The notes beneath the pieces were generated by a model. The model did no database searches and was not told where the DNA came from. It saw only the letters and a list, made by a program, of their open reading frames with translations. From an uncultured Gammaproteobacteria bacterium (GTDB lineage Bacteria > Pseudomonadota > Gammaproteobacteria > SZUA-229): a stretch of 64,000 nucleotides of DNA. The position numbers and the translations under genes are program-made. The stretch lies in NCBI GenBank assembly GCA_963721085.1, contig CAVRHW010000026.1:12302-76301 (forward strand). The letters are read 5' to 3'. This document shows positions 1-64,000 of this stretch, piece by piece (within the stretch, counting starts at the first letter, position 1; each line of letters begins with the position of its first letter).

Positions 1-732
1 GGCGCGGACCTGCTTGTTACAACCACCATAACGGCGATGCAGCGTACCCAGGTTAGCCCACTTGTTGCGGTAAACCGGGAAGCCGGTAGGATGTCCAAGC
101 GCCGGGCTTAATGTGTTAGCACGGATATGACTGCCAGCATAGTAGTAATGGCAGTCCGCACAGGCCAGGTTCAGCTGACCGCGTTTCGCAAAAAAGAACT
201 CCTTGCCGCGATTATAAGCTGCAAGTGCTTTTGGATCGTTCGGTATTTTTACGTTGAACTTGTGGCCGCGGGACAAATACGCCAGGTAGGCACTGACCTG
301 GGCTATTGGACCTTTCTTCCACCCATAAGGCTTTTCGCCGTTGTCGGCCAGACATTTGTTGATGGTGCCTTCGAGCGTAACCACTTCACCTGTGGCGGTA
401 TCGAAGTAGGGATAGTTTTGACGAATGCCCTTCTTATAGTTCGGGAAGCAGTCAGAAAATCCCTTGCCATTAGCAAATTTCTTTTCGAACAAGGCTTTGC
501 CTTTGTCGATGGCGGGCTCGTAAGCAGGGAATTCTTCAAAAGCTTCCCACTGTTCGCGGTGACCTTTGTCGATTGCGTACACGCCATTCACGAAATCGCT
601 AAACGGCGTTTTTGGGAACTTTTGAGTGAAGTGTTTACGGAAAGCCTTCAAGTCTTGACTGGGCGTAGCATGGGAAGCGAGCGGAGTCACCACCATGAGC
701 ACAGACGTTATCACGAGAGCAATTTTATTCAT
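1..732 (-). CDS. soxA: SoxA cytochrome c subunit of the thiosulfate-oxidising Sox system (C-terminus runs off the window)
   Basis: Own minus-strand translation from the ATG at 730-732: MNKIALVITSVLMVVTPLASHA (signal) ... LACADCHYYYAGSH ... HRRYGGCNKQVRA. It has a CxxCH haem motif and lies directly after soxXYZ. It is absent from the ORF track because it has no stop in the window. Confidence 0.85.
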   Translation of the reverse strand, partial: MNKIALVITSVLMVVTPLASHATPSQDLKAFRKHFTQKFPKTPFSDFVNGVYAIDKGHREQWEAFEEFPAYEPAIDKGKALFEKKFANGKGFSDCFPNYKKGIRQNYPYFDTATGEVVTLEGTINKCLADNGEKPYGWKKGPIAQVSAYLAYLSRGHKFNVKIPNDPKALAAYNRGKEFFFAKRGQLNLACADCHYYYAGSHIRANTLSPALGHPTGFPVYRNKWANLGTLHRRYGGCNKQVRA

Positions 733-782
733 TGTTCACCTTCTGGTTTATTTTTTTCCGGTAGGTTTGGCAAGTTCGATAC

Positions 783-1097
783 TTACTTAAGCGTGGTTTC
801 TATCGAATCGCTTTCACCCTTGTTATCTACCCAGCTAATTTTCAGTGAGTCACCAGCTTTGGCGCCTTTGAAAGCAAATGAGAGAAAAGGGTTTCTGGAG
901 ATCGAACCATTCCATTCCGCATTCAGTACGGATTTGCCAGCGCTTTCGCAATGGACTTCCTGAATAAAATGCGCCGGAATCTTCTTGCCGGTTTTCTTAT
1001 CTTTTCGCAAGCCAGTTTCCATTGGGTGGCTGATGAGGCATTTAACGTTTGCCACACCACCTTTTACTTTGGCACGAACTTTTATTGAATTAGCCAT
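783..1097 (-). CDS. soxZ: SoxZ sulfur-compound chelating protein
   Basis: ORF 783..1142. MANSIKVRAKVKGGVANVKCLISHPMETG... is typical of SoxZ. The start was moved to the internal ATG (MANSIK) so it no longer overlaps soxY. Confidence 0.85.
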   Translation of the reverse strand: MANSIKVRAKVKGGVANVKCLISHPMETGLRKDKKTGKKIPAHFIQEVHCESAGKSVLNAEWNGSISRNPFLSFAFKGAKAGDSLKISWVDNKGESDSIETTLK

Positions 1098-1129
1098 GTT
1101 TACTATAACCTCGTATCTTGTATTTTTAA

Positions 1130-1600
1130 TTAGCCGCCGCAACCACCGATGGTGACTTTGACCTGTTTCTTAGTGCTGTAAAGCTTGCCGCCTGCTTTTA
1201 CAATAGCGATCACGTCAGATGTCTTGCCCATTTTAATACGGGTTGAAACATCAGCTTCTGTGGTAGCGCCAAGATTGAAGGTTGCACTCAGTGGCTGTGC
1301 GTTATTTGCTACAAGGATACCTATGGATTCGACGTTGGGAATGCTGCTGGAAACAGTCACTGGCACAACGGCTCCATTTTCAGCAATATCAGGTGCTTTA
1401 AGTGTTACCTTGCTGCTTTCAGTCATGGCTGCGCTGCCCATGCTTGCTGTCAGTGCGGAGTCGACATCAGTGGCTTCGAATGCCTTTTTCGACCACGCCG
1501 CCATAGCGACTCTTGGTGTCAGCAGGCCTGCACTGATAGCAACACCCGCCGCGCTGGCGGCCAGTGTGCCCTTAAGCAGAAATCTACGATTCTGGTTCAT
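1130..1600 (-). CDS. soxY: SoxY sulfur carrier protein
   Basis: Twin-arginine signal MNQNRRFLLKG and the characteristic C-terminal GGCGG swinging-arm motif. Confidence 0.9.
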   Translation of the reverse strand: MNQNRRFLLKGTLAASAAGVAISAGLLTPRVAMAAWSKKAFEATDVDSALTASMGSAAMTESSKVTLKAPDIAENGAVVPVTVSSSIPNVESIGILVANNAQPLSATFNLGATTEADVSTRIKMGKTSDVIAIVKAGGKLYSTKKQVKVTIGGCGG

Positions 1601-1624
1601 CTAGTTTTACCTCTTTAAACGTTT

Positions 1625-2002
1625 TTATAATGTGTAGATATATTTTGTGATCAGGTCAATTTCTTTGTCTGTCAGTACTTTATTGGGACCGAATGGAACC
1701 ATGATCGTATTAGGATTTTTGACACGCGCATCATAAATCTGTGCCCGCAGGTCATCAATATTTGGGAAGCGTGCTTTCATCGATACCAGTGGAGGCCCGA
1801 TATTTCCAGCAAGAGTGCCTCCTGCAATTTCGTGACACGCAAGACAGTTGCCCTTTTTGCGGTTAAATGCCAGTTTTTGACCGGCAGCGATATCTGATGC
1901 ACCATCAGCATTAGCTACGGTTGGCGCTGCGAATAAACCGAGGCAACCGACAAGGGCTGCAACGGACGCTGTTGTTTTTATGAAATGTGCGGATAGCCGC
2001 AT
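1625..2002 (-). CDS. soxX: SoxX monohaem cytochrome c
   Basis: 125 aa with a signal peptide and a single CLACHE haem-binding motif. It is the first gene of the soxXYZA run. Confidence 0.8.
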   Translation of the reverse strand: MRLSAHFIKTTASVAALVGCLGLFAAPTVANADGASDIAAGQKLAFNRKKGNCLACHEIAGGTLAGNIGPPLVSMKARFPNIDDLRAQIYDARVKNPNTIMVPFGPNKVLTDKEIDLITKYIYTL

Positions 2003-2206
2003 TCTGTGCTCCTCCGAAAAATATTATGAAAGTCTGATTCAACGAGTGAATTAGGCCTATAGCATACTCCGAGATTCGTGTAAGGCAAGGGTTGAGAGGT
2101 ATTTATTCCCCACTATCAAGTGAAAAAACGCATTATTAATATTGTCTTATATTAGAGACATTCAATATGCAGCTAAATAGTGAATAAAAATACTGGAGCA
2201 ACGTCT

Positions 2207-3622
2207 TTACTGGTTCGCGGAATTTTTTTCCTGTATTTTTTCCTTCAGTTGTTCTTTTTTAGCGATCAGGCGTTGGCGGCTGCTTTCGCTGAGATTGGGT
2301 TGCGATAAAGCGTTTTCATATTGCTGGCTGGCGAGTTCAAGATAGCCTTCGCGTAAATACTGGTTGCCAGTGGATTCCAGTGCAGCCGCGGTCTGACCAT
2401 TAATAAAATAGGCATGTGCGAGCTGCTGATGAATCACGGCGTCATCATTATACTGGAGCTGGTGCTTGAGCAGGGCAATGCTTTTCTCGGACTGATGATT
2501 TGCTGTCAGTGCTTCAGCATAGCTCAAGGTGACAGGTAAATAATCTGGATAAAAACTGTTCAGTTGCGCCAGCGTATCGAGCGCTTTTTTCATCTGGTTT
2601 TGATTCTCATAGGCATGAGCTAGCGCAAGTTTGATCCATGGATAACTGTGCTTGTGCGTCAGTGCTTCGAGTATCGGGATGGCCAGATCAGATCGCTGTG
2701 CTTTTATTTCCGCGATTGCTTTCTGGTAAAGACCAAACACATCGTTTGCTTTAGCATCTTTTGTAATGAAGGTTTCAGGCTGGTTGCTGGTAAGAACAGC
2801 AACCCGGGCTTTGGCAAATTCAAAGTCATCACTGTCACTGGGTAGTTTAACCTGCGTTGCCTTGATTCGGTCGCGCGCTTCGGCGACACGGTTCTCATTC
2901 AACGGGTGCGTCTGTAAATATTCAAGGTTATTGTCCCGGCTCTGCGCCAGCAGAATCTGGAAAAAATCCACCATGCCGTTCGGGTCTATACCCGATTTGG
3001 TGAGTATACCGATACCGACGCGGTCAGCTTCATATTCATTGCGGCGGGTAAAATTGATCGCTGCCTGCTGGCTGCCAGCAATGCCGGTGAGAAGAACAGC
3101 CTGACCAGCCTGCGAATCCTGTGATCCGACCAGGATGGCAGCAATCAGCGTGGCCAGGCTGGCGGCGGTTGATTTGCCCGAACGACTTACTTCACGCGCT
3201 ATATGGCGCTGGGCGACATGCGCGATTTCGTGTGCCATCACGCCAGCGAGCTGACTTTCATTCTGTGCCGCCAGAATCGTGCCACTGTTGATACCGACAT
3301 AAGCATCGGGGCCGGCAAACGCATTGATCGGGCTGGCTTTGACCACAAAAAAGTGGAAGTCCTTACCCGCAGCGTCTGAATGCGATACCAGACGCTGGCC
3401 AAGGTTGTTTATGTAATATTTGATCTGTAAGTCATCGACAAACACCAGGCTGGCGCGCAGGGTCTGGTAAAACGCCTGGCCGAGCCTGGCTTCATCCTGG
3501 CTACTAAAATTCTGCAATGTGGGGTCGCCCAGCTCAGGCAGTTCGGCTCGCGCGGCCGGGCTGAGGCAGAGGCCAAGGAATACAGCAGTGAGAACAGGAA
3601 ATTTCATCATCGGTACAGCCAT
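2207..3622 (-). CDS. bepA: M48-family periplasmic metalloprotease with C-terminal TPR repeats (BepA/YfgC-like)
   Basis: Signal peptide, HEIAHVAQRH (HExxH) motif, and a TPR-like C-terminal half. Confidence 0.8.
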   Translation of the reverse strand: MAVPMMKFPVLTAVFLGLCLSPAARAELPELGDPTLQNFSSQDEARLGQAFYQTLRASLVFVDDLQIKYYINNLGQRLVSHSDAAGKDFHFFVVKASPINAFAGPDAYVGINSGTILAAQNESQLAGVMAHEIAHVAQRHIAREVSRSGKSTAASLATLIAAILVGSQDSQAGQAVLLTGIAGSQQAAINFTRRNEYEADRVGIGILTKSGIDPNGMVDFFQILLAQSRDNNLEYLQTHPLNENRVAEARDRIKATQVKLPSDSDDFEFAKARVAVLTSNQPETFITKDAKANDVFGLYQKAIAEIKAQRSDLAIPILEALTHKHSYPWIKLALAHAYENQNQMKKALDTLAQLNSFYPDYLPVTLSYAEALTANHQSEKSIALLKHQLQYNDDAVIHQQLAHAYFINGQTAAALESTGNQYLREGYLELASQQYENALSQPNLSESSRQRLIAKKEQLKEKIQEKNSANQ

Positions 3623-3895
3623 TATCAGTAACTATTGTAGACAGCCACAGCGCCAGGAAGTTGATGACTGGCGGTTATGCTCCAATTGCCTGTTTCTGAG
3701 CTGCCGCCAGAAAGGCCTTTCATGGAAGTAGCTGAAGCATACCGTTTTTCAGCCTGATTGCGTGCTTTATCGCGGATTGGAAAGATTTTACCGCAGTGAG
3801 TTTGACTATATGCATTTCATACTCTATTAGAGTATCTGGGCACATAAACAGAATTTTAACCGACTACATCGCCCATATCTCGAGGAGAGTACTTA

Positions 3896-5275
3896 ATGAA
3901 AACCTATATAAACAAAAAGTCAGTGCTTGCGGTGTCGATTGCCGCGGCGGTCTTTTCGGCCGCACCTGTCTATGCCACGAATGGCTATTTTTCGCACGGA
4001 TACAGTACGAAAGAAAAAGGCCTGGCGGGTGCTGGTGCCGCTTATTCGCAGGACGCACTGGCGAGTGCTACTAACCCTGCTGGCATGGTCTTTGTCGGTG
4101 ATCGCATGGATGTGGGGTTGCAGCTGTTCAGTCCGTCGCGTAGTTATTCAGTCACGGGCACGCCTACTTATTCCAGTTGGCCCTAATCCGGGTCAATTTT
4201 CCGTTGGTATCGGTACGGGTAATCAGAGCATTGATAGTGACAATAATCTGTTCCTGATCCCCAGCTTTGGTTACAGCAAGGCGCTGGACTCGATGAGCAG
4301 TATGGGTATTGCTGTTTACGGTAATGGTGGTATGAATACCGAATATAAGGGCGGCACAGCTGAGTTTAATTGCGCGGCTGGGGGCGGGCCGAACGCGCCA
4401 TGTAGCTCACCGGGAACTTTCGGTGCGGGCACGGCAGGTGTCAACCTGATGCAGCTGTTTGTGAATGGGTCTTATTCGCGTAAACTGGATGACAAGAATG
4501 CTGTTGGTGCCAGCCTGATATTTGCTTACCAGCGGTTTATGGCATACGGTCTCGACTTCTTTAGTCCGGTTTTTCAGACTGACCCCAGTAAACTGTCGGG
4601 CAACCGTAAATCAGATTCCTCGGGCTTTGGCTTCAAGCTGGGTTATCAGGGCGAAGTGGCTCCCGGCATTCGCCTGGGTGCGAGCTATCAGTCCAAGATG
4701 AGCATGAGCAAGTTCAGTGAATATCAAGGTCTGTTTGCTAATGGCGGCAGTTTCGATATTCCCTCGACCTATACCGTAGGTACGGAATTTGATGCAGGTC
4801 CGACAGGCAAGGTGGTTGCCGATGTTCAGAAGATCAATTACTCAGAGGTGGATTCCATTGCAAATCCAGTGAGTAATTTGACTGACAACGTGTCAGCCAG
4901 GTCCCACGGGTGGAACGGGTCCAGGATGTCTGGGTGGTTCTAATGGCGCCGGTTTTGGATGGAAGGACATGACCATCGTTAAACTGGGTTATCAATGGAA
5001 TGCAAATAATACCGACTGGCGCGTGGGTGTCAGTAAAGGCAAGCAGCCGATCCCTGATTCAGAAGTGATGTTCAACATTCTTGCGCCAGCAGTGATTGAA
5101 ACGCATTTCACTTTTGGTATGACCAAGCAGATGGCTAACAATCAGGAATTCAATCTTGCGGCCATGTATGCACCGAGCCATGAGGTTTCGGGTCCGAACC
5201 CGTTTGATTGGCCAGACGATTAAACTTAAAATGTCACAACTCGATCTCCAGGTCGGCTGGGCATGGAAATATTAG
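3896..5275 (+). pseudogene. FadL/TodX-family outer-membrane hydrophobic-compound transporter, split over four frames
   Basis: N-terminus MKTYINKKSVLAVSIAAAVFSAAPVYATNGYFSHGYSTKEKGLAGAG (frame of 3896). It continues in the frame of 3927 from about 4185, in the frame of 4969 from about 4890, and a last segment QTIKLKMSQLDLQVGWAWKY ends at 5275 after a shift near 5195. Confidence 0.75.
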
Positions 5276-5302
5276 ATTGATCATGAAAAGCGTTGTTTAA
5301 AA

Positions 5303-5327
5303 GAGGCCCTTCGGGGCCTCTTTTTTT
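5303..5327 (+). terminator. Rho-independent terminator after the fadL-like gene
   Basis: GAGGCCC-TTCG-GGGCCTC stem followed by T7. Confidence 0.8.
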
Positions 5328-5628
5328 AGCCGTGAACTTTTCAGCGAGGCTGGCCACTAAAGTCAGCGTCGAGCATGCATGATTAAGGTATCGAAAATCA
5401 GGGAAGTGTTTTTGTAAGGCGTGCAATGAGTTAGTGCTGTAAGGGCTTTATTATAAGCAAATCATAATAGACTAATAAAATGCTTAATGGCATCAATGTC
5501 TTGCATCTGCACTGCAATCTGCATTACATTACTCGACCGTTTCGCTGTTCAGGGGAGGATTATCTGTTGTCCAGATCATTCGTCAACCAGGAGCGGGAAC
5601 AAATGACATTAAACAGGAGAGTAGTAGC

Positions 5629-6555
5629 ATGATAGAAATGAATAAAAAATTATCGGCGCTTGTTGCCGTCGCTTTGCTAAGCGTCAGCTCGACAGTGATC
5701 GGTGCTGAGGCCAAAATGATGCCTTTCATTCTGGGGTCAACCAGTGCAGCTGGTGACATTACTGCAAAAGCCACAGAAGTTAAGAAAGCACTTACAGATA
5801 ATGGTTTCCAGGTTGTTGGGGAATACACACCATATGAGGGTGCTGATGTTATCGTCGCCACCAATGACACACTGAAAAAAGCGGGTGCCAGCCATGATCG
5901 TGCCGGTTATGTTGCTGCAGAACGTGTTTCTGTAACCAAAGTAGGTGATCAGCTTCAGGTGGCTTATACCAACCCACCTTACATGGCTGCTGCGTATCAC
6001 GTAAAAGCAGATCTTTCCAGTGTGACCAATGCGCTGAAAACTGCGCTGGGCAGCATCAAGGGATTTGGTCCTGACGAAGGTAAAACAGCTGATCAACTCG
6101 AAGATTACCATTACACCTTCGGCATGGAATACTTCGATGAGCCTTACAAACTGAATTCTTTTGATAACCACGCAGATGCCGTTGCTGCTGTTGAAAAAGG
6201 TCTGGCCAAGCACGCTGGTGGTACGACCGAAGTTTACCGTATCGATATTCCAGGTGGTAAGCAGACTCTGTTCGGTGTAGGTCTTCATTCCGAAAAGAAC
6301 AAGTATGCAGACGACAAGTACATCATGTCAGAAATCGACTTTAAGAAGATTCGTTCAACGCCTCACCTGCCATATGAAATGCTGGTAACAGGCGGAAAAG
6401 TCGAAGCACTGCATGCGCGTTTCCGTATTGCAATGGATTTCCCTGATTTGAGCATGATGGGATCTCACAGCTTCATGAATATCATGCCCACACCTGACGC
6501 AATCAAGAGTGCGCTGACTGAAGCTGCTGGTGGCGAAGTAAAATCAGATTTCTAA
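5629..6555 (+). CDS. secreted protein of unknown function
   Basis: 308-aa ORF with signal peptide KKLSALVAVALLSVSSTVIGAEA and its own terminator. No motif recognised. Confidence 0.6.
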   Translation: MIEMNKKLSALVAVALLSVSSTVIGAEAKMMPFILGSTSAAGDITAKATEVKKALTDNGFQVVGEYTPYEGADVIVATNDTLKKAGASHDRAGYVAAERVSVTKVGDQLQVAYTNPPYMAAAYHVKADLSSVTNALKTALGSIKGFGPDEGKTADQLEDYHYTFGMEYFDEPYKLNSFDNHADAVAAVEKGLAKHAGGTTEVYRIDIPGGKQTLFGVGLHSEKNKYADDKYIMSEIDFKKIRSTPHLPYEMLVTGGKVEALHARFRIAMDFPDLSMMGSHSFMNIMPTPDAIKSALTEAAGGEVKSDF

Positions 6556-6578
6556 ATCTTTCACCACATAGCAAAAAA

Positions 6579-6604
6579 GACCCCGGCTTGCCCGGGGTTT
6601 TTTT
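6579..6604 (+). terminator. Rho-independent terminator
   Basis: ACCCCGG-CTTGC-CCGGGGT stem followed by T7. Confidence 0.8.
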
Positions 6605-6691
6605 GTATGTCTTTTGCGATATAGCATGTTTTGGTCGTTTCCAGATAAATAGTCGGTGAAATTCTTCTCCTAAACGTATAGACTTCACGGT

Positions 6692-8452
6692 TTGCACACT
6701 CCATACACACCAGTAAAAGTGTATGATTTCAAAGATTATTTGACCAAAGAGCTGATAGTGGAATTAACTGGCGCACAAATTATTATCGAATGTCTGAAGG
6801 CAGAAGGCGTGGATTACGTCTTTGGTTATCCGGGCGGGGCTGTCCTGCACATTTATGACGCTTTTTACGCGCAGGATGTGGTGCAGCATATTCTGGTGCG
6901 CCACGAGCAGGGTGCGACCCACGCCGCAGACGGTTATGCCCGTTCCACCGGTAAACCGGGCGTGGTGCTGGTGACCTCTGGCCCGGGCGCCACCAATGCG
7001 GTCACCGGTATTGCCACTGCCTACATGGACTCCATCCCGATGATCGTGATTACCGGTCAGGTGCCCAAGCACCTGATTGGCAATGATGCTTTCCAGGAAG
7101 TGGATTCCGTTGGGATCACCCGGCCGATCGTGAAACACAATTTTCTGATCAAAGATGTCAAAGATATCGCCAGCACCTTCAAAAAGGCGTTTTATGTCGC
7201 GACCACCGGGCGTCCGGGCCCGGTGGTGATCGATATTCCAAAAGATATCACTGCGGAGAAGTTCGAGTTCTCGTATCCGAGCGAGATCAGCATGCGCTCG
7301 TATAACCCGACCATGAAAGGGCATAGCGGTCAGATTAAGCGTGCCGCCGAAATGATCCTGTCGGCCGAACGCCCCATGATCTATACCGGTGGCGGGGTCA
7401 TTCTGGGTAATGGCTGCGATCAGCTGGTCGATTTTACCCGACGTCTCGGCTATCCCATCACCAATACCTTGATGGGTCTGGGGGCCTATCCTGCCAGCGA
7501 TAAACAGTTTGTCGGCATGCTGGGGATGCACGGTACCTACGAAGCCAATATGGGCATGCATGGTTGTGATGTGCTGATCGCCATCGGCGCGCGTTTTGAT
7601 GACCGGGTGACTGGCAATCTGGAAAAATTCTGTCCTTCCGCCAAAATTGTTCATATCGATGTCGACCCCGCTTCGATTTCGAAAAACGTCAAGGTGGACA
7701 TTCCTATTGTGGGTGAAGTCGCCGAAGTTCTAAGCGAACTGATTAAGGCGCTGGACGCGACCGAGCAAAAACCCAATGCAGGCGCATTGCAAAAATGGTG
7801 GCAGCAAATAGATGAATGGCGCGAACAGGACTGCCTGAAGTACGATCGTGAGAGCAAGATCATCAAGCCGCAAATGGTGATCGAGGAAATGCACCGGGTC
7901 AGCAAAGGCGATGCATTCATTACCTCGGATGTCGGCCAGCACCAGATGTTTGCTGCGCAGTATTACGGTTTTGATAAACCGCGTCGCTGGATCAACTCTG
8001 GCGGACTTGGCACCATGGGTTTCGGTATGCCCGCTGCGATGGGCGTGCAGCTTGCGCATCCAGATGAACTGGTTATGTGTGTCACCGGCGAAGCCAGCAT
8101 ACAAATGTGTATTCAGGAGCTGTCCACCTGCAAGCAATATAATTTGCCGATAAAGATTATTAATCTGAATAATCGTTACATGGGTATGGTGCGCCAGTGG
8201 CAGGAGTTTTTCTACGAAAAACGTTATGCCATGTCCTACATGGATGCGTTGCCGGATTTTGTGAAACTGGCAGAGAGTTATGGCCACGTCGGAATGTATG
8301 TCGACAAGCCAGAAGACATTCGTGGTGCGCTGGAAGAAGCGATTGCGCTGAAAGATCGTACCGTGTTCATCGATTTCATCACCGATCAGAATGAAAACGT
8401 GTATCCGATGATCCCGCAGGGCGCGGGTCTCAATGAAATGATACTGGTGTGA
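6692..8452 (+). CDS. ilvI: acetolactate synthase large (catalytic) subunit; start codon uncertain
   Basis: ThDP-enzyme sequence: GVDYVFGYPGGAVLHIYDA ... GGLGTMGFGMPAAMG. Followed by ilvH and ilvC. Confidence 0.9.
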   Translation: MHTPYTPVKVYDFKDYLTKELIVELTGAQIIIECLKAEGVDYVFGYPGGAVLHIYDAFYAQDVVQHILVRHEQGATHAADGYARSTGKPGVVLVTSGPGATNAVTGIATAYMDSIPMIVITGQVPKHLIGNDAFQEVDSVGITRPIVKHNFLIKDVKDIASTFKKAFYVATTGRPGPVVIDIPKDITAEKFEFSYPSEISMRSYNPTMKGHSGQIKRAAEMILSAERPMIYTGGGVILGNGCDQLVDFTRRLGYPITNTLMGLGAYPASDKQFVGMLGMHGTYEANMGMHGCDVLIAIGARFDDRVTGNLEKFCPSAKIVHIDVDPASISKNVKVDIPIVGEVAEVLSELIKALDATEQKPNAGALQKWWQQIDEWREQDCLKYDRESKIIKPQMVIEEMHRVSKGDAFITSDVGQHQMFAAQYYGFDKPRRWINSGGLGTMGFGMPAAMGVQLAHPDELVMCVTGEASIQMCIQELSTCKQYNLPIKIINLNNRYMGMVRQWQEFFYEKRYAMSYMDALPDFVKLAESYGHVGMYVDKPEDIRGALEEAIALKDRTVFIDFITDQNENVYPMIPQGAGLNEMILV

Positions 8453-8454
8453 TC

Positions 8455-8943
8455 ATGCGGCATATTATTTCTATTTTGATCGAAAACGAATCGGGTGCTT
8501 TGTCGCGTGTAGCGGGCCTGTTTTCAGCGCGTGGTTACAATATTGAATCACTGACTGTTGCGCCCACCGACGATGAGTCCTTGTCGCGTATGACGCTGGT
8601 GACTTCGGGCACTGACGAAATCATCGAACAGATCAGCAAGCAGCTCAATAAGCTGGTGGATGTGGTCAAGCTGGTGGATTTAACTGAATCACCTCACATC
8701 GAACGCGAACTGATGTTGATTAAAGTTGAAGCGGTGGCTGATACGCGCGAAGAAGTGATGCGCCTGGTGGATATTTTTCGCGGACGTATCATCGACGTGA
8801 CCGATACCAGTTATACCGTTGAGATAACCGGCAATGGAGACAAGCTGGATGCTTTTGTGCAGGCGCTTTCCAGTATCAGCATTCTCGAAGTCGTGCGCTC
8901 AGGTTTGCTGGGAATTTCGCGCGGCGAAAAATCGTTAAATTAA
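8455..8943 (+). CDS. ilvH: acetolactate synthase small (regulatory) subunit
   Basis: MRHIISILIENESGALSRVAGLFSARGYNIESLTV is an ACT-domain small subunit. The ATG lies 3 nt after the ilvI stop. Confidence 0.9.
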   Translation: MRHIISILIENESGALSRVAGLFSARGYNIESLTVAPTDDESLSRMTLVTSGTDEIIEQISKQLNKLVDVVKLVDLTESPHIERELMLIKVEAVADTREEVMRLVDIFRGRIIDVTDTSYTVEITGNGDKLDAFVQALSSISILEVVRSGLLGISRGEKSLN

Positions 8944-9025
8944 TATAAGTGTTTTACGTGGTGTGGTCGGGCAAACCTGAATGGTGGCTTGTTTTATTAC
9001 ACTGAAATATCAGATTTATTACTAA

Positions 9026-10060
<1,035 letters not shown>

Positions 10061-10107
10061 ACCAGGCCTGTGATGTCACTATCATCAGGCATCTGCGTAG
10101 TAAAAGA

Positions 10108-10133
10108 AAAAGGGGCTGTTCAGCCCTTTTTTC
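10108..10133 (+). terminator. Rho-independent terminator after ilvC
   Basis: AGGGGCTG-TTC-CAGCCCCT stem followed by a T-run. Confidence 0.8.
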
Positions 10134-10180
10134 ATGGTCTACTATCAGTGCATGTATTTTAATTTACCCTGGGTATCCTT

Positions 10181-10951
10181 TTGGACGATCAAACACCGCT
10201 GAATCCCAATAAACCGCGACGTCGTGGTATTTATCTGTTGCCCAATCTGCTCACCACGGGTGGCCTGTTCGCGGGCTATTACGCCATTGTTGCGGCCATG
10301 GCCGACAAGTTCGAGCAGGCCGCGGTGGCCGTGTTCATAGCCATGATCCTGGACGGTCTCGACGGTCGGGTTGCACGTATGACCAATACCGAATCGGCCT
10401 TTGGTGCCGAGTACGACAGTCTGGCGGACATGGTGTCTTTTGGCCTGGCGCCTTCTCTGGTCATGTATGAATGGTCGCTGTCTTCATTGCATCAGTACAG
10501 CTGGCAGTGGGGCAAGCTCGGCTGGCTCGGCGCCTTTGTTTATGCAGCGGCTGCCGCTTTGCGCCTGGCGCGCTTTAATACCCGTGCCAGTAGCACTGAC
10601 AAGCGTTATTTTCAGGGCCTGCCCAGTCCGGCAGCGGCTGCGGTGGTGGTCGGTCTGGTCTGGGTGTTGTTCGATCAGAGAATACCGGGCCGTGATGTGG
10701 CGTTTATTGCGCTGCCGGTGACGATCATCACCGGCCTGCTCATGGTCAGCAAGATTTCATACTACAGTTTCAAGGATATCGATCCGAATAACCGGGTGCC
10801 TTTTTTCGGTATGTTGATCGTGGTGCTGGTATTTGTTCTGGCAGCGATTGATCCACCCAAGGTGCTGTTCGGTTGTTTCTTCCTGTATGCGCTGTCAGGC
10901 CCGGCTTTGAGTGCCTGGCGTTACCGGCGCAAGCACGTGGCTAAAGATTGA
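10181..10951 (+). CDS. pssA: CDP-diacylglycerol--serine O-phosphatidyltransferase
   Basis: CDP-alcohol phosphatidyltransferase motif DGLDGRVARMTNTESAFGAEYDSLADMV. Multi-pass membrane protein. Confidence 0.85.
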   Translation: MDDQTPLNPNKPRRRGIYLLPNLLTTGGLFAGYYAIVAAMADKFEQAAVAVFIAMILDGLDGRVARMTNTESAFGAEYDSLADMVSFGLAPSLVMYEWSLSSLHQYSWQWGKLGWLGAFVYAAAAALRLARFNTRASSTDKRYFQGLPSPAAAAVVVGLVWVLFDQRIPGRDVAFIALPVTIITGLLMVSKISYYSFKDIDPNNRVPFFGMLIVVLVFVLAAIDPPKVLFGCFFLYALSGPALSAWRYRRKHVAKD

Positions 10952-11002
10952 TGCCACCAGGTCTTGTTAAATGCCGTGCTTGCCGCTATAGTTGGCTCAG
11001 GC

Positions 11003-11110
11003 ATGAAAAACTTCAATCAACAATCTGAATCCTGTTTTCGCACAGCAGCCCCTGCCGTTGCGACCGGTCCTGCCTGCTCATTTCTGCTCCCACTGCTTCT
11101 CCTGCCGTAA
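11003..11110 (+). promoter_or_regulatory. candidate leucine-rich leader peptide upstream of leuA
   Basis: A 35-codon ORF, MKNFNQQSESCFRTAAPAVATGPACSFLLPLLLLP, with six Leu in the last nine codons. It ends 78 nt before the leuA ATG. Confidence 0.35.
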
Positions 11111-11188
11111 GGCAGACAGAATATCCCTGGCGAGGGTACACGCACTCATCAACATACCATTATATAATTCTGATTTGCGGAGCAGGTC

Positions 11189-12743
11189 ATGACGATTAGC
11201 AAAGAAAAATTGATTATTTTTGATACTACCTTGCGTGATGGCGAGCAGAGCCCTGGCGCCTCGATGACGCGCGATGAAAAAATTCGTATTGCCAAAGCGT
11301 CTGGAAGCGCTGAAAGTCGATATCATCGAAGCCGGTTTTCCCATCGCCAGCCCGGGTGATTTTGAAGCAGTGAAAGCCGTCGCCGGCGTGATCAAGGACA
11401 GCACGGTATGCGGACTGGCGCGTGCCCTGGAAAAAGATATCAGTCGTGCGGGTGAGGCCTTGAAGCCGGCAGAGTCTGCGCGTATTCACACCTTTATCGC
11501 GACCTCGCCGATACACATGCAGCAGAAGCTGAACATGCAGCCCGATGATGTGCTGGCACAGGCAGTGCGTTCGGTGAAACAGGCGCGCGGCCTGGTGGCG
11601 GATGTGGAGTTTTCGCCGGAAGATGCCGGGCGTTCAGAGATCGACTTTCTGTGTCGTATTATCGAAGCGGTCATCGATGCCGGTGCCAGCACGATCAATA
11701 TTCCTGATACTGTGGGTTACAACATTCCACACCAGTTTGGCAATCTGATCAAAACCCTGATCGAACGTGTGCCCAATTCGGACAAGGCGATTTTTTCAGT
11801 GCATTGCCACAATGACCTGGGCCTTGCGGTCGCCAATTCATTGTCAGCCGTGCTCAATGGTGCACGCCAGGTGGAATGTACGATCAACGGCCTGGGCGAA
11901 CGCGCGGGTAATGCGGCGCTGGAAGAAATCGTCATGGCGGTGCGTACACGGCAGGATATTTTTGCCTGTGACACCACGCTCAATACCAGCGAGATTATGC
12001 GTTGTTCCAAACTGGTTTCGGGCATCACCGGCTTCGCTGTGCAGCCGAACAAGGCGATTGTGGGTGCCAATGCGTTTGCGCACGAATCGGGTATTCATCA
12101 GGACGGCGTGCTGAAAAATCGCGAGACTTACGAAATCATGCGTGCGCAGGATGTCGGCTGGAGCGAAAACCGAATCGTCATGGGCAAACATTCGGGTCGC
12201 AATGCATTTCGCACCCGGATGAAGGAACTCAATATTGAGTTTGCCTCGGAACAGGAACTGAATGAAGCGTTCTCGCGATTCAAGGATCTCGCTGATAAAA
12301 AACACGAGATATACGATGAGGACCTGCAGGCGCTGGTGGCCGATACCGGTGTCGCTGCTGCCGACGAGTATTACAGGCTGGTCAGTTTGAAAGTCTGCTC
12401 GGAAACCGGTGAAACACCGAATGCGCACCTGGTGATGACCATCGGTGATCAGGAAATGTCTGCCGATTCTGATGGTGGCGGGCCGGTGGATGCCGCGTTT
12501 CGTGCGATTGAGTCCATGGTGAAAAGTGAAACCGAGTTGCAGCTGTATTCGGTGAATGCAATCACCAGTGGTACCGATGCGCAGGGTGAAGTCACGGTAC
12601 GGTTGCAAAAAGGCGGGCGTATTGTGAACGGCCAGGGTGCAGATACCGATATCGTTCTGGCCTCGGCCTACGCGTATCTGAATGCACTGAATAAAATGAT
12701 GCATTCGGATTCACGTGCACATCCACAACTGGGTGATGTCTGA
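11189..12743 (+). pseudogene. leuA: 2-isopropylmalate synthase interrupted by a 1-nt insertion near 11300
   Basis: The frame from the ATG at 11189 gives [37 protein letters not shown]. The rest ([24 protein letters not shown]...) is in the +1 frame (track ORF 11274..12743). Removing the T at about 11300 restores IAKALEALKVD. Confidence 0.9.
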
Positions 12744-12849
12744 TAATGTTCCGAGTCAAAGACAGCAGCCAGGTACGGGAAATTGATCTTTTCCGTGCGC
12801 GCTGTTGTCCGAGACTGTATTCATTCGATGAGAACGGAGTGTAATCAGC

Positions 12850-13565
12850 ATGCCAGCAGCGAATAACGGTTGTCAGTTACCGGAAGAACTGCGACGTTAT
12901 TATCTGGAAGCCATGGGCATCCAGCTGTGGACAGAGAAAACAGACGCAACGACCGAAACCACGATAACCGGTACAGTGAACACGGCGCCACTCGGTGTAC
13001 AGGAGGCCTGTGGGGCAGGACGGTGACCTGGCAGCGCCTGCAGGCTGAGGTGGCCAGCTGCACGCGATGCGAATTGCACCAGACGCGCACCCAGACTGTA
13101 TTTGGTGTCGGAAATCAACGCGCCGATGTGCTCATTGTGGGCGAAGCGCCGGGCCAGGAAGAGGATGCGCGCGGCGAACCGTTTGTCGGTCGCGCGGGTC
13201 ATCTGCTCGATGCCATGCTGCGCGCAATCGACCTGCAGCGCGAGCAGGTTTATATCACCAATATTCTCAAATGCCGTCCGCCGCAAAATCGAAATCCACG
13301 CCCTGAAGAAATTACGCATTGCGAGGATTATCTGCACCGCCAGATCGATCTATTGCAACCCAAAATTATTTTTGCACTCGGCAAGTTTGCGGCACAAACG
13401 CTGCTGTCAAGCGATGACTCGGTCAGCGCTATGCGGGCAGCGCAGCATGAGTATCGCGGTATCCCTCTGTTAGTCAGTTATCATCCTGCGTATCTATTGC
13501 GCAAACCGACAGAAAAACGCAAATCCTGGCATGATCTGTTACGACTCAAGGCGATGCTGGACTGA
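12850..13565 (+). CDS. family-4 uracil-DNA glycosylase; N-terminal region may be frameshifted
   Basis: Core motifs CTRCELHQTRTQTVFGVG and GEAPGQEEDARGEPFVGRAGHLLD. A 58-codon ORF from the ATG at 12850 (..RRYYLEAMGIQLW..) lies in another frame and stops at about 13025. The alternative is an intact shorter protein from the GTG just before TWQRLQ. Confidence 0.75.
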
Positions 13566-14077
13566 TGGCGACGCGCGCAAAAGACATATCGGAGCAGAAC
13601 GTAGAAGTCAGCATTCGCACCATGACCTATGCCGATCTCAGCAATGTGATGCAGGTCGAAGAACAGGCCTATACCTATCCGTGGACGGTTGGCATTTTTC
13701 GTGACTGTATTCGTGTCGGTTATAACTGCTGGGTAGCCACGCTCGAAGATACTATTATTGGCTACGGCATTGTCATGCTGGCAGCAGGCGAAGCGCACGT
13801 GCTTAATCTATGTGTGAGTCCGGCATTCCAGGGCCGAGGTATTGGCCGAAAACTTTTGCAGCATTTGTCGCGCCGGGCGCAAATGGCCGATATCGACATG
13901 ATTTTGCTCGAAGTGCGTCGTTCAAATCAGGTCGCAATCGACCTGTATCACTCGGAAGGTTTTCACGAACTGGGTGTTCGCAAAAATTATTATCCTGGTG
14001 ATTACGGACGCGAAGATGCCATTATTCTGGCGCGTTATTTACCCAGAGCTGAAGACGAGTCTGAACAAACAAAATAG
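13565..14077 (+). CDS. rimI: ribosomal-protein-alanine N-acetyltransferase (GNAT)
   Basis: GNAT motif QGRGIGRKLLQHL. The ATG overlaps the upstream TGA by 1 nt. Confidence 0.8.
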   Translation: MATRAKDISEQNVEVSIRTMTYADLSNVMQVEEQAYTYPWTVGIFRDCIRVGYNCWVATLEDTIIGYGIVMLAAGEAHVLNLCVSPAFQGRGIGRKLLQHLSRRAQMADIDMILLEVRRSNQVAIDLYHSEGFHELGVRKNYYPGDYGREDAIILARYLPRAEDESEQTK

Positions 14078-14150
14078 GCCATCGCATTCCGGCCGTGCGC
14101 ATTCCACCGTGGTTTAATAAAGCACTTGCTTTAAAAACAGGGAACCAGGT

Positions 14151-15257
14151 TTGACAGCAAAAAATCAGAATCGAGTACTTGTTATTTACAGCGGCCTGGT
14201 TGTGGTCTTGCTGGTCATTCTGGTGCTCGTCTCCAGGTCACCACAAAAGCCGTCACAAAACCCACCGGATGAATTGACTGTTCCGTTACCTTCACTGGGA
14301 CCCGGGCCGATAACACTGCGAGTGGCGCACGTGGTTAATCCGCGTTTCCCGGCTTTGAGTCAGAAACAGCAGGCCGAAGTGCTGGCCAAAACCCGAGCGC
14401 TGGTAAAACAGAATTTTCATCTCGATGTTGAATTCAGCCATCCGGTAGAACTCGAGATAAAAGACTTTTTTGCCCTGCGCAATAAAAGCATCGATGCAGA
14501 ACTGAAAAAACGTATTGTTGATACAGCGTCTCTGACTGCGGCCGATCGTGACGATATGCGGGCGAGTATTTATAAAACGCTGAGTCACTACAAGGATGAA
14601 AACAACAATATTGCGGACTATGCGCGTCCGTATCTCACAAATTCTTTTGTGGGTGACGATCTGCATCAATTGTCCGGTGCGCTGGTAGATACCCTGCTCA
14701 CGCGCCTGAATTACTGGCGAGAACAGAAGGCAGCGGATGGTAATCCGGTGCTCGATGGCTCGCCGTATAACCAGTGGGTGTGGTGGGATGCTATCGGCTA
14801 TGGCCATTTGCCTTATGACGTGGTGATTACCAACCAGCTGGTGGCGAGCGTAGAGACCTATGGTATGGATGTGCATTCTTCCTTGCGAGGTGGGATTTCT
14901 GCAGGCACGACCAGTTTTAATAATCAGGGTAAATTTAAAGCCTACAGTTTTGTCACCAGCTTTCCCATGCTGAACGATAATCCTGTGCTCAGCCAGTTGC
15001 GTGGCGACGAGCATTACAGCGAAGCGCAGACCAGTGATTATATCGCCGCGGTTCTGGCCCACGAACTGGGGCACCTGTTACTGCATCTGGGGCATCCTTT
15101 TGGTAGCGAAAGCTGTCTCATGTCGCCGGCGCCCCTGCTGCGATTTCGCTCCTGGTACGATCACTTCAATCCCGCGCTGTGCCCGCTGGGAAGCCAGCCG
15201 CAGATGACACCGGGTGCCGCGACTCTGGATTATCGAGCCGACTGGATAGCGCCTTAA
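14151..15257 (+). CDS. membrane-anchored putative zinc metalloprotease (archaemetzincin-like motif)
   Basis: N-terminal TM helix, then [23 protein letters not shown] ... ALCPLG near the C-terminus. Confidence 0.55.
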
Positions 15258-15321
15258 AACGCCAGATCACGTTACAGCGCGCAGGCGCTTCGGTATAATG
15301 CCCCGCTTTAAAGGGGTTCTC

Positions 15322-16911
15322 ATGTCTTATCTCGAACAGGTCAAGCGTCGCCGCACCTTCGCCATCGTTTCGCATCCTGATGCCGGCAAAACCACGCTCA
15401 CCGAAAAGCTGCTGCTGTACGGGGGTGCGATCCAGCTCGCGGGCACGGTCAAGGGCCGCAAGGCCGCGCGCCATGCTACCTCTGACTGGATGGAGCTGGA
15501 AAAGCAGCGCGGTATTTCGGTGACCTCTTCGGTGATGCAGTTTCCCTATAAAGACTGCATTATCAATCTGCTCGACACCCCGGGCCACGCCGACTTCTCG
15601 GAAGACACCTATCGCGTGCTCACCGCGGTGGATTCGGCGCTGATGGTGATCGACGCGGCCAAAGGCGTGGAAGAACGCACCATCAAGCTGATGGAAGTCT
15701 GTCGTTTGCGCGATACCCCGATTATCACCTTCATCAACAAAATGGACCGCGAAGCACGCGAGGCTATCGATTTGCTCGACGAAATCGAAAACATCCTGCA
15801 GATTCAGTGCGCACCCATCACCTGGCCGATTGGCATGGGTAAGCGTTTCAAGGGTGTGTACAACCTTGTTGAGGAAAGCGTGCATTTCTACAGTGCAACG
15901 CACAGTGGGAAAATTAATGCCGGTGATGTGATCCAGGGGCTGGACAATCCTGCGCTCGATGAAGTGCTGGGTGATATGGCGCAGGAACTGCGCGATGAAA
16001 TTGAGCTGGTGAAAGGCGCCAGTCATGCTTTCGATCAGGAGGCCTATGATCGTGGTGAACTGACGCCGGTGTTTTTTGGTTCGGGTATCAATAATTTTGG
16101 TGTCAAAGAACTGCTCGATGCACTCGATGCCATGGCGCCGCCGCCCGGCCCGCGTCCAACGCAAACACGGGTGGTGCAACCCGAAGAAGAAAAATTCACC
16201 GGTTTTGTTTTCAAGATCCAGGCGAACATGGATCCCGGCCATCGTGACCGCATAGCCTTTGTGCGTATTTGTTCCGGCATGTACACCCGCGGCATGAAAG
16301 TCAGGCATGTACGCCTGGGCAAAGACATCAAGCTTGCTGATGCGCTGACCTTTATGGCTTCTGATCGCGAGAACGTTGAACAGGCGTACACCGGTGACAT
16401 CATCGGTCTGCATAACCATGGAACCATGCGTATCGGTGATACGTTCACTCAGGGCGAAGACCTGTCTTTCACCGGCATTCCCAACTTTGCTCCCGAATTA
16501 TTCCGCCGCGCCCGTCTGCGTGATCCGCTGAAAATGAAAGCGCTGCAAAAAGGTCTGACCCAGTTATGCGAAGAGGGCGCTACACAGTTGTACAGACCGT
16601 TGAACAATAATGATCTGATCCTGGGTGCAGTCGGTGTGCTGCAGTTTGAAGTGGTGCGTTATCGTTTGCAGGATGAATACAGCGTGGATTGCGATTTCGA
16701 AAATGTAAATGTCTCCACCGCGCGCTGGGTTGAATGCGATGACGCGAAGGAACTGGAAAAATTTCGTGATCGCCACAATACCAATCTGGCGCTGGATCAT
16801 GCCGGTGACCTGGTTTACATCGCATCGTCACGGGTCAATCTGGAAATGACCATGGAGAAATGGCCCAAAATTAAGTTTCTCGCAACGCGCGAACACGGTA
16901 TCTATAGCTGA
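15322..16911 (+). CDS. prfC: peptide chain release factor 3
   Basis: [32 protein letters not shown] ... DTPGHADF translational GTPase. Confidence 0.95.
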
Positions 16912-16912
16912 A

Positions 16913-16944
16913 TACAAAACGGCGCCACTGGCGCCGTTTTGTAT
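16913..16944. terminator. bidirectional Rho-independent terminator between convergent prfC and the cytochrome b gene
   Basis: AAAACGGCGCC-ACTG-GCGCCGTTTT, with A/T runs on both sides. Confidence 0.8.
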
Positions 16945-16963
16945 CACGTTCTTTATTAAAACC

Positions 16964-17614
16964 TTAATCTGTATTATTCGGCGGGATTTTTTTGCGACCG
17001 GTGATCATCGCTTTCACCAGATTTTCATCTTCCATCATGCTGGAAAACAGCACGCCCAGAATATGAAAAATCACCAGAAACAATGAAATATTGGAAAAGA
17101 CTTCGTGGGTTTCTTCCCAGAATTCTTCTGCTGGATTTTCGTTTTCCTTTTTCCTGTCTTTGTCATCGTCAGCATAAGCATTGGCTACCGGGCTGATGGC
17201 CACAAGGCTGGACGCGCTTCCGGTTTGCGCCAGCGGTCCATGACCTTCGACGCCATAGACTTTCAGACCCGTCAGGGTCGTTGCGAACAATGAAACCAGT
17301 AGCAGGATGACCATCGCGCCGCCCGCCGGATTATGGCCGAAATAATGTTTCGGGTTGGCCTGCATCAGGCCGTTCAGGTATTGCTTTATTTCTGCAGGTG
17401 AATACACAAAGTCGGAAAAGCGGGCATATTGAGGACCGATCAATCCCCAGATCACACGAAAGCAGATCAGGCCTAACACGGTATAACCAGCGATAACGTG
17501 CAGGTCTTCGAAATCGTCTTCACTCAGCCAGGCGACAGTAAAGGCCAGCGCCAGTGACCAGTGAAACACGCGTACTGCGATATCCCAGACTTTGATGCTA
17601 TTGGTATTGTCCAT
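16964..17614 (-). CDS. cytochrome b561-family membrane protein
   Basis: VWDIAVRVFHWSLALAFTVAWLSEDD ... HVIAGY ... four TM helices with conserved His. Start taken at MDNTNSIK. Confidence 0.7.
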   Translation of the reverse strand: MDNTNSIKVWDIAVRVFHWSLALAFTVAWLSEDDFEDLHVIAGYTVLGLICFRVIWGLIGPQYARFSDFVYSPAEIKQYLNGLMQANPKHYFGHNPAGGAMVILLLVSLFATTLTGLKVYGVEGHGPLAQTGSASSLVAISPVANAYADDDKDRKKENENPAEEFWEETHEVFSNISLFLVIFHILGVLFSSMMEDENLVKAMITGRKKIPPNNTD

Positions 17615-17774
17615 ACGGGCCACTCCAGAACGATGTATGCCCATAGTCTAGACTGAATGGTGTTCAGAAGTCAGCACGGAAGCTTGAGATACGTCAACCA
17701 GACGCCGATTGGCTGGCCATAAAAAAGCCATCCGCCTTTGCAGACGGATGGCTTTGGCAAACTATCAGACAGGT

Positions 17775-18245
17775 TTACTGATAAATAACCAGGTTGGCCT
17801 GCAAGGAATCAATATGGTCACGGACGACATATTCGACGCGCATATCCATTTTGTTTGCTACAGGAAAACCAACGCCTCCGCCGATCATGGCACCGTCATC
17901 ATCTCCGAAGTCATAGCCCAGACGACCTACCAGTTTGAGCTTGTTGTTCAGAGGAACGCTGGCGACTGCGGTGCTCCAGAGACCATTCGCGCTTCCGCCT
18001 CTATCAAAGTTACCCGTATCCATATAACCAACTTCAACAGCCAGTGCGGCGCTGCCCATGTTAACTGCCAGAGGCAGACCCGCGAATACCTGAAAACCTA
18101 CTGCGTCGCTATTATTGTAAAAATTGGTGTTAACGCTGTTATAGCCCAGGCCGCCACCAAAATAAATTTGTTTGGTGTCGAGGTTCTGTGCATATGCTGT
18201 CGATGTTGTAATGAGTAAAGCCAGTACAGGAATAATTTTTTTCAT
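17775..18245 (-). CDS. small outer-membrane beta-barrel protein
   Basis: Signal MKKIIPVLALLITTSTAYA, followed by alternating Gly/aromatic beta-strand pattern. Confidence 0.65.
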   Translation of the reverse strand: MKKIIPVLALLITTSTAYAQNLDTKQIYFGGGLGYNSVNTNFYNNSDAVGFQVFAGLPLAVNMGSAALAVEVGYMDTGNFDRGGSANGLWSTAVASVPLNNKLKLVGRLGYDFGDDDGAMIGGGVGFPVANKMDMRVEYVVRDHIDSLQANLVIYQ

Positions 18246-18354
18246 GATTTGAGTACCTTCTGTTGTTTATAAAAAGACTTTTTTACATTTAAATTAAACA
18301 TAAGAAACATGGATGTGAACGCCGGGACGCGTTCATTTTTAACCAGTTAATGTT

Positions 18355-18931
18355 TTAGGATGACGATTTTTTGTCTGGAGGAAACTGATCCAGAATTGCG
18401 TCAACGTGTTCGTTGATTATCTTTGTCAGTTCTTCAGGCTTGTCGTAGTGGTAGACATATCGTGAACTGGTGCCTCGCCACAGGAGGCGCTTGTCCTTAC
18501 CACTGAGTATATTGATAATCAGGGTGGCCTCGTCTTCATCACGTATTGTGGTGCCAGTGCCAATGCCTATACCGCCAAAGTTACCAAAGCTGCCGAAACC
18601 GAATGAAAAGCTGGTGGTCGGTCCGTCAGAGGTCAGGCGCTGGCGCATATCGGTCTGGTAGTTGACGATAAAATCAGTATTCGTATCCGGTTTCAGCACA
18701 TAGCCCATAGCAGCCAGTTTACGGTCAATGGCTTTATGGATACGCATGTCGAGCAAAGGGTCGCCTTTAATGTTGTTTTCATTTTTCAGTACGGACGGAT
18801 CCCAGTGATAGGTTTTGAGGGCTACTAAAATCGGTGGCAGGCTCGTAGTCCTGGCTCACGGGAATACCACTACAGGCAGACAGCAGGCTGAATATAGCGA
18901 TAAGGGCAAGTTTGCTCAGGCGTGTTTTCAT
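18355..18931 (-). pseudogene. DUF4136-like lipoprotein interrupted by a 1-nt insertion near 18820
   Basis: The ATG at 18929-18931 gives MKTRLSKLALIAIFSLLSACSG (lipobox) ..DYEPATDFSS. After dropping one C, the next frame reads LKTYHWDPSVLKNENNIKGDPLLDMRIHKAIDRKL (track ORF 18355..18756). Confidence 0.7.
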
Positions 18932-19062
18932 CGTTTGAGTATAATTCATTTTAAAGTTTGTGTTGCCATAAGACTTGAACGGGTAAATATGGTTCAGCGT
19001 GGGCGCGCCTTGCTTCAGGTATTCGATAGACGGCGTGCCGGTTCGGCTGGCAGCCTGTCGAG

Positions 19063-19656
19063 TTAGTAACGCAACTGGTAGGCGACGACAGGGACGCCCT
19101 GGTCGGTCAACGAAACATGAACAGTTTCTTCGATTGTGCGGGGGGTGACAAACTGATAATTGAAACCGACACCCAGCGCGCAGCCAGCGATGACATCACG
19201 CCAGTGGTGCTGGGATTCATCGACCCGGGTATAGCCGACAAAGCCGGCGAGAAGGAAGCCGGGAGCACCGTATTTCCAGCCATAACGAGTGGTAAGAAAT
19301 GCAGCGCCGGAACAGGCGCCGGCGGTATGACCGGAAGGGAAAGATTTTTTGCCGCCATTCGGACGAGTTCCGATAGAAGAATTTGCAAACGCCTGCTTTA
19401 AAACCTGGGTAGCCACAACGGTGCTGCCAGTGCTTTTCCACCATTGTTGTGTGCCTTCTTCGTCATCCTGGTACAACGTCATCGCCAGCCCCAGACCGGG
19501 CAGAAAAAGTTGAGCAAAATCACCTATGGCCAGGTCGGTATCGCGAGAATGGACCACCGCTGCAGATAGCGGATACACGTTTACGATACACGCGATAAAT
19601 AACATCAGGCAGAAATGGGGCCTGAGCTTACTGGCAGTTAATTTTTGATTAAACAC
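19063..19656 (-). CDS. PAP2-superfamily phosphatase
   Basis: The three PAP2 motifs: KQAFANSSIGTRP, PSGH, and TRVDESQHHWRDV. Confidence 0.8.
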   Translation of the reverse strand: MFNQKLTASKLRPHFCLMLFIACIVNVYPLSAAVVHSRDTDLAIGDFAQLFLPGLGLAMTLYQDDEEGTQQWWKSTGSTVVATQVLKQAFANSSIGTRPNGGKKSFPSGHTAGACSGAAFLTTRYGWKYGAPGFLLAGFVGYTRVDESQHHWRDVIAGCALGVGFNYQFVTPRTIEETVHVSLTDQGVPVVAYQLRY

Positions 19657-19759
19657 AGCAGATGATTCCAGGGTGAATGACAGGGTGGCCAGGCATATGC
19701 CGGGCGGATGTTACACAGGTGGTTATCGAATCACAACATCATGCAGGTAACAGGACTGA

Positions 19760-20567
19760 TTAAATGATGCGCTCCGAGTTTTCTGAATACTGGTGGTGAA
19801 GCGCCTGTTTTATGATCGCAACTTTTTCGCCGCGAGAAATCAGTAAGTACGCGCTGAGGGCGGCAATCACATGCTTGATAGCATGTCCACTGACCACACC
19901 GAGAAAGTCAAACACTTCATGATCGAAGACCTCGAAAACTTTTGCCAGTGCATAGCCAACCAGCATCGCCCAAATCAGGTATGAGTGCGACCGTTCATGA
20001 TCGAACATCAGCATAATGAGTACCACCAGTACTATGGGCAGGAATTGTACCAGCGCATAAAAGCGCAGATCACCCGCACCAATGGATTCGGTCTGGTGCC
20101 AGTAAATAACAGAAGCGATTGCCAGTGCGATCAATGGGAACAGCGCAATCATGGCCAGGCGATGTGAAATATAATCGGCCAGCACGATGCAGAAAAATGA
20201 CATAAATGCCAGCGTCATGGGCAGGCGATCCCAGAGCAGGGTGTTGTTTGTCGGGTGCAGGTGATAATAGGACGAACCTAAAGCCATCAGGCAGAGCGCA
20301 AGCGAATAGAGAACATAGAACAGGCGATTCTGTTTCAGGTATACATTTTGTGGATATGATGAAAGCAGATGAAAGCCGGACAGACCTACGAGCAAAAACG
20401 GCAGGTTTGAAACCACGTTCCAGAAATTGGGAATACCGTAAAGACTACGCTGGTCGAAAAAAGTAATGGTACGCAATATCCTGGGGAATCGCCGCAGTCT
20501 GTAACACGCCAAAAACGGCGATGGCAGTAACAGCTATCAGCAGGGCAAATTTGAGTATGCGAATCAT
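19760..20567 (-). pseudogene. ceramidase-family (alkaline phytoceramidase-like) membrane protein with a frameshift in a T6/A6 run near 20458
   Basis: The ATG at 20565-20567 gives MIRILKFALLIAVTAIAVFGVLQTAAIPQDIAYHYFF. The body continues in track ORF 19760..20512 (DQRSLYGIPNFWNVVSN ... YHLHPTNNTLLWDRLPM). Confidence 0.7.
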
Positions 20568-20663
20568 ACGCCAAGTGTAGCATTTGTCTTTTTATATGCC
20601 TGTTTATCTTCTGGTTAATCGAGTTTAATATTGCTGTGTCACTTCAGGGAACAGGAGGGTGCT

Positions 20664-21281
20664 ATGGCCATGATCAATTCAAAATTTCTCTGCTTGCTGC
20701 TGTTAGTGCTGCCAGCGACCAGTCAGGCGGTTGTTGTTCGCGCTGACTATGTAGTCAGTTTTTTTCCGCCCAGTCCCTGCAATGACACCTTGCTGGGGGA
20801 TCTAACGAACACAGGCATGAATGGTACGCTGCAGTTCTATTCCCAGAATGCCGACGGTGGTGATCTGGTGGCTCAAAATCCAGGCCCGCCTGTGATCAAC
20901 GATCTCGCCTGTGGTGGTCGCCTGGCGGGGACGTACACATTTGATCTGGATCTTGCAGGCGGTGCGCAATTACTCTCGCTCAGTTTTGACGGTTCATTAG
21001 TCGCTACCAATCCGGGGCCGCCGACCCTGCCGTTGTATGCTTTCCTGCCGGGCAGCGATGTTCGCATCGCACCCGATACTGCACCAGTATTGCCACTTGG
21101 ATTAATCAGTCTCGAGCAAAACCCGGGTCCTCCGGACTTGCCGTTGTATGCCTTCGACAGTACGGGGCAGGAGATGGGTTCATTGCAGGTCAGTTTTAGT
21201 GTTGTACCTGTACCGGGCAGCATTGTATTGCTGGCTTCGGGGATGATGCTTTTGCTGGGGTTTGCGCGGGCTCGGTTGTAG
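20664..21281 (+). CDS. secreted protein with three NPGPP repeats and a VPxP-type C-terminal sorting-like tail
   Basis: Signal MAMINSKFLCLLLLVLPATSQA; motifs QNPGPPVINDL, TNPGPPTLPLYAF, QNPGPPDLPLYAF; C-terminus VPVPGSIVLLASGMMLLLGFARARL. Confidence 0.65.
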   Translation: MAMINSKFLCLLLLVLPATSQAVVVRADYVVSFFPPSPCNDTLLGDLTNTGMNGTLQFYSQNADGGDLVAQNPGPPVINDLACGGRLAGTYTFDLDLAGGAQLLSLSFDGSLVATNPGPPTLPLYAFLPGSDVRIAPDTAPVLPLGLISLEQNPGPPDLPLYAFDSTGQEMGSLQVSFSVVPVPGSIVLLASGMMLLLGFARARL

Positions 21282-21420
21282 CTGCTGTAATTAAGTTAAA
21301 CCTGTATATGCAAAATTCATCGGAACCTGTTGATTTTTAAAAAAACGGGGGTTATGATTTGCTGCATCAGGCCATGCCTGTCCTTGACTGAAATAAAATA
21401 ATAATATCGCCGAGGCAAAA

Positions 21421-21650
21421 GTGAAAAAAATATTCGATAGTTTCTGGCAGCGCTTTGCCAATGTTGAGGAGCAAGCTGTTGCACTGGATGAACACACCAT
21501 TGCACTGCGCACGCTCAAACTCAGGCTGATGCCAGCCGGGATGAAATCACCCGCAGCTACCGCGAACTGGCGTCTCGCTACCATCCAGACAGGGGTGGTG
21601 ATACCGAGACGTTTATCAATATTCGTCGCGCGTATGAGTTGTTGAGATAG
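21421..21650 (+). pseudogene. small J-domain protein with a frameshift near 21530
   Basis: Frame 1 gives MKKIFDSFWQRFANVEEQAVALDEHTIALRTLKLRL. The -1 frame gives DASRDEITRSYRELASRYHPDRGGDTETFINIRRAYELLR (HPD motif). The J-domain frame has no start codon of its own. Confidence 0.6.
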
Positions 21651-21701
21651 TATTGTGATGGTGGGCTGTTTGGCGCATTCTTGAGCCCTGTCCGTCTGAT
21701 T

Positions 21702-21733
21702 GTCATCCCCGAGTGTTTGTGTCGGGGATCCAT
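21702..21733. repeat. GTCATCCCC...GGGGATCCAT hairpin repeat, adjacent to element copy 1
   Basis: GTCATCCCCGA-gtgtttgtg-TCGGGGATCCAT. The same hairpin family occurs at 44020-44052, 45197-45227 and 41521-41595. Confidence 0.7.
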
Positions 21734-21774
21734 GTCTTTGTTTACATTGGTGGCATGTGGGTTCTCGCACCCAC

Positions 21775-21964
21775 GGGCGAGTTACTTTTTCTCTACAGCA
21801 ACAAAAGTAACCAAAAAACGCCGCCCTACACAACTTGCCCTTCGGGTTCCCGATCCACAGCACTTTGCTAACGCGCCGGTTTGACGCGCTGTCCTGCGCG
21901 CAAACCTGAATCAGGCGTCCTGCCTGATTCGCGCTACCAAAGTGACTGTGGCTCGGCAAGCTGT
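21775..21964 (-). ncRNA. structured RNA candidate, copy 1 (divergent) of a three-copy family
   Basis: Same architecture as the copies at 44066-44301 and 45283-45479, with compensatory stem changes. Hairpins GAAUCAGGC-AGGAC-GCCUGAUUC and GGUUUG/CGCGC-AGGACA-GCGCG/CAAACC. Confidence 0.6.
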
Positions 21965-22048
21965 AAGGGGGAATTTAAAAACGCTTTTTTTAGAAATGTA
22001 ATAAATAAAGGTGGTGGAGGAAATCTATGGCTAACGTAACTTTATTTG

Positions 22049-22438
22049 TTAGCTACTGACTACAGCGCCAATTAATTTAAACAAATTAAAAAGGTTATAA
22101 AATGTGCAGGCAATTTCGAAGTAGCCGCCGAAATCTTCGACGACATCTCCGAATGGGCCTAATATGCTGAAACTGCCGCGATATTTTTCAGCACGATCCT
22201 CTATAACTGCCGTCATTACATCCGCAATGCTGCCAAATATATTTCCAAAATTGTCTTCAGCTTCGATTTCTAGATCAAGGTTATTTGATTTAAGAAACAC
22301 AAAAAACTCAAACATAAGAAAGAATATAAATACAAAGCCAATTCCAGGGTATACAGTATCCTCTAATATTTTGGGGCTACTCAGGTTTACATTTGCCAGG
22401 GCATAAGTGCATATCGCTATTAATATTGCTCGTATCAC
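22049..22438 (-). CDS. small membrane protein of unknown function (AT-rich islet)
   Basis: 129-aa ORF with N- and C-terminal hydrophobic segments. Confidence 0.5.
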   Translation of the reverse strand: MIRAILIAICTYALANVNLSSPKILEDTVYPGIGFVFIFFLMFEFFVFLKSNNLDLEIEAEDNFGNIFGSIADVMTAVIEDRAEKYRGSFSILGPFGDVVEDFGGYFEIACTFYNLFNLFKLIGAVVSS

Positions 22439-22504
22439 CTGATTATTTGCTCTTTGAATTAATCGTTATATTCCCAGCTAAGTCAATGAAAGTACCGTGC
22501 GCGC

Positions 22505-22879
22505 TTAAAGCTCTTTTGAAAAAAAACGTTTAATGAGTATTGGGATGGAGCAGCCGAAACCGATGCCCAGGATTATCCGTGTATAGCCGAGAATAACCAC
22601 ACCGACACCTGTTGAAATATCAGTGCTGCGACTCATAATGGCTGTCTTGGTAGTTATAAATATGATCCCTGTTTCAATAAAATACTTACTTGCAAATCCC
22701 ATGGCAATCACTGCCAGGATAAGCGTGACAGGGGAGGTTTTGGGTTTTTCTTCACTCTGGTTGAATATTACTTCTTCTCCCTCAACGGCTATATTGTAAG
22801 AGGAGCAATTAGGACATTTGTTTTTTTTGTCCTGCTCTTTCAGTGTGTAATTACAGTCTCTGCAAATATATCTTGTCAT
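22505..22879 (-). CDS. zinc-ribbon protein with C-terminal TM helices
   Basis: CRDCNYTLKEQDKKNKCPNCSS (CxxC...CxxC) followed by 2-3 hydrophobic helices. Confidence 0.55.
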   Translation of the reverse strand: MTRYICRDCNYTLKEQDKKNKCPNCSSYNIAVEGEEVIFNQSEEKPKTSPVTLILAVIAMGFASKYFIETGIIFITTKTAIMSRSTDISTGVGVVILGYTRIILGIGFGCSIPILIKRFFSKEL

Positions 22880-22978
22880 TTTGTCCTCGATATATCGTTC
22901 TAATGTTTAACCTGTTACTGGAGAGGTGCTCAACGCCCCTGTTTTTTAGATGGATGGATAACAGGGTCATAGGTTTTT

Positions 22979-23278
22979 CTAGAAAAAAAGCCATGCCAAA
23001 AACTTATATTGTGCAGTAATAATAGTTGCGCAAATAACGAAGTATCCCAAGCCTTTTAGATTGTCCCATTGCTCATCAGTAGATGCGTTGTCCCAGTGAT
23101 GGCTGCCGACACTGTTAATGCAGTCGTTTGCGTCATCTTCTGAACCAAAATATTGAATAGCGGCCCACCAATATGTCGGAATATTGATGAACGTTAGTAC
23201 AAGAAACGCATCAAGATGATCTGTGCCGAATCCAAAAATAGACAACAGGATGGTTGCCGAGGCCACAGGTAGCAGCAT
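22979..23278 (-). CDS. small membrane protein of unknown function
   Basis: 99-aa ORF with three hydrophobic segments, in the AT-rich islet. Confidence 0.45.
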   Translation of the reverse strand: MLLPVASATILLSIFGFGTDHLDAFLVLTFINIPTYWWAAIQYFGSEDDANDCINSVGSHHWDNASTDEQWDNLKGLGYFVICATIITAQYKFLAWLFF

Positions 23279-23397
23279 GTTCCCTCCTTTTCGCTTGAAG
23301 TATTAAGCGGAAGACTTGCTTGTCAATGATCGTTATATAGCAGGATTTTTTAAGGTTTTCAGGGTTTCCGCGTCCTCTGCGGTTTCGCTTTCAAACC

Positions 23398-23949
23398 CTA
23401 GTGAACGTCCAGTTTACCGAGCTCGCTGAGTATTTGAGTGATAAGCGATTCACCCTGTGGGCCCATGCGGGTGCAGAGCTGGTCGGCATTGCGGTTGCCG
23501 TCGATCATGTCCTTGAGTACGGCGCCGAGGTTGGCCAGATCACCGCCCGCGTTAGACATTTGTTCGGCCATACCGCCTAGCATGATGACCGCATTGTGGT
23601 CGCCGCGGCTGGCTTCGTTGATGAGTTTTGCCAGCATCGGCGCGGCCTTGGTGGCGTCGCCTTTTTGCTCGGGGTCGGGCAGGGTGCTGGGGTCCTGCAG
23701 GCCGAGCAGGATGGATTCGGCAATCACCTGGTCTTCGTCGTCCAGGCCTTTTAATAAACTCTGGTCGCGACTGCCGGCGATAATTTTGCGAATCACCGCA
23801 ACCAGGCTGCCCCAGCCGTTTTGTTCGGACATCACCAGCGCCTGCTCCATATGGGGCCGCACTTCGGGCTGGTGTACGGCCTGCACCACACCGAGAATCA
23901 GCCCCGCGTGGGTGAGTCGAATCTGCTCGCGTTTTTCCGGTGTTTCCAT
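23398..23949 (-). CDS. hypothetical protein
   Basis: Track ORF 23398..24006, with the start moved to METPEKREQ. Composition matches the core genome. No motif recognised. Confidence 0.5.
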   Translation of the reverse strand: METPEKREQIRLTHAGLILGVVQAVHQPEVRPHMEQALVMSEQNGWGSLVAVIRKIIAGSRDQSLLKGLDDEDQVIAESILLGLQDPSTLPDPEQKGDATKAAPMLAKLINEASRGDHNAVIMLGGMAEQMSNAGGDLANLGAVLKDMIDGNRNADQLCTRMGPQGESLITQILSELGKLDVH

Positions 23950-24009
23950 CACGAATCTCTTTATTTGAACGTGTGTCAGATTAACGCCGATGGAAAACAG
24001 AGGCAAGTG

Positions 24010-24215
24010 CTAAAACCTGAAAGCAAAACCTGAAAAATTTGAACCACAGAGGCACAGAGAACACAGAGGAAACACAATTACTGTTAAAAGCTTTTACCCC
24101 AGAAATCTTTTCTCGGCGTCGTCTGCGTCTCCGCGGCTTCGCTTTATGGTTTTTTTTAACCCAGAAAGGTTTTCTCCGTGTTCTCTGTGCCTCTGTGGTT
24201 CAGCTTTTCTGTTTT
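24010..24215. repeat. MITE-like inverted-repeat element (CCACAGAGGCACAGAGAACAC family), copy A
   Basis: 32-nt arms at 24041-24072 (GAACCACAGAGGCACAGAGAACACAGAGGAAA) and 24170-24201 (its reverse complement with 2 mismatches). It abuts the valS stop. Confidence 0.8.
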
Positions 24216-24217
24216 TC

Positions 24218-27058
<2,841 letters not shown>

Positions 27059-27140
27059 GACGCGCTCGAATGCCTGAAAGCGGCGAATTATACCGCATGC
27101 GGGCGCAGGCTATATAGTTGCCGGGCGATGGTGGGCGAAC

Positions 27141-27788
27141 TTAATCCTTGTTGGCCAGGCGTTGTTCCAGAATATCGCGCACCCGGGTACGGATTTTCCA
27201 TTCGATTTCGGGTAACAGCTGGTGGGTGATTTCGTCGACAATTTCGCTGATCAGAACCTCGTTTTTGATGGTGGGCGAGGTGTCGGGTGATAGCGTGGCT
27301 TCAGGTATAGCCGTTTTTGTAGTCTGAGTTTTGACCGTTTGATCAGCGCTGCTGGCTGGCTGGGGCTGGTCTGTAACAGTTGTATTCTCTACCGCAGGAG
27401 CTGGCGTTTCCGCTGGTGCTGCGATTTCTTTTTCGGGGAAGCGTTCGGCGACGATGATATCAGTGATGCTTTGATCAAAATCTTCGCTGTCTGCAGATGC
27501 TTCGTTGCCTGTTTCCATTTCGCTATCGAATAGGTCGATCTTAACTTCATCCAGATCTGTGTCACCCGGCTCATCATCAGGGGCGAGTGCGATGTTGTCG
27601 AACGCGTGTTCGAAGCCGTCATCATCGTGGCTGTCGCCATCGCTGGTGTCGAGAGCCATAGCGTCATCAAACTCGTCATCAAAATCATCTTCCAGTGAAT
27701 TGATATCTCCGAGCTGGGTCAGCTCTGGATCACCGACGCTGATCACGTCGTCGAGTGTAGGGATGACTTTGTCGTCATGTGTATTCAT
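27141..27788 (-). CDS. highly acidic protein of unknown function
   Basis: 215-aa D/E-rich ORF between holC and valS. Confidence 0.5.
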   Translation of the reverse strand: MNTHDDKVIPTLDDVISVGDPELTQLGDINSLEDDFDDEFDDAMALDTSDGDSHDDDGFEHAFDNIALAPDDEPGDTDLDEVKIDLFDSEMETGNEASADSEDFDQSITDIIVAERFPEKEIAAPAETPAPAVENTTVTDQPQPASSADQTVKTQTTKTAIPEATLSPDTSPTIKNEVLISEIVDEITHQLLPEIEWKIRTRVRDILEQRLANKD

Positions 27789-27847
27789 GGGAGCGCCTTG
27801 CTATTACAGTTCGCGCCTTCGCCAGGCGCATCAGTGTATCCAGCTTG

Positions 27848-28288
27848 TCACTGGTTAATTGTATGGTGCTCAAGAGTATAGTTGCTTTTCTGGTAATGCG
27901 CGTAGCGTAGCCGACCCAGTTGTTTGAGGGCATCATCCGCATTGATGATCTCGGCGATTCGGGGGTAGGCGTCGCAAAATTCCGGCACATCGGAGCCCAG
28001 ATTGATCAGCAAATTGATCCCGATGCGAGGCGCGCTGTCGCCGATCAGAACAGGGCTGTGTTCGGCTTCGCTGTCAGTGACTCTGGCATGGGGCACAAAA
28101 CTGCCATCGCTGAAACTCCAGAGTGCGTCGTCGAGCAGACGGGTGGTGTCTGCATCGTCGGTGCGGATCCAGACCTTATGACCTAACTTCCAGGCTTTTT
28201 CTGCCAGGCGGCAACAGAATATCCGCACACTGCTGATATTGCTGTCTGCCAGCAGATAAAAATCAACCCGGGTACCGCCTGCAGCCAT
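27848..28288 (-). CDS. holC: DNA polymerase III chi subunit
   Basis: 146 aa: VDFYLL ... RLAEKAWKLGHKVWIRTDD. Sits in the conserved pepA-holC-valS order. Confidence 0.8.
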   Translation of the reverse strand: MAAGGTRVDFYLLADSNISSVRIFCCRLAEKAWKLGHKVWIRTDDADTTRLLDDALWSFSDGSFVPHARVTDSEAEHSPVLIGDSAPRIGINLLINLGSDVPEFCDAYPRIAEIINADDALKQLGRLRYAHYQKSNYTLEHHTINQ

Positions 28289-28299
28289 GATTCAGATGA

Positions 28300-29799
28300 T
28301 CAGTGTTTTTCTTTGCAACAGTCAAAAATGTACTGTGTGAGCAGACTCACCGGCCTGCCGGTGGCGCCTTTGGTCTTGCCCGATAGCCAGGCCACACCCG
28401 CGATGTCGAGATGTGCCCAGTAGTATTTTTTGGTGAAACGCGAAAGGAAACAGGCTGCGGTAATCGTGCCCGCGCCTTTGCCGCCGATGTTGGCCATGTC
28501 AGCGAAATTGCTGTCCAGCTGTTCCTGATAGTCATCCCACAAAGGCAGTTCCCAGCAACGGTCACCACTGGTTTCGCCAGCATTGAGCAGATCGTGGATC
28601 AGCGGCCGGTGATTACCCAGCAGGCCTGCGGGGTGCGCGCCCAGCGCCACGACGCAGGCACCGGTTAGGGTGGCGATGTCGATCACCACAGCAGGATCGA
28701 ATTTTTCAGCATAGGTGAGGGCGTCACATAATATGAGTCGGCCTTCGGCATCGGTGTTGAGAATCTCGATGGTTTGCCCCGACATGCTGGTGACGATATC
28801 GCCGGGTTTGGTGGCGAGGCCGTCGGGCATGTTCTCCACCGTGGGGATAATACCGACCACATTGATCGGTAGCTGCAATTCGGCACAGGTGGTGAGCGTG
28901 CCGAGTACGCTGGCGGCGCCGCACATGTCGAATTTCATTTCGTCCATCGCCGCGCCGGGTTTCAGACTGATACCGCCGGAATCAAAAGTGACGCCTTTGC
29001 CGACCAGCACGATAGGTTTCTGATCTTTGCTGGCACCGCGGTACTCCATACTGATCAGCTTGGCAGGCTGGCGGCTGCCGTGGCTGACCGAAAGCAGGGA
29101 GCCCATGCCGAGTTTTTCCATGTCTTTTTCTTCGAGCACGGTGGTGCTGACATTAGGGTGCTGCTTGTCCAGGTCCTGCGCCTGTTTGGCGAGATAGCTA
29201 GGGGTGCAGATATTACCGGGCAGATTGCTGAGGTCTTTTGCCAGCTTGATGCCGGTGGACACCGCCATGCCGTTGCGTACTGCGATTTCGCCGTCCATCA
29301 GCTGGCCGCGGCCGGAGACGCTGAAAATGAACTTGCGCAGCGGGCGGCGAGGTGGTTTTTTGTCAGATTTCAACAGGTTAAAGTGGTACATCGCCTCGTC
29401 GATGGCTTCGATCGACTGGCGGATTTTCCAGGTGATATCGTGCTTTTTGACCTGGATCTCGGTGAGATAGGAGGCCGCCTCGGTGGTGCCCCCGGCTTCC
29501 AGGGTGGTCGCCATTATGTTGTTGATTTTACGGAAAGAACGAGTGTTGACGTCCTTTTCCTTGCCGCAGCCGATGAGCAAAATCCGGTCGCACAGGGTAT
29601 TCTCTATATTATGTAGTAATAGAGTCTGACCGAGATCGCCTTCGAGTTCGCCACGGCGCACCAGGTTGGAGATATAGCCACCGCTGGCCTCATCCAGCAG
29701 CTGCGCCGAAGGCGAGAGCTTGCGCGAGGCGAAAACGCCGACGACGACACAGCCGATACGTTGTTTTTCCGGGCTGCCACTTTTGACGGTGTATTCCAT
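28300..29799 (-). CDS. pepA: leucyl aminopeptidase (M17)
   Basis: [13 protein letters not shown] ... [18 protein letters not shown]17 signature. Start moved to the MEYT ATG at 29797-29799. Confidence 0.95.
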
Positions 29800-29901
29800 G
29801 ATATCTCCAATAATGCTGCTGAGGCTAAATGAGGTTGATTGTATGCAATTAATGCAATGTTCGAAAGTCAGTGTGATAATCACCGCCAGATGAATATCCA
29901 C

Positions 29902-30975
29902 ATGCGAATCATAGACCGGTATATCGGTAAAGAAATCCTGCTTTCCTGGCTAATGGTGCTGCTGATCCTGCTCGCTGTGGTGATGAGCATGGAAACCGTG
30001 CATCTGCTTTCCTGGCTGGCTGACGGTAGCATCTCCGGTGCTGCACTGATGCCCCTGCTGCTCAATGGCATGATGAATTTTTCGGTGATGCTGATTCCGC
30101 TGAGTTTATTGCTGGGTCTGTTGCTCGCTTATGGTCGTTTGTATAAGGACAGTGAAATGACCGCAATCATGTCTGCCGGTATGGGCCCGAAGGACTGGTA
30201 CCGACCCTTGTTGCTGGTATTGACTCCTGTCACAGTGGTGCTGATGTTGCTCACGCTGTTTTTTTCACCCATAGTTGCTCAGCAACGCGCCGGTATTATC
30301 GCGGCTGAAAAAAGTCGTTCCGAACATAGCAATCTGGCGGCTGGCCGATTCAATGAATCCAGAGAAGGCGACGCGGTATTCTTTTTTGAATCGCAAAACA
30401 GCGACCACAGCATTATGCGCAATGTGTTTCAGCGTCATGTGATTGGTGGCGTCGAACATATCGATATCGCTCCCAGCTCAGAGCAGGAAGAAATTGATGG
30501 CCGCAGTTATATGCTGATGAAAAACGGCGAGCACTATATTGGTAGTCCCGGCGATAATAATTACCGGGTGTTTCAATACAGTGAATATGGCATCTATCTG
30601 CCGAGTAACCGCAACGCGGTCGTTTCGAGTACCACCAGTGCTTTGAGTGTTGCCCAGCTATTGAAGGAGAAAGGCAATAAAGCAAAAGCCGAATTGCAGT
30701 GGCGCATTGCTGTTCCGATTGCATGTTTTATTGTTTGTCTGATGGCGATACCGCTCAGCTACACCACACCGCGCAGCGGGCGCTATGCCAAACTGGCGCT
30801 GGCGATATTGTTTTATCTGGTGTATTCGAACCTGATCGGTATGAGTTATACCTGGCTGGTGCACGGTGTCATACCCATATGGGTAGGCACCTGGTGGACG
30901 CATATTGTGGGTTTGATTGTGCTGCTGATCCTGTTCTGGCGACGGGGTTATCTGGCCAGACGAGAGCTGATCTGA
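29902..30975 (+). CDS. lptF: LPS export ABC transporter permease LptF
   Basis: [16 protein letters not shown] ... YjgP/YjgQ family, divergent from pepA. Confidence 0.85.
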
Positions 30976-30976
30976 G

Positions 30977-32041
30977 ATGGTCATTGATCGTTATATAGCG
31001 AGGTCAATATTCAATGGCGTGGCCGTGTCTACGCTGGTGGTTGCGGCATTGTTCGCTTTTATCAATTTTGTTACCGAACTGGATAATATCGGCACGGCAA
31101 ATTACCACACCCTGCAGGCATTGTTTTACGTAGCGCTGACCTTGCCGCAAAGACTTTACGATCTGGCGCCATCCATCATTATGATCGGTACTTTGATCTC
31201 GCTGGGCGCAATGGCCTCGGGTTCCGAGCTGGTGGTGATGCGTGCTTCAGGCGTGACCGCGATGCGCATCGTGCGTTCGGTGATACAGACCGGTTTGATG
31301 CTTGCAGTGCTGGTTGCGATTTCGGGCGAGACCGTGGTTCCGTATGGCGCCAATGTCGGTAAGTCGATTCGTGCGCATGCGCTCGATCAGCATTTGCTGG
31401 TCAGCAGTCAACATGGTTTGTGGTCGCGAGACAATCAACGCTATGTGAATGCACGCCGGGTAATGCCCGATCACAAGCTGGGCGATGTCAGTGTGTACGA
31501 GCTTAATGCCAGTCGACAACTAATTCGAACCACGCATGCAGATCGCGCGGAATATAAAAATGGTCACTGGGAAATGTTCAATGTGGTGCACAGCAACCTG
31601 TCTACGGACGGTGTGACCAGCCAGCATGTTGCGCGTGAAGACTGGCCAGAACTGATCACCCCTGGCCTGTTCAAGGTGCTGCGGGTACTGCCGGAAGATA
31701 TGTCGGCCGAGGATCTGTATCATTACAGCCGTTATATGCATAAGAACGGGCTGGATGCGGTGGAGTATCAGCTGGCGTTCTGGATCAAGGTATTCACGCC
31801 ATTTACCTGTCTGGTCATGCTGTTGCTGACCATGCCACTGGTGTTTAATACTACGCCGCGCTCTGGCGGCACCGGGCAGCGCGTTATCATTGGCACTTTG
31901 CTGGGGATTTTCTTTTTTGTCCTGAATCGGGCCACCAGCCATCTTGGAGTGGTCTACGGTATGCCAGCGATACTCAGCGCAGCGATACCCATGCTACTGG
32001 TGAGTGTGGTGTCTATTGCGCTGTTACGAAGGCTAAAATGA
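30977..32041 (+). CDS. lptG: LPS export ABC transporter permease LptG
   Basis: MVIDRYIARSIFNG ... immediately follows lptF. Confidence 0.85.
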   Translation: MVIDRYIARSIFNGVAVSTLVVAALFAFINFVTELDNIGTANYHTLQALFYVALTLPQRLYDLAPSIIMIGTLISLGAMASGSELVVMRASGVTAMRIVRSVIQTGLMLAVLVAISGETVVPYGANVGKSIRAHALDQHLLVSSQHGLWSRDNQRYVNARRVMPDHKLGDVSVYELNASRQLIRTTHADRAEYKNGHWEMFNVVHSNLSTDGVTSQHVAREDWPELITPGLFKVLRVLPEDMSAEDLYHYSRYMHKNGLDAVEYQLAFWIKVFTPFTCLVMLLLTMPLVFNTTPRSGGTGQRVIIGTLLGIFFFVLNRATSHLGVVYGMPAILSAAIPMLLVSVVSIALLRRLK

Positions 32042-32072
32042 ATCAGTCCAGCACTGGATATATCAGCGCGTT

Positions 32073-32525
32073 TTAGCGCACATCCAGCATTTCACAGCCT
32101 GCAATCAAATCGTGCCAGGTGGCGTGGTCCTGGTTGAACAGGCTCCAGAGAAAACCGATACCCACAACCGCCCAGGACAACAGGGCGGCAAGAAAATAGA
32201 TCAAGGCCTGTTTCCAGCTCACCGGTTTTCCATCTTTGGAACATAATTTCATCTTCCAGGTTTTCATTCCCAGTGTTTGTCCGCCGTGTGTCCAGAACCA
32301 GGCATAATAAAGAAATATAATGACCACCAGACTGGAAACATAAAACCAGTAGAACGGATTGCCGTGAACAATGGCATTTCCGTGGTTCAACGCAAAATTT
32401 TCCACTGCCGTGACAATGAATAGCAGGGCCAGCAACAGCAACAGATCATAGACAATCGTCATCAGGCGTCGTATCAGACCTGCGTGTGACCTGGGTTCGG
32501 AAGACAGGGTGTCAGTTGAGTTCAT
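32073..32525 (-). CDS. RDD-family membrane protein
   Basis: GLIRRLMTIVYDLLLLLALLF ... RDD-like topology. Start taken at MNSTDT. Confidence 0.65.
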   Translation of the reverse strand: MNSTDTLSSEPRSHAGLIRRLMTIVYDLLLLLALLFIVTAVENFALNHGNAIVHGNPFYWFYVSSLVVIIFLYYAWFWTHGGQTLGMKTWKMKLCSKDGKPVSWKQALIYFLAALLSWAVVGIGFLWSLFNQDHATWHDLIAGCEMLDVR

Positions 32526-33192
32526 GATGGATTCAGTGTTGTTCAGGTAACAGATGTAGATGATGTTCAGGGACCCAGGTTCAAAACACAATAGGCCCAG
32601 TGTTGGCGCCATTCCCGTGAACACCATAGCGCGGGTATAGTATACATCAGCTGAAGAAGCCCATTGTGCAGATCATGCGTTCAGTACGTATGGTGCAAAT
32701 CCGAACCTTGGTCACTGCGCTACGAGCGTATTTCACGCCATCATTAAGTAAAAATGCACTCACATTTACCCGTCAGTAGAACGGTATCTAGCGATGATGC
32801 CGTATCGATATCAGCATTGATTGCGCCAGAAATGGCTCAATACGGTCTTTGACAAGCCTTTTGACCCCGCAGAAACATATTTTTTCAGGTGTCCGGGTGC
32901 ACCTGAAGTTTGCGTAGCGGTGCCCATTGGTGCGAAATCTACCGTCATATATATAATTTATGAGACCGAATTCGAAGCGATGACGTACATATGGATCAGT
33001 ATCAAATTCGGTTTTAATCCCTGTGCAGCCGCGCTTGCCGCAGGTTTGCGGAAGGTTTGCAGCAGAAATATTTGTGCAAATGCGCTTTGGTTTTTAGTTT
33101 TGCAGCATTTGTAACTCCGACAAAGGCCCGATTTCGGTCTGAATTTATAAATTATCTATTGGAAGAGCTATGATTTTATTTGAAAAAAATGT

Positions 33193-33220
33193 TTGCTATA
33201 TTCGAATTTAGTTTTATACT
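33193..33220 (+). promoter_or_regulatory. putative sigma70 promoter of the Lys-rich protein gene
   Basis: TTGCTA, 16-nt spacer, TATACT, about 25-35 nt upstream of the GAGGA RBS and start codons. Confidence 0.45.
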
Positions 33221-33244
33221 TTTGTTCGTAACTCACACAAGAGG

Positions 33245-33679
33245 ATGCAAGTAATGGCTAGACCAAAAAAAGCAACATCTAAAAAGAAGACAACTGCGAA
33301 ACGTGCAGTCAAGAAAAAGACCGCAACAAAGAAAAAAGCAGTAAGAAGAAAGGCAGCTCCGAAACGCAAAACTGCAAAACGCAAAGTGGCCAAGAAAAAG
33401 ACCGCCAAGCGTAAAGTAGCCAAGCGTAAGGTTGCCAAGAAGAAAACCGCTAAGCGTAAGACTGCGAAGCGTAAAGTAGCCAAGAAAAAGACTGCCAAGC
33501 GTAAAATAGCCAAGAAAAAGACTGCGAAGCGCAAAGTAGCCAAGAAGAAAACTGCCAAGCGTAAGACTGCGAAGCGCAAAGTAGCCAAGAAGAAAGCGGC
33601 TCCCAAGCGTAAAACAGCCAAGCGTAAGACAGCCAAGAAAAAAGCTACACGGAAGAAAAGAACGACCGCCAAAAGATAA
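33245..33679 (+). CDS. histone-H1-like Lys/Ala-rich repeat protein
   Basis: 144 aa made almost entirely of AKRKVAKKKT / AKRKTAKRKVAKKKT units. The underlying DNA is a 30/45-nt tandem repeat at about 33300-33660. Confidence 0.75.
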   Translation: MQVMARPKKATSKKKTTAKRAVKKKTATKKKAVRRKAAPKRKTAKRKVAKKKTAKRKVAKRKVAKKKTAKRKTAKRKVAKKKTAKRKIAKKKTAKRKVAKKKTAKRKTAKRKVAKKKAAPKRKTAKRKTAKKKATRKKRTTAKR

Positions 33680-33680
33680 G

Positions 33681-33986
33681 GCGGTATCCGCTGGAAAGGG
33701 ACTGACAGCGGCAGGAAAAACGGCTATAGCAGAGCGCAGCCATCTTGCCAGCGCGAAAGCTAAAGCAACCAGGGAGAAGCTGCGTGACAGCATCGCTGAT
33801 ACGGCAAAAGCACTGGCGCAAGCCAGGGCCGAGCTGGCTGCGACGCGTAAGCGTCAGGCTCTACTGGTGAAAATGGCGGAAAAAAAGGAAGCAGCGATCA
33901 CTTCATTTGTAGAAAAGTGGTCCAGAAAAGAAATGGCCAGAATCGATAAGGCCATGAAGCCAAAAAAGGGCCGTCAAGGTCGCTAA
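33681..33986 (+). other. start-less 101-codon open frame (coiled-coil-like), probably the C-terminal domain of the Lys-rich protein
   Basis: The +1 frame directly after the TAA at 33677-33679 reads AVSAGKGLTAAGKTAIAERSHLASAKAKATREKLRDSIADTAKALAQARAELAATRKRQALL ... KPKKGRQGR. It has no upstream start codon. The only terminator follows at 34009. Confidence 0.5.
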
Positions 33987-34008
33987 AGCGACTTACTAGC
34001 TGAACCAA

Positions 34009-34042
34009 AGCTACTCATCCTCCGGGTGAGTAGCTTTTTTAT
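34009..34042 (+). terminator. Rho-independent terminator
   Basis: AGCTACTCATCC-TCCG-GGTGAGTAGCT stem followed by T6. Confidence 0.8.
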
Positions 34043-34140
34043 TTCTGGGTCTTTTAATCGAGTATGTCCATATTCGGTGTCGTCCGATACCTTTGCGAGC
34101 TGCTATGATAACCAGCAGTTATTAACATAATGTCACTCAG

Positions 34141-35073
34141 GTGGCTGGTGTCATGTCCCGATTCGATCAGATAGCCGAACACGAACAAGCGCGTATCGAG
34201 CAGTTTTGTGACCATCTCTGGATGGAGCGCGGACTCAGTCAGAATACCCTCGCTGCATATCGAAATGATATTGCTGCCACTGCACAATATCTGCATCAGC
34301 ACGGTGTGAAACTGGAAAAGGCTAGCGCGATTGATTTGCAGAGTGTGCTGACAGGGATTTTTCAGGCGGGTGGAAAAACGCGTTCGGCAGCACGATTGCT
34401 GTCCAGTCTGCGTCGATTTTATCGTTATCTATTGCGCGAAAATGTAATCGCTCAGGATCCGACGCAATTGCTGGAATCCCCCAAAAGCGAACGCGCAATT
34501 CCGGCGACCCTGAATGAAACACAGATCGACTTATTGCTCGAAGCGCCGGATATCGAAACCGAGCTGGGTTTGCGTGATCGTGCCATGCTTGAATTGCTGT
34601 ATGCCACCGGCCTGCGCGTGTCCGAACTGGTGGGATTGCAGCTGATGCAGGTCGCACTCGACCCTGGGGTGCTGCGTGTTATAGGCAAAGGTGACAAGGA
34701 GCGCCTGGTGCCTGTCGGTGAAAATGCGTGCGACTATTTGCAGCGTTATTTGCACACCGCGCGCCCGGCCCTGATGCAAAACAGATCGCCCGTCGATGCG
34801 GTTTTTGTCACCCGGCGCGGCGCAGCCATGACTCGCCAGGCGTTCTGGTACATGATCAAGCGCTATGCCGCAAAGGCCACCATCTCACCGAGTGCATTAT
34901 CGCCCCATACTTTACGCCATGCTTTTGCCACGCATTTACTCAATCACGGTGCGGATTTGAGAGTGGTGCAAATGCTGCTGGGCCATTCTGATATTTCGAC
35001 CACCCAGATTTATACCCATGTCGCTGATCAGCGATTACGTGATATTTATCAGAAACACCATCCGCGTGCCTGA
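34141..35073 (+). CDS. xerD: site-specific tyrosine recombinase XerD
   Basis: RGLSQNTLAAYRNDI ... HTLRHAFATHLLNHGADLRVVQMLLGHSDISTTQIYTHV. Sits in the xerD-dsbC synteny. Confidence 0.9.
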   Translation: MAGVMSRFDQIAEHEQARIEQFCDHLWMERGLSQNTLAAYRNDIAATAQYLHQHGVKLEKASAIDLQSVLTGIFQAGGKTRSAARLLSSLRRFYRYLLRENVIAQDPTQLLESPKSERAIPATLNETQIDLLLEAPDIETELGLRDRAMLELLYATGLRVSELVGLQLMQVALDPGVLRVIGKGDKERLVPVGENACDYLQRYLHTARPALMQNRSPVDAVFVTRRGAAMTRQAFWYMIKRYAAKATISPSALSPHTLRHAFATHLLNHGADLRVVQMLLGHSDISTTQIYTHVADQRLRDIYQKHHPRA

Positions 35074-35160
35074 GCCTGGTATCTCTGGCGGCGGGAATTA
35101 ACTATACTATCGGCTGTCTACTGGTGTATCCGGATTACCCGCCGTCAACTTGAGTTTTTT

Positions 35161-35883
35161 ATGAAATACCCTGTTTTTATTATCGTTCTGCTTGGCAGCT
35201 TGCTGTCAGTTCCTTCCTATGCTGAGGGCACGGATCCGGGCGTTACTCAGCTTAGAAACGCGCTGTCCAGGCAGTTGCCGAATGCGGCCATCACTCAGAT
35301 CAAGCCCACGCCCATCAAGGGCCTGTACGAGGTCATCGTTGGCAGCCAGCTGGTCTATATGAACGCAGATGCCAGTTATTTTATCGATGGCGATATGGTG
35401 CAAATGGCCACCCACAAGAATATGACCGAAGCGTCGAAGGCGATCATTCGCCTCGACAAGATCAAAGATTATCCAGAAAGCAAAATGCTGGTTTACACCC
35501 CGCCGAAAAAGGTCAAACACACCATCACCGTGGTGACAGATGTGTACTGCCCGTATTGCCGCCGCCTGCACAGCGAGATGAACCAGTATATGGCCGATGG
35601 CATCAAGGTGCGTTATATCTTTATGCCGCTGAAAGGCCAGCAGGACTATGATGCGACGGTCAGTGTCTGGTGTGCAAAAGACCGCCACAAGGCGCTGGAT
35701 ACAGTGAAGGCGGGTGGCCGCATTGAAGCGAAAACCTGCAAAAACCCGATTGACGAACAATTCAAACTGGCGCGTTCGCTCGGCGTCAATGGTACCCCGG
35801 CGATCATTCTCGAGGATGGTGAGATGCTGCCGGGTTATGTCCCCGAGAAACAGTTGCTGAAAAGGCTGGATACAAAATCCTGA
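35161..35883 (+). CDS. dsbC: thiol:disulfide interchange protein DsbC
   Basis: Signal peptide and the CPYC active site (VVTDVYCPYCRRLH). Confidence 0.85.
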   Translation: MKYPVFIIVLLGSLLSVPSYAEGTDPGVTQLRNALSRQLPNAAITQIKPTPIKGLYEVIVGSQLVYMNADASYFIDGDMVQMATHKNMTEASKAIIRLDKIKDYPESKMLVYTPPKKVKHTITVVTDVYCPYCRRLHSEMNQYMADGIKVRYIFMPLKGQQDYDATVSVWCAKDRHKALDTVKAGGRIEAKTCKNPIDEQFKLARSLGVNGTPAIILEDGEMLPGYVPEKQLLKRLDTKS

Positions 35884-35935
35884 AACAGCTGTGACCCTGT
35901 TTTGAACAGGCACAGGGGTCTGCTGACAGGTTGAC

Positions 35936-38900
35936 TTACTGCAGCCAGATCAGCTGTTGTGAGGCAGTAAATAACACTCCGGTTTTGATCGTGTGATTCG
36001 GCCATAAACCCTGTACCCCTTCACGATATAAAGCCAGCTGCCGGGAAAACGCCTGGGCTGCAGACGCGGCCACTGACGGGTCGTCAAACTGGTGGGTTTT
36101 GTAGTCCACCAGCAATATTTCTTTTTCGCTCACGACCAGCCGGTCGATAATCCCGTACACATCCTGGTTCTGATATTGATCCTGGTGCCGATACAGAATC
36201 GGCAGCTCGTTAAACGCCTGCGCGTTGTGCGCCTGAAAAATAGCAGTGCACGCTGGACTGGTGATGGTGGTGCGCGCTTCTTCGCACCAGGCGCGCAGTC
36301 GCTCATCCTGTTCCGGGATACAGAATTCATTCCGCCAGTTGTGTTGCTGAGCGCAGGGCCATCAATGTTGCGCGTGCACAGCAGTTCGAGTGCGCGATGA
36401 ATTACCCGCCCGCGCAGTCGCGCATCAACATCTTCGATCGTGCCACTGTGCTCTGTCGAGTGATCGCTACGGCTGGGTGCGATGCTCATAACCGGTCGCG
36501 GCAACTGGGTGAACGGACGACGCAGCTGGTCGAGTAGCTGCGGATCAAAATCGATCCGGGCTGGAACGCTGGCCGGGTCAGTGCGTTTTTGAACACCGCT
36601 GTCAGGATCACCCACGCTGTAACGCATCACGTCTTCAGGATCGGCATCGCTGAGTGTTTGCATGCCTTTTTGCAGCAGCGTTGGCCAGCGACCAGTGCGA
36701 CTACTGCTCGCGCCCGAAATATATAAAAACTGGCGCGCACGCGTGATCGCGACATACAGCAGGTTCAGATTTTCACGTTCCTGCGCCAGCGCCCTGTTTT
36801 GCTGTATCGCACTGGTGATGCTGTCGGTATTCGCCCGGCTCAGGGCGAGCTGAAAAATAGTGGGACGCGCACTTTCCGCAGGCCAGTCGACCAGCGTGCT
36901 GTAGGCATCATTATGACTGTTCGCACTGTTGCAGTCGGCGAGAAAAATAACCGGTGCTTCCAGACCTTTGCTGCCATGAATCGTCAGAAAGCGCACACAG
37001 TCAGGACTGTTGTTCACCGGTTCATCGGGCGCGCTGTCATCGGACTGGCGCAAGGTGCGCAGGCGGTGCAAAAAATGCGTCAGGCTTGGATAACGACCGC
37101 TGTCGATATCCAGCGACAATTCCAGAAACGAATGCAGGTTCGCGCTCACGCGTTGTTGCTGATCGTCCGGCACCGATGCGTGATAGCGTGCAATGATATT
37201 GCCTTCGGCAAAAATACGGTCGAGCAAATCGTGTACCGGAATGGTATCCGCCAGTGCGCGCCAGTTTTGTAACAGACGCGCTGCACGCGCCAGCGGATGC
37301 GTGCCGGCAAATGATTCGGCGATGCTCAAAAGCCGCGGATACCAGCGCTGTTTACCGGGCATGCTCGCCAGCGTGATCAGGTCCTCATCGCTGGCCGCGA
37401 AGATCGGTGATTTCAGTACCTGCGCCAGCGCCAGGTTGTCGAACGGGGTGATCAGGGTATCGATCAGTTTTTCCATGTCCTGGATTTCAAGATTCTGCAA
37501 CAGGCTTCCGCGCTGGCTGCCAATGAATGGAATCTGCTGGCGACGCAATGCATTTTCATACGCGGCGATATGGGTACGATTACGGCTCAGAATCAGAATA
37601 TCACCGTAGCTGGCTTTGCCGCTGTTCACCAGTTGGGTAATTTCAGTCCGCGATCCATTGTGCTTCTTTATCGTGTGCGCTCGGCGGCGCATCGGGTCTG
37701 GGTTGTAACAGCGGATTGCGCAAACCGGTCAGTGTGATGTCTTCGACCTCGTCGGGCTCAAACAGAGGCATCAGGGTGACACTGCCGGGTAATTGTTTCA
37801 GATGCGTGTCGTGCCGGCTGAAGCCGGGCAGGTGTTGTCTGATTTCATCGCTATCGAATACCGCATTGACATAATCGATGATCGCGGGTGATGAGCGTCG
37901 GGACGAATCCAGTGGTGCAGAAACCGCGTTAAGATGTTCTGCCAGCCAGCTGGATGCCTGTGCCTGCAGGGCCGGGTTAGCGCGTCGAAATGCATAGATC
38001 GACTGTTTTTCATCGCCGACCAGAAACACGCTGCGCCAGCGTGCTGCTTCAGCCGGCCGCCATTTCTTCCAGCAACGGTGCAAGCAAATGCCATTGCGTG
38101 GGATTGGTGTCCTGAAATTCATCGATCAGGATATGGTCGATGCGTTGATCGATTTTGTACTGCACCCAGAGCGCATTGTCAGAACTGTTGAGCAACTGAT
38201 AACAGTTCCATTCCAGGTCGGTGAAATCGAGCAGGCGTTGTTCGCGTTTCAGGCGCTGAAAGCTATCGATCAGACGCGCGCCGGCAAAATACCAGGCACA
38301 ATTGATTCTGACACTCTGCTGACGCTGCTGTTGGTCAATGCAGGTGAGTATTTGCTGGCAAATCAGTTCGTGCAGCTCAAGAAAACGCGTTTCACCGTCC
38401 ACACCCATGTTTTTCTGCTGAGACTTGCTGGATTTGCGCGCACGCGGCGTGTTTTTTTCTGTCAGAAAGGCGACACGTATTTTATTAAAGTCGCTTAAAT
38501 CGAATTCTACGCGTTCTGACACGCTTTCGATCAATGCAGCGTGTTTTTCATTGGTTGCATTGCTGTGTTTGCGCAACAAAATCGCGAATTCGCGTAAATC
38601 TTGCTGCATGAGTGTATTAAAAAACTCGACAAGCGGATCCATCGTGTTGTCGAACTGCAAATGTGCCTCAAGGGTGTTCTGCGCGAACAACACCGGGTCG
38701 CTCTGGTGTTCGGTATAGGCCCACCAGTCGCTGCGATGATCGAGCATGCTGAACAGCGCAGTGCGTGTGTTTGCCGGGCCGTTGGCTGCAATCATCAACA
38801 CATCCAGCGCGGCTGCAAGTTCGTCATCGGGTGTGCGCGTGGCTTCGGCGAACAATGCTTCCCAGGCCTGTTGCATTAACAGACCGGGATCATCGAGCAG

Positions 38901-39428
38901 TTCAAAACCGGGCGGGATATCGGCTTCCAGTGGAAACCGCGACAGTATGTCCTGACAGAACGAATGAAAGGTATTCAGTCGCACCGGGTACAGCGCGTGT
39001 AGCAGTTGTTCATAAAGACTGCGCGCACGCGAGAGCGTTTCCTCTGAGGTGTCGGCATCGATTTGCTGTAACAGCGCCCTGAGTTCTTCGGTTTCGACCG
39101 TGGCCATCTGGTACAGCCGGTCGCGCAGACGCAACTGCATTTCGGCAGCGGCCTTGCGGGTAAAGGTCAGTGCCAGAATCGTGCCGGGTTCGGCGCCCGC
39201 GAGCAGCAGGCGCACGATCCGCGTCACCAGCAGCCAGGTTTTGCCGCTGCCCGCAGAGGCCGATACCGTGGCATTGATCTCGGGGCGGGTGGCGATCAGA
39301 CTCGGATCTGGCTGGGTATCAGGGCTGGCTTGCATGCCGCTTAGCATATAGCTTTCGCGACTGTGAAGAAACTGCTCTATCAGAGCTGTAACAATGTTCG
39401 GGCGATGCAGTACAATGCGGCTTTCCAC
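35936..39428 (-). pseudogene. UvrD/AddA-type helicase fused to a PD-(D/E)XK nuclease, broken by three frameshifts
   Basis: Walker A SASAGSGKTWLLV (ORF 38049..39428), VGDEKQSIYAFRRANP (37643..38122), helicase C-terminal half (36130..37692), and nuclease motif GIIDRLVVSEKEILLVDYKTH (35936..36160). Frame joins lie near 38050, 37645 and 36335. Confidence 0.8.
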
Positions 39429-39461
39429 ATTAGAAGAATGCAGCCATGCATCGAACCATAA

Positions 39462-41357
<1,896 letters not shown>

Positions 41358-41367
41358 GATAAAAACG

Positions 41368-41647
41368 TTTTCACCACAGAGACACGGAGAACACAGAGGA
41401 AAGCGTTTTTGGGGTAAAAGCAAAGGCTAAAGCGAAAGACAAAAAATTTTCACCACAGAGACACAGAGAACACAGAGTAAAAGCAAATATATTTGTTAAA
41501 ACACAGTCGCACTCTAGTTCGTCATCCCCGCGAAAGCGGGGATCCATTGGTTTATATCAAGGAAGACACTGGATTCCCGCTTTCGCGGGAATGACACACC
41601 AGGAAATAAGATGTTTTCTCCGTGTTCTCTGTGCCTCTGTGGTTCAA
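41368..41647. repeat. MITE-like repeat cluster (same family as 24010-24215), copy B
   Basis: Direct arms at 41368-41402 and 41447-41482 (TTTTCACCACAGAGACAC(G/A)GAGAACACAGAG..). Inverted arm at 41614-41645 (TTTTCTCCGTGTTCTCTGTGCCTCTGTGGTTC, identical to the arm at 24170-24201). Confidence 0.8.
41521..41595. repeat. pair of inverted GTCATYCCCGCGAAAGCGGGRATCCA hairpins nested inside the MITE-like element
   Basis: GTCATCCCCGCGAAAGCGGGGATCCA at 41521-41546 and its inverted partner TGGATTCCCGCTTTCGCGGGAATGAC at 41570-41595. Confidence 0.75.
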
Positions 41648-41700
41648 GCTTTTAAGAGTTTTAGCTTTCAAGTAAAAAATATCAACACTGAATAAAAATT

Positions 41701-43955
41701 ATGACTGACCAGACCAAAATTGATTTTGAGCACATAGAACAGCAGCCGATGTCGGTGTTCACCGAGAGGGCCTATCTCGATTATTCGATGTACGTGATTC
41801 TCGACCGCGCCTTGCCGTTTATTGGCGATGGTTTAAAACCGGTGCAGCGGCGCATTATTTACGCGATGTCCGAGCTGGGTCTGTCGGCCGGCACCAAGCA
41901 TAAAAAATCGGCGCGCACCGTCGGTGACGTGCTGGGTAAATACCATCCCCACGGTGACAGCGCCTGTTACGAAGCCATGGTGCTGATGGCGCAGCCGTTT
42001 TCGTATCGTTATCCGCTGGTCGATGGCCAGGGCAACTGGGGTTCGCCGGACGATCCAAAATCCTTCGCTGCGATGCGTTACACCGAATCGCGGCTCGCGC
42101 CCTATGCCGAAACCTTATTGAGTGAACTGGGGCAGGGCACGGTGAAATGGACGCCGAACTTCGACGGTTCGCTGGAAGAACCCGAATGTTTGCCCGCGCG
42201 TTTGCCCAATGTATTGCTCAACGGCGGCACCGGTATCGCGGTGGGTATGGCCACCGATATTCCACCGCACAATCTGCGCGAAGTCGCCAGCGCCTGTGTG
42301 CATTTGCTGGATGATCCCAAGGCCACGCTCGCCGATATTTGTAAACACATCAAGGGCCCGGATTTTCCCACCGAAGCCGAGATCGTTACGCCGCGCGCCG
42401 ATATCAAAGAACTGTACAAAACCGGCCACGGCAGCATTCGCCAGACGGGCGCGTTACGAAATCGAACACGGTGATGTGATCATCACCGCGCTGCCGTACC
42501 AGGTCTCGGGCAATAAAATCCTGGAACAGATCGCGCAGCAGATGCTGGCGAAAAAACTGCCCATGGTCGAAGACCTGCGCGATGAATCCGATCACGAAAA
42601 CCCGACCCGCCTGGTGATCGTGCCGCGCTCCAACCGGGTCAACATCGACGAACTGATGAACCATCTGTTCGCCACCACCGATCTGGAACGCAGCTATCGC
42701 GCCAATCTCAATATGATCGGCATCAATGGCAAGCCGCAGGTGAAAGACCTGCGCAGCCTGCTGGAAGAATGGCTCAAGTTCAGAACCGTCACCGTGCGCC
42801 GTCGTCTGCAATGGCGGCTGGATAAAATTACCGCGCGCCTGCACATCCTCGAAGGCTTGCTGGTCGCGTTTTTGAATATCGACGAAGTCATTGCCATCAT
42901 CCGCGAAAACGACAAACCCAAACCGGTGCTGATGAAACGCTTCAAGATCACCGACATTCAGGCCGAAGCCATCCTCGAATTAAAACTGCGCCATCTCGCC
43001 AAACTCGAAGAAATGAAAATTCGCGGCGAGCAGGAAGAACTCGACGCGGAACGCAAATCACTGGAAGCGCTGCTGGCTTCGGCCAAACGCCTGAAAACCC
43101 TGATCCGCAAAGAAATCATCGCCGATGCCGAAAAATACGGTGATGATCGACGTTCACCCATCGTTGCACGCGAAGCTGCGCAGGCGATGTCGGAAACCTC
43201 GTTGATTTCCAGCGAAGCGATCACGGTTGTGTTATCCGCCAAAGGCTGGGTACGCGCGGCCAAAGGCCACGAAGTCGATGCCGCCAAACTGGGATACAAG
43301 TCGGGCGACTCCTTGCTCGCCACCGCCCAGGGCAAAAGCAATCAGCTCGCGGTGTTCCTGGATCGCAGCGGACGCGCTTACACGCTTGCCCGCGCACAAA
43401 CTGCCATCGGCGCGCGGCCAGGGTGATCCGCTCACCAGTTATTTCACCCCGCCTTCAGGCGCGCAGTTCGTGTCGGTGGTGATCGGTGAACCGGATGAAA
43501 TGCTGTTGCTCGCGAGCAACTTCGGTTACGGTTTTGTCGCCAAACTCGGTGATCTGCACGCGCGCAATAAAAACGGCAAGGCGATACTCAATGTCGGCAA
43601 GCAGGCAAAAGCATTACAGGCGGCAAAAATTTCCGATCTCGACAGCGACCGCATCGTCGCAGTCAGTTCGGAAGGCCACATGCTGGTCACACCCGTCGCC
43701 GATCTGCCGCAGATGGCCAAAGGCAAGGGCAACAAGATCATCAATGTGCCTTCGGCCAAACTCAAGTCCGGTGAAGAACTCATCACTGCGATGACCGTGG
43801 TGCCGGCCGAATCGAAACTGGTGGTGCACAGCGGCAAGAAGTTCAAGCAGATGAAACCGGCAGAGCTGGATGCGTTTGCAGGGGAGCGTGGGCGGCGTGG
43901 GCTGAAGTTACCGCAGGGCTATCGCAATGTGGACAGGTTTGAGGTGACGGATTAA
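41701..43955 (+). pseudogene. parC: DNA topoisomerase IV subunit A interrupted by two 1-nt insertions (about 42440 and 43388)
   Basis: Three consecutive +1 frames: 41701..42474 (..[16 protein letters not shown]..), the part of 42209..43426 from [30 protein letters not shown].., and the part of 43227..43955 from [19 protein letters not shown]... Colinear with ParC as I recall it. Confidence 0.9.
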
Positions 43956-44019
43956 CTGCACAGCAGCTAATCCGTCATCCCCGAATCGGACTAATTGGCT
44001 GGGATCGAATTGAACGTGT

Positions 44020-44052
44020 GTCATCCCGGTATGCTTTTTAGCCGGGATCCAT
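44020..44052. repeat. GTCATCCC...GGGATCCAT hairpin repeat, adjacent to element copy 2
   Basis: GTCATCCCGGtatgctttttagCCGGGATCCAT. Confidence 0.7.
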
Positions 44053-44065
44053 ATTTTTAATCATT

Positions 44066-44097
44066 CAAAATCTAAAAGCGCGGGTGGTTGACCCGCA
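44066..44097 (-). terminator. Rho-independent terminator (minus strand) at the end of element copy 2
   Basis: Minus strand reads GCGGGU-CAACC-ACCCGC followed by GCUUUUAGAUUUU. Confidence 0.6.
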
Positions 44098-44301
44098 GCA
44101 AGTCACTTTATTTTGCTTGCCCAAAGAAAAGTAACCAAAAGAAACGGCACCCCAACAGCTTGCCCCATGTAAAAAACACATGGGGTTCCCATGTCACAGC
44201 ACTTCGCTAACGCGTCGTCTCGATGCGCGTCCTGCGCACGAGACTCAATCGGGCGTCCTGCCCGATTGCCGCTACCGAAGCACTGCGACATGGCAAGCTG
44301 T
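44066..44301 (-). ncRNA. structured RNA candidate, copy 2, with its own promoter and terminator
   Basis: Minus-strand fold: P1 ACAGCUUGCC/GGCAAGCUGU; a 16-bp P2; hairpins CAAUCGGGC-AGGAC-GCCCGAUUG and GUCUCG/UGCGC-AGGAC-GCGCA/CGAGAC; hairpin CCCCAUGU-GUUUUUU-ACAUGGGG; a U-run; hairpin GUUACUUU/AAAGUGAC. Terminator at 44066-44097. Confidence 0.65.
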
Positions 44302-44307
44302 AAGGGG

Positions 44308-44336
44308 ATTTTAAAAACGCATGTTTTCAGAAGCAA
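44308..44336 (-). promoter_or_regulatory. sigma70-type promoter of RNA copy 2
   Basis: Minus strand: TTGCTT (44336-44331), 17-nt spacer, TAAAAT (44313-44308). The predicted start falls at the first base of P1. Confidence 0.55.
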
Positions 44337-44389
44337 AAACAAACAACTTATGCCGTCACGCCAGTATTTTTTTTGTTTTATGTTCAGTA

Positions 44390-44719
44390 TCAGGCAGCTT
44401 TTGATCTGGTAGAAATGGCTTTTGCCAGGTCTTTTTGCGAAGCGCCCAGTGCCAGCAAAGATTTGATGAGAAGATCGATTGAAACCGATGCGGCACCGGT
44501 CTCCATTTTCGCCACTCTGGACTGGCTGGATTTGATCATTTTTGCAAAAGCATCCTGACTCAAACGTTTACGTTTTCTCAACTCTTTAAGGCTGTGGCTC
44601 AGAGACATTTTCATTTCAATGAATGTTTCTTCTTCAGGAGTCAGGCCCAGGAAATCAGCAGCTGTGCCAACCTTCCAGCCTTTTGCTTCCAGCTTTTTAC
44701 GTTTGGTCTGTTTCATCAT
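44390..44719 (-). CDS. higA: HTH (XRE-family) antitoxin, HigA-like
   Basis: 109 aa: LSQDAFAKMIKSSQSRVAKMETG helix-turn-helix. Overlaps the toxin gene by 23 nt and lies downstream of it. Confidence 0.75.
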   Translation of the reverse strand: MMKQTKRKKLEAKGWKVGTAADFLGLTPEEETFIEMKMSLSHSLKELRKRKRLSQDAFAKMIKSSQSRVAKMETGAASVSIDLLIKSLLALGASQKDLAKAISTRSKAA

Positions 44720-45038
44720 AATCTCTCAATCTGTCTTTACATACATCGATGACATTTTTAGGTGTTTTAGCGGTTTTCTTTTCAAACACTTCAAGAATGA
44801 CTATTGCATCGGTATCAATTCTGTACACGATTCTCCATGTTACATTTCTATCTGTAATCCGAAGTTCATGGCACCGTTTTCCAATGACAGGCATTGGCCT
44901 GGATTGCGGCAGGCTTAATATCTCGCCAATTTGCAGCTTTCGCAGCAGAAAGCCAGCCTCAATACGGGCTGCAGGAGAAAAGGGAGGTGTCTTTATCTCA
45001 CCATGCAGCCAGACAACAGCCTTGTCTATTGGATCCAT
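44697..45038 (-). CDS. higB: RelE/ParE-superfamily toxin, HigB/Gp49-like
   Basis: 113 aa: VVWLHGEIKTPPFSPAARIEAGFLLRKLQIGE ... CHELRITDRNVTWRIVYRIDTDAIVILEVFEKKTAKTP. The toxin-first order is typical of higBA. Confidence 0.75.
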   Translation of the reverse strand: MDPIDKAVVWLHGEIKTPPFSPAARIEAGFLLRKLQIGEILSLPQSRPMPVIGKRCHELRITDRNVTWRIVYRIDTDAIVILEVFEKKTAKTPKNVIDVCKDRLRDYDETDQT

Positions 45039-45196
45039 AGTGGAAAAGTATATGTCAGATATGACATATTTTCAAGTATGCGGCGCAATAATCAACGGGC
45101 ATTGCGCCGCATCGATCGATCTGCTGTCATCCTCGAACGATTCTGTCGAAGATCAAGTGTAGGTTGGGGTGAGGTACACGACGATCCCAGCGTGTC

Positions 45197-45227
45197 GTCA
45201 TCCCGATACGCTTTTTGTCGGGATCCA
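45197..45227. repeat. GTCATCCC...GGGATCCA hairpin repeat, adjacent to element copy 3
   Basis: GTCATCCCGAtacgctttttgTCGGGATCCA. Confidence 0.7.
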
Positions 45228-45282
45228 TCCATGTTTAAATTCACACTTAAGGGCTCTTTGCGCGTGTTAAATCGCAGCACTG

Positions 45283-45479
45283 CGACTTTATTCTACAGCA
45301 ACATAAAAAGTAACCAAAAAAATGCCGCCCAAACAGCTTGTTCCATGCAAACAACGCATGGAATTCCCATGTCACAGCACTTCGCTAACGCGTCGTCTCG
45401 ATGCGCGTCCTGCGCACGAGACTCAATCGGGCGTCCTGCCCGATTGCCGCTACCGAAGCACTACGACATGGCAAGCTGT
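45283..45479 (-). ncRNA. structured RNA candidate, copy 3
   Basis: The core is nearly identical to copy 2. One P2 substitution (C to U on the minus strand) converts a C-G pair to U-G. Hairpin C is replaced by UUCCAUGC-GUUGUUU-GCAUGGAA. Confidence 0.6.
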
Positions 45480-45637
45480 AAGGGGAGTTAAAAAACGCGT
45501 GTTTTCAGAAGCAAAGATTGACAGCATTAATCTGCAGCCCAAGCTTTGGGGTTGGTAAAATCGTTATATCATTAAACCTTCACAAACAAGTCTCAGAGGG
45601 TTAAAGTTCCTTCTCATGCTTGTGTTAACCATAAGGA

Positions 45638-46073
45638 ATGTGTGCAGTGGGCCAGAAAACAATTAACAAGATAATTAGACTTCCACTCTATTTGCTAATC
45701 GCTGTATGCCTATATTCGTGCTCATCCAATATCGCGCCTCCAAAACCTCCGTATAGCTTAAGCTATCAGTTCTATACTGATAAAAACTATCAATATGTGT
45801 ATCGCTTAATCTTGAATAATGCTGACGCATGCTCAAAACAAGGCGTGATCTCAAAGTCTATTGCTGAAGGACAGCATTACAGTGATATAAAAGCGGGTGA
45901 TATATCAATTTCACTACGTGCTCCCTTTTGGGACATACACGCATATACGTGTAAAAATAGATACTGAAAACGGAAAAACAAAAGTATCAGTTTCAAATGA
46001 CTTCGAAGCCTGGGATGAGCTTGCCAAAGTTATTAAAGACTGGGTTGAAAATGAAACAATGTTTTGTCGATAA
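45638..46073 (+). pseudogene. small lipoprotein, probably extended by a frameshift near 45925
   Basis: Track ORF 45638..45967 has a lipobox (LYSCSS). The +1 frame stays open for 47 more codons in AT-rich DNA (..RVKIDTENGKTKVSVSNDFEAWDELAKVIKDWVENETMFCR) up to the TAA at 46071-46073. Confidence 0.45.
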
Positions 46074-46225
46074 GGCGAGATAATAATATGTTAAAAAAAG
46101 ACGGATTTATTTACACAAACGTTATGGCTACGAAAAATAAGACTGTCCCCATTAATTCATTGATTTATGTATCCCCGAAAACCCGGTCTTCGGTCTAATA
46201 CACAGTTAGGTAAAAAAGAGAAACC

Positions 46226-47086
46226 ATGCCTGAAAGTAATTCGCTAATAAATTTAGGTGATTTATCAAAGCCAGCAACTGTTTTGATAAAAAAAATATCT
46301 AATGCTATTGGCGTATTATATGAACCAAAACGCATTAAGAGTAAAGCAAAAGCAGTGGCTGAAGCGGATAAAATTAAAGCGTTAGCACAAATAGAAATTA
46401 GCGATATTGAACGCAGAGCATTTGAGCGTCTAATATATCAAGAAGGTCGAAAGCAAGAGAATATTGAAAGTATTACTGCACAGGCAGTGCAGGAGCTATT
46501 ACCTGAAGCCGAAGTTGAAGCACTAGAAGAAGATTGGCTCATCCACTTCTTCAAAAACTGTGAATCAATAACAGACAAAGAAATGCAATCTTTATGGGCT
46601 GCTTTATTAGCCAGGGAGGCATCAAAACCAGGGGTGATCTCTAAAAGAACCATTAACTTTATTACCTCCATGGATAAAAAGGATGCCGAATTGTTCACTA
46701 AGCTCAGTCAATTCGTATGGCTGATGGGTGATGCGCTTCCGCTAATTTTTGATGAATATCACAAAATATATAATAATGAAGGGGTTGATTTTAGCGCTCT
46801 TAAGCATTTAGATGATATAGGTTTAATTTCATTTGAGCCATTAGGTTATAAACGAATTAATTTAGATCAACATGCGCAGCTGTACTATTTTGGCGCACAT
46901 GTAAGAATTAAATTTAATAAAGCTCGTGATAATGAGCTTCAAACTGGTAAGGTTGTTTTTACACAAGCAGGCAAAGAATTATTTCCAGTGTGTGGCGCTA
47001 AGAAAAATAATAAGTATTACAAATATGTAATCGATAATTGGTCTAAACAAGGTTATGTGTTATCTGAAACATCGCCTAAGGAATAG
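46226..47086 (+). CDS. DUF2806-like protein
   Basis: 286 aa. The N-terminus LINLGDLSKPATVLIKKISNAIGVLYEPKRIKSKAKAVAEADKIKA resembles the DUF2806 family as I recall it. Not verified. Confidence 0.5.
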   Translation: MPESNSLINLGDLSKPATVLIKKISNAIGVLYEPKRIKSKAKAVAEADKIKALAQIEISDIERRAFERLIYQEGRKQENIESITAQAVQELLPEAEVEALEEDWLIHFFKNCESITDKEMQSLWAALLAREASKPGVISKRTINFITSMDKKDAELFTKLSQFVWLMGDALPLIFDEYHKIYNNEGVDFSALKHLDDIGLISFEPLGYKRINLDQHAQLYYFGAHVRIKFNKARDNELQTGKVVFTQAGKELFPVCGAKKNNKYYKYVIDNWSKQGYVLSETSPKE

Positions 47087-47277
47087 GTATTGGAATTCTG
47101 TAGAATTCTGGGGACACGATGCTTAATTCCGGCACCGCCGGAATGAAATTCTTTACTTTTGTTTCTGAGAAGTGCGCTTGTAATTCCCCTAATAATAGGG
47201 GACAGACCACGTTTTTCGGATAAATCCATTTAATAAACGTGGTATGCCCCTAATATTTAAGCAACCGAGAGGCTGTC

Positions 47278-47738
47278 GTGAAATTCCGTTTGAATCATGA
47301 ATACATGAGCGAGAGCTACGACCAATCTCGGCGCTATGGTAAACTTTCTTCTCATTGAAAGCATTACTGGTTTCAGTTTCGTCTTTCTTGGAATAGGGCT
47401 TTATATCTATGTAAATGGTAAAACTCTAATACCGTTCGTGCTTATCGCAATTGGCATGTTCGAGTTATTCAGTAATCGCATAAAGAAGTATTTTTGGCTT
47501 CGTCGTCATTCAAAGGGCAAGCTAATGAATGCCGAGATCGAGCTAGAAATTTCGGACGTCAGGGATTGATAGTGCTGGGCCTTTCTCCAATGGGCACTTT
47601 GAATGGAATGGCATTGAAAAGGTAATTCGCACACCAAAAGGCATTCTTGTGTGGCCGCAGAAAGGAATGTATTGGTATATTCCTGAAAGCATTGCAGGGA
47701 AACAAATAATTGATTTCATACAAGAAAAAGTTTCTTAA
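47278..47738 (+). pseudogene. YcxB-like membrane protein split over three frames
   Basis: (V)KFRLNHEYMSESYDQSRRY, then VNFLLIESITGFSFVFLGIGLYIYVNGKTLIPFVLIAIGMFELFSNRIKKYFWLRRH.., then GIDSAGPFSNGHFEWNGIEKVIRTPKGILVWPQKGMYWYIPESIAGKQIIDFIQEKVS. Shifts lie near 47335 and 47560. Confidence 0.5.
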
Positions 47739-47854
47739 CCAGCCGCTTGTTCGAGCGCAAACTAGAAAACCGGGGTCAAACCCCAGTTTTCGCTAATATT
47801 GCCAAGTTGACACATGCGGAATAAATAGGAATAGAAATGTGACTGAGGGATTAA

Positions 47855-49027
47855 ATGATGTTCAATTCTAAAATATGGTCAATGGATAACTTATTCGCCG
47901 TCTTTTTTCGTCCGATTCTGTACATTGCTTTGTTCATGTGCGTGGCATGTGCCAACACTTGGGCTGCAACGATTGAACAGCAAACTATCAACCACCTGAA
48001 TCATATTAGAAATATAAAAACTGATATGGGTGCGGAAGCTACTAAGGTATATAACAGACAGATGGACGATGCCTGGCGATTCTTCCAGAAGAATAAGGCA
48101 CAGGTTCTCCCTGTTTTGCGTGGTCAGCTCAAAACCGAGTTGAAGAGTAGCAAGCCAAACGATTTAATTCTTCTCGATATCGGGTACTTTGTGTATCAGA
48201 ACGATGGAGCAGAGGGCAAAACGATCGGTGCAGATGCTCTTTCAAAGTTGAATCCTGGCGCCAAAATAGTTCAGGCAAATTACAGGGAGCTGTTTGACTT
48301 CGCATATGCCATGGCACGAGATCATGACTCACGTGTATTGCCCATAATTGAAAGGAACTTCCTTCCATCAGACCAGGAAATTTTCATACCTCAACACGCT
48401 TTAAAACTGGACGGCACGCTCATTTGTGTGTTTTTGTATGGCACATATGGACCCGAGTCTGAGGATATTCTGCGCGCTAAACTTGTGGACAAACCGGTCA
48501 GGCGCAGGGCATTAGAACTTTTAGTATGGCTTGGTTCGCCTGCATCGCTTCCTGATGTGCGGAATGTCCTGGAGTCGTCACCCGATTATGAAACGTTTTT
48601 ACGTGTCACTTCCTATATGATGCGGGCGGCTGGCCCCGCTGGTCGTACCTTTATGCTTGGTTTGTCACCGAAAACTCTTGATACTCAGTCACGTCGATAC
48701 CTTGCAAAGATCCATTCGGCAATCCAGGAGACCTCATTTGAATCTATAAAGGCTTCATTGGCGCGGGTCCCTGGTGATAAAAACCTGTCAGATGCCGAAG
48801 TGAAAGCGCGTCTCAGTGCTATGCTAAAAAACTATGGTAAGGATGATCGTACGAGTCCTGTGGCAATTCTGAATTCCGGTCTACCATCGGAGTATCTCAT
48901 TAACATGCTCATGAAGATTCGCAGTCGCATATTGTACCGTTTGTCAGATGAAGGACTCGGCGATGTAGAAGTAACCAATTTTCTTATCAATGCTCTACGT
49001 TACCGAGAGAAGAATAAAGCTCGATAA
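47855..49027 (+). CDS. secreted protein of unknown function
   Basis: 390-aa ORF with an N-terminal hydrophobic signal ending ANTWAAT. Largely helical-looking. No motif recognised. Confidence 0.55.
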   Translation: MMFNSKIWSMDNLFAVFFRPILYIALFMCVACANTWAATIEQQTINHLNHIRNIKTDMGAEATKVYNRQMDDAWRFFQKNKAQVLPVLRGQLKTELKSSKPNDLILLDIGYFVYQNDGAEGKTIGADALSKLNPGAKIVQANYRELFDFAYAMARDHDSRVLPIIERNFLPSDQEIFIPQHALKLDGTLICVFLYGTYGPESEDILRAKLVDKPVRRRALELLVWLGSPASLPDVRNVLESSPDYETFLRVTSYMMRAAGPAGRTFMLGLSPKTLDTQSRRYLAKIHSAIQETSFESIKASLARVPGDKNLSDAEVKARLSAMLKNYGKDDRTSPVAILNSGLPSEYLINMLMKIRSRILYRLSDEGLGDVEVTNFLINALRYREKNKAR

Positions 49028-49071
49028 AGGCGACGGGGGATTAAAAGACAGCTCCTCCATCATCATTTTCA

Positions 49072-49344
49072 GTGCGAGTGGATATGGACATATTACAGGT
49101 AAAATGTGGGCACTGTGGTGCGATTGCAAATCATGCAGGGCAGTGTACTTATTGTCATAAAGACCTGGGTAGTGTATCTAAAGCTATAATGTCTGCTGCT
49201 CTTGCTTCGTTTGCCTTATCTCTCATCTGGATAGGCATAGCTGTTATTTTTCAGATTGAGTTCGCATGGATTTCTATGACTTTTGGACTACTGATCAGCG
49301 CTGCCGTAATTGTATTTTCACGTGGTTCGGGTCCTAAGTATTAA
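49072..49344 (+). CDS. zinc-ribbon protein with two TM helices
   Basis: CGHCGAIANHAGQCTYC followed by two hydrophobic helices. Same architecture as 22505..22879. Confidence 0.5.
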   Translation: MRVDMDILQVKCGHCGAIANHAGQCTYCHKDLGSVSKAIMSAALASFALSLIWIGIAVIFQIEFAWISMTFGLLISAAVIVFSRGSGPKY

Positions 49345-49380
49345 GAAAGGGGACGCTAAGAAAGGGGACGCTACCCTTTA

Positions 49381-49962
49381 ATGAAAAAATGTGGAGAGAA
49401 TTCAGCATTGAAGCCGTTTAAAACATTCTTATTTATTTTTCCGCTTACAATTTTCTCATCTGTCTCTAACGCTGCATCTGGTTATATCGATGTCGGGATA
49501 CATTTTGGAGGCGCAAAAGTTGACAGAATTCAACTTGCAGGCGGCAATGGTGGTACCGATATTACCTCTGGTGAAGTGCTTTCTGCCTCGCTTGGCGCAT
49601 TATTCCGGCCAACGCTTAATACTGACATACAAATTGGGGGCGGGAAACGAAGCAACACGGCTGTGGGTCAGAATGGTGATGTAACATGGCAATCATATTT
49701 TCTTGAAACCTCGGCCCATTACATTATCAGGAATTTTCGTCTGGGCGGTGGCCTGCAGTATTATATAAACCCTGAATTACGTGGCGGAACCACTGATCGA
49801 AACTTCGATAACTCCATAGGCCCTTTTGTTTCATGTGAACTAGAGGTTTATCAAGGTCTTTATGCGGGATTGAGACTAACGCACGAAAAGTACCAGGATT
49901 CAGCAACAAAGGAGATTGTGTCGGGCAGTACTATTGGTGTTACTCTGACTTTAACATATTAG
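49381..49962 (+). CDS. outer-membrane beta-barrel protein
   Basis: Signal peptide, alternating beta-strand pattern, and a C-terminal ..GVTLTLTY aromatic terminus. Confidence 0.6.
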   Translation: MKKCGENSALKPFKTFLFIFPLTIFSSVSNAASGYIDVGIHFGGAKVDRIQLAGGNGGTDITSGEVLSASLGALFRPTLNTDIQIGGGKRSNTAVGQNGDVTWQSYFLETSAHYIIRNFRLGGGLQYYINPELRGGTTDRNFDNSIGPFVSCELEVYQGLYAGLRLTHEKYQDSATKEIVSGSTIGVTLTLTY

Positions 49963-49988
49963 CCCGGAATAAAAGGGTTCGGTGACAA

Positions 49989-50609
49989 ATGATAATCACT
50001 TATAAGGGAAAGCATATGAAACTGTTAAAAATATCAGGACTGGTCTTTAGTATCGCTGTCATCGTGTCTTGCGTTCCTATGCGGCGCATGCCCGAAATGA
50101 AGCTTCCTCCGGAACCCATTGCATTATCTGATTACTATTTTACCCCGTTAAATGAGCGGGGCTGGGTTGAGATTGGCGAGAATGCGTACAATGTGGCACT
50201 GGTTAAGCAAGGAAAAGAAAAGGATGAAACGTATGCTATCCAGACTATGCGATTTAAATTACCCGCGTTTAAGAACCAGGCAGACTTTGTTCGCCTGATA
50301 AAGAGTGGTCAGGCGGCAGATACCAGCTCGACACGTTTCACAGTCATAAAACATGATGTAACTGACTATACAAGGCTAAAAAGTAATTGCGCTATATCAA
50401 ATATGGTAACCAAAGACCATAACGCCATTAAGCGATCGGGAAAAACTGGAGATATGATACTGGAAGCGCTTGTGCTTACCTGCGCACTCCCAAAAGATAA
50501 GAGTACAGGTATCGGTGTTGTCTATTCACACAGATATTATCCGGGCCACAATGATAGTGACTTTGCAGAAAAAGGCATGACCGTCTTGAGTAGTGTTAAA
50601 TTTCAATAA
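49989..50609 (+). CDS. lipoprotein of unknown function
   Basis: MKLLKISGLVFSIAVIVSC lipobox. The start is probably the internal ATG at 50016. Confidence 0.55.
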   Translation: MIITYKGKHMKLLKISGLVFSIAVIVSCVPMRRMPEMKLPPEPIALSDYYFTPLNERGWVEIGENAYNVALVKQGKEKDETYAIQTMRFKLPAFKNQADFVRLIKSGQAADTSSTRFTVIKHDVTDYTRLKSNCAISNMVTKDHNAIKRSGKTGDMILEALVLTCALPKDKSTGIGVVYSHRYYPGHNDSDFAEKGMTVLSSVKFQ

Positions 50610-50702
50610 AGAGATAGAAGAACATCCAGGCTAGATATAAGTTTTTGCTAATACTTTAGATGGAACTGGTATCTGATCCACGATTCTATAAGGGAGAAGA
50701 TT

Positions 50703-51582
50703 ATGTTTAAACGATTCATAGATGGAATGGTTTTTGGTGCGGGGTTTAGTGCGGCATTTGTTGTGGTCTGGACTGTTGCGATTTATTATATTTTACCCGG
50801 CGTTATTGAAAAGAGAATTCACTCCGCAACTTCTGGCGGAATCCATGAAGCAGGCCATGAAATACGTACCGTTCCTGCAATAAATCTGCCTGATAAATTT
50901 CTTGATACAACCAGCGTTACCTCGGGTGATTTCAAAAGAGGAGGTGGTGTTCTCGCTGGCGGTAACGGCAGGATAATAGGTGGAGCAAGTGCTAATGGAA
51001 AGCCCGTGTCGGGATTAAAATTCGGCTGGCATTGAACGGTAGTGTATATAGTCAGTGGGCTACTACTGATGGTGAAGGAAAATATGCTGTTCATGTCCCA
51101 TATGGCGAGTACGTCATAAATGGTTATGAATTTGATCAGGAAGCAGCTGACAAATATCTGGCCAATAAAATTATTTCTCCACAAAGTTCATATTCGAGCA
51201 GCAGATTTAAGGTGTCCTCGGCGTCTACTGGACGCGGGCTGGATTTTCGATTTATAAACCCGGTTATCAAGAAGTTCAAAAGCAATATATTCAAGAATGG
51301 TGATGACGTCATACTTGAATGGGAGGATTATCCGGGTGCGTCAACATATACCGTTCAGGTACGTGAAAAGCCGGATCCTTATACATGGAGCAATGTGACA
51401 CTTTTAAATGGTCGGAAAGGCCGGAGGTGCTAGAGCCTCGCATAAACCTGAAAGATTATGATGTGCATTTAACGCCAGGGAAGTATTACTCTGTGGAAAT
51501 TACCGCCAAAGGAAAAGATAAAGAAATACTATCCAAAAGTGCGGATATTTATTCTGGGTATGATTTCGAGATTGTTAAATAA
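50703..51582 (+). pseudogene. membrane-anchored protein with carboxypeptidase-regulatory-like and Fn3-like domains, split by two 1-nt deletions
   Basis: TM helix (50703 frame). Then GKPVSGLKIRLALNGSVYSQWATTDGEGKYAVHVPYGEYVINGYEF (shift near 51017, in an A-run). Then ..LEWEDYPGASTYTVQV.. and DTFKWSERPEVLEPRINLKDY.. (shift near 51395). Confidence 0.5.
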
Positions 51583-51821
51583 TATGGAAGCATGAATTAA
51601 AGGGGTCGGTACGCCATTGAGTATATAGATGCCAGCGCCGATTGTGACGAAATTGACTCTGGTATTTCAGGCCAAAGTTTCATATGATTCGAAAGGACGG
51701 GCTGGGATTCGATCCCGATTTATATGTTGCAGAGCTGCTCACTACTTGTTCCGCTAGTTGTTTATTGGGATTGAGCGTACTACTGGAACTTGCTCTCGAC
51801 AGGATATCAAGGAGGCTGGTA

Positions 51822-51964
51822 TGGGCAGATTCAATCTTAGGCGTGTTTACGTTCTTGCGGTTATCCTCGCGCTGACACTGCCTGCAGTCCAGTGTGCTGG
51901 AGACAGTTCATCAAGTTCATCGAATAGAGCCACAGTGAATGTTCATGCGGTGGTTCTGAAATGA
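51822..51964 (+). CDS. small lipoprotein
   Basis: MGRFNLRRVYVLAVILALTLPAVQCAGDSSSSSS has a lipobox. Its stop overlaps the next start (ATGA). Confidence 0.4.
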
Positions 51965-54067
51965 AAATGCCAATATGCCTGTCTTTGGTTCTTCTGGTGT
52001 TCAGCTTTTTGGCTCGTGCCGCCACCAACGAGGCCAGCTTTACGCCCGATAGCATCATCAAGCCAATTTTCGAAGTGGGGCTGGCCAATTCAACAAGCTC
52101 GACTCGCTCGGCACTTTATACCTGTTCAGGCACGACTCCCGGTGAGTGTGAAGTAGAAATCACAAACCAGGCCGCGCTCAACGCGCTGTTTGCGGGTGCT
52201 TCGGTTGCTCCAGGAACTTACGACCAGATGTATGTACGGCATTGTACAACCGGGACGGGTTACACCGCCAGGCTGCGTGGCAGCGTTTCAATTGGGGCGG
52301 TGCCGACAACTTATTACACGACTTCGGGTGCGGACCCGCTATCGACTTCCAGTGCCAGTCTTGATTATGTAACGGTTCCTTATCAGGGCTGCGAGACGAC
52401 TTACCATCTGGCAAGTCCGCTCACTGTTTCTGCTGGAGATACAGTCAATTTAAGTCTTTTTTTCTCTCACCTGAATATTGCCTGGGCCCGACTTGGTGCC
52501 GAAACAATTCCCAGTGGCTGTACACAGAACGCTGGAATGACCCAGTCAGTGTGCATGGCTTATCCAGACATTGTTCCTTATGTGGGCAGCAACACGCCAA
52601 CTCTGGAGCGGTACTATGTGATTGAGGACTCTGTCGTCAATCCCACTTTTGAGTCTGTAGGGGCGATGGTGTTGCTTGTGACTGATTCGGTCACGGGAAA
52701 TGTGCTCGCTGGTTTTACCCGGCGTTTATTTAGTGACAGCTCTGTTCCGCCTTCGGCGAACTATGATACGCCACTGAAGCAGATCACAGATAATCATGAT
52801 GGAACCTGGCGCCTTGAGAACTATGGATCGACGGCCACCGGGACCGGCTATATTGTCTTCCCCGCTTTCCGGAGAAGCAGTCATGCTTCATCATATCTAA
52901 CAGAAAGCGGAACCTCGATTGCGTATCATGCCTATCGAGACATCAATTCAGAACTGGATTCCTGCCCTTCGGGACCTCTTTTCACTGCTTATCCCATCAC
53001 AGTGGATACCAGTGGAACACCGACCATGACAGAATTTGTAAGCATGACGCCGCTTGGAAACCTGAACCCTTCCAGCCATGTGTTTCCGACCGACCATATG
53101 TACATCAATGTGAATGAGGTCGGTGGTGTACCGCAGACCGGCCATGTCTATCTGCCGGGGGATGCCTATGTCACCCAGATGGAACAGAAGTCGTACACTG
53201 CAGGACCGCTTACAGGTGTTACGGAATACAAGGTAGGGTTCAGTTCGTGCAAAGAGTTTTCGTTCTACTTTGATCACCTGGAGTCGCTGTCTACAGATCT
53301 TCAGACGATCTGGGATGCCAATGGACCCGCAACGGATTGTCAATCCTATACAACCGGGCCCAGTACGCTTACCACCTGTTCGATGTCGATGAAGTCCTAT
53401 CTCACGGCAGGCACTTACATGGGAACAGCTGGAAATCCTGCTGGAATTTATGGCGTAGATCTGGGCGCGCATGATTCACGCGTGACACCCATCGTATTCG
53501 CTAACAATGCACGCTATGGTTCGTCACCAGATGGAATGGATCGGATGCATACGGTTTGCCCGATTGATTACTTCGATACTTCAATGAGGGATACGCTGAG
53601 GACTTTCTTTAAAGCCTGGGACGGAACACCGAGAACAGCGCCTCCGGTCTGCGGAACGATTGATCAGGATCTCGCTAGCACAGTTCAAGGAAACTGGTTT
53701 GAAACACCAGACTCAACTTTCTCCCCTGAAGATCCAAATCTTGCTCTTGTACATGACAATATTCGATCCGAGCATTCCTGTGTTTTCGGTGGGAACAACG
53801 CTGACAGGACTTCCAGGTGGCGCTTACCGATTTGTTCCCTCAGCAGGAACGACTAGCCAGGTGAATCGAGATTTTGGACTGGTCACCGACACAGGCATTT
53901 ACTGCTATGAAAATCTAACCGATGGCAGCACCGCTGTGGCCAACACCGTAATCCTGTTACAGAGAACCGATCCGGACACGCTCACTATCGAGAAGCAATC
54001 GGCCAGCAACTGCGCAGCACTTGCTACTCCATGGGCCTTTAGTTCGCCTCTCACGTATACCCGCTGA
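51961..54067 (+). pseudogene. large (about 700 aa) secreted protein of unknown function with one frameshift near 53765
   Basis: Signal MKMPICLSLVLLVFSFLARA. The 51961..53856 frame is continued in the +1 frame by DPSIPVFSVGTTLTGLPGGAYRFVPSAGTT... up to 54067. Confidence 0.55.
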
Positions 54068-54194
54068 AACCACCAGAACAATGGTGGCGTTATCCTTTAA
54101 CCGAATTCCGGAAACAGTTTACTTAATTGCTTCCTGGATACGTGCATTATAATTAAGTAAACTATCCTCGTATCCCTCGTTTTAGGAGACTTGC

Positions 54195-54755
54195 GTGTTG
54201 ATACGTCTGTTTATAGTCGCCATACTTTGTGCGCCTGCCGCTGCCTGGGCATTCATCAAGCCAATTCGGGTTCTCGCTCCTGAATGGAATGGGGTTTCAT
54301 GCATCAATGACACTATATGTACGGATGATATGTCCCACTACCAGGAAGCGGCCAGATTGTACGATGAAGCTTTGCATTATGTCGATTCATCGGTCGGCGT
54401 AATCAAGAGTCAGCCACGCGTAATTTTCTGTTACTCGGATACCTGTTCTCGATCCTTTGGGTTGGGAAAGCGCTCAGCCTTAACGATTGGTCACTTTGGA
54501 ATTATCATAAGTCCCCGTGCATGGAAGGAGTACTATGTGCGTCACGAAATGATTCACCATCTTCAACATGAAAAATTAGGTATGCTCAAGGTATGGCGCG
54601 ATCCCAGGTGGCTCATCGAAGGCATGGCGTACTCTCTCAGTAAAGACCCGAGACCAAAGCTCTCTGAGCCCTTTGAGCAATACCGTACTCAATTCAATCA
54701 ATGGTATGGGCGGGTAAAAAAAGGCCATCTATGGGAGCAGGCAAGTAAAATTTAA
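54195..54755 (+). CDS. secreted HExxH protein (putative zinc metallopeptidase)
   Basis: Signal peptide and YYVRHEMIHHLQHEKLG ... WLIEGMAYSL. Confidence 0.5.
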   Translation: MLIRLFIVAILCAPAAAWAFIKPIRVLAPEWNGVSCINDTICTDDMSHYQEAARLYDEALHYVDSSVGVIKSQPRVIFCYSDTCSRSFGLGKRSALTIGHFGIIISPRAWKEYYVRHEMIHHLQHEKLGMLKVWRDPRWLIEGMAYSLSKDPRPKLSEPFEQYRTQFNQWYGRVKKGHLWEQASKI

Positions 54756-54987
54756 ACACGCATAACAAGGCGCCTGTTCGTATGCAGACTACGCTGCGCT
54801 TCTTTTGCGCCAGACAGCTTGGTCGTTAAATAAAAGTGGTTGGTGACAAATAACTGGTATCCGATCCATGTTTCATCTGCGTTATTCGAATGTTTAAATA
54901 CACTGCTTTAAGGAGAAAGCACCATGCGACGTGCGAATCGACATTGCTTACCCGGGAAATCCACGTCAGCCTGATTTCGGTTTTCAT

Positions 54988-55863
54988 TTACAGATAGGCA
55001 TTTATTTCTTCACCGGGGTTAGGCAGGCCAGCAATACGCCAGGCTTTGCTGCCGTTGTTATCGAATAGACGTTCCATGCAGTAGTGGTCTGGCTGTTGTG
55101 CGGATTCGCATAATTCCTTGAAGTTGGGTACGTGCTGGTGTGTCTGATAGTACTGACGTAATGCGTAGATGACTTGCCAGCGTGCTTCGTTTAATTCGTC
55201 CAGGCCTTCCTGCTTCGCCAGCCACTGTGCGATTCGTTCGTTCCATTCATCGGGGTTTTGTAGAAAGCCTTCAGTATCCATTTCTACATCGGGATTAAAA
55301 TTGTCAAGGTCATCACTCGGGATCTGCTGCACCTGTCTGTGAACACCTGAAACGTCCTGCAGCATTTTTTCAATAGCTTCACAAAATGCATTCAGATCAT
55401 TCGGGCTACGTGAGGTGATCAGGTTGTCGTCCAGCACCATTTCTTTATCCACCCAGTTTGCGCCCGCATTGATCAGGTCGGTTTTGATCGACGGCCATGA
55501 GGTCAGTGTTCGGCCTTCAAGACTATTGGCTTCGATCAGTAATTGCGGGCCGTGACAGATTGCGGCAACCGGTTTATGGCTGTTCATAAAAGTACGGACA
55601 AACGAGACGGCATCCTGGTCGATGCGCAGGTGGTCAGGGCTGTAACCGCCCGGGATGAGCAGGGCGTCATACTTGTTCGCATCGGCACTATGGGTAGAGA
55701 CATTGATTTTTGCAGCCGACTTTCTGTTTTTGCCGTCTATTCTGCTTTCGGCGTGTGTCCCTATTACGTCAATTACATGTCCGGCCTGTTTGAGGCGGTC
55801 ATATGGCACCTGGTATTCAGCATCTTCAAAGTCTTTGTCTAAAATGATTGCAACTTTGGCCAT
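54988..55863 (-). CDS. fusion protein: DJ-1/PfpI (YhbO-like) domain plus DsrC/TusE-like domain lacking the C-terminal Cys
   Basis: N-terminal half: KVAIILDKDFEDAEYQVPYDRLKQAGH ... KPVAAICHGPQLL. C-terminal half: DTEGFLQNPDEWNERIAQWLAKQEGLDELNEARWQVIYALRQYYQ ... WRIAGLPNPGEEINAYL. Confidence 0.75.
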   Translation of the reverse strand: MAKVAIILDKDFEDAEYQVPYDRLKQAGHVIDVIGTHAESRIDGKNRKSAAKINVSTHSADANKYDALLIPGGYSPDHLRIDQDAVSFVRTFMNSHKPVAAICHGPQLLIEANSLEGRTLTSWPSIKTDLINAGANWVDKEMVLDDNLITSRSPNDLNAFCEAIEKMLQDVSGVHRQVQQIPSDDLDNFNPDVEMDTEGFLQNPDEWNERIAQWLAKQEGLDELNEARWQVIYALRQYYQTHQHVPNFKELCESAQQPDHYCMERLFDNNGSKAWRIAGLPNPGEEINAYL

Positions 55864-55947
55864 GGTTGTATCCCTCTTAGTGTGATGTGTTAATTAAAAC
55901 AATAATCTCCCAGATCATTGCACTGAGTTTCCAATGAATCACCATTG

Positions 55948-56000
55948 CCACCGCTTTTGCCAGCAGAGCTTTATGTGCGCTAAAGCGGTGGTCTTTTTTT
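55948..56000 (+). terminator. orphan plus-strand Rho-independent terminator in the divergent intergenic region
   Basis: CCACCGCTTT, 24-nt loop, AAAGCGGTGG, then TCTTTTTTT. No annotated plus-strand gene lies upstream. Confidence 0.45.
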
Positions 56001-56389
56001 GTACAATGCTGCCATCGAATGGACTCTGTAAATTTTAGCCATAACGTCGATGAATGCATTAAAAAATGTCAATGCTGGGGATGATTTCTACCGTGATGTC
56101 TAGCTGGAATTAGAGGGTTGGAGTGATTTATCCTGGCCAATACAGCCATATTGGGCGCCGGAGGCTTTAAATATGATCAGCCACTGGTTCAGCAATAATT
56201 ACTCCAGCAGCTTTTTTGCACTAACGGTTCTGAAGAACCGTACAAGTTATTGAAATATATTCACCTTTGAAGCTGGCAATACGCGTCTTGCCCAAAACCT
56301 TGTTTGTTACTGGCCTGTTTTTCATTATACTTGTTTCATGTCGCTAAATAATCATTAACCCTGGTTTTGCATAATTCTATAGGTGCCAT

Positions 56390-56896
56390 ATGAAAAAAAT
56401 ACTTATTGCCTGTCTGCTGTGGTTGGGGTTTTGCTTAAATGTGCATGCGGAAGGGTTGTTTAAACTGTCTCCTCTGTGTAAGGAAACTGTGATGAACATG
56501 ATCAAGTGTAAGGTGGATGATGGCGTCTCTGCAGATGATGCTATTAGCTCGATGAAGTTGCGCGCCAACCTGCTCAATTTCAAGCTGGTCGGGCATATGC
56601 CGCTGTCCAAACAGGTGGCTGCTATGGGTGGAAAGTCCAATCGTATGGAAATATTCCAGTTCTGTGATGCGATGATTGCTGCGAAGATGGTCAAGTACGA
56701 TATGGCATTTGCCGGTTACCTGCCATGCCGTATTACTCTGGTACTCGATGATAGTGGCCAGGCGTGGCTGATCACTCTGAACATGGATAAAACCATGAAT
56801 GACGCCAGTTTGCCCAAAGGATTAAAAAGTCTGGGCATGAAGGTACGTAACAATATCTATTCAATCATCACAGCTGGCGCGGAAGGCGACCTGTAG
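56390..56896 (+). CDS. DUF302-like secreted protein
   Basis: Signal peptide. ..RMEIFQFCDAMIAAKMVKYDMAFAGYLPCRITLVLDDSGQAWLITLN resembles the DUF302 core. Confidence 0.55.
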   Translation: MKKILIACLLWLGFCLNVHAEGLFKLSPLCKETVMNMIKCKVDDGVSADDAISSMKLRANLLNFKLVGHMPLSKQVAAMGGKSNRMEIFQFCDAMIAAKMVKYDMAFAGYLPCRITLVLDDSGQAWLITLNMDKTMNDASLPKGLKSLGMKVRNNIYSIITAGAEGDL

Positions 56897-57013
56897 GGAC
56901 AGACTGCGGGTCTCCTGGTGCAAAAAATCAATTGGGACGACTCCATTGATTAAATACTATTATTTTCGCATCCACGGCTAGCTCAAAGAGGGTCAGATAA
57001 GGCGGCTGATAAT

Positions 57014-57418
57014 TCAAGTCCCGACATTCAACAGAAACGCCACAATGGCAAAACCTGTCATGGAAAGGGCCACTGTGAAGCCAACGCCTATCATAATACC
57101 GTGGCCGGGTTGGGTGGAATGAGCGTGACGAAAATTGTGTGAGAATCGCCAAAAACGGATCGCTGCGGCCAGTGCCATCAATGCCCCTGTCAGAACCAGC
57201 AGACTGCCGCCCCAGAAGGAGTACGCCTGTGGTAAATGCAAATTGCTTGCCAGGGGTGTTATTTGCCTCAAGACCAGACCAAAACGATCAATCACGAAAC
57301 CCAACGCCATCATGCCAAGAGCAGTGCGCACCCAGGACATGAGTGTGCGTTCGGCGGCAAAATACACCAGGCGGCGTGCATTGACAAGTTGCTTCGTGTC
57401 AGATTCCTGATCAGACAT
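57014..57418 (-). CDS. DUF202/YidH-family membrane protein
   Basis: FAAERTLMSWVRTALGMMALGFVIDRF plus two further TM helices. Start taken at MSDQESD. Confidence 0.65.
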   Translation of the reverse strand: MSDQESDTKQLVNARRLVYFAAERTLMSWVRTALGMMALGFVIDRFGLVLRQITPLASNLHLPQAYSFWGGSLLVLTGALMALAAAIRFWRFSHNFRHAHSTQPGHGIMIGVGFTVALSMTGFAIVAFLLNVGT

Positions 57419-57655
57419 AACGACCCTCCGCCAAACCATCATTGTTACTGATGACGTAAGTCTAGCATCGAAACTTTGCTGGCTTAACCCTGTTTCATTT
57501 CAAGATTATCGTAGTATCTTGTGTATCAAATCCCGCAAGGCATATTAGAAAAAATGTGCCGAAAGGGTTTAAATATGATCAAGAGTTGGTTAAAAAAGAA
57601 TTCCTCTGGCACATTTTTCGCGCGATCGACGTTGGGTTGAAGATGATGCGCTGTT

Positions 57656-57955
57656 TTGAGGTGCGAAATGATGAATACGAGAAAACACAGAAGCACAGAG
57701 TGGGACCTGGATCTGGCTCACAGGCATGTGGTGATTCAGCGCCGCTACGAGGCATTAGGCGCGCTCAATGACCTGATGATTGCAGTCTGGTTTTTGATTG
57801 GCAGCACCTTCTTCCTTGATAAAACATTGGTGGAAAGTGGTACCTGGCTATTCATTGCCGGTTGCATCCAGTTATTGATCAAACCAGCGTTGAAGCTGTC
57901 AAGCCTGATTCACGTAGGCCGAGTCTACCGTAACGGAATTGAAGAAGGCGCGTAG
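57656..57955 (+). CDS. YrhK-like small membrane protein
   Basis: RRYEALGALNDLMIAVWFLIGSTFFL ... WLFIAGCIQLLIKP. Start uncertain (several Met). Confidence 0.5.
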   Translation: MRCEMMNTRKHRSTEWDLDLAHRHVVIQRRYEALGALNDLMIAVWFLIGSTFFLDKTLVESGTWLFIAGCIQLLIKPALKLSSLIHVGRVYRNGIEEGA

Positions 57956-58237
57956 CCGAGGTCATGTCAATGTCAGGGGATGGGCAAGAAATATCTGTTC
58001 TACCAATATCCAGATACTTGAATTTGAAGTGAGAAGTCGAGGGTCTTGTCGCACCTTTCCTGTTAAGAGATCCGCACACCGGCATGGTATCGCTTGCATA
58101 AGCCGCTGCAGCAGTCATCACAAGAGCTGCTTCTGAGACAGCGAACTTGTTTTATGGGTGTGATTGCGCAACTCAGGCGACTCTGCTAACGTCCTGTCTG
58201 TTTTCGCTCAGCAGTAGCGCCAGCCAGTCATCAATCC

Positions 58238-59066
58238 ATGCATTCACTTCTAACCTATCTGAGCCCCTGGGAATTTTCGCCCACGGTCTTGCTGAGTTGT
58301 CTCGGGGCAGCGGTACTGTACTGGCTCGGATTGCGCCAGCGACGGCGAGACGGGCGAGCATACCGGGTTTGGCCGAACCTTCAGCTTTTATCTCGGGGTA
58401 GTTCTGATCTACGGGGTCATGCAGACCTATGTCGATTACCTGTCACAGCACATGTTCTGGGTTCACCGGCTGCAGCACCTGGTCCTGCACCACGTGGCGC
58501 CGTTTTTTATCGTGCTGGCTTATCCGCATGAAATCCTCGGGCGGGGCTTGCCCGCGAGCTGGCACGACCGGTTTTTGCTGCCGTTCTGGAACAGTCTGCC
58601 GGTACGCAGCTGTTACCGGTTTGTGCAGCACCCGGTGGTTTCACCGATATTGTTTGTCGGCCTCGTTTTTTTCTGGTTGATTCCTTCTATACATTTCAAC
58701 GCGATGCTGAGTGCGACCCTGTATCAGGTGATGAACTGGAGCATGTTGCTGGACGGGCTGCTATTCTGGTGGCTGATCGTTGATAATCGCCCACCCGATG
58801 CCCACCGCACCACGCGTTATCCTGTGCGAATCCTTATTCTGTTCGCCACGCAGATATTACAAATTTTGATCGGAGCGCCGATCGCGTTGTCTGACAAGGT
58901 GCTGTACAACGTTTATAGTGTTTGCGGTCGCGCCTGGCCGATCAGCCCTGTGACCGATCAGCAGATTGGTGGTCTGATTACCTGGATTCCTTCGGCAATG
59001 ATGAGCGTGTTAGGGATTCTACTGGTTATCCGGCTATGGCGGCGCCAGTCCAGCCTGGATGGCTGA
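58238..59066 (+). pseudogene. cytochrome c oxidase assembly factor CtaG-like membrane protein with a frameshift near 58375
   Basis: MHSLLTYLSPWEFSPTVLLSCLGAAVLYWLGLRQRR..RVW (58238 frame) continues as TFSFYLGVVLIYGVMQTYVDYLSQHMFWVHRLQHLVLHHVAPFF.. (58419 frame). Confidence 0.65.
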
Positions 59067-59114
59067 TCAGCTACCGTGTTCGTTACCGCAAAATAAGATA
59101 CAGGGTGTTTTTTT

Positions 59115-59738
59115 ATGTACCGAATAATTCATCGTCCTTTGCGTAGCCTGTTTGTCATCGGCCTGCTGTTGCTGGTCTCGGCATGTGACAGTGGGCCGCC
59201 CTGGGCCACCAAAAGCATTTCCGGTTTGATGCCGAACCTGTCATTTACCATGACCGACGCCAATCGTGACACCACGGTTCAGGCGAAGGATTTCCGTGGT
59301 CACATCGTATTGTTATATTTTGGTTATACCCATTGTCCGGATGTGTGCCCGTTGGAGCTACATCGCTTGCAGACCGTTCTGTCGAATCTCGGTGCAGATG
59401 CGAAACAGGTGCGGGTATTGTTCGTCACTGCCGATCCAGCGCGCGACACGGTGAAGGTACTCAAAAGCTATACCGAATATTTCGGTCCGCAGTTTATTGG
59501 CCTGCGTGGTGATGAGGCTGCCCTGCGCAAGTTGACCAAAACCTATCGGGTGACATATGGTTATGGCAAACCGGACGCACAAGGCAATTATGAAGTCTCG
59601 CACAGCAGCGCGGTGTATGTGTTTGACCGTCAGGGTGATGCCCGTCTGATTGTTCGTCCCACCGATTCGATCGCGGCGATCACCAGTGATGTACAGCGGC
59701 TGATTGCAGAAAACAAACAGGCAGCAGTCAGCCGCTAG
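59115..59738 (+). CDS. SCO1/SenC-family copper chaperone
   Basis: Thioredoxin-like YFGYTHCPDVCP motif. Lipoprotein-like signal ..LLLVSAC. Confidence 0.85.
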   Translation: MYRIIHRPLRSLFVIGLLLLVSACDSGPPWATKSISGLMPNLSFTMTDANRDTTVQAKDFRGHIVLLYFGYTHCPDVCPLELHRLQTVLSNLGADAKQVRVLFVTADPARDTVKVLKSYTEYFGPQFIGLRGDEAALRKLTKTYRVTYGYGKPDAQGNYEVSHSSAVYVFDRQGDARLIVRPTDSIAAITSDVQRLIAENKQAAVSR

Positions 59739-59789
59739 CGTATGGCTTGAACATCGGGGCGAACTACCTTTCACGGGAGACATGCCGAA

Positions 59790-60725
59790 ATGACCAAAAT
59801 AGCCATCATCCAGGATTCTCCGGTTTTACTCGATCGAGAAAAAACGATTGATAAAGCCTTGCACTTGATAGAGCAGGCCGCAGCGGCGGATGCCGAGCTG
59901 GTTATATTTCCCGAAGCGTATTTTTCTGGCTACCCCGCGTGGATATGGCGTCTGCGTCCCGGTGGTGACTGGGGCGTCAGTGACGAGCTGCATGCGCGTT
60001 TACTGGATAGCGCGGTCGATATTGATGCCGGTGATCTCGCGCCGCTTTGTGATTCAGCGAAGACTAACAAGCTCACTATAGTCTGTGGTTTGAACGAGCG
60101 CGATGGAAATTTAAGCAAGGCCACGCTGTACAACACGGCTGTAATCATCGGCAAGGACGGCGTCATTCTTAATCGTCATCGCAAGTTAATGCCGACCAAT
60201 CCCGAACGCATGGTGTGGGGCTTTGGCGATGGCTCCGGGTTGAAGGTTGTCGATACGCCAGCAGGGAAGGTTGGAACACTGATGTGCTGGGAAAATTACA
60301 TGCCGCTGGCACGGTACGCCCTGTATTCGCAGGGTGTCGAAATCTATATAGCACCCACGTACGACAGCGGTGATGGCTGGCTGGGCACCATGCAACACAT
60401 CGCGCGCGAAGGGCGTTGCTGGGTAATTTCAAGCGGCGTTGCGCTGAGCAACAGCGATATCCCTGCCGATTTTCCGGACAGAGACGTTTTGTATCCTGAA
60501 GATGAGGAATGGATTAATCCCGGTGATTCAGCGGTGGTCGCGCCGGGCGGTGATATTGTTGCCGGGCCGATGCACCAGGAAAAAGGCATTCTTTTCGCTG
60601 AAGTTGATTCGACGCGGGTAGCTAGATCAAAACGAGACCTCGATATTACCGGGCATTATTCAAGACCGGATATTTTTACGCTCAGTGTCGATACCCGGCC
60701 GCAAAGCCCGGTTAAATTCAAATAA
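59790..60725 (+). CDS. nitrilase-family carbon-nitrogen hydrolase
   Basis: Glu-Lys-Cys triad context: FPEAYFSGYP, HRKLMPT, and GTLMCWENYMP. Confidence 0.85.
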   Translation: MTKIAIIQDSPVLLDREKTIDKALHLIEQAAAADAELVIFPEAYFSGYPAWIWRLRPGGDWGVSDELHARLLDSAVDIDAGDLAPLCDSAKTNKLTIVCGLNERDGNLSKATLYNTAVIIGKDGVILNRHRKLMPTNPERMVWGFGDGSGLKVVDTPAGKVGTLMCWENYMPLARYALYSQGVEIYIAPTYDSGDGWLGTMQHIAREGRCWVISSGVALSNSDIPADFPDRDVLYPEDEEWINPGDSAVVAPGGDIVAGPMHQEKGILFAEVDSTRVARSKRDLDITGHYSRPDIFTLSVDTRPQSPVKFK

Positions 60726-60777
60726 AACCAGGCACGCGACTGAGCATTGAATCGCTCAGCAATCACTGGAGATCCAG

Positions 60778-61276
60778 ATGTCGTTACTATCAAAGCAAAA
60801 ACAGATCCTGGGGCTTGTTGCCTGGCTGCTGGTGAGCTTTGCGGCTTCTGCTGTGGGTGCTGTCGCTTCCATCCATGCCAGGTCTTTCTACGGACAACTC
60901 ATCCAGCCTCAGTGGGCGCCACCGGGTAGCGTTTTTGGCCCGGTGTGGACCACGTTGTATGTTTTGATGGCCATCGCTGCCTGGCTGGTGTGGCGTACTG
61001 GTGGGTTTCGTGCCCATCGACAGGCGCTTAGCATTATTTTTGTTGCAGCTCGCGTTCAACGCATTATGGAGCTGGCTATTCTTTGCCTGGCACCTGGGGG
61101 CTCTGGCGCTCGTCGATGTGCTGGTATTGTGGCTGTTTATCCTGGCCACGATAGTTTTTTTCTGGCGCGTTCGACCGCTGGCCGGTGCACTGCTCGTTCC
61201 TTATCTGCTCTGGGTGAGCTTCGCATCCGCGCTGAATTATTCGGTCTGGCAACTGAATCCGCAGATTCTGGGTTAG
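60778..61276 (+). pseudogene. tspO: TspO/MBR tryptophan-rich sensory protein with a frameshift near 61030
   Basis: ..LIQPQWAPPGSVFGPVWTTLYVLMAIAAWLVWR (60778 frame) continues as LALFLLQLAFNALWSWLFFAWHLGALALVDVL..VPYLLWVSFASALNYSVWQLN (61001 frame). Confidence 0.8.
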
Positions 61277-61338
61277 TGAATGGGTGCTACCTGATGCCCT
61301 GATTTTTTACGGCTTGAATGTAAGGACGAAATCTCATC

Positions 61339-61788
61339 ATGACATCACAAAATTACTGGATAGGCGTTGTGTCTCGTACGCATGTTCAAACAGGGGTGAA
61401 AGGCGGTTTCATTCAGCTTAATCATGGCAAAAAAGCACCGCTGCAGCGATTAAGCGCGGGCGATGGCCTGGTGATGTACTCGCCTCGCACAGAATATCCA
61501 GATGGTGAGCCATTGCAGCAATTCACCGCAATTGGAGTAATCACTACTGGCGATATCTATCAGGTTGAAATGAGTCCTGAATTCAAACCTTATCGCATTG
61601 ACGTACAGTTTTTTGCGTGCCGGGAAGTGTCAATCCGGCCACTGATCGAGTCGCTGTCATTTATCAAAAGCAAGACGCACTGGGGCGCTGCTTTTCGGTT
61701 TGGTCAGGTCAAGGTACCACAGGCCGATTTTTTCCGTATTGCCGGCGCTATGGATTGTGAAGGCGTGTTCGAGCAAAATAGGTCTTAA
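61339..61788 (+). CDS. EVE (PUA-like) domain protein
   Basis: 149 aa: NYWIGVVSRTHVQTGVKGGFIQLNHGKKAPLQRLSAGDGLVMYSPR. Confidence 0.7.
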   Translation: MTSQNYWIGVVSRTHVQTGVKGGFIQLNHGKKAPLQRLSAGDGLVMYSPRTEYPDGEPLQQFTAIGVITTGDIYQVEMSPEFKPYRIDVQFFACREVSIRPLIESLSFIKSKTHWGAAFRFGQVKVPQADFFRIAGAMDCEGVFEQNRS

Positions 61789-61835
61789 CAAAACGATGGG
61801 ACTGACTGAATAATGTCTTTTGAACCTGAAGGAGA

Positions 61836-62453
61836 TTGTGCGTGAGCAAAACCGTTAAAGGCCCTGATGGCAAAGCGCGTTGTCAATGGTGCAGTGTGAC
61901 CCCCGAGTATCTGGCCTACCACGATAGCGAGTGGGGTTTTCCTGTTGATGATGATATTCGTTTGTTCGAAAAACTGAGTCTTGAGGGTTTCCAGTCCGGA
62001 TTGAGCTGGCGCACGATTCTTGCCAAGCGCGAGAACTTTCGCGCGGCTTTTCGTCATTTTGATTTCAACAAGATCGCGCGTTTCAGCGAACGCGATATTA
62101 CGCGCCTACTCAAGGATGAAGGTATTGTTCGGCATCGCGGCAAGATCGAAGCGGTCATCAATAATGCGCGGCGAGCAAAAGAGCTGGTGAAACAGGAAGG
62201 TTCGCTGGCTGCATTTTTCTGGTCGTACGAGCCCGACAAAAAACAGCTTGCCAAACCGCAGAGCGCATCGACCTCGGCGGAATCGATTGCGCTGTCGAAA
62301 GATTTGAAGAAAATGGGCTGGAAATTTGTCGGGCCCACCACGGCGTATGCCTTTATGCAGGCGATGGGGCTGATCAACGATCATGCCGAAGGCTGCGTGA
62401 TCAGGGCCAGGGTTGAGCGTGCGCGCAAGAGTTTCAGACGACCGCGGGCGTGA
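61836..62453 (+). CDS. tag: DNA-3-methyladenine glycosylase I
   Basis: RCQWCSVTPEYLAYHDSEWGFPVDDDIRLFEKLSLEGFQSGLSWRTILAKRENFR. Confidence 0.9.
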   Translation: MCVSKTVKGPDGKARCQWCSVTPEYLAYHDSEWGFPVDDDIRLFEKLSLEGFQSGLSWRTILAKRENFRAAFRHFDFNKIARFSERDITRLLKDEGIVRHRGKIEAVINNARRAKELVKQEGSLAAFFWSYEPDKKQLAKPQSASTSAESIALSKDLKKMGWKFVGPTTAYAFMQAMGLINDHAEGCVIRARVERARKSFRRPRA

Positions 62454-62624
62454 CTGCGCTGCATCGGGTGACGCGAGAGGGCTGGTGCTGCGCCTGGAAT
62501 TTATATAATTCCTTTTATTTTCATTGAGTTATAATTATAAACAATAGTCTGGTGGTTTTCGCTCGATCGCTGTCGACATGATTGTTACAACAAACGGGCA
62601 AATTTATGACTAACGACGTCAAAT

Positions 62625-62656
62625 CGTCATATTACGGTCACATTTCACTGTTAAAT
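62625..62656 (+). promoter_or_regulatory. candidate Pho box upstream of pstS
   Basis: CGTCATATTACGGTCACATTTCACTGTTAAAT: GTCA-type heptads spaced 11 nt apart, resembling the CTGTCAT-N4-CTGTCAT PhoB site, about 90 nt before the pstS ATG. Confidence 0.4.
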
Positions 62657-62743
62657 TTCTCCGCCATGCTGAACCGCATTTAGTCCAGCGAGAATTTTTG
62701 CTTAGTCAATGTTTTGAATTATCAATCTCCAGGAGTCAAACGA

Positions 62744-63802
62744 ATGTATCCACGATTTATTAAACAGGCTTTTGTCGGCGCGGCCGTGCTGTCTTTTGCG
62801 CTGTCCGGTGTTGCCACTGCTGCTAATGTGACCGAAATATCGGGCGCAGGTGCAACCTTCCCTTACCCTGTATACGGCAAGTGGGCGGAATCCTATCACC
62901 ACAAGACCGGTGTAAAAATGAACTACCAGTCGATCGGCTCGGGCGGCGGTATCAAGCAGATCAAGGCCAAAACGGTAGACTTTGGTGCCTCCGATGCTCC
63001 GCTGAAGCCGGAAGAACTGGATTCAGCAGGCCTGATGCAGTTCCCGATGGTCATGGGCGGTGTCGTACCTGTGGTTAATGTTCCTGGCATTAAGCCCGGT
63101 GCACTGAAACTCAGCGGCGAACTGCTGGCTGACATCTACATGGGCGAAATCAAGAAATGGAATGATCCCCGCATCGAAGCGCTTAATAAAGGCCTGAAAC
63201 TGCCTGCTTCTTCCATTACTGTGGTTCATCGTGCTGATGGTTCGGGTACCACCTGGATTTTCACCAACTACCTGACCAAGGTCAGCAAGACCTGGGCCAG
63301 CAAAGTGGGCAATGACAAGTCGGTCGCCTGGCCCGCAGGTGTTGGTGGCAAGGGTAACGAAGGCGTTGCATCTTATGTCAATCGCATCAAGGGCTCTATT
63401 GGCTATGTTGAATATGCCTATGCGCTGCAGAACAAAATGAGCTACGCCAGGCTGGAAAATCAGGCGGGTCACTTTGTATCGCCTACCAGCAAAACCTTCC
63501 AGGCCGCTGCTGCCAATGCTGACTGGAATCATGCACCCGGATTCTACATGGTTCTGACCGATCAACCGGGCAAGGATAGCTGGCCTATCACTGGCGCCAC
63601 CTTTATACTTGTGTACAAGACACAGATGAAGCCTGCCAATGGTCTTGCGGTACTGAAGTTCTTTGACTGGGCTTATCATCATGGTGGCAAGATGGCTGAA
63701 AAGCTGGATTACGTGCCTATGCCAGCTAGCGTTGTTAAGCTGGTAGAACATACCTGGGCAAAAGACATCAAGGATGCGTCTGGCAAGGCTGTCTGGAAGT
63801 AA
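62744..63802 (+). CDS. pstS: phosphate ABC transporter substrate-binding protein
   Basis: Signal peptide then GAGATFPYPVYGKWAESY ... Start taken at MYPRFIK with an AGGAG RBS. Confidence 0.9.
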   Translation: MYPRFIKQAFVGAAVLSFALSGVATAANVTEISGAGATFPYPVYGKWAESYHHKTGVKMNYQSIGSGGGIKQIKAKTVDFGASDAPLKPEELDSAGLMQFPMVMGGVVPVVNVPGIKPGALKLSGELLADIYMGEIKKWNDPRIEALNKGLKLPASSITVVHRADGSGTTWIFTNYLTKVSKTWASKVGNDKSVAWPAGVGGKGNEGVASYVNRIKGSIGYVEYAYALQNKMSYARLENQAGHFVSPTSKTFQAAAANADWNHAPGFYMVLTDQPGKDSWPITGATFILVYKTQMKPANGLAVLKFFDWAYHHGGKMAEKLDYVPMPASVVKLVEHTWAKDIKDASGKAVWK

Positions 63803-63867
63803 GTCCATGATACAGAGGTAGATTCTGTTTAAAATGACATACCACCAGAATGACTATGTTCAGGTGA

Positions 63868-63905
63868 GGGAGGAGCCGTCACAAGACGGCTCCTCCATTT
63901 TTTAT
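63868..63905 (+). terminator. Rho-independent terminator/attenuator after pstS
   Basis: GGAGGAGCCGTC-ACAA-GACGGCTCCTCC followed by a T-run. Confidence 0.75.
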
Positions 63906-63918
63906 TGACCTGAAAAAT

Positions 63919-64000
63919 ATGAAAACAATGTTTAAACAGTCAACGTCAGAAAATATTCCACACCCCGGTCTCAGACACGGTGCCTGGCTGGATAAGCTGT
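63919..64000 (+). CDS. pstC: probable start of the phosphate ABC transporter permease (runs off the window)
   Basis: MKTMFKQSTSENIPHPGLRHGAWLDKL. The call rests on its position after pstS only. Confidence 0.4.
   Translation, partial: MKTMFKQSTSENIPHPGLRHGAWLDKL

Follow-up and report, generated by a model that had tools for sequence, protein, structure and literature searches.

Predicted TwoAYGGAY-Type Structured RNAs at the Edges of Lineage-Specific DNA in an Uncultured Gamma-Proteobacterium

Results

Three Same-Strand Repeats beside Accessory Genes

The window, i.e., the whole stretch of 64,000 nt that was analyzed, stems from an uncultured gamma-proteobacterium. The closest named relatives of its ValS protein (about 75% identity) belong to sulfur-oxidizing symbionts, Sedimenticola and Thiodiazotropha, and a DsrC-like gene is present. 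A low-GC islet of three small ORFs (37–41% GC vs. about 50–57% around it) lies directly upstream of the first of three related repeats. No PADLOC match and no informative Pfam match (a single one to HypA was sub-threshold) was obtained for the islet ORFs, and the islet protein was an orphan in a protein database search. A higB-like gene and an antitoxin gene are located between the other two repeats.

Comparison of positions 21700–22000 with the window by blastn yielded two further copies, at about 44.1–44.3 and 45.3–45.5 kb, both oriented like the query and 74% identical to it. Searching the window with our own covariance model, which was built from five related sequences, returned exactly three copies, all on the minus strand; the opposite strand scored about 16–22 bits, compared with 127–193 bits. 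Each tested core folded far better than its shuffles (MFE z of −8.3 and −9.7). Neither a fourth copy nor a right-hand partner was found in the window by cmsearch. A match to CCCTTACAGCAC at about position 5445 on the minus strand resembles short remnants on two metagenomic contigs (L033 and L034) and was too weak to be called. The features are as follows:

21702–21733, minus strand: copy 1, hairpin F, AUGG-AUCCCCGA...UCGGGGAU-GAC
21764–21781, minus strand: copy 1, hairpin E
21780–21812, minus strand: copy 1, hairpin D, GGUUACUUUU...AAAAAGUAAC
21813–21818, minus strand: copy 1, U-tract
21702–21818, minus strand: copy 1, predicted 3' domain comprising the U-tract and hairpins D, E and F (conservation, fold)
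21838–21846, minus strand: copy 1, truncated hairpin C, CCC-GAA-GGG
21847–21851, minus strand: copy 1, GGGAA junction
21878–21906, minus strand: copy 1, hairpin B, loop AGGACA
21908–21930, minus strand: copy 1, hairpin A, loop AGGAC
21819–21970, minus strand: copy 1, structured core with P1, P2, P3, hairpins A, B and C and the GGGAA junction (own covariance model, 127.5 bits; MFE z −8.3)
21971–22000, minus strand: copy 1, conserved upstream block, promoter-like, then a CCCCC discriminator-like run (alignment)
22049–23278, minus strand: low-GC islet of three small ORFs (22979–23278, 22505–22879 and 22049–22438)
44020–44336, minus strand: copy 2, whole unit with the promoter-like hexamers, the core and hairpins D, E and F (own model, 192.8 bits; MFE z −9.7)
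44079–44097, minus strand: copy 2, hairpin E, terminator-like, then CUUUUAGAUU (terminator scan)
44145–44307, minus strand: copy 2, core (own covariance model)
44308–44313 and 44331–44336, minus strand: copy 2, promoter-like hexamers TAAAAT and TTGCTT, 17 nt apart
44390–45038, minus strand: higB-like (Gp49/DUF891) and HTH-XRE antitoxin pair between copies 3 and 2 (Pfam)
45197–45514, minus strand: copy 3, whole unit (own model, 186.4 bits)
45323–45485, minus strand: copy 3, core (own covariance model)
54988–55863: DsrC-like gene

Two other identities of the repeats were rejected. The presence of three same-strand repeats with promoter-like hexamers had prompted the guess of a single-stranded DNA promoter (Frpo/ssi) as in the leading region of conjugative plasmids. 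The window is chromosomal (valS-holC-pepA/lptFG, parE-parC), and blastn found no match in plasmids, phages or viral contigs. A small protein or leader peptide was discarded as well: the overlapping ORFs (21291–21959, 21578–21733 and the ATGGATCC starts) are not conserved, the one in copy 2 stops after four codons, and indels in the U-tract shift the frame between copies.

Assignment of the Repeats to the TwoAYGGAY Family

TwoAYGGAY was catalogued in 2010 by Weinberg et al. [quoted passage not shown] Scanning the whole window against Rfam at gathering thresholds gave no match, and the default filters miss all three copies, copy 1 being dropped even within a 500-nt stretch. When short stretches were searched with permissive filters, RF01731 was the sole meaningful match: copy 1 scored 44.3 bits against a gathering threshold of 43, and copies 2 and 3 stayed below it with 37.4 and 36.6 bits. 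A genome scan with the core pattern returned many Shewanella species and one Bermanella MAG, plus chance matches; the Shewanella type, the copies of which are near-identical within genomes, scored 26.4 bits on RF01731. With a stricter pattern, a metagenome scan returned two contigs, L033 and L034, which added five copies of the window-type subfamily, four of them full and one truncated.

Outside the motif, a 50-nt stretch in the 3' flank of copy 1 showed 86% identity to the flank of TwoAYGGAY members from Psychromonas ingrahamii (E 4e-12, against four sequences compared); at least seven members from this organism are contained, with flanks, in the supplementary Stockholm alignment of Weinberg et al. 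(PMC2864571). The matching stretch reads CGGCR-U-tract-GGUUACU...UUGCUGUWGAGAAAAAGUAACNCGCC, with CGGCG-U-tract-GGUUAC...GUAACUCGCC in copy 1 and CGGCA-U-tract-GGUUACU...UUGCUGUUGAGAAAAAGUAACACGCC after the core in P. ingrahamii. Thus, homology was confirmed independently of the motif.

The architecture agrees with this assignment. Both window loops read C-AGGAC-G, i.e., AYGGAY without its first Y, and GGA is invariant. Such A-GGA-Y pentaloops appear as gapped rows in the Weinberg alignment (BAAX01027538 and BAAW01000251), and at the Shewanella loci, copies with an AGGAY pentaloop stand beside copies with the canonical AUGGAU loop. The two adjacent hairpins with their family-specific loops are therefore present within the known variation of the family, although not to the letter. 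The short enclosing helix AGC.../...GCGUYA and the very long P1 are present in the window copies as well: P1 plus P2 comprise about 30 bp, which agrees with the original description of P1 as 'often very large, e.g. 24 base pairs' (PMC2864571). The window type shares P3, hairpin A and a bipartite hairpin B with Shewanella and Psychromonas; this architecture is constant across the three, and their stem sequences are unrelated. This cross-genus support comes from per-sequence folds, since MAFFT failed to align the three genera structurally. On model score, flank and fold, the three repeats are predicted to be divergent members of the known TwoAYGGAY family and not a new family. The default Rfam pipeline thus overlooks a whole subfamily, namely the AGGAC pentaloop variants of uncultured sulfur-oxidizer-like gamma-proteobacteria, and, at 26 bits, the Shewanella type.

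Covariation in the Structured Core

The first-pass annotation had described copy 1 as a divergent copy in which compensatory base changes preserve every stem. All helix sequences it quoted were found as written on the minus strand. In hairpin A, GAAUCAGGC/GCCUGAUUC of copy 1 (21930–21908) corresponds to CAAUCGGGC/GCCCGAUUG of copies 2 and 3, with two double compensations. In hairpin B, the outer stem changes from GGUUUG/CAAACC to GUCUCG/CGAGAC by three double compensations with the bulged U retained, and its inner stem from CGCGC/GCGCG to UGCGC/GCGCA by one. P2 of copy 1 differs from that of the others by four double compensations and three wobble changes. The AGGAC loops, GUAGCG, GCGUUAG and GGGAA are identical across the copies, as claimed. 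The wording 'every stem' holds for hairpins A and B and P2, but not for P3, which is invariant, or P1, the sole difference of which is a G-U that keeps the pairing, as had been noted.

Between copies 1 and 2, 16 pairs are changed: 10 are double-compensated (four in P2, two in hairpin A, three in the outer and one in the inner stem of hairpin B), five are one-sided and still paired, and one is broken. Differences affect 26 of 116 paired columns and 4 of 30 unpaired columns; conservation is thus concentrated in the loops and junctions, which is what an RNA presenting specific single-stranded nucleotides would be expected to show.

The possibility had been raised that the covariation might fade with more homologues. 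Instead, it became stronger in the structure alignment and with RNAalifold. When the three window copies were combined with the four full metagenomic copies, 98.0% of the cells paired, compared with 91.8% in shuffles, and 18 of 64 pairs were changed on both sides, compared with a shuffle mean of 7.4. Neither value was reached in any of 500 shuffles. The two-sided changes were spread over all five model helices, and when the 3' partners were slid by 1–3 columns as a control, only 0–3 such pairs remained. A structure-blind MAFFT/RNAalifold analysis of five sequences gave 15 pairs with changes on both sides. P3 (UAGCG/CGUUA) showed no covariation and was invariant in six of the seven copies. A third hairpin, C, which had been missing from the earlier structure, is shortened in copy 1 to CCC-GAA-GGG, compared with 9 bp elsewhere in the family copies; it covaries between copy 3 (UUCCAUGC/GCAUGGAA) and copy 2 (CCCCAUGU/ACAUGGGG) with three double compensations.

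G-U pairs occupied 38 of 442 paired cells (8.6%), and several of them were fixed in all copies. Since a fixed G-U pair is an A-C mismatch on the other strand, the fold belongs to the minus strand, and the changes are unlikely to have come from palindrome correction in the DNA. The covariation is confirmed and statistically solid. The earlier reading of a structured RNA family, the helices of which survive divergence by compensation on the minus strand, stands, with the addition that the family was already known. Covariation itself was expected, and its main value is to confirm the structure already deposited in Rfam. Judged from their sequences, the repeats are real, strand-specific structured RNA genes, and their helices are maintained via compensatory mutation.

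The Conserved Unit and Its Putative Transcription Signals

The structure first proposed for copy 1 ends too early: beyond the U-tract, which is 5–10 nt away from the P1 helix, three more hairpins extend down to 21702. This 3' domain is conserved in all window-type copies and has compensated changes in hairpins D and F. Hairpin D combines a sequence-conserved GGUUAC/GUAAC base with a covarying distal part, and the GGUUAC hairpin crosses genera. Hairpin F is flanked by AUGGAY and AUGAC. Hairpin E is variable: in copy 2 it looks like a canonical terminator, and in copy 1 it is terminator-like only on the plus strand, i.e., for the convergent gene. By alignment, the conserved unit is about 300 nt long, about twice the length of the Rfam model, with its 3' domain outside the model. 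The unit of Shewanella ends with a strong GGGGAU-UGCUGUUG-AUCCCC hairpin followed by UUUU, which suggests a transcript of about 255 nt; a consensus terminator scan did not call this terminal hairpin.

Upstream of the core, nine copies or remnants share the consensus TTGYTTCTGA-N7–8-GCGTTTTTAAAW-CCCC. In copy 2, TTGCTT and TAAAAT are separated by 17 nt and followed by a C-rich discriminator, and P1 starts at the expected +1. By our own hexamer count, this block reaches 8 of 12 (−35, 3/6; −10, 5/6), and a promoter scan with a cut-off of 9 of 12 did not call the block in copies 1 and 2. The earlier remark that copy 1 lacks a good −35 box was borne out: TACATT (22000–21995) is found 17 nt from TAAATT (21977–21972), whereas copies 2 and 3 have TTGCTT. 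Copy 1 retains the −10-like hexamer and the remainder of the conserved block. The block is putatively a promoter from which the units would be transcribed, and any placement of the 3' end of the transcript is likewise tentative.

Copy 1 had also been suggested to be a 3' UTR of the islet. The last islet ORF indeed stops at 22049, about 50 nt upstream of the promoter-like stretch, and a scan found no terminator-like site between this stop and the copy 1 RNA. Together with the degenerate −35, this makes read-through from the islet into copy 1 possible. In Shewanella, the downstream neighbor runs toward the unit at locus after locus without exception, as it does for copies 1 and 2 of the window. 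This arrangement favors a free-standing gene rather than a 5' leader.

Position of the Units at the Edges of Accessory DNA

The unit is absent at both orthologous loci of relatives (ValS 94% and ParE 96% identity). At the first locus, homology to a relative ends at 21657 and resumes at 23400, and the relative L035 has three other genes in place of copy 1 and the islet. At the second locus, homology ends at 43959, 4 nt past the parC stop, and from copy 2 onward there is no synteny with relatives at the parC locus. The next 10 kb contain the higBA pair, which relatives lack at their orthologous parC locus, copy 3, mostly Pfam-less ORFs and a DUF2806/Abi-alpha-like ORF. Thus, at both loci the border of the lineage-specific DNA is 45–60 nt away from the unit (copy 1 or 2), which lies within that DNA, has its 3' end turned outward and meets a core gene tail to tail.

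In Shewanella, seven two-copy loci were found, with copies 0.8–3.1 kb apart; a pattern for a single loop type had been used to collect the loci. In all seven, the left copy is on the minus and the right copy on the plus strand, i.e., they face outward. By coordinates, P. ingrahamii adds three more outward pairs, giving ten in total, and no inward-facing pair was seen among the pairs of these two genera. The cargo between the copies consists of small accessory genes: PDC-S06/AAA_13 (E 2e-176), PDC-S31/DUF2971, DUF6236, DMP19-like and DUF5677. The PADLOC candidate defense genes PDC-S06 and PDC-S31 are present in at least two of the ten bracketed cassettes. The orthologous Shewanella loci L029 and L002 have kept both end copies and differ in their cargo. 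In the window lineage, the copies are direct rather than inverted and form tight arrays; on L033 and L034, truncated copies and promoter remnants stand in tandem, and one L033 copy (L033a) is a mosaic of a copy-1-type core and a copy-2-type tail.

Concerning mobility, the unit ends, TTGCTTCTGA... and ...GGGATGAC, lack the complementarity that would be expected of a MITE or IS-derived repeat, and inspection of the flanks of the three copies revealed no duplicated bases common to them as a target-site duplication.

Discussion

The preferred reading, which was given a probability of about 0.5, is that each copy is a gene or transcribed module of a TwoAYGGAY structured non-coding RNA that most likely binds a CsrA/RsmA-type dimer. 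In the core of about 150–165 nt, the long closing helix of P1 and P2 (about 30 bp) holds the short UAGCG/CGUUA helix, which presents two adjacent hairpins whose loops carry the invariant GGA in the form C-A(N)GGA-N-G. One CsrA/RsmA-type dimer could bridge both loops, which are about 21 nt apart; a third GGA in the GGGAA junction and a fourth in the AUGGAUC before hairpin F may serve as additional sites. Present in multiple copies, the RNA might titrate or recruit such a regulator, presumably CsrA itself.

In a hairpin loop, C-A-N-GGA-N-G is the recognition consensus of CsrA/RsmE. In the copies, GGA is kept through every loop change (AGGAC, AGGAG, CGGGA, AUGGAU and AAGGGAC). This invariance within the CsrA/RsmE consensus, the loop spacing, which suits a single dimer, and the greater conservation of loops and junctions than of stems favor a CsrA/Rsm-binding small RNA. 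Multiple GGA motifs located mostly in hairpin loops, as in Csr/Rsm sRNAs, were found in the window type: the loops contribute two, and the GGGAA junction and AUGGAUC add one each. This number is low compared with CsrB or RsmZ; known Csr/Rsm sponges have 5–22 GGA sites, compared with 2–4 per RNA here. The GacA/UvrY box is TGTAAG-N6-CTTACA. Matches to it were at chance level (25 vs. 18 expected), those falling in copies 1 and 2 being the CTTACA half-site with which P1 begins; no such box lies upstream of the units. No csrA gene was found in the 64-kb window, and its presence elsewhere in the genome is assumed. The few sites, the missing GacA/UvrY box and the lack of csrA in the window count against the CsrA reading, as do, for a small-RNA gene, the promoter-like block of copy 2 with its 8 of 12 positions and the distance of the U-tract from P1, and a plain sponge role leaves the constant position at accessory-DNA edges unexplained. 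In the literature, TwoAYGGAY was matched to a CsrA-site model by Gardner and Eldai (PMC4333381); a paper from 2025 calls the motif 'relatively unexplored', and no experiment links it to CsrA.

The edge position has a ready place in a rival explanation, which is possible although less probable: the unit of about 300 bp may primarily be an end module of mobile or exchangeable accessory cassettes, always facing outward, with CsrA binding being secondary. It might act as an insulator or terminator against the core neighbor, it might drive transcription outward, or it might provide a conserved stretch of homology, or a recombination handle, through which cassettes are swapped. The ten outward pairs (seven in Shewanella, three in P. 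ingrahamii) without an inward one speak for this, as do the small accessory cargo and its exchange between preserved end copies at L029 and L002. Relatives lack the units at these loci, and their homology to the window breaks off 45–60 nt beyond the 3' ends of copies 1 and 2. The mosaic copy L033a, the tandem truncated copies and promoter remnants, and the terminator-like hairpin E of copy 1 for the convergent gene fit as well. However, neither a transposase nor an integrase accompanies the units, neither terminal inverted repeats nor, on inspection, target-site duplications were found, the window-lineage copies are direct rather than inverted, and the Shewanella loci were ascertained by a pattern for one loop type. 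Moreover, the compensation, the many G-U pairs and the invariant GGA loops indicate selection on a folded strand with specific nucleotides on display rather than on mere homology arms, and selection this strong on the loops suggests that a partner acts in trans. We accordingly propose with reserve that the units accompany exchangeable accessory cassettes or mark their limits. Still more speculative is the wider notion that the gamma-proteobacterial TwoAYGGAY units are outward-transcribed end modules of an undescribed accessory or defense cassette and not ordinary sRNA genes.

Control in cis of the adjacent accessory genes is unlikely. The unit would govern mRNA stability or translation, from a 3' UTR where it follows the islet (copy 1) or higBA (copy 2) and from a 5' leader where it precedes higBA (copy 3); for instance, the long helix might attract CsrA or RNase III. 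Such a role would suit the degenerate −35 of copy 1, the lack of a terminator-like site between 22049 and this copy, the recurrent order of gene and then unit on the same strand in the Shewanella pairs, and the succession of unit, cbiM-like gene and unit on a single strand of L033. It is difficult to reconcile with neighboring genes that are mutually unrelated, with outward pairs in which one unit is always divergent from the cargo, with a conserved promoter-like block ahead of every copy and with the strong terminal hairpin plus UUUU that the Shewanella unit has of its own; Weinberg et al. also classed the motif as not cis-regulatory (PMC2864571). Very improbable is a MITE- or REP-like palindrome acting at the DNA level without an RNA function, in which template-switching correction would have produced the compensation. 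The units are multi-copy, intergenic, very palindromic and, within Shewanella genomes, near-identical, as such a repeat would be. Yet 8.6% of the paired cells are G-U, several of them fixed, and at such positions the opposite strand, like a corrected palindrome, would have A-C mismatches; the model score is strongly strand-asymmetric, the unpaired loop nucleotides are the most conserved positions, and the stems differ wholly between genera while the architecture is kept.

New with respect to the published motif are the longer conserved unit, including the cross-genus GGUUAC hairpin, and the finding that units mark edges of lineage-specific DNA, with outward pairs in two cultured genera bracketing small cassettes. 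Both could advance a motif that has been an orphan for about 15 years. If the end-module explanation were true, an RNA or folded single-stranded DNA at the cassette end would insulate the cassette, tie it into the CsrA network or provide a handle for its exchange between genomes. CsrA titration and a cassette end module are concrete hypotheses open to testing in the culturable Shewanella frigidimarina and Psychromonas ingrahamii.

Among known systems, integron attC sites are similar in that conservation concerns the fold of a single strand and not its sequence, and cassette arrays are similar in that units alternate with small accessory, toxin–antitoxin or defense genes, with direct arrays in the window lineage. 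However, attC is a single bulged hairpin of 57–141 nt, whereas the unit has about 300 nt, is multi-branched and carries a promoter-like block. No core sites (RYYYAAC/GTTRRRY) were seen by eye at the unit ends, and no intI was present among the scanned neighbors of the copies; the single hairpin, the core sites and, as far as these neighbors are concerned, the adjoining intI of an attC site are thus all missing from the unit. The pairs in Shewanella and Psychromonas are inverted, whereas we know of no inverted attC array.

Like ERIC/IRU, Correia/NEMIS and REP/BIME elements, the units are dispersed, intergenic, strongly palindromic and biased towards the transcribed strand, sometimes come with promoters or terminators and often lie between convergent genes. 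They differ from these elements by conserved loops resembling protein sites in a multi-branch fold, by a much lower copy number, by the absence of terminal inverted repeats and target duplications, and by pairs that are consistently outward around cargo genes. [quoted passage not shown]

Compared with the described TwoAYGGAY members, the window loops are 5-nt AGGAC instead of 6-nt AYGGAY, an extra hairpin C and the GGGAA junction are inserted inside P1, and the host, an uncultured sulfur-oxidizer-like gamma-proteobacterium, is outside the listed taxa. The likeness comprises two adjacent hairpins with GGA-centered loops closed by C-G, a short conserved helix with a long P1, multiple copies in gamma-proteobacteria, and the downstream GGUUAC hairpin in common with the members from P. 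ingrahamii.

Comparison of the window with close relatives

The TwoAYGGAY units were absent from close relatives at both window loci (orthologous loci L035 and L043; ValS 94% and ParE 96% identical). At the first locus, window 21657-23400, the relative has other genes in place, and at the second, from window 43959 onward, synteny with the relative stops 4 nt past the parC stop codon. The region at 44.0-54.8 kb looks like an accessory island; it contains higBA and a DUF2806/Abi-alpha-like ORF, together with numerous ORFs that lack a Pfam match. L035 is devoid of copy 1. Its spacer at this convergent junction is 118 nt long and has one hairpin, GGCGC-AUGGAU-GCGUU, whose loop matches AYGGAY perfectly (L035 14150-14185, plus strand). 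This hairpin may represent either a remnant or an independent CsrA-type site, or may have arisen by chance.

In the window, higBA possesses a good promoter-like site of its own (TTGAAA-17-TATACT; 45047-45075, minus strand). It is overlapped by the perfect palindrome ATATGTCATATCTGACATAT, likely an autoregulatory operator, and a REP-like hairpin, ATGCGGCGCAAT...ATTGCGCCGCAT, is located just 5' of it at about 45080-45120. Beside copy 1, a strong Shine-Dalgarno sequence, GGTGGAGG, precedes a 10-codon ORF, MANVTLFVSY, at 22010-22060 (plus strand). The ORF runs antisense to the final gene of the islet (the low-GC three-ORF block next to copy 1) at that gene's 3' end, and adjoins the copy 1 upstream block; the combination is probably due to chance.

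Two genes, a UvrD/PDDEXK-type helicase gene (36130-39428) and parC (41701-43955), are each broken into two or three frames, and relatives carry one intact ORF for each (1131-1167 and 750 aa, respectively). The split frames represent either pseudogenes or assembly frameshift errors. Splitting may also affect a djlA-like gene (20631-21281 plus a J-domain ORF, 21421-21645).

Short variants of the unit and a core in a Bermanella MAG

In a short variant of the unit, the place of the RNA core after the promoter-like block and CCCCTTACAG is taken by an unrelated REP-like hairpin, GCGCAAT...ATTGCGC-CGGATG. The short variant lies immediately 5' of a full copy.

Short unit variants (L033 and L034, metagenomic contigs)
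L033 300-400, minus strand: promoter-like block and CCCCTTACAG
L034 1010-1100, minus strand: promoter-like block and CCCCTTACAG
Window about 5400-5480, minus strand: possible short variant, weak match

In a Bermanella MAG (L013, 5796-5887), the core was 100% identical to the Shewanella main type over 92 nt. The MAG and Shewanella belong to different orders, and the identity suggests that the sequence was recently transferred horizontally or entered the MAG as a binning contaminant.

Outward-facing pairs and their cargo

Unit pairs in Shewanella (L002, L003, L008, L009, L011, L014 and L029) and P. ingrahamii (NC_008709, with coordinates taken from Weinberg's alignment) were all oriented outward (n = 10), with the left copy on the minus and the right copy on the plus strand; no inward-facing pair occurred among the Shewanella loci and P. 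ingrahamii coordinates inspected. The paired units enclose 0.8-3.1 kb of DNA with small accessory genes (PDC-S06/AAA_13, PDC-S31/DUF2971, DMP19-like, DUF6236 and DUF5677). The orthologous loci L029 and L002 have both end copies in common, but differ in their cargo.

Follow-up and report, generated by a model that had tools for sequence, protein, structure and literature searches.

Tandem TwoAYGGAY-like small-RNA genes flank a higBA toxin–antitoxin module that may have been exchanged between lineages downstream of parC

Downstream of parC in an uncultured gammaproteobacterium, two direct repeats (44015-44350 and 45192-45529) bracket an intact higB/higA operon, and this arrangement raises the question of what the repeats are and whether they had any part in bringing the operon to this site. 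A sequence-only reading of the window, by which we mean the whole 64,000-nucleotide stretch analysed, had taken them for near-identical copies of a unit that could mediate capture, duplication or excision of accessory cassettes. The features on which the argument depends are as follows.

21778-21971, minus strand: small RNA gene copy 1 (w1); 179.2 bits with covariance model R1; REP-like hairpin at 21703-21730; three small unannotated ORFs on the 5' side.
43974-44006, no strand assigned: REP-like hairpin A', GTCATCCCC..GGGATC, just past the parC stop codon; C26:56276-56307 in the pattern scan.
44020-44052, no strand assigned: REP-like hairpin B', GTCATCCCGG..CCGGGATCCAT, 3' of small RNA copy 2; family D3.
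44079-44097, minus strand: intrinsic terminator-like hairpin from the terminator scan, GCGGGTCAACCACCCGC and then a T run; copy 2 only.
44104-44308, minus strand: small RNA gene copy 2 (w2); R1 227.3 bits; RF01731 37.4 bits, E = 7.5e-4; the resident copy, convergent with parC.
44308-44336, minus strand: promoter-like element of copy 2, TTGCTT, 17 nt, TAAAAT; register conserved among copies.
44310-45118, minus strand: highly conserved higBA module; 97.8-99.0% identity in related metagenomic lineages, flanks 75-93%.
44390-44719, minus strand: higA antitoxin, 109 aa, Xre-type helix-turn-helix; Pfam HTH_3 1.2e-10; PDB 6af3_B (HigA antitoxin) 1.2e-5.
44697-45038, minus strand: higB toxin, 113 aa, Gp49/RelE-ParE superfamily; Pfam PF05973 1.1e-11.
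45047-45075, minus strand: predicted higBA promoter, TTGAAA, 17 nt, TATACT; 10/12 in the promoter scan; encloses the palindrome ATATGTCAnnnnTGACATAT.
45082-45112, no strand assigned: hairpin H, GCGGCGCAAT..ATTGCGCCGC; left edge of the highly conserved module in lineage L173.
45128-45158, no strand assigned: REP-like hairpin A'', read from the sequence; resembles hairpin A of congener G001.
45197-45228, no strand assigned: REP-like hairpin B'', 3' of small RNA copy 3.
45281-45486, minus strand: small RNA gene copy 3 (w3); R1 233 bits; RF01731 36.6 bits.
45486-45514, minus strand: promoter-like element of copy 3, TTGCTT, 17 nt, TTAACT; in register with that of copy 2.

Aligned as 44350->44015 and 45529->45192, the two repeat units, each of ~335 bp, are identical in 286 of 346 columns (83%). 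They share a 99-nt identical core (44186-44284 = 45364-45462), which is also unchanged in a further copy, c21, and a 96-nt probe from this core has two exact matches where shuffles expect none. The description of the repeats as near-identical direct copies is thus correct for their orientation and their core, but not overall, as they differ by ~17% outside the core, with compensatory changes among the differences. Copies 2 and 3 are old paralogues and not a fresh duplication. Only higB (45038-44697) and higA (44719-44390) lie between them, in agreement with the sequence-only reading, and both genes and both RNA copies are on the minus strand, the copies standing in tandem 1.18 kb apart. Each copy comprises, on this strand, a promoter-like element, an RNA of ~205 nt and then GTCATCCC..GGGATCC hairpins downstream; the hairpins that had been noted as adjoining each copy on the plus strand, GTCATCCC..GGGATCCAT, are found at 44020-44052 and 45197-45228. 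A tRNA or tmRNA gene that could have served as island target is absent.

The repeat is a self-standing, structure-conserved small-RNA gene rather than a bare recombination site. The minus strand of copy 2 folds with -122 kcal/mol (z = -10.5), and the RNA fold is branched, with five helices that include a long basal stem of 21 pairs, two AGGAC-loop hairpins and, beyond these, a third hairpin and a 3' one. Pairing is maintained in 96.8% of cells, compared to 32-45% in slid controls, and double changes occur in 21 of 60 pairs, compared to 1-6 pairs in the same kind of control. R1 scores copies 2 and 3 at 227-233 bits on the minus strand and at 14-24 bits on the plus strand (179-233 and 14-34 bits, respectively, for all copies in the window), and many G-U pairs in the fold are compatible with the minus strand only, from which we take the minus strand to be the functional one. 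The promoter-like element of copy 2, read from the sequence, matches the consensus at 8 of 12 positions and for this reason falls below the threshold of the promoter scanner; the RNAs are presumably transcribed. Small ORFs inside the repeat (e.g., 44191-44412) were considered as coding sequences and rejected, since the differences between copies compensate each other within helices.

An Rfam scan of the window at gathering thresholds gave no match, and a permissive scan (1.8 kb, E about 1e-3) revealed TwoAYGGAY (RF01731), a family with which this RNA is continuous: the window copies score 36.6-37.4 bits, below the gathering score of 43 bits, and homologues in related genomes that are matched by R1 score 46.7-67.4 bits, above it. 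The motif was described by Weinberg et al. 2010 (PMC2864571), and an extended form in Pseudomonadota more recently (bioRxiv 10.64898/2026.09.22.753630). In common with the class, for which CsrA/Rsm binding has been proposed, the window RNA has two adjacent GGA-loop hairpins, a long basal stem and further hairpins, and is multi-copy, often paired and followed by REP elements; of the extended form, we find the elongated stem, the extra hairpins, the downstream REP, the multiple copies and the local clustering. Both window hairpins sit on a common basal stem and have C-AGGAC-G loops, which thus keep the GGA core and are one base short of AYGGAY, while an AUGGAU loop is present in copy c10 and in the orthologue of w1 in G002. 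The window copies therefore differ from the class in their 5-nt AGGAC loops and in scoring under the cut-off of 43, and the pair differs in its tandem rather than divergent arrangement and in its spacing of 1.18 kb, which accommodates a toxin–antitoxin operon. Neither paper (PMC2864571; 10.64898/2026.09.22.753630) reports an association with neighbouring genes or evidence of recombination; the latter does describe mobile-element-like expansion of TwoAYGGAY, which it cannot explain, as well as divergent doublets.

The RNA family occurs in 82 of the 97 genomes of the taxonomic family, with eight hits here and 25 or more in relatives, including doublets in G001 and G060. Copies are found singly between housekeeping genes, as divergent doublets and, in contig G002:C52, as abutting tandem copies without cargo, and other copies have unrelated genes beside them. 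To judge from sequence, the RNAs probably act by binding CsrA/Rsm-type proteins via the GGA loops. Each RNA has two of these, spaced by about 31 nt, and copies with the 75-nt insert have further ones. This genome has a csrA gene (C38:2858-3013). Across the taxonomic family, the co-occurrence of csrA and RNA is uninformative, and seven genomes that are at least 90% complete have the RNA and no detected csrA.

REP and REPIN elements with RAYT transposases are a known system. The hairpins of this genome resemble them as short GC-rich palindromes (GTCATCCC..GGGATC) that are dispersed intergenically, here attached on the 3' side of the RNA (w1, w2, w3 and copy c25a all have REP hairpins 3' of them). 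They differ from REP/RAYT systems in that only about 20 are found by pattern scan in the assembly, and in that no Y1 transposase (PF01797) was matched in this 76%-complete genome. Y1 transposase genes are present in 82 of the 97 genomes of the taxonomic family, all four congeners included, and their presence does not track that of the RNA. REP arrays downstream of TwoAYGGAY have been noted previously (10.64898/2026.09.22.753630).

The operon between the repeats has the gene order of a type II HigBA pair, with higB upstream of higA and a 23-nt overlap. The palindrome ATATGTCAnnnnTGACATAT (45050-45069), a perfect 8+8 between the promoter hexamers that is conserved in lineages L172 and L173, is a probable HigA operator. 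We regard higBA as a self-contained, probably autoregulated type II toxin–antitoxin module. Thousands of HigB homologues share the Gp49 domain, and the nearest ones in a species-representative genome collection come from many phyla; an identical HigB protein is not recorded anywhere else. The RNA was found at none of 50 HigB-homologue loci across the many phyla of that collection, nor beside HigB relatives of 83-85% identity in four contexts (L174, L177, L178 and L179). On the basis of its low GC content, its absence in congeners, its phyla-wide homologues and its own promoter and palindrome, higBA looks to be of foreign origin, and it is plausible that the pair stabilises the island.

Comparison of the parC-downstream site across relatives, as the sequence-only reading had proposed, indeed yields a congener, G001, whose site has one RNA copy and lacks higBA, and a search of the other four species of the genus found no higB. 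The order of parC, REP hairpins and convergent RNA is shared with G001 and L076, both of which have a homologue of hairpin A' after parC; the counterpart of hairpin B' in G001, correspondingly located, is 94% identical to it, and hairpin H in that congener immediately precedes the single RNA gene on its upstream side. L115, L130 and L131 likewise have an RNA copy immediately after parC and convergent with it. On this evidence, copy 2, the parC-proximal one, is the resident gene. GC content drops downstream of parC from 57% to 36-46%, and the units stand at the edge of this variable, low-GC DNA, the variable part beginning at the RNA 5' end.

The module itself is far more conserved than its surroundings and looks to have been exchanged recently. 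Compared to L171 and L172, which provide a single donor–recipient comparison, are identical and may share one sample, it has 7 mismatches in 736 positions (99.0% identity), whereas parC has 95 in 1055 (91% identity; Fisher p = 1.8e-15 against the module); identity is 90-93% over the adjoining RNA and 75% over the REP tail. Compared to L173, where a w3-like copy also lies upstream of higB, the module is 97.8% and the upstream RNA 92.9% identical. Identity changes abruptly at two places, the RNA 5' end and the hairpin/REP block, although short-read assemblers can form chimeric joins at repeats, which may have happened here. The left edge of the module is at the hairpin/REP block and not within an RNA copy. 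In L171, the RNA has a chimeric basal stem.

Other RNA loci also adjoin variable DNA. Copy 1 (21778-21971) does adjoin the three-gene islet that had been described, in the form of three small minus-strand ORFs, and the homology between it and its G002 orthologue breaks off precisely at the 5' end of the RNA. Copies are also mosaic, as seen in the exchange of hairpin 1 between orthologues and in the identical core of w2, w3 and c21. The recurrence of genes followed by the element was likewise borne out, at w1 and L175, and in related genomes pairs of RNA copies enclose vapBC or a Tae4 effector gene at a site left empty in other species. Copies also lie between housekeeping genes. In G060 and G057, the cargo is enclosed by the RNA 5' ends, and four species have this site empty; the dsbD/trx site is seen empty, with a doublet and with a doublet plus cargo. 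In all, the boundary of variable DNA is at the RNA 5' end at three loci. We note that L187-L189 have cargo at the dsbD/trx site without any RNA copy and that G063 has cargo on the 3' side of an RNA, so that the RNA is not required for variability. No clean empty site was found for the three-copy cluster of G001:C56, where this genome has a different repeat.

We read the identity step, the resident single copy and the boundary at RNA 5' ends as repeat-anchored exchange of a toxin–antitoxin module, an account in which we have moderate confidence. Most likely, higBA would have arrived and spread by homologous or homology-facilitated recombination following DNA uptake, with the dispersed, conserved RNA/REP units acting as portable homology arms, such that the repeats would both mark and promote exchange without being a dedicated att site. 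The earlier proposal that the unit could mediate cassette capture, duplication or excision is thus supported in part, but not as a site-specific array, as no integron-type integrase was found. Such exchange would resemble the minimal mobile elements and repeat-mediated gene-content exchange of naturally transformable bacteria such as Neisseria (PMC3787668, PMC3082526), in which lineages swap an accessory module at one fixed chromosomal site between conserved flanking sequences, with an identity step of the insert relative to its flanks and no dedicated recombinase. The difference is that the role of housekeeping genes as conserved arms would here fall to a dispersed small-RNA gene and REP hairpins.

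It is possible, if doubtful, that the repeats were uninvolved, and that higBA landed by unrelated illegitimate recombination in a tandem RNA/REP pair that already stood after parC. This would be in line with the many intergenic regions, gaps between housekeeping genes included, that the RNA family occupies, with the cargo-free tandem copies of G002:C52 and with sites that vary without an RNA copy (L187-L189). It would also fit the 5-nt direct repeat TATGC (44349-44353 and 45077-45081) that flanks the module and could be microhomology or a target duplication, a weak hint at a module for which no precise target-site duplication is definable. However, independent contigs place the identity steps at the RNA 5' end and the REP block, the variable DNA begins at the RNA 5' end at three loci, and the L171 RNA stem is chimeric, all of which argue for involvement of the repeats. 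We consider it unlikely that the proximity reflects functional coupling, with read-through from higBA into copy 2, or from copy 3 into higBA, co-regulating RNA and toxin–antitoxin pair. The shared strand would allow this, as would the lack of a terminator, both in the interval from the end of higA (stop codon, 44390) to the promoter-like element of copy 2 (44336) and, in T-run form, between copy 3 and higB, the canonical terminator being on copy 2 alone; yet higBA has a strong predicted promoter of its own that contains an operator-like palindrome, the RNA is absent beside HigB homologues elsewhere, and other RNA copies have unrelated neighbours.

Two further explanations would assign the units a role in dedicated mobility. 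That single or paired RNA units are the ends of a non-autonomous mobile element, mobilised in trans (e.g., by a REP-associated Y1 transposase) with higBA as cargo, is improbable in our view, despite the three states of the dsbD/trx site, the REP hairpins at the outer ends of the units, the Y1 genes in 82 of 97 family genomes, and the expansion and divergent doublets already reported (10.64898/2026.09.22.753630). Copies 2 and 3 are direct and not inverted, the 76%-complete genome yielded no Y1 transposase, Y1 presence does not follow RNA presence, and no target duplications are defined; moreover, the RNA copies beside higBA have diverged as much as parC, and thus were not carried along with the module. 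An integron-like, site-specific cassette array with the hairpin and RNA unit as recombination site is very unlikely. The direct, co-oriented repeats, the recurring order of genes and element, and a fold conserved despite sequence variation do recall one, and toxin–antitoxin cassettes (higBA, parDE, relBE) with their own promoters are typical of Vibrio chromosomal integron arrays (PMC4032106, PMC4537255), where, as here, they lie between direct structured repeats in variable DNA and may stabilise their neighbourhood. However, the PF00589 matches in the 76%-complete genome are XerD (TIGR02225, 389 bits), the only full-length tyrosine recombinase and 9 kb away, and two fragments, and integron integrase models all score far below their cut-offs, leaving the dedicated cassette array of the sequence-only reading unsupported. 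Furthermore, attC sites are imperfect palindromes of about 57-141 bp with R''/L''-L'/R' boxes and no gene function of their own, whereas the ~335-bp unit has a promoter-like element, a branched five-helix fold and an RNA family match, with G-U pairs and a strand asymmetry that fit an RNA; only two units are present at this locus, and copies elsewhere occur singly between housekeeping genes or as divergent doublets.

Returning to repeat-anchored exchange, its parts (a multi-copy small-RNA class, REP hairpins and a toxin–antitoxin pair) are already known, and the coincidence of the module's edges with the repeats is of interest as a lead. A much broader reading, which we offer tentatively as a possibility, is that TwoAYGGAY-class genes with REP tails form a general, recombinase-independent gene-capture platform in Pseudomonadota, in which cargo (toxin–antitoxin, T6SS effector–immunity or other accessory genes) would enter or be swapped specifically at RNA 5' ends or between paired copies, the units serving as portable homology arms or else attracting an insertion activity yet to be discovered. 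TwoAYGGAY RNAs are widespread, sometimes very numerous, and without established function, and this locus provides a concrete link, namely a toxin–antitoxin module apparently exchanged between lineages with its edges at RNA/REP units. If this link does not hold, the locus is an ordinary toxin–antitoxin pair among common intergenic repeats. If it proves to be general, genes of this class would mark, and perhaps also drive, gene flux on a small scale, much as tRNA genes do for islands and attC sites for integrons.

The higBA toxin–antitoxin pair is bracketed by two direct copies of a repeat, as the sequence-only reading had proposed: in our alignment, 44350→44015 matches 45529→45192 with 83% identity, and only higB (Pfam Gp49) and higA (HTH_3) lie between the copies. 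The elements considered here are:

21778–21971, minus strand: small-RNA gene copy 1
39474–41357: parE, just upstream of the repeat/higBA locus
41701–43955: parC, just upstream of the repeat/higBA locus
44104–44308, minus strand: small-RNA gene copy 2
45281–45486, minus strand: small-RNA gene copy 3

The GTCATCCC..GGGATCCAT hairpin adjoins each repeat copy, again as proposed. The description of the copies as near-identical stands for the core, where a 96-nt probe gave two exact matches (none in shuffles) and the identical stretch common to copies 2 and 3 is 99 nt, but not outside it, where about 17% of positions differ, partly in a compensatory manner (e.g., CCCCAUGUG/CACAUGGGG vs UUCCAUGCG/CGCAUGGAA). 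This divergence marks copies 2 and 3 as old paralogues and not the product of a fresh duplication. In the operon, higB comes first and overlaps higA by 23 nt, the higA product matches the PDB HigA chain 6af3_B, and the predicted promoter, which agrees with the consensus at 10 of 12 positions, encloses the palindrome ATATGTCAnnnnTGACATAT. We did not find higB in the four other species of the genus, and HigB homologues in the species-representative genome collection are at most 74% identical and scattered over many phyla, with the RNA absent at all 50 of their loci. A protein search found HigB proteins 97–98% identical on short metagenomic contigs.

The genome under study (G000) holds eight copies or fragments of the RNA. 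Aligning 11 copies from the genus, read on the window's minus strand, we obtained a fold of five helices and 60 pairs with 96.8% of cells paired, in which double-sided changes occur in 21 of the 60 pairs, compared with 1–6 when the partners are slid, and whose covariation score was reached by none of 500 shuffles. G–U pairs are frequent and compatible with the minus strand only, and the covariance model R1 scores 179–233 bits on the minus strand compared with 14–34 bits on the plus strand. In a permissive Rfam scan, window copies scored 37.4 and 36.6 bits with RF01731 (TwoAYGGAY; gathering score 43); copies found by R1 in related genomes reach 46.7–67.4 bits, above the gathering score, so the family is continuous with TwoAYGGAY, the window copies being a variant with AGGAC loops. 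Their architecture is the same as that of the extended TwoAYGGAY known in Pseudomonadota from a September 2026 preprint (10.64898/2026.09.22.753630), which describes multi-copy genomes, divergent doublets and downstream REP arrays, proposes Csr/Rsm binding, and leaves open a "mobile-element-like" expansion. R1 detects the RNA in 82 of the 97 genomes and 18 of the 19 genera surveyed in the taxonomic family, and the copy number reaches at least 25 in certain genomes; csrA, at 2858–3013 of contig C38 in G000, is present in 68 of the 97, and its co-occurrence with the RNA across these genomes is uninformative. Copies 2 and 3 are preceded, in register, by a conserved promoter-like element (TTGCTT, 17 nt, TAAAAT or TTAACT), and a canonical terminator stands at the end of copy 2 only.

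Some RNA copies contain an inserted module of ~75 nt, made of small hairpins, two with GGA-containing loops (L171, a related lineage, at 796–872; the copies on contig C25; G003:C170, in a related genome; the metagenomic contig L076; and L184 of G062, a relative in the taxonomic family). The insertion point varies (hairpin 1, after hairpin 3, or the 3′ hairpin), and the module is also free-standing in G000 (contigs C27, C19, C5, C30, and C38); it resembles a very small insertion element that contributes GGA hairpins. Positions 1–9000 of C25 form a large inverted duplication, each arm of which carries dinB-like and NUDIX genes, and two convergent RNA copies lie near its center (3963–4165, plus strand; 5260–5465, minus strand). 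By sequence motifs, an IS110-family transposase gene lies directly upstream of the RNA promoter-like element at C21:108586–110001, and an RNA copy adjoins an IS30-family transposase gene at C10:76484–78759.

Two contigs from two assemblies, L171 and L172, identical over 840 nt, carry higB, higA, the RNA, REP hairpins and parC in the order of the window. From higB to the RNA −10 element, 729 of 736 positions (99.0%) agree with the window, compared with 90–93% identity in the RNA, 75% in the REP tail, and 91.0% in parC (960 of 1055 positions), giving p = 1.8e-15 in Fisher's test of the module against parC, with the caveat that this is a single comparison and that assembly chimeras at repeats are possible. 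The parC of L171/L172 is 91% identical to that of G000 and likewise to that of the congener G002, which points to a separate lineage of the genus. The L171 RNA has the 75-nt insert in hairpin 1, and its basal stem pairs the 5′ strand of one variant type with the 3′ strand of another, creating mismatches. A further related contig, L173, carries a copy 3-like RNA (92.9% identical) and other REP hairpins; beyond these, hairpin H, higB and the initial half of higA match at 97.8% before the sequences diverge. At L173 1682–2306, higA ends after ~64 codons and runs into a Fur-family-like gene; either higB would then lack an intact antitoxin, or the break reflects a rearrangement or an assembly join. 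Taken together, these identity profiles place a barely diverged shared module at ~44310–45118, bounded on one side by the copy 2 5′ end and on the other by the hairpin H/REP block that lies below copy 3. The RNA copies flanking it have diverged to the same extent as the housekeeping flank.

We compared the parC-downstream locus in relatives, as the sequence-only reading had advised. In the congener G001, parC is followed by REP hairpins A and B, one convergent RNA (78.6 bits with R1), hairpin H and a methyltransferase gene, with higBA absent downstream of parC. In this parC-proximal G001 RNA (L018, G001:C38, 1269–1465), the outer scaffold is retained, with its 5′ end, hairpin 3, 3′ hairpin and tail, but unrelated sequence has taken the place of the inner two-hairpin core. 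On the metagenomic contig L076, parC is followed by the two REP hairpins, beyond which a convergent RNA copy is represented by its 3′ end, and L115, L130, and L131 have an opposite-strand copy directly downstream of parC. These arrangements show copy 2 to be a resident gene. Synteny with the related genome G004 ends at the parC end and returns ~22.7 kb on (window coordinate ~66.7 kb, past the window's end), the G004 counterpart being 8 kb.

The G000 assembly comprises 2.35 Mb in 41 contigs (~51% GC, 76% complete), and the window occupies positions 12302–76301 of its contig C26. GC is 57% across parE and parC but only 36–46% at 44–52 kb, where ORFs without a Pfam match accompany a DUF2806/Abi_alpha-like gene (46226–47086); the low-GC stretch at 45638–54755 holds ~10 such ORFs, several with signal-peptide-like N-termini. 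Two single-base frameshifts (near 42445–42455 and near 43386) split parC (41701–43955) into three reading frames, each piece being 94–96% identical at the protein level to an intact ParC from a relative; the frameshifts probably stem from consensus error in the assembly, so that parC would not be a pseudogene, and they warn of possible 1-nt indels elsewhere. The parE–parC spacer (41362–41653) is filled by a different inverted-repeat element (CACCACAGAGACACGGAGAACACAGAGG...), adjoined by a REP hairpin pair (41514–41602) and found also at G000:C28:67008–67374, an intergenic site with three RNA copies in G001. Elsewhere in the window are a ~200 bp repeat (24010–24217), with dozens of copies in G002, and a 291-aa protein (54988–55863, minus strand) in which a DJ-1/PfpI domain is fused to a DsrC-like domain.

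Variable DNA also meets the RNA at other copies. The G002 orthologue of copy 1 shows 89% identity over the 3′ side of the RNA, with hairpin 1 swapped for an AUGGAU type; homology breaks off precisely at the 5′ end of the RNA, and the upstream sequence of G002 has a large repeat-protein gene where the window has three small ORFs. A second genus of this taxonomic family shows several states of the dsbD|trx intergenic site: it is empty in four species (77–200 bp), holds a divergent RNA doublet alone, or carries genes between the RNA 5′ ends of the doublet. These genes are a Tae4-family gene with two small ORFs in G060, and vapBC with DJ-1 and another gene in G057. The proposed recurrence of genes followed by the element also has counter-examples: lipoprotein genes occupy dsbD|trx without RNA in three species, one such gene sits 3′ of the doublet in G063, RNA pairs ~10 kb apart merely flank housekeeping genes, and a tandem pair in G004 brackets an opposite-strand oxidoreductase gene.

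Turning to mechanism, the idea of a cassette array worked by site-specific recombination is not borne out: in the 76% complete assembly we found no integron integrase, and XerD (34141–35073) is the only full-length tyrosine recombinase found, which leads us to reject dedicated cassette machinery. The assembly likewise yielded no Y1 transposase. Genes of this kind are common across the taxonomic family, but their occurrence does not follow that of the RNA. What survives of the proposed cassette exchange is its association with the repeats, partly supported by the identity step at the module edges. Judged from the sequences, recombination between diverged lineages fits best, with resident RNA/REP units supplying the homology, and this would agree with the mosaic copies, in which hairpins are swapped and the core is identical in copies 2 and 3 and the C21 copy but not in the others. 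The TwoAYGGAY-class RNA, the REP hairpins and higBA are already known; new here are the identity step that surrounds the higBA module and the recurrent position of variable DNA at the 5′ end of the RNA.

Follow-up and report, generated by a model that had tools for sequence, protein, structure and literature searches.

Genomic setting of the element

The 64-kb window (the whole stretch of DNA that was analysed) carries a toxin-antitoxin pair on the minus strand (44390-45038), composed of a Gp49/HigB-like toxin (44697-45038; PF05973, 1.1e-11) and an HTH_3 antitoxin (44390-44719; PF01381, 1.2e-10). The pair lies between two copies of a repeated element (copies 3 and 2) and belongs to their context, outside the RNA described below. 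Copy 2 starts 50 nt past the antitoxin stop and copy 1 approximately 80 nt past the ORF at 22049-22438, in both cases on the same strand; copy 3 is preceded by no gene on its strand, and its neighbour is divergent.

The covariance model R1 was run over the whole window, on both strands and with filters off. Exactly three matches were obtained, all of them on the minus strand: copy 1 (21807-21969, body and tract 1; 140.7 bits), copy 2 (44131-44306; 211.7 bits), and copy 3 (45310-45484, body and tract 1; 202.5 bits). The next-best match anywhere reached 14 bits, and scores on the plus strand did not exceed 22.6 bits over the whole window. The three copies listed in the initial annotation were thus recovered at their places, with no fourth. 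Over 332 nt, copies 2 and 3 share 83.7% identity, and copy 1 is approximately 74% identical to both, with differences that include compensatory changes. Since identity among these paralogues is no higher than 74-84% while all helices are preserved, and since the paralogue types are common to the window and a related metagenome organism (loci L010 and L013), the copies are regarded as maintained rather than recent. The ORFs overlapping the element differ in frame between copies, as had been pointed out before, and indels of 1, 1, and 14 nt exclude a common reading frame, which rules out a protein-coding reading. A search with the translation of one such spurious ORF as query led to one further locus (L020).

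A REP-like hairpin (GGATCCCGG...CCGGGATGAC) is located after copy 2 (44020-44050, minus strand), with others near copy 3 (45197-45226) and copy 1 (21702-21731). Four matches were found in the window (0 expected), a lone one (41521-41545) having no adjoining element. The possibility that this GGATCCC...GGGATGAC repeat is a part of the RNA was considered and is probably to be rejected, as it lies beyond the copy 2 terminator and is also found alone; it is probably a separate repeat family outside the RNA.

Fold, strand, and transcript

The body of copy 2 (44155-44301, minus strand) comprises a closing stem P1 (ACAGCUUGCC / GGCAAGCUGU), the stems P2 and P3, twin hairpins, and a further hairpin C. 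All the main parts described initially (P1, P2, both AGGAC hairpins, the GUAGCG and GCGUUAG segments, the U-run, and the GUUAC hairpin) are present. The minimum-free-energy fold of copy 2 has -125.4 kcal/mol (z = -10.1). In a 9-sequence alignment that was fitted to the model itself, pairing holds in 96.2% of the cells and 34 of the 63 pairs have changes on both sides, with none of 500 shuffles as good and with slid controls only 32-44% paired. Read as the minus strand, 35 G-U cells were counted vs. 2 A-C cells, and the G-U wobbles claimed for P2 were found in the claimed numbers (3 in copy 2, 4 in copy 3). This 35 to 2 excess, the covariation, and the broken frames bear out the earlier proposal of a minus-strand structured RNA, as opposed to a coding sequence or a DNA palindrome, and we regard all three repeats as minus-strand structured RNA genes.

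As the covariation shows, P1-P2-P3 form a long irregular helix carrying two side-by-side hairpins, with compensatory change in 12 of the 23 pairs of P2 and P3. Hairpin 1 (CAAUCGGGC-AGGAC-GCCCGAUUG; 44246-44268, loop 44255-44259, minus strand) covaries in 6 of 9 pairs and hairpin 2 (GUCUCG-UGCGC-AGGAC-GCGCA-U-CGAGAC; 44217-44244, loop 44229-44233, minus strand) in 5 of 11. They are separated by 1 nt and both end in an AGGAC loop, likewise in copies 1 and 3, so that GGA is displayed in twin loops as had been noticed. The hairpin 1 loop of relatives reads AGGAC, AGGA, or CGGGA, with GGA kept throughout. The two loop GGA are 26 nt apart, and a third is found at the junction, in a GGGAA segment between P2 and hairpin C (44186-44190, minus strand) that is invariant among close copies and has GGAAC as its Aeromonas counterpart. 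Two details of the earlier description need adjustment here, because GGGAA can base-pair through its first two G with the two C that follow P1: the 16-bp P2 is present but may extend to 18 bp, and GGGAA, although conserved in sequence, is only partly single-stranded. Hairpin C (44163-44185, minus strand) is variable, as described, but in copy 1 it is reduced to a 3-bp mini hairpin.

Upstream of copy 2, a -35-like hexamer TTGCTT (44331-44336, minus strand; 3/6 match to TTGACA) is followed after a 17-nt spacer by a -10-like hexamer TAAAAT (44308-44313, minus strand). Relatives have TTGYTT at the first position and TAATAT, TAAAAC, or TAAATT at the second, and all paralogues retain a 40-nt promoter-like block. 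A start 7 nt past the -10-like hexamer would coincide with A44301, the first base of P1. The promoter proposed for copy 2 (TTGCTT-17-TAAAAT, 44336-44308) is plausible and conserved in relatives, but it matches sigma-70 in just 8/12 positions and the promoter scan was silent; that it works as the copy 2 promoter is something we infer. Counting against this reading, a CCC/GGG pairing (P0) would lie upstream of the proposed start, and it shows no variation in the alignment. At the other end, an intrinsic-terminator-like hairpin (GCGGGU-CAACC-ACCCGC followed by CUUUUAG; 44072-44097, minus strand) was called by the terminator scan (44097-44079, then the U-run), in agreement with the terminator reported for this copy. 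Copy 2 is the only one to have a terminator, and the hairpin is common to L010a and L010b. In this view, the copy 2 RNA would be transcribed from the minus strand by a weak sigma-70-type promoter, beginning near 44301, ending at the terminator (near 44072), and measuring approximately 230 nt.

Assignment to the TwoAYGGAY family

A default Rfam scan of the window (gathering mode) gave no match for any copy. The gathering score of RF01731 (TwoAYGGAY) is 43 bits, and the family surfaces only in relaxed-filter scans of short stretches, in which copy 1 reached 44.3 bits, above this score, and copies 2 and 3 reached 37.4 bits (E = 8e-4, match 44182-44300) and 36.6 bits, both with E about 1e-3 and approximately 6 bits below it. 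All three matches span the full model. The element thus matches a known Rfam family, and the novelty implied by the initial annotation is given up. Members from Pseudoalteromonas (51-65 bits against RF01731) and Aeromonas (41.5 bits) have P1, P2, twin hairpins, GGAAC, hairpin C, and the same 3′ module; R1 recovers the Aeromonas element at 55 bits, and Psychromonas seed sequences in the alignment of Weinberg also carry this module. Because of the full-model matches and the architecture common to threshold-passing relatives, each copy is very probably a TwoAYGGAY small non-coding RNA gene in a composite gamma-proteobacterial form.

The window copies share with the published family (Weinberg et al. 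2010, PMC2864571) a pair of neighbouring hairpins whose terminal loops centre on GGA, an enclosing stem of variable and often large size, called P1 in the family and formed here by the 23 pairs of P2 and P3, a similar junction, a taxonomic range that includes gamma-proteobacteria, and the lack of a bond to one gene class. They differ from it in their loops, which are AGGAC pentaloops instead of AYGGAY hexaloops (the Y before GGA is missing), and in an additional outer P1 and hairpin C that produce a three-way junction. AGGAC loops also occur in Clostridiales copies, and conservation of the junction segments GUAGC(G) and GCGUUAG extends from Clostridiales to gamma-proteobacteria.

The 3′ module as a candidate triple helix

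The most interesting part of the element is the U-run with its GUUAC hairpin, which had been listed as minor features. In copy 2, the former U-run is a pyrimidine tract (tract 1, GUUUCUUUU; 44137-44145, minus strand) that could serve as a Hoogsteen strand, and the A/U-rich hairpin UUAC-UUUUCUUU ... AAAAUAAA-GUGA (44102-44134, minus strand) is the candidate Watson-Crick duplex; copy 1 has its A/U hairpin at approximately 21781-21811 (minus strand). In other genera, BLAST recovers the segment 44101-44157 and nothing else of the element, and the module is conserved across beta- and gamma-proteobacteria and Fusobacteria, while it is absent from the E. coli genomes searched. A 50-kb block of Paraburkholderia contained only two modules, both already known.

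Among relatives, the covariation of the three tracts follows the pattern of a parallel pyrimidine-motif triple helix in 80 of 88 positions over 11 sequence classes, a fit that no permutation out of 50,000 equalled, and a register shift lowers the triplex score from 8 to 3-6. Such three-way covariation in the tail is of a kind expected only of a triple helix. A Watson-Crick alternative for tract 1, in the form of a shifted hairpin, was rejected: its offset varies by class (-1 to -5) with runs of just 5-7 pairs, and while such a hairpin can be drawn for tracts with a single interruption, the parallel alignment holds one fixed register in all classes. The modules of the window itself are imperfect (6/8, 6/8, and 5/8 triplex positions), the A/U-rich hairpin of copy 2 being interrupted by a 2x2 internal loop and the module of copy 3 being degenerate. 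Judging from the relatives, tract 1 and the A/U hairpin of intact family members would fold into a U.A-U / C+.G-C triple helix adjoining the 3′ end, which most plausibly would protect the RNA from 3′ exonucleases. The broader proposal is that the U-run and the GUUACUUU/AAAGUGAC hairpin constitute a widespread bacterial module whose RNA forms a major-groove triplex of 8-9 U.A-U / C+.G-C triples, in the order Hoogsteen-pyrimidine-purine, and acts as a 3′-end stabiliser for TwoAYGGAY and other structured RNAs of beta-proteobacteria, Pasteurella, and Fusobacteria; we consider this less likely than not.

Three known systems resemble the module in part. The ENE triplexes (KSHV PAN, MALAT1, and plant/fungal transposon ENEs; PMC13541005) also lie next to an RNA 3′ end and combine a U-rich Hoogsteen and a U-rich Watson-Crick strand with a strand rich in A, a C+.G-C triple being interspersed, whereas the strands of the module are contiguous in the order Hoogsteen, pyrimidine, purine, no poly(A) tail is involved, the host is bacterial, and the triplex is predicted. 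The review of these elements lists no bacterial example beyond riboswitches and group II introns (PMC13541005). The TMECO/BoxC DNA triplex repeats (Hoyne and Maher; Holder et al. 2015, PMC4666352) likewise have three consecutive tracts on the same strand and are multi-copy, intergenic, and at times arranged in inverted pairs; TMECO, however, is G/C-rich, purine-motif, class II, and studied as DNA, while the module is A/U-rich, pyrimidine-motif, class IV, and attached to a structured RNA gene. Class IV is the rarest class of intrastrand triplex (4%), and the module is not mentioned there (PMC4666352). Finally, a Burkholderia cepacia match to Bp1_Cand684 (RF02421; 118.8 bits), a transcript detected by RT-PCR in B. 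pseudomallei (PMC3521395), starts inside the purine arm of the module, but this RNA has no TwoAYGGAY body and spans the sequence downstream of the module instead of the whole module.

Possible functions

The twin loops may represent two half-sites for one RNA-binding protein dimer. CsrA/RsmA would be the most likely partner, as its dimer has two identical GGA-binding surfaces, and several gene copies could jointly titrate the protein off its mRNA targets. The CsrA hypothesis for TwoAYGGAY has already been published (Gardner and Eldai 2015, PMC4333381), and, though reasonable for this element, it is no novelty. RsmE/CsrA binds with high affinity to ANGGAX placed on a stem, and natural sites such as RsmZ SL3 and SL4 show the weaker form A-GGA-X (PMC4005645). 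The AGGAC loops fit A-GGA-X and sit directly on stems of 9 and 11 bp, and GGA is the sole loop feature kept across the variants AGGAC, AGGA, CGGGA, AUGGAU, and AGGGAC. Gene dosage is high (three copies per 64 kb here, at least 7 in Psychromonas, and 4 within 1.45 kb in Pseudoalteromonas piscicida), and certain Pseudoalteromonas copies carry extra GGA, either through a third AUGGAU hairpin or as two single-stranded sites. In Rfam, TwoAYGGAY belongs to clan CL00106, probably the Csr/Rsm clan.

Several observations count against a sponge. The approximately 230-nt copy 2 RNA contains three GGA, with about 3.6 expected by chance at uniform base composition, i.e., there is no enrichment, and known Csr/Rsm sponges have 5-22. 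A GacA/UvrY box (TGTAAG-N6-CTTACA, up to 2 mismatches) was found neither upstream of any window copy nor at seven related loci (L010, L013, L017, L019, L020, L025, and L031). No csrA gene lies within the 64-kb window, and the presence of CsrA in the host is assumed. In addition, a 27-bp helix with conserved GUAGCG and GCGUUAG is more elaborate than a sponge needs. CsrB, RsmX, RsmY, and RsmZ thus resemble the window RNA in presenting GGA in A(N)GGAX hairpin loops and in being multi-copy in some lineages, but differ from it in GGA number, the GacA/UvrY box, and the long rigid helix. Taken together, a dimer-binding sponge with CsrA/RsmA as likeliest partner is a reading that we hold tentatively, at somewhat below even chances.

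The same length of helix, chance-level GGA density, and missing GacA box would also suit an RNA that binds a protein dimer other than CsrA through its twin loops, or whose loops pair with GUCCU/UCCU, for instance an anti-Shine-Dalgarno sequence. The junctions conserved between Clostridiales and gamma-proteobacteria and the reported tandem G-A pairs in the TwoAYGGAY stem (PMC4333381) point in this direction. The neighbourhood, however, points to no other protein, the flanking genes differing at all loci, and the family loop consensus AYGGAY equals the ANGGAX consensus of CsrA (PMC4005645). We regard such a partner or target as unlikely.

Less likely still, in our view, the element would be a non-autonomous mobile or recombinogenic repeat or a derivative of one. 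Its 3′ module would then function as an end or as a recognition structure (an intrastrand triplex of single-stranded DNA), and the RNA fold would benefit the element, not the host. This alternative is kept in view because of the behaviour of the module in other phyla. It occurs without TwoAYGGAY in Burkholderia, Paraburkholderia, Ralstonia, Variovorax, Pasteurella, and Ilyobacter, at a minimum of 40 BLAST places per replicon in Paraburkholderia; inverted module pairs flank 320-450 nt in Pasteurella and Paraburkholderia, and in Variovorax the module adjoins higBA. Furthermore, copies are located at contig ends in a Clostridiales MAG and flank single genes or a toxin-antitoxin pair in the window, L010, and L013, and inverted pairs of the E. 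coli TMECO intrastrand triplex repeats have been linked to genome rearrangement (PMC4666352). The window copies nevertheless differ by compensatory changes instead of being near-identical, and no terminal inverted repeat or target-site duplication, as expected of a MITE or IS derivative, was found around them. The 5′ flank bears only a faint likeness to the 3′ module in inverted form and does not duplicate it. Neither a transposase nor an integrase was found nearby (no integrase among the neighbouring ORFs scanned), and searches of a phage collection and viral contigs gave no match. The predominance of G-U over A-C is consistent with a transcribed strand, as is a G that faces a U-A inversion. 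Known mobile systems were rejected as well. An integron attC array, with the copies on either side of a toxin-antitoxin cassette, was considered, but GGTTAC ... GTAAC misfits the RYYYAAC ... GTTRRRY core sites of an attC, and 230-330 nt is outside its 57-141 nt. As for retrons, IS200/IS605 omega-RNA, IS110 bridge RNA, and CRISPR, none was matched in Rfam up to E = 10, and the neighbourhood contains neither a reverse transcriptase nor a transposase or cas gene.

A role as cis-acting 3′-UTR or terminator elements that stabilise or insulate an upstream mRNA, instead of independent sRNA genes, would fit the same-strand genes preceding copies 2 and 1 and the Rfam label of RF01731 ('Cis-reg'), but with copy 3 lacking such a gene, the promoter-like block kept in all paralogues, and the verdict of Weinberg that TwoAYGGAY is not cis-regulatory (PMC2864571), we regard it as very improbable.

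Implications

Three unannotated RNA genes receive a name, TwoAYGGAY, and as the default Rfam scan misses the AGGAC-loop subgroup, environmental proteobacteria probably contain more members of the family than have been counted. Its gamma-proteobacterial form is a longer composite RNA encoded by clustered multi-copy genes, which sharpens the CsrA-decoy hypothesis; if that hypothesis is true, the arrays would be the CsrA sponges of lineages such as Pseudoalteromonas, Psychromonas, and Aeromonas, and a question of function dating from 2010 would be settled. If the triplex proposal is true, bacteria would possess, in the 3′ module, a counterpart to the ENE triple helices of viruses and eukaryotes. 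Confirmation in RNA would make it the first long U.A-U triple helix to be described as a stand-alone structure in bacterial non-coding RNAs, and a simple, portable RNA-stability element.

Copies, fold and transcribed strand

The window was scanned with filters off using a covariance model (R1) built from seven close copies, which returned exactly three matches, all on the minus strand, the same number as reported in the initial annotation: copy 2 (44131-44306, 211.7 bits), copy 3 (45310-45484, 202.5 bits) and copy 1 (21807-21969, 140.7 bits). The plus-strand maximum was 22.6 bits, and nothing else in the window scored > 14 bits. The fold previously drawn for copy 2 was borne out, with a free energy of -125.4 kcal/mol vs. 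-81.1 +/- 4.4 in shuffled sequences (z = -10.1). In a structural alignment of the window copies with one Aeromonas sequence and five sequences from two metagenome/ENA contigs (nine in all), which was fitted to the model and is therefore somewhat biased toward structure, standard pairs occupied 96.2% of the pair cells and both-sided changes were found at 34 of 63 pairs, values matched by none of 500 shuffles. Sliding the partners by 1-3 columns reduced pairing to 32-44%. G-U pairs outnumbered A-C pairs 35 to 2 in this alignment, an excess that identifies the minus strand as the folded one, as had been proposed.

The observation made in the initial annotation was thus confirmed, with some corrections of detail. 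The helices are shared by all copies, except that hairpin C of copy 1 is only a stub, and the GGGAA motif, described as single-stranded, is present and able to pair in part; the outermost CCC/GGG pairs are invariant. The terminator proposed for copy 2 was called by the scan (44097-44079), in this copy only. The block proposed as promoter of copy 2 is kept among paralogues, but only 8 of its 12 positions agree with the consensus, and the promoter scan did not call it.

Genomic surroundings of the copies

REP-like hairpins of the form GGATCCC(N)...GGGATGAC occur at 21702-21731, 41521-41545, 44020-44050 and 45197-45226, as well as at 41571-41597, with one after each RNA copy. The parE-parC spacer holds an inverted REP-like pair whose second member (GGATTCCCGCTTTCGCGGGAATGAC) has an ATTCCC-N8-GGGAAT form, which we take to resemble neisserial dRS3 repeats. 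Two intergenic regions contain a further short repeat family, ACCACAGAG(G/A)CAC(A/G)GAGAACACAGAG, with direct as well as inverted members (24040-24070, 24170-24205, 41370-41400, 41448-41478 and 41612-41645). Similar strings were seen in two loci outside the window (L018 and L020), the latter also carrying a REP-like hairpin of the same kind. The parC-like gene is broken up into three reading frames (41701-42474, 42209-43426 and 43227-43955); either this essential gene has been frameshifted twice or the assembly contains sequencing errors. An internal direct repeat of ~125-140 nt (73-79% identity) lies at 33307-33643, where the surrounding region has a strong AT skew (0.22). Right after copy 3 begins a low-GC stretch (45600-52000, 38-45% vs. 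about 52%) whose products include a DUF2806/Abi_alpha-like protein (46226-47086) as well as several lipoprotein-/membrane-like ORFs that match nothing in Pfam; this stretch could represent a genomic island with its edge at the RNA cluster.

Relationship to TwoAYGGAY

Checked against Rfam, the window gave no match in a default scan, while short stretches scanned with laxer filters matched TwoAYGGAY (RF01731) across the entire model in all three copies: copy 1 with 44.3 bits (gathering score 43), and copies 2 and 3 with 37.4 and 36.6 bits, respectively (E about 1e-3 for both). On these matches, the window element very probably belongs to this known family, sitting at the margin of its model. TwoAYGGAY was described from human gut, Clostridiales and gamma-proteobacteria as two AYGGAY-loop hairpins enclosed by P1, in many cases a very long stem (Weinberg et al. 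2010, PMC2864571). The window copies are a variant of it with AGGAC pentaloops, and we believe that this AGGAC-loop subgroup, missed by default scans, is new.

Relatives were sought by scanning for the twin AGGAC-loop pattern. The variant was present in Clostridiales MAGs, in several copies per MAG and partly at contig ends, and two contigs of one metagenome contained clusters of sequences closely related to the window copies (84-92% identity), one with two copies separated by a membrane-protein gene and the other with three grouped around an outer-membrane-type gene. Hairpin 1 of these relatives carries compensatory substitutions and its loop shifts to AGGA or CGGGA, so that GGA is the constant feature kept in the loops. 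The Weinberg alignment holds at least seven Psychromonas ingrahamii sequences (21 accession lines, three per sequence), some merely 2-9 kb apart, and in the five examined the body is followed, as in the window, by a pyrimidine run, GG and an A/U-rich hairpin with basal UUAC...GUAA. When copy 2 was compared by BLAST with plasmid/chromid records, the 3' part alone was matched; in Pseudoalteromonas and Aeromonas this part directly follows TwoAYGGAY (51.3 and 41.5 bits, respectively), and the window element can be aligned end to end with that of Aeromonas. Pseudoalteromonas piscicida (NZ_CP074588.1) has arrays near 556 kb and 357 kb, each packing four TwoAYGGAY genes of alternating orientation into 1.45 kb (38-65 bits), with two near-identical repeat units; in some copies a third AUGGAU hairpin follows the module, or two further GGA are single-stranded. 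The module beside TwoAYGGAY in Psychromonas, Pseudoalteromonas and Aeromonas, together with the clustering, indicates that gamma-proteobacterial TwoAYGGAY is a longer RNA with clustered multi-copy genes, and we believe the recognition of this composite form to be new. The L020 copy has a ~78-nt element inserted within its 3' tail (10336-10413; second copy 400 nt upstream, 9900-9990), with GGA-loop hairpins of its own (GGCGC-AAGGAU-GCGCC and GGGC-AGGAC-GCCC).

Distribution of the 3' module

A composite BLAST query (consensus tracts and the 3' end of copy 1) located the module at 308 places in 25 records from Burkholderia, Paraburkholderia (at least 40 places per replicon), Ralstonia, Variovorax, Pasteurella, Pseudoalteromonas, Aeromonas and Ilyobacter (Fusobacteria); the window sites are 44101-44157 (copy 2), 21775-21820 (copy 1) and 45283-45330 (copy 3). 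Across beta-/gamma-proteobacteria, Pasteurella and Ilyobacter it is present with or without upstream TwoAYGGAY, the upstream "cargo" in beta-proteobacteria being a different long hairpin, and in Pasteurella and Paraburkholderia inverted module pairs flank 320-450 nt. The Burkholderia module is antisense to the aceF-lpdA operon: on a Burkholderia cepacia plasmid (L022, 1232-1343), a match to Rfam Bp1_684 (118.8 bits) lies between aceF and lpdA, antisense to both, and begins inside the module purine arm. A transcript of Bp1_684 has been detected by RT-PCR in B. pseudomallei (PMC3521395). In Variovorax paradoxus (CP063167.1, ~174.1 kb) the module neighbors two genes annotated as HigB toxin and regulator, which recalls the HigB-like/HTH pair separating copies 3 and 2 of the window.

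Possible function

Beyond the fold, the strand, the retention of GGA in the loops and the multi-copy clustering, which are shown by the data above, the element would be transcribed on its own and bound by a protein, with a putative role for the tail. The best-supported candidate partner is a CsrA/RsmA dimer, a mechanism that we regard as possible and somewhat short of an even chance. A rigid scaffold keeps the twin loops at a distance of 26 nt, a spacing that presumably suits one CsrA dimer bridging both (dual-site binding). In favor of CsrA, the canonical AYGGAY loop corresponds to ANGGAX, the high-affinity consensus; the A-GGA form without N is weaker, as in RsmZ SL3 and SL4 (PMC4005645), and A-GGA-C of the window is the same weaker form. 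The interpretation in the initial annotation is partly supported, and its functional idea is already in print for TwoAYGGAY (2015, PMC4333381), with no follow-up found in the searchable literature. Counting against CsrA are the three GGA per RNA, a number not above chance, the lack of any GacA/UvrY box (up to 2 mismatches) upstream of the copies in the window and in seven related loci, and a scaffold more elaborate than a sponge needs. A partner other than CsrA is a less likely reading, and a mobile or ssDNA-level element an unlikely one. Action as a cis element is improbable; TwoAYGGAY was judged to be probably an RNA and not cis-regulatory (Weinberg et al. 2010, PMC2864571).

Signature of a possible triple helix in the tail

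The module comprises three tracts on one strand: tract 1 (e.g., UUUCUUUU), tract 2 (UUUUCUUU, the hairpin 5' arm) and the purine arm (AAAGAAAA). Tract 1 mirrors tract 2 and so complements the purine arm in parallel orientation (U over A, C over G), the arrangement needed for a pyrimidine-motif triple helix. The three tracts covary in their interruptions, in a fixed register counted from the GG linker and GU base. Given as purine arm / tract 2 / tract 1, the classes include AAAGAAAA / UUUUCUUU / UUUCUUUU in many genera, AAAAGAAA / UUUCUUUU / UUUUCUUU in the left Pasteurella copy, AAGGAAA / UUUCCUU / UUCCUUU in the metagenome copy L013a, AAGAAAA / UUUUCUU / UUCUUUU in Variovorax, AAAAAGAA / UUCUUUUU / UUUUCUU in the minus-strand copies of P. 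piscicida, and GAGAGAAAA / UUUUCUCUU / CACUCUUUU in Psychromonas 3 and 5 (Psychromonas 2 departs from this class at a single position, which is altered in every tract). In L013c (purine arm AAAAAAG, tract 1 UUUUUUC), tract 2 is non-mirroring and its U pairs with G as a wobble. In L010a (AAAAUAAA / UUUAUUUU / UUUUGUUU), G is placed over a U-A inversion, which we take to be the known G.TA triple.

In 11 distinct classes, none of them taken from the window, 80 of 88 positions were triple-compatible, vs. 60.1 +/- 3.0 when tract 1 was permuted among classes (80 reached in 0 of 50,000 permutations), and shifting the register by 1 or 2 lowered typical scores from 8/9 positions scored to 3-6. A Watson-Crick alternative, with tract 1 and the purine arm as a shifted hairpin, was rejected; it is possible for some classes, at a different offset in each. 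The ends of the Pasteurella module pair belong to different classes and are each internally consistent, which argues for a constraint within the module, not for long-range pairing. The G-U wobbles at the module hairpin base lie on the TwoAYGGAY RNA strand; the opposite strand could, by symmetry, form a purine-motif triplex.

The window's own modules are poor examples of the pattern: copy 1, with U6 over A5, carries no information, copy 2 combines an L010a-type purine arm with consensus pyrimidine tracts, so that both pairings are broken at two positions, and copy 3 is degenerate. Bacterial intrastrand DNA triplex motifs have already been surveyed (Holder 2015, PMC4666352), with no mention of the module or its hosts; in that scheme the module would fall in class IV, the least frequent one. 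RNA triple helices were reviewed in August 2026 (PMC13541005), and the bacterial cases listed there are confined to riboswitches and group II introns. We believe that the signature of a predicted triple helix in the tail is new, and the tail is a lead that deserves experiment.
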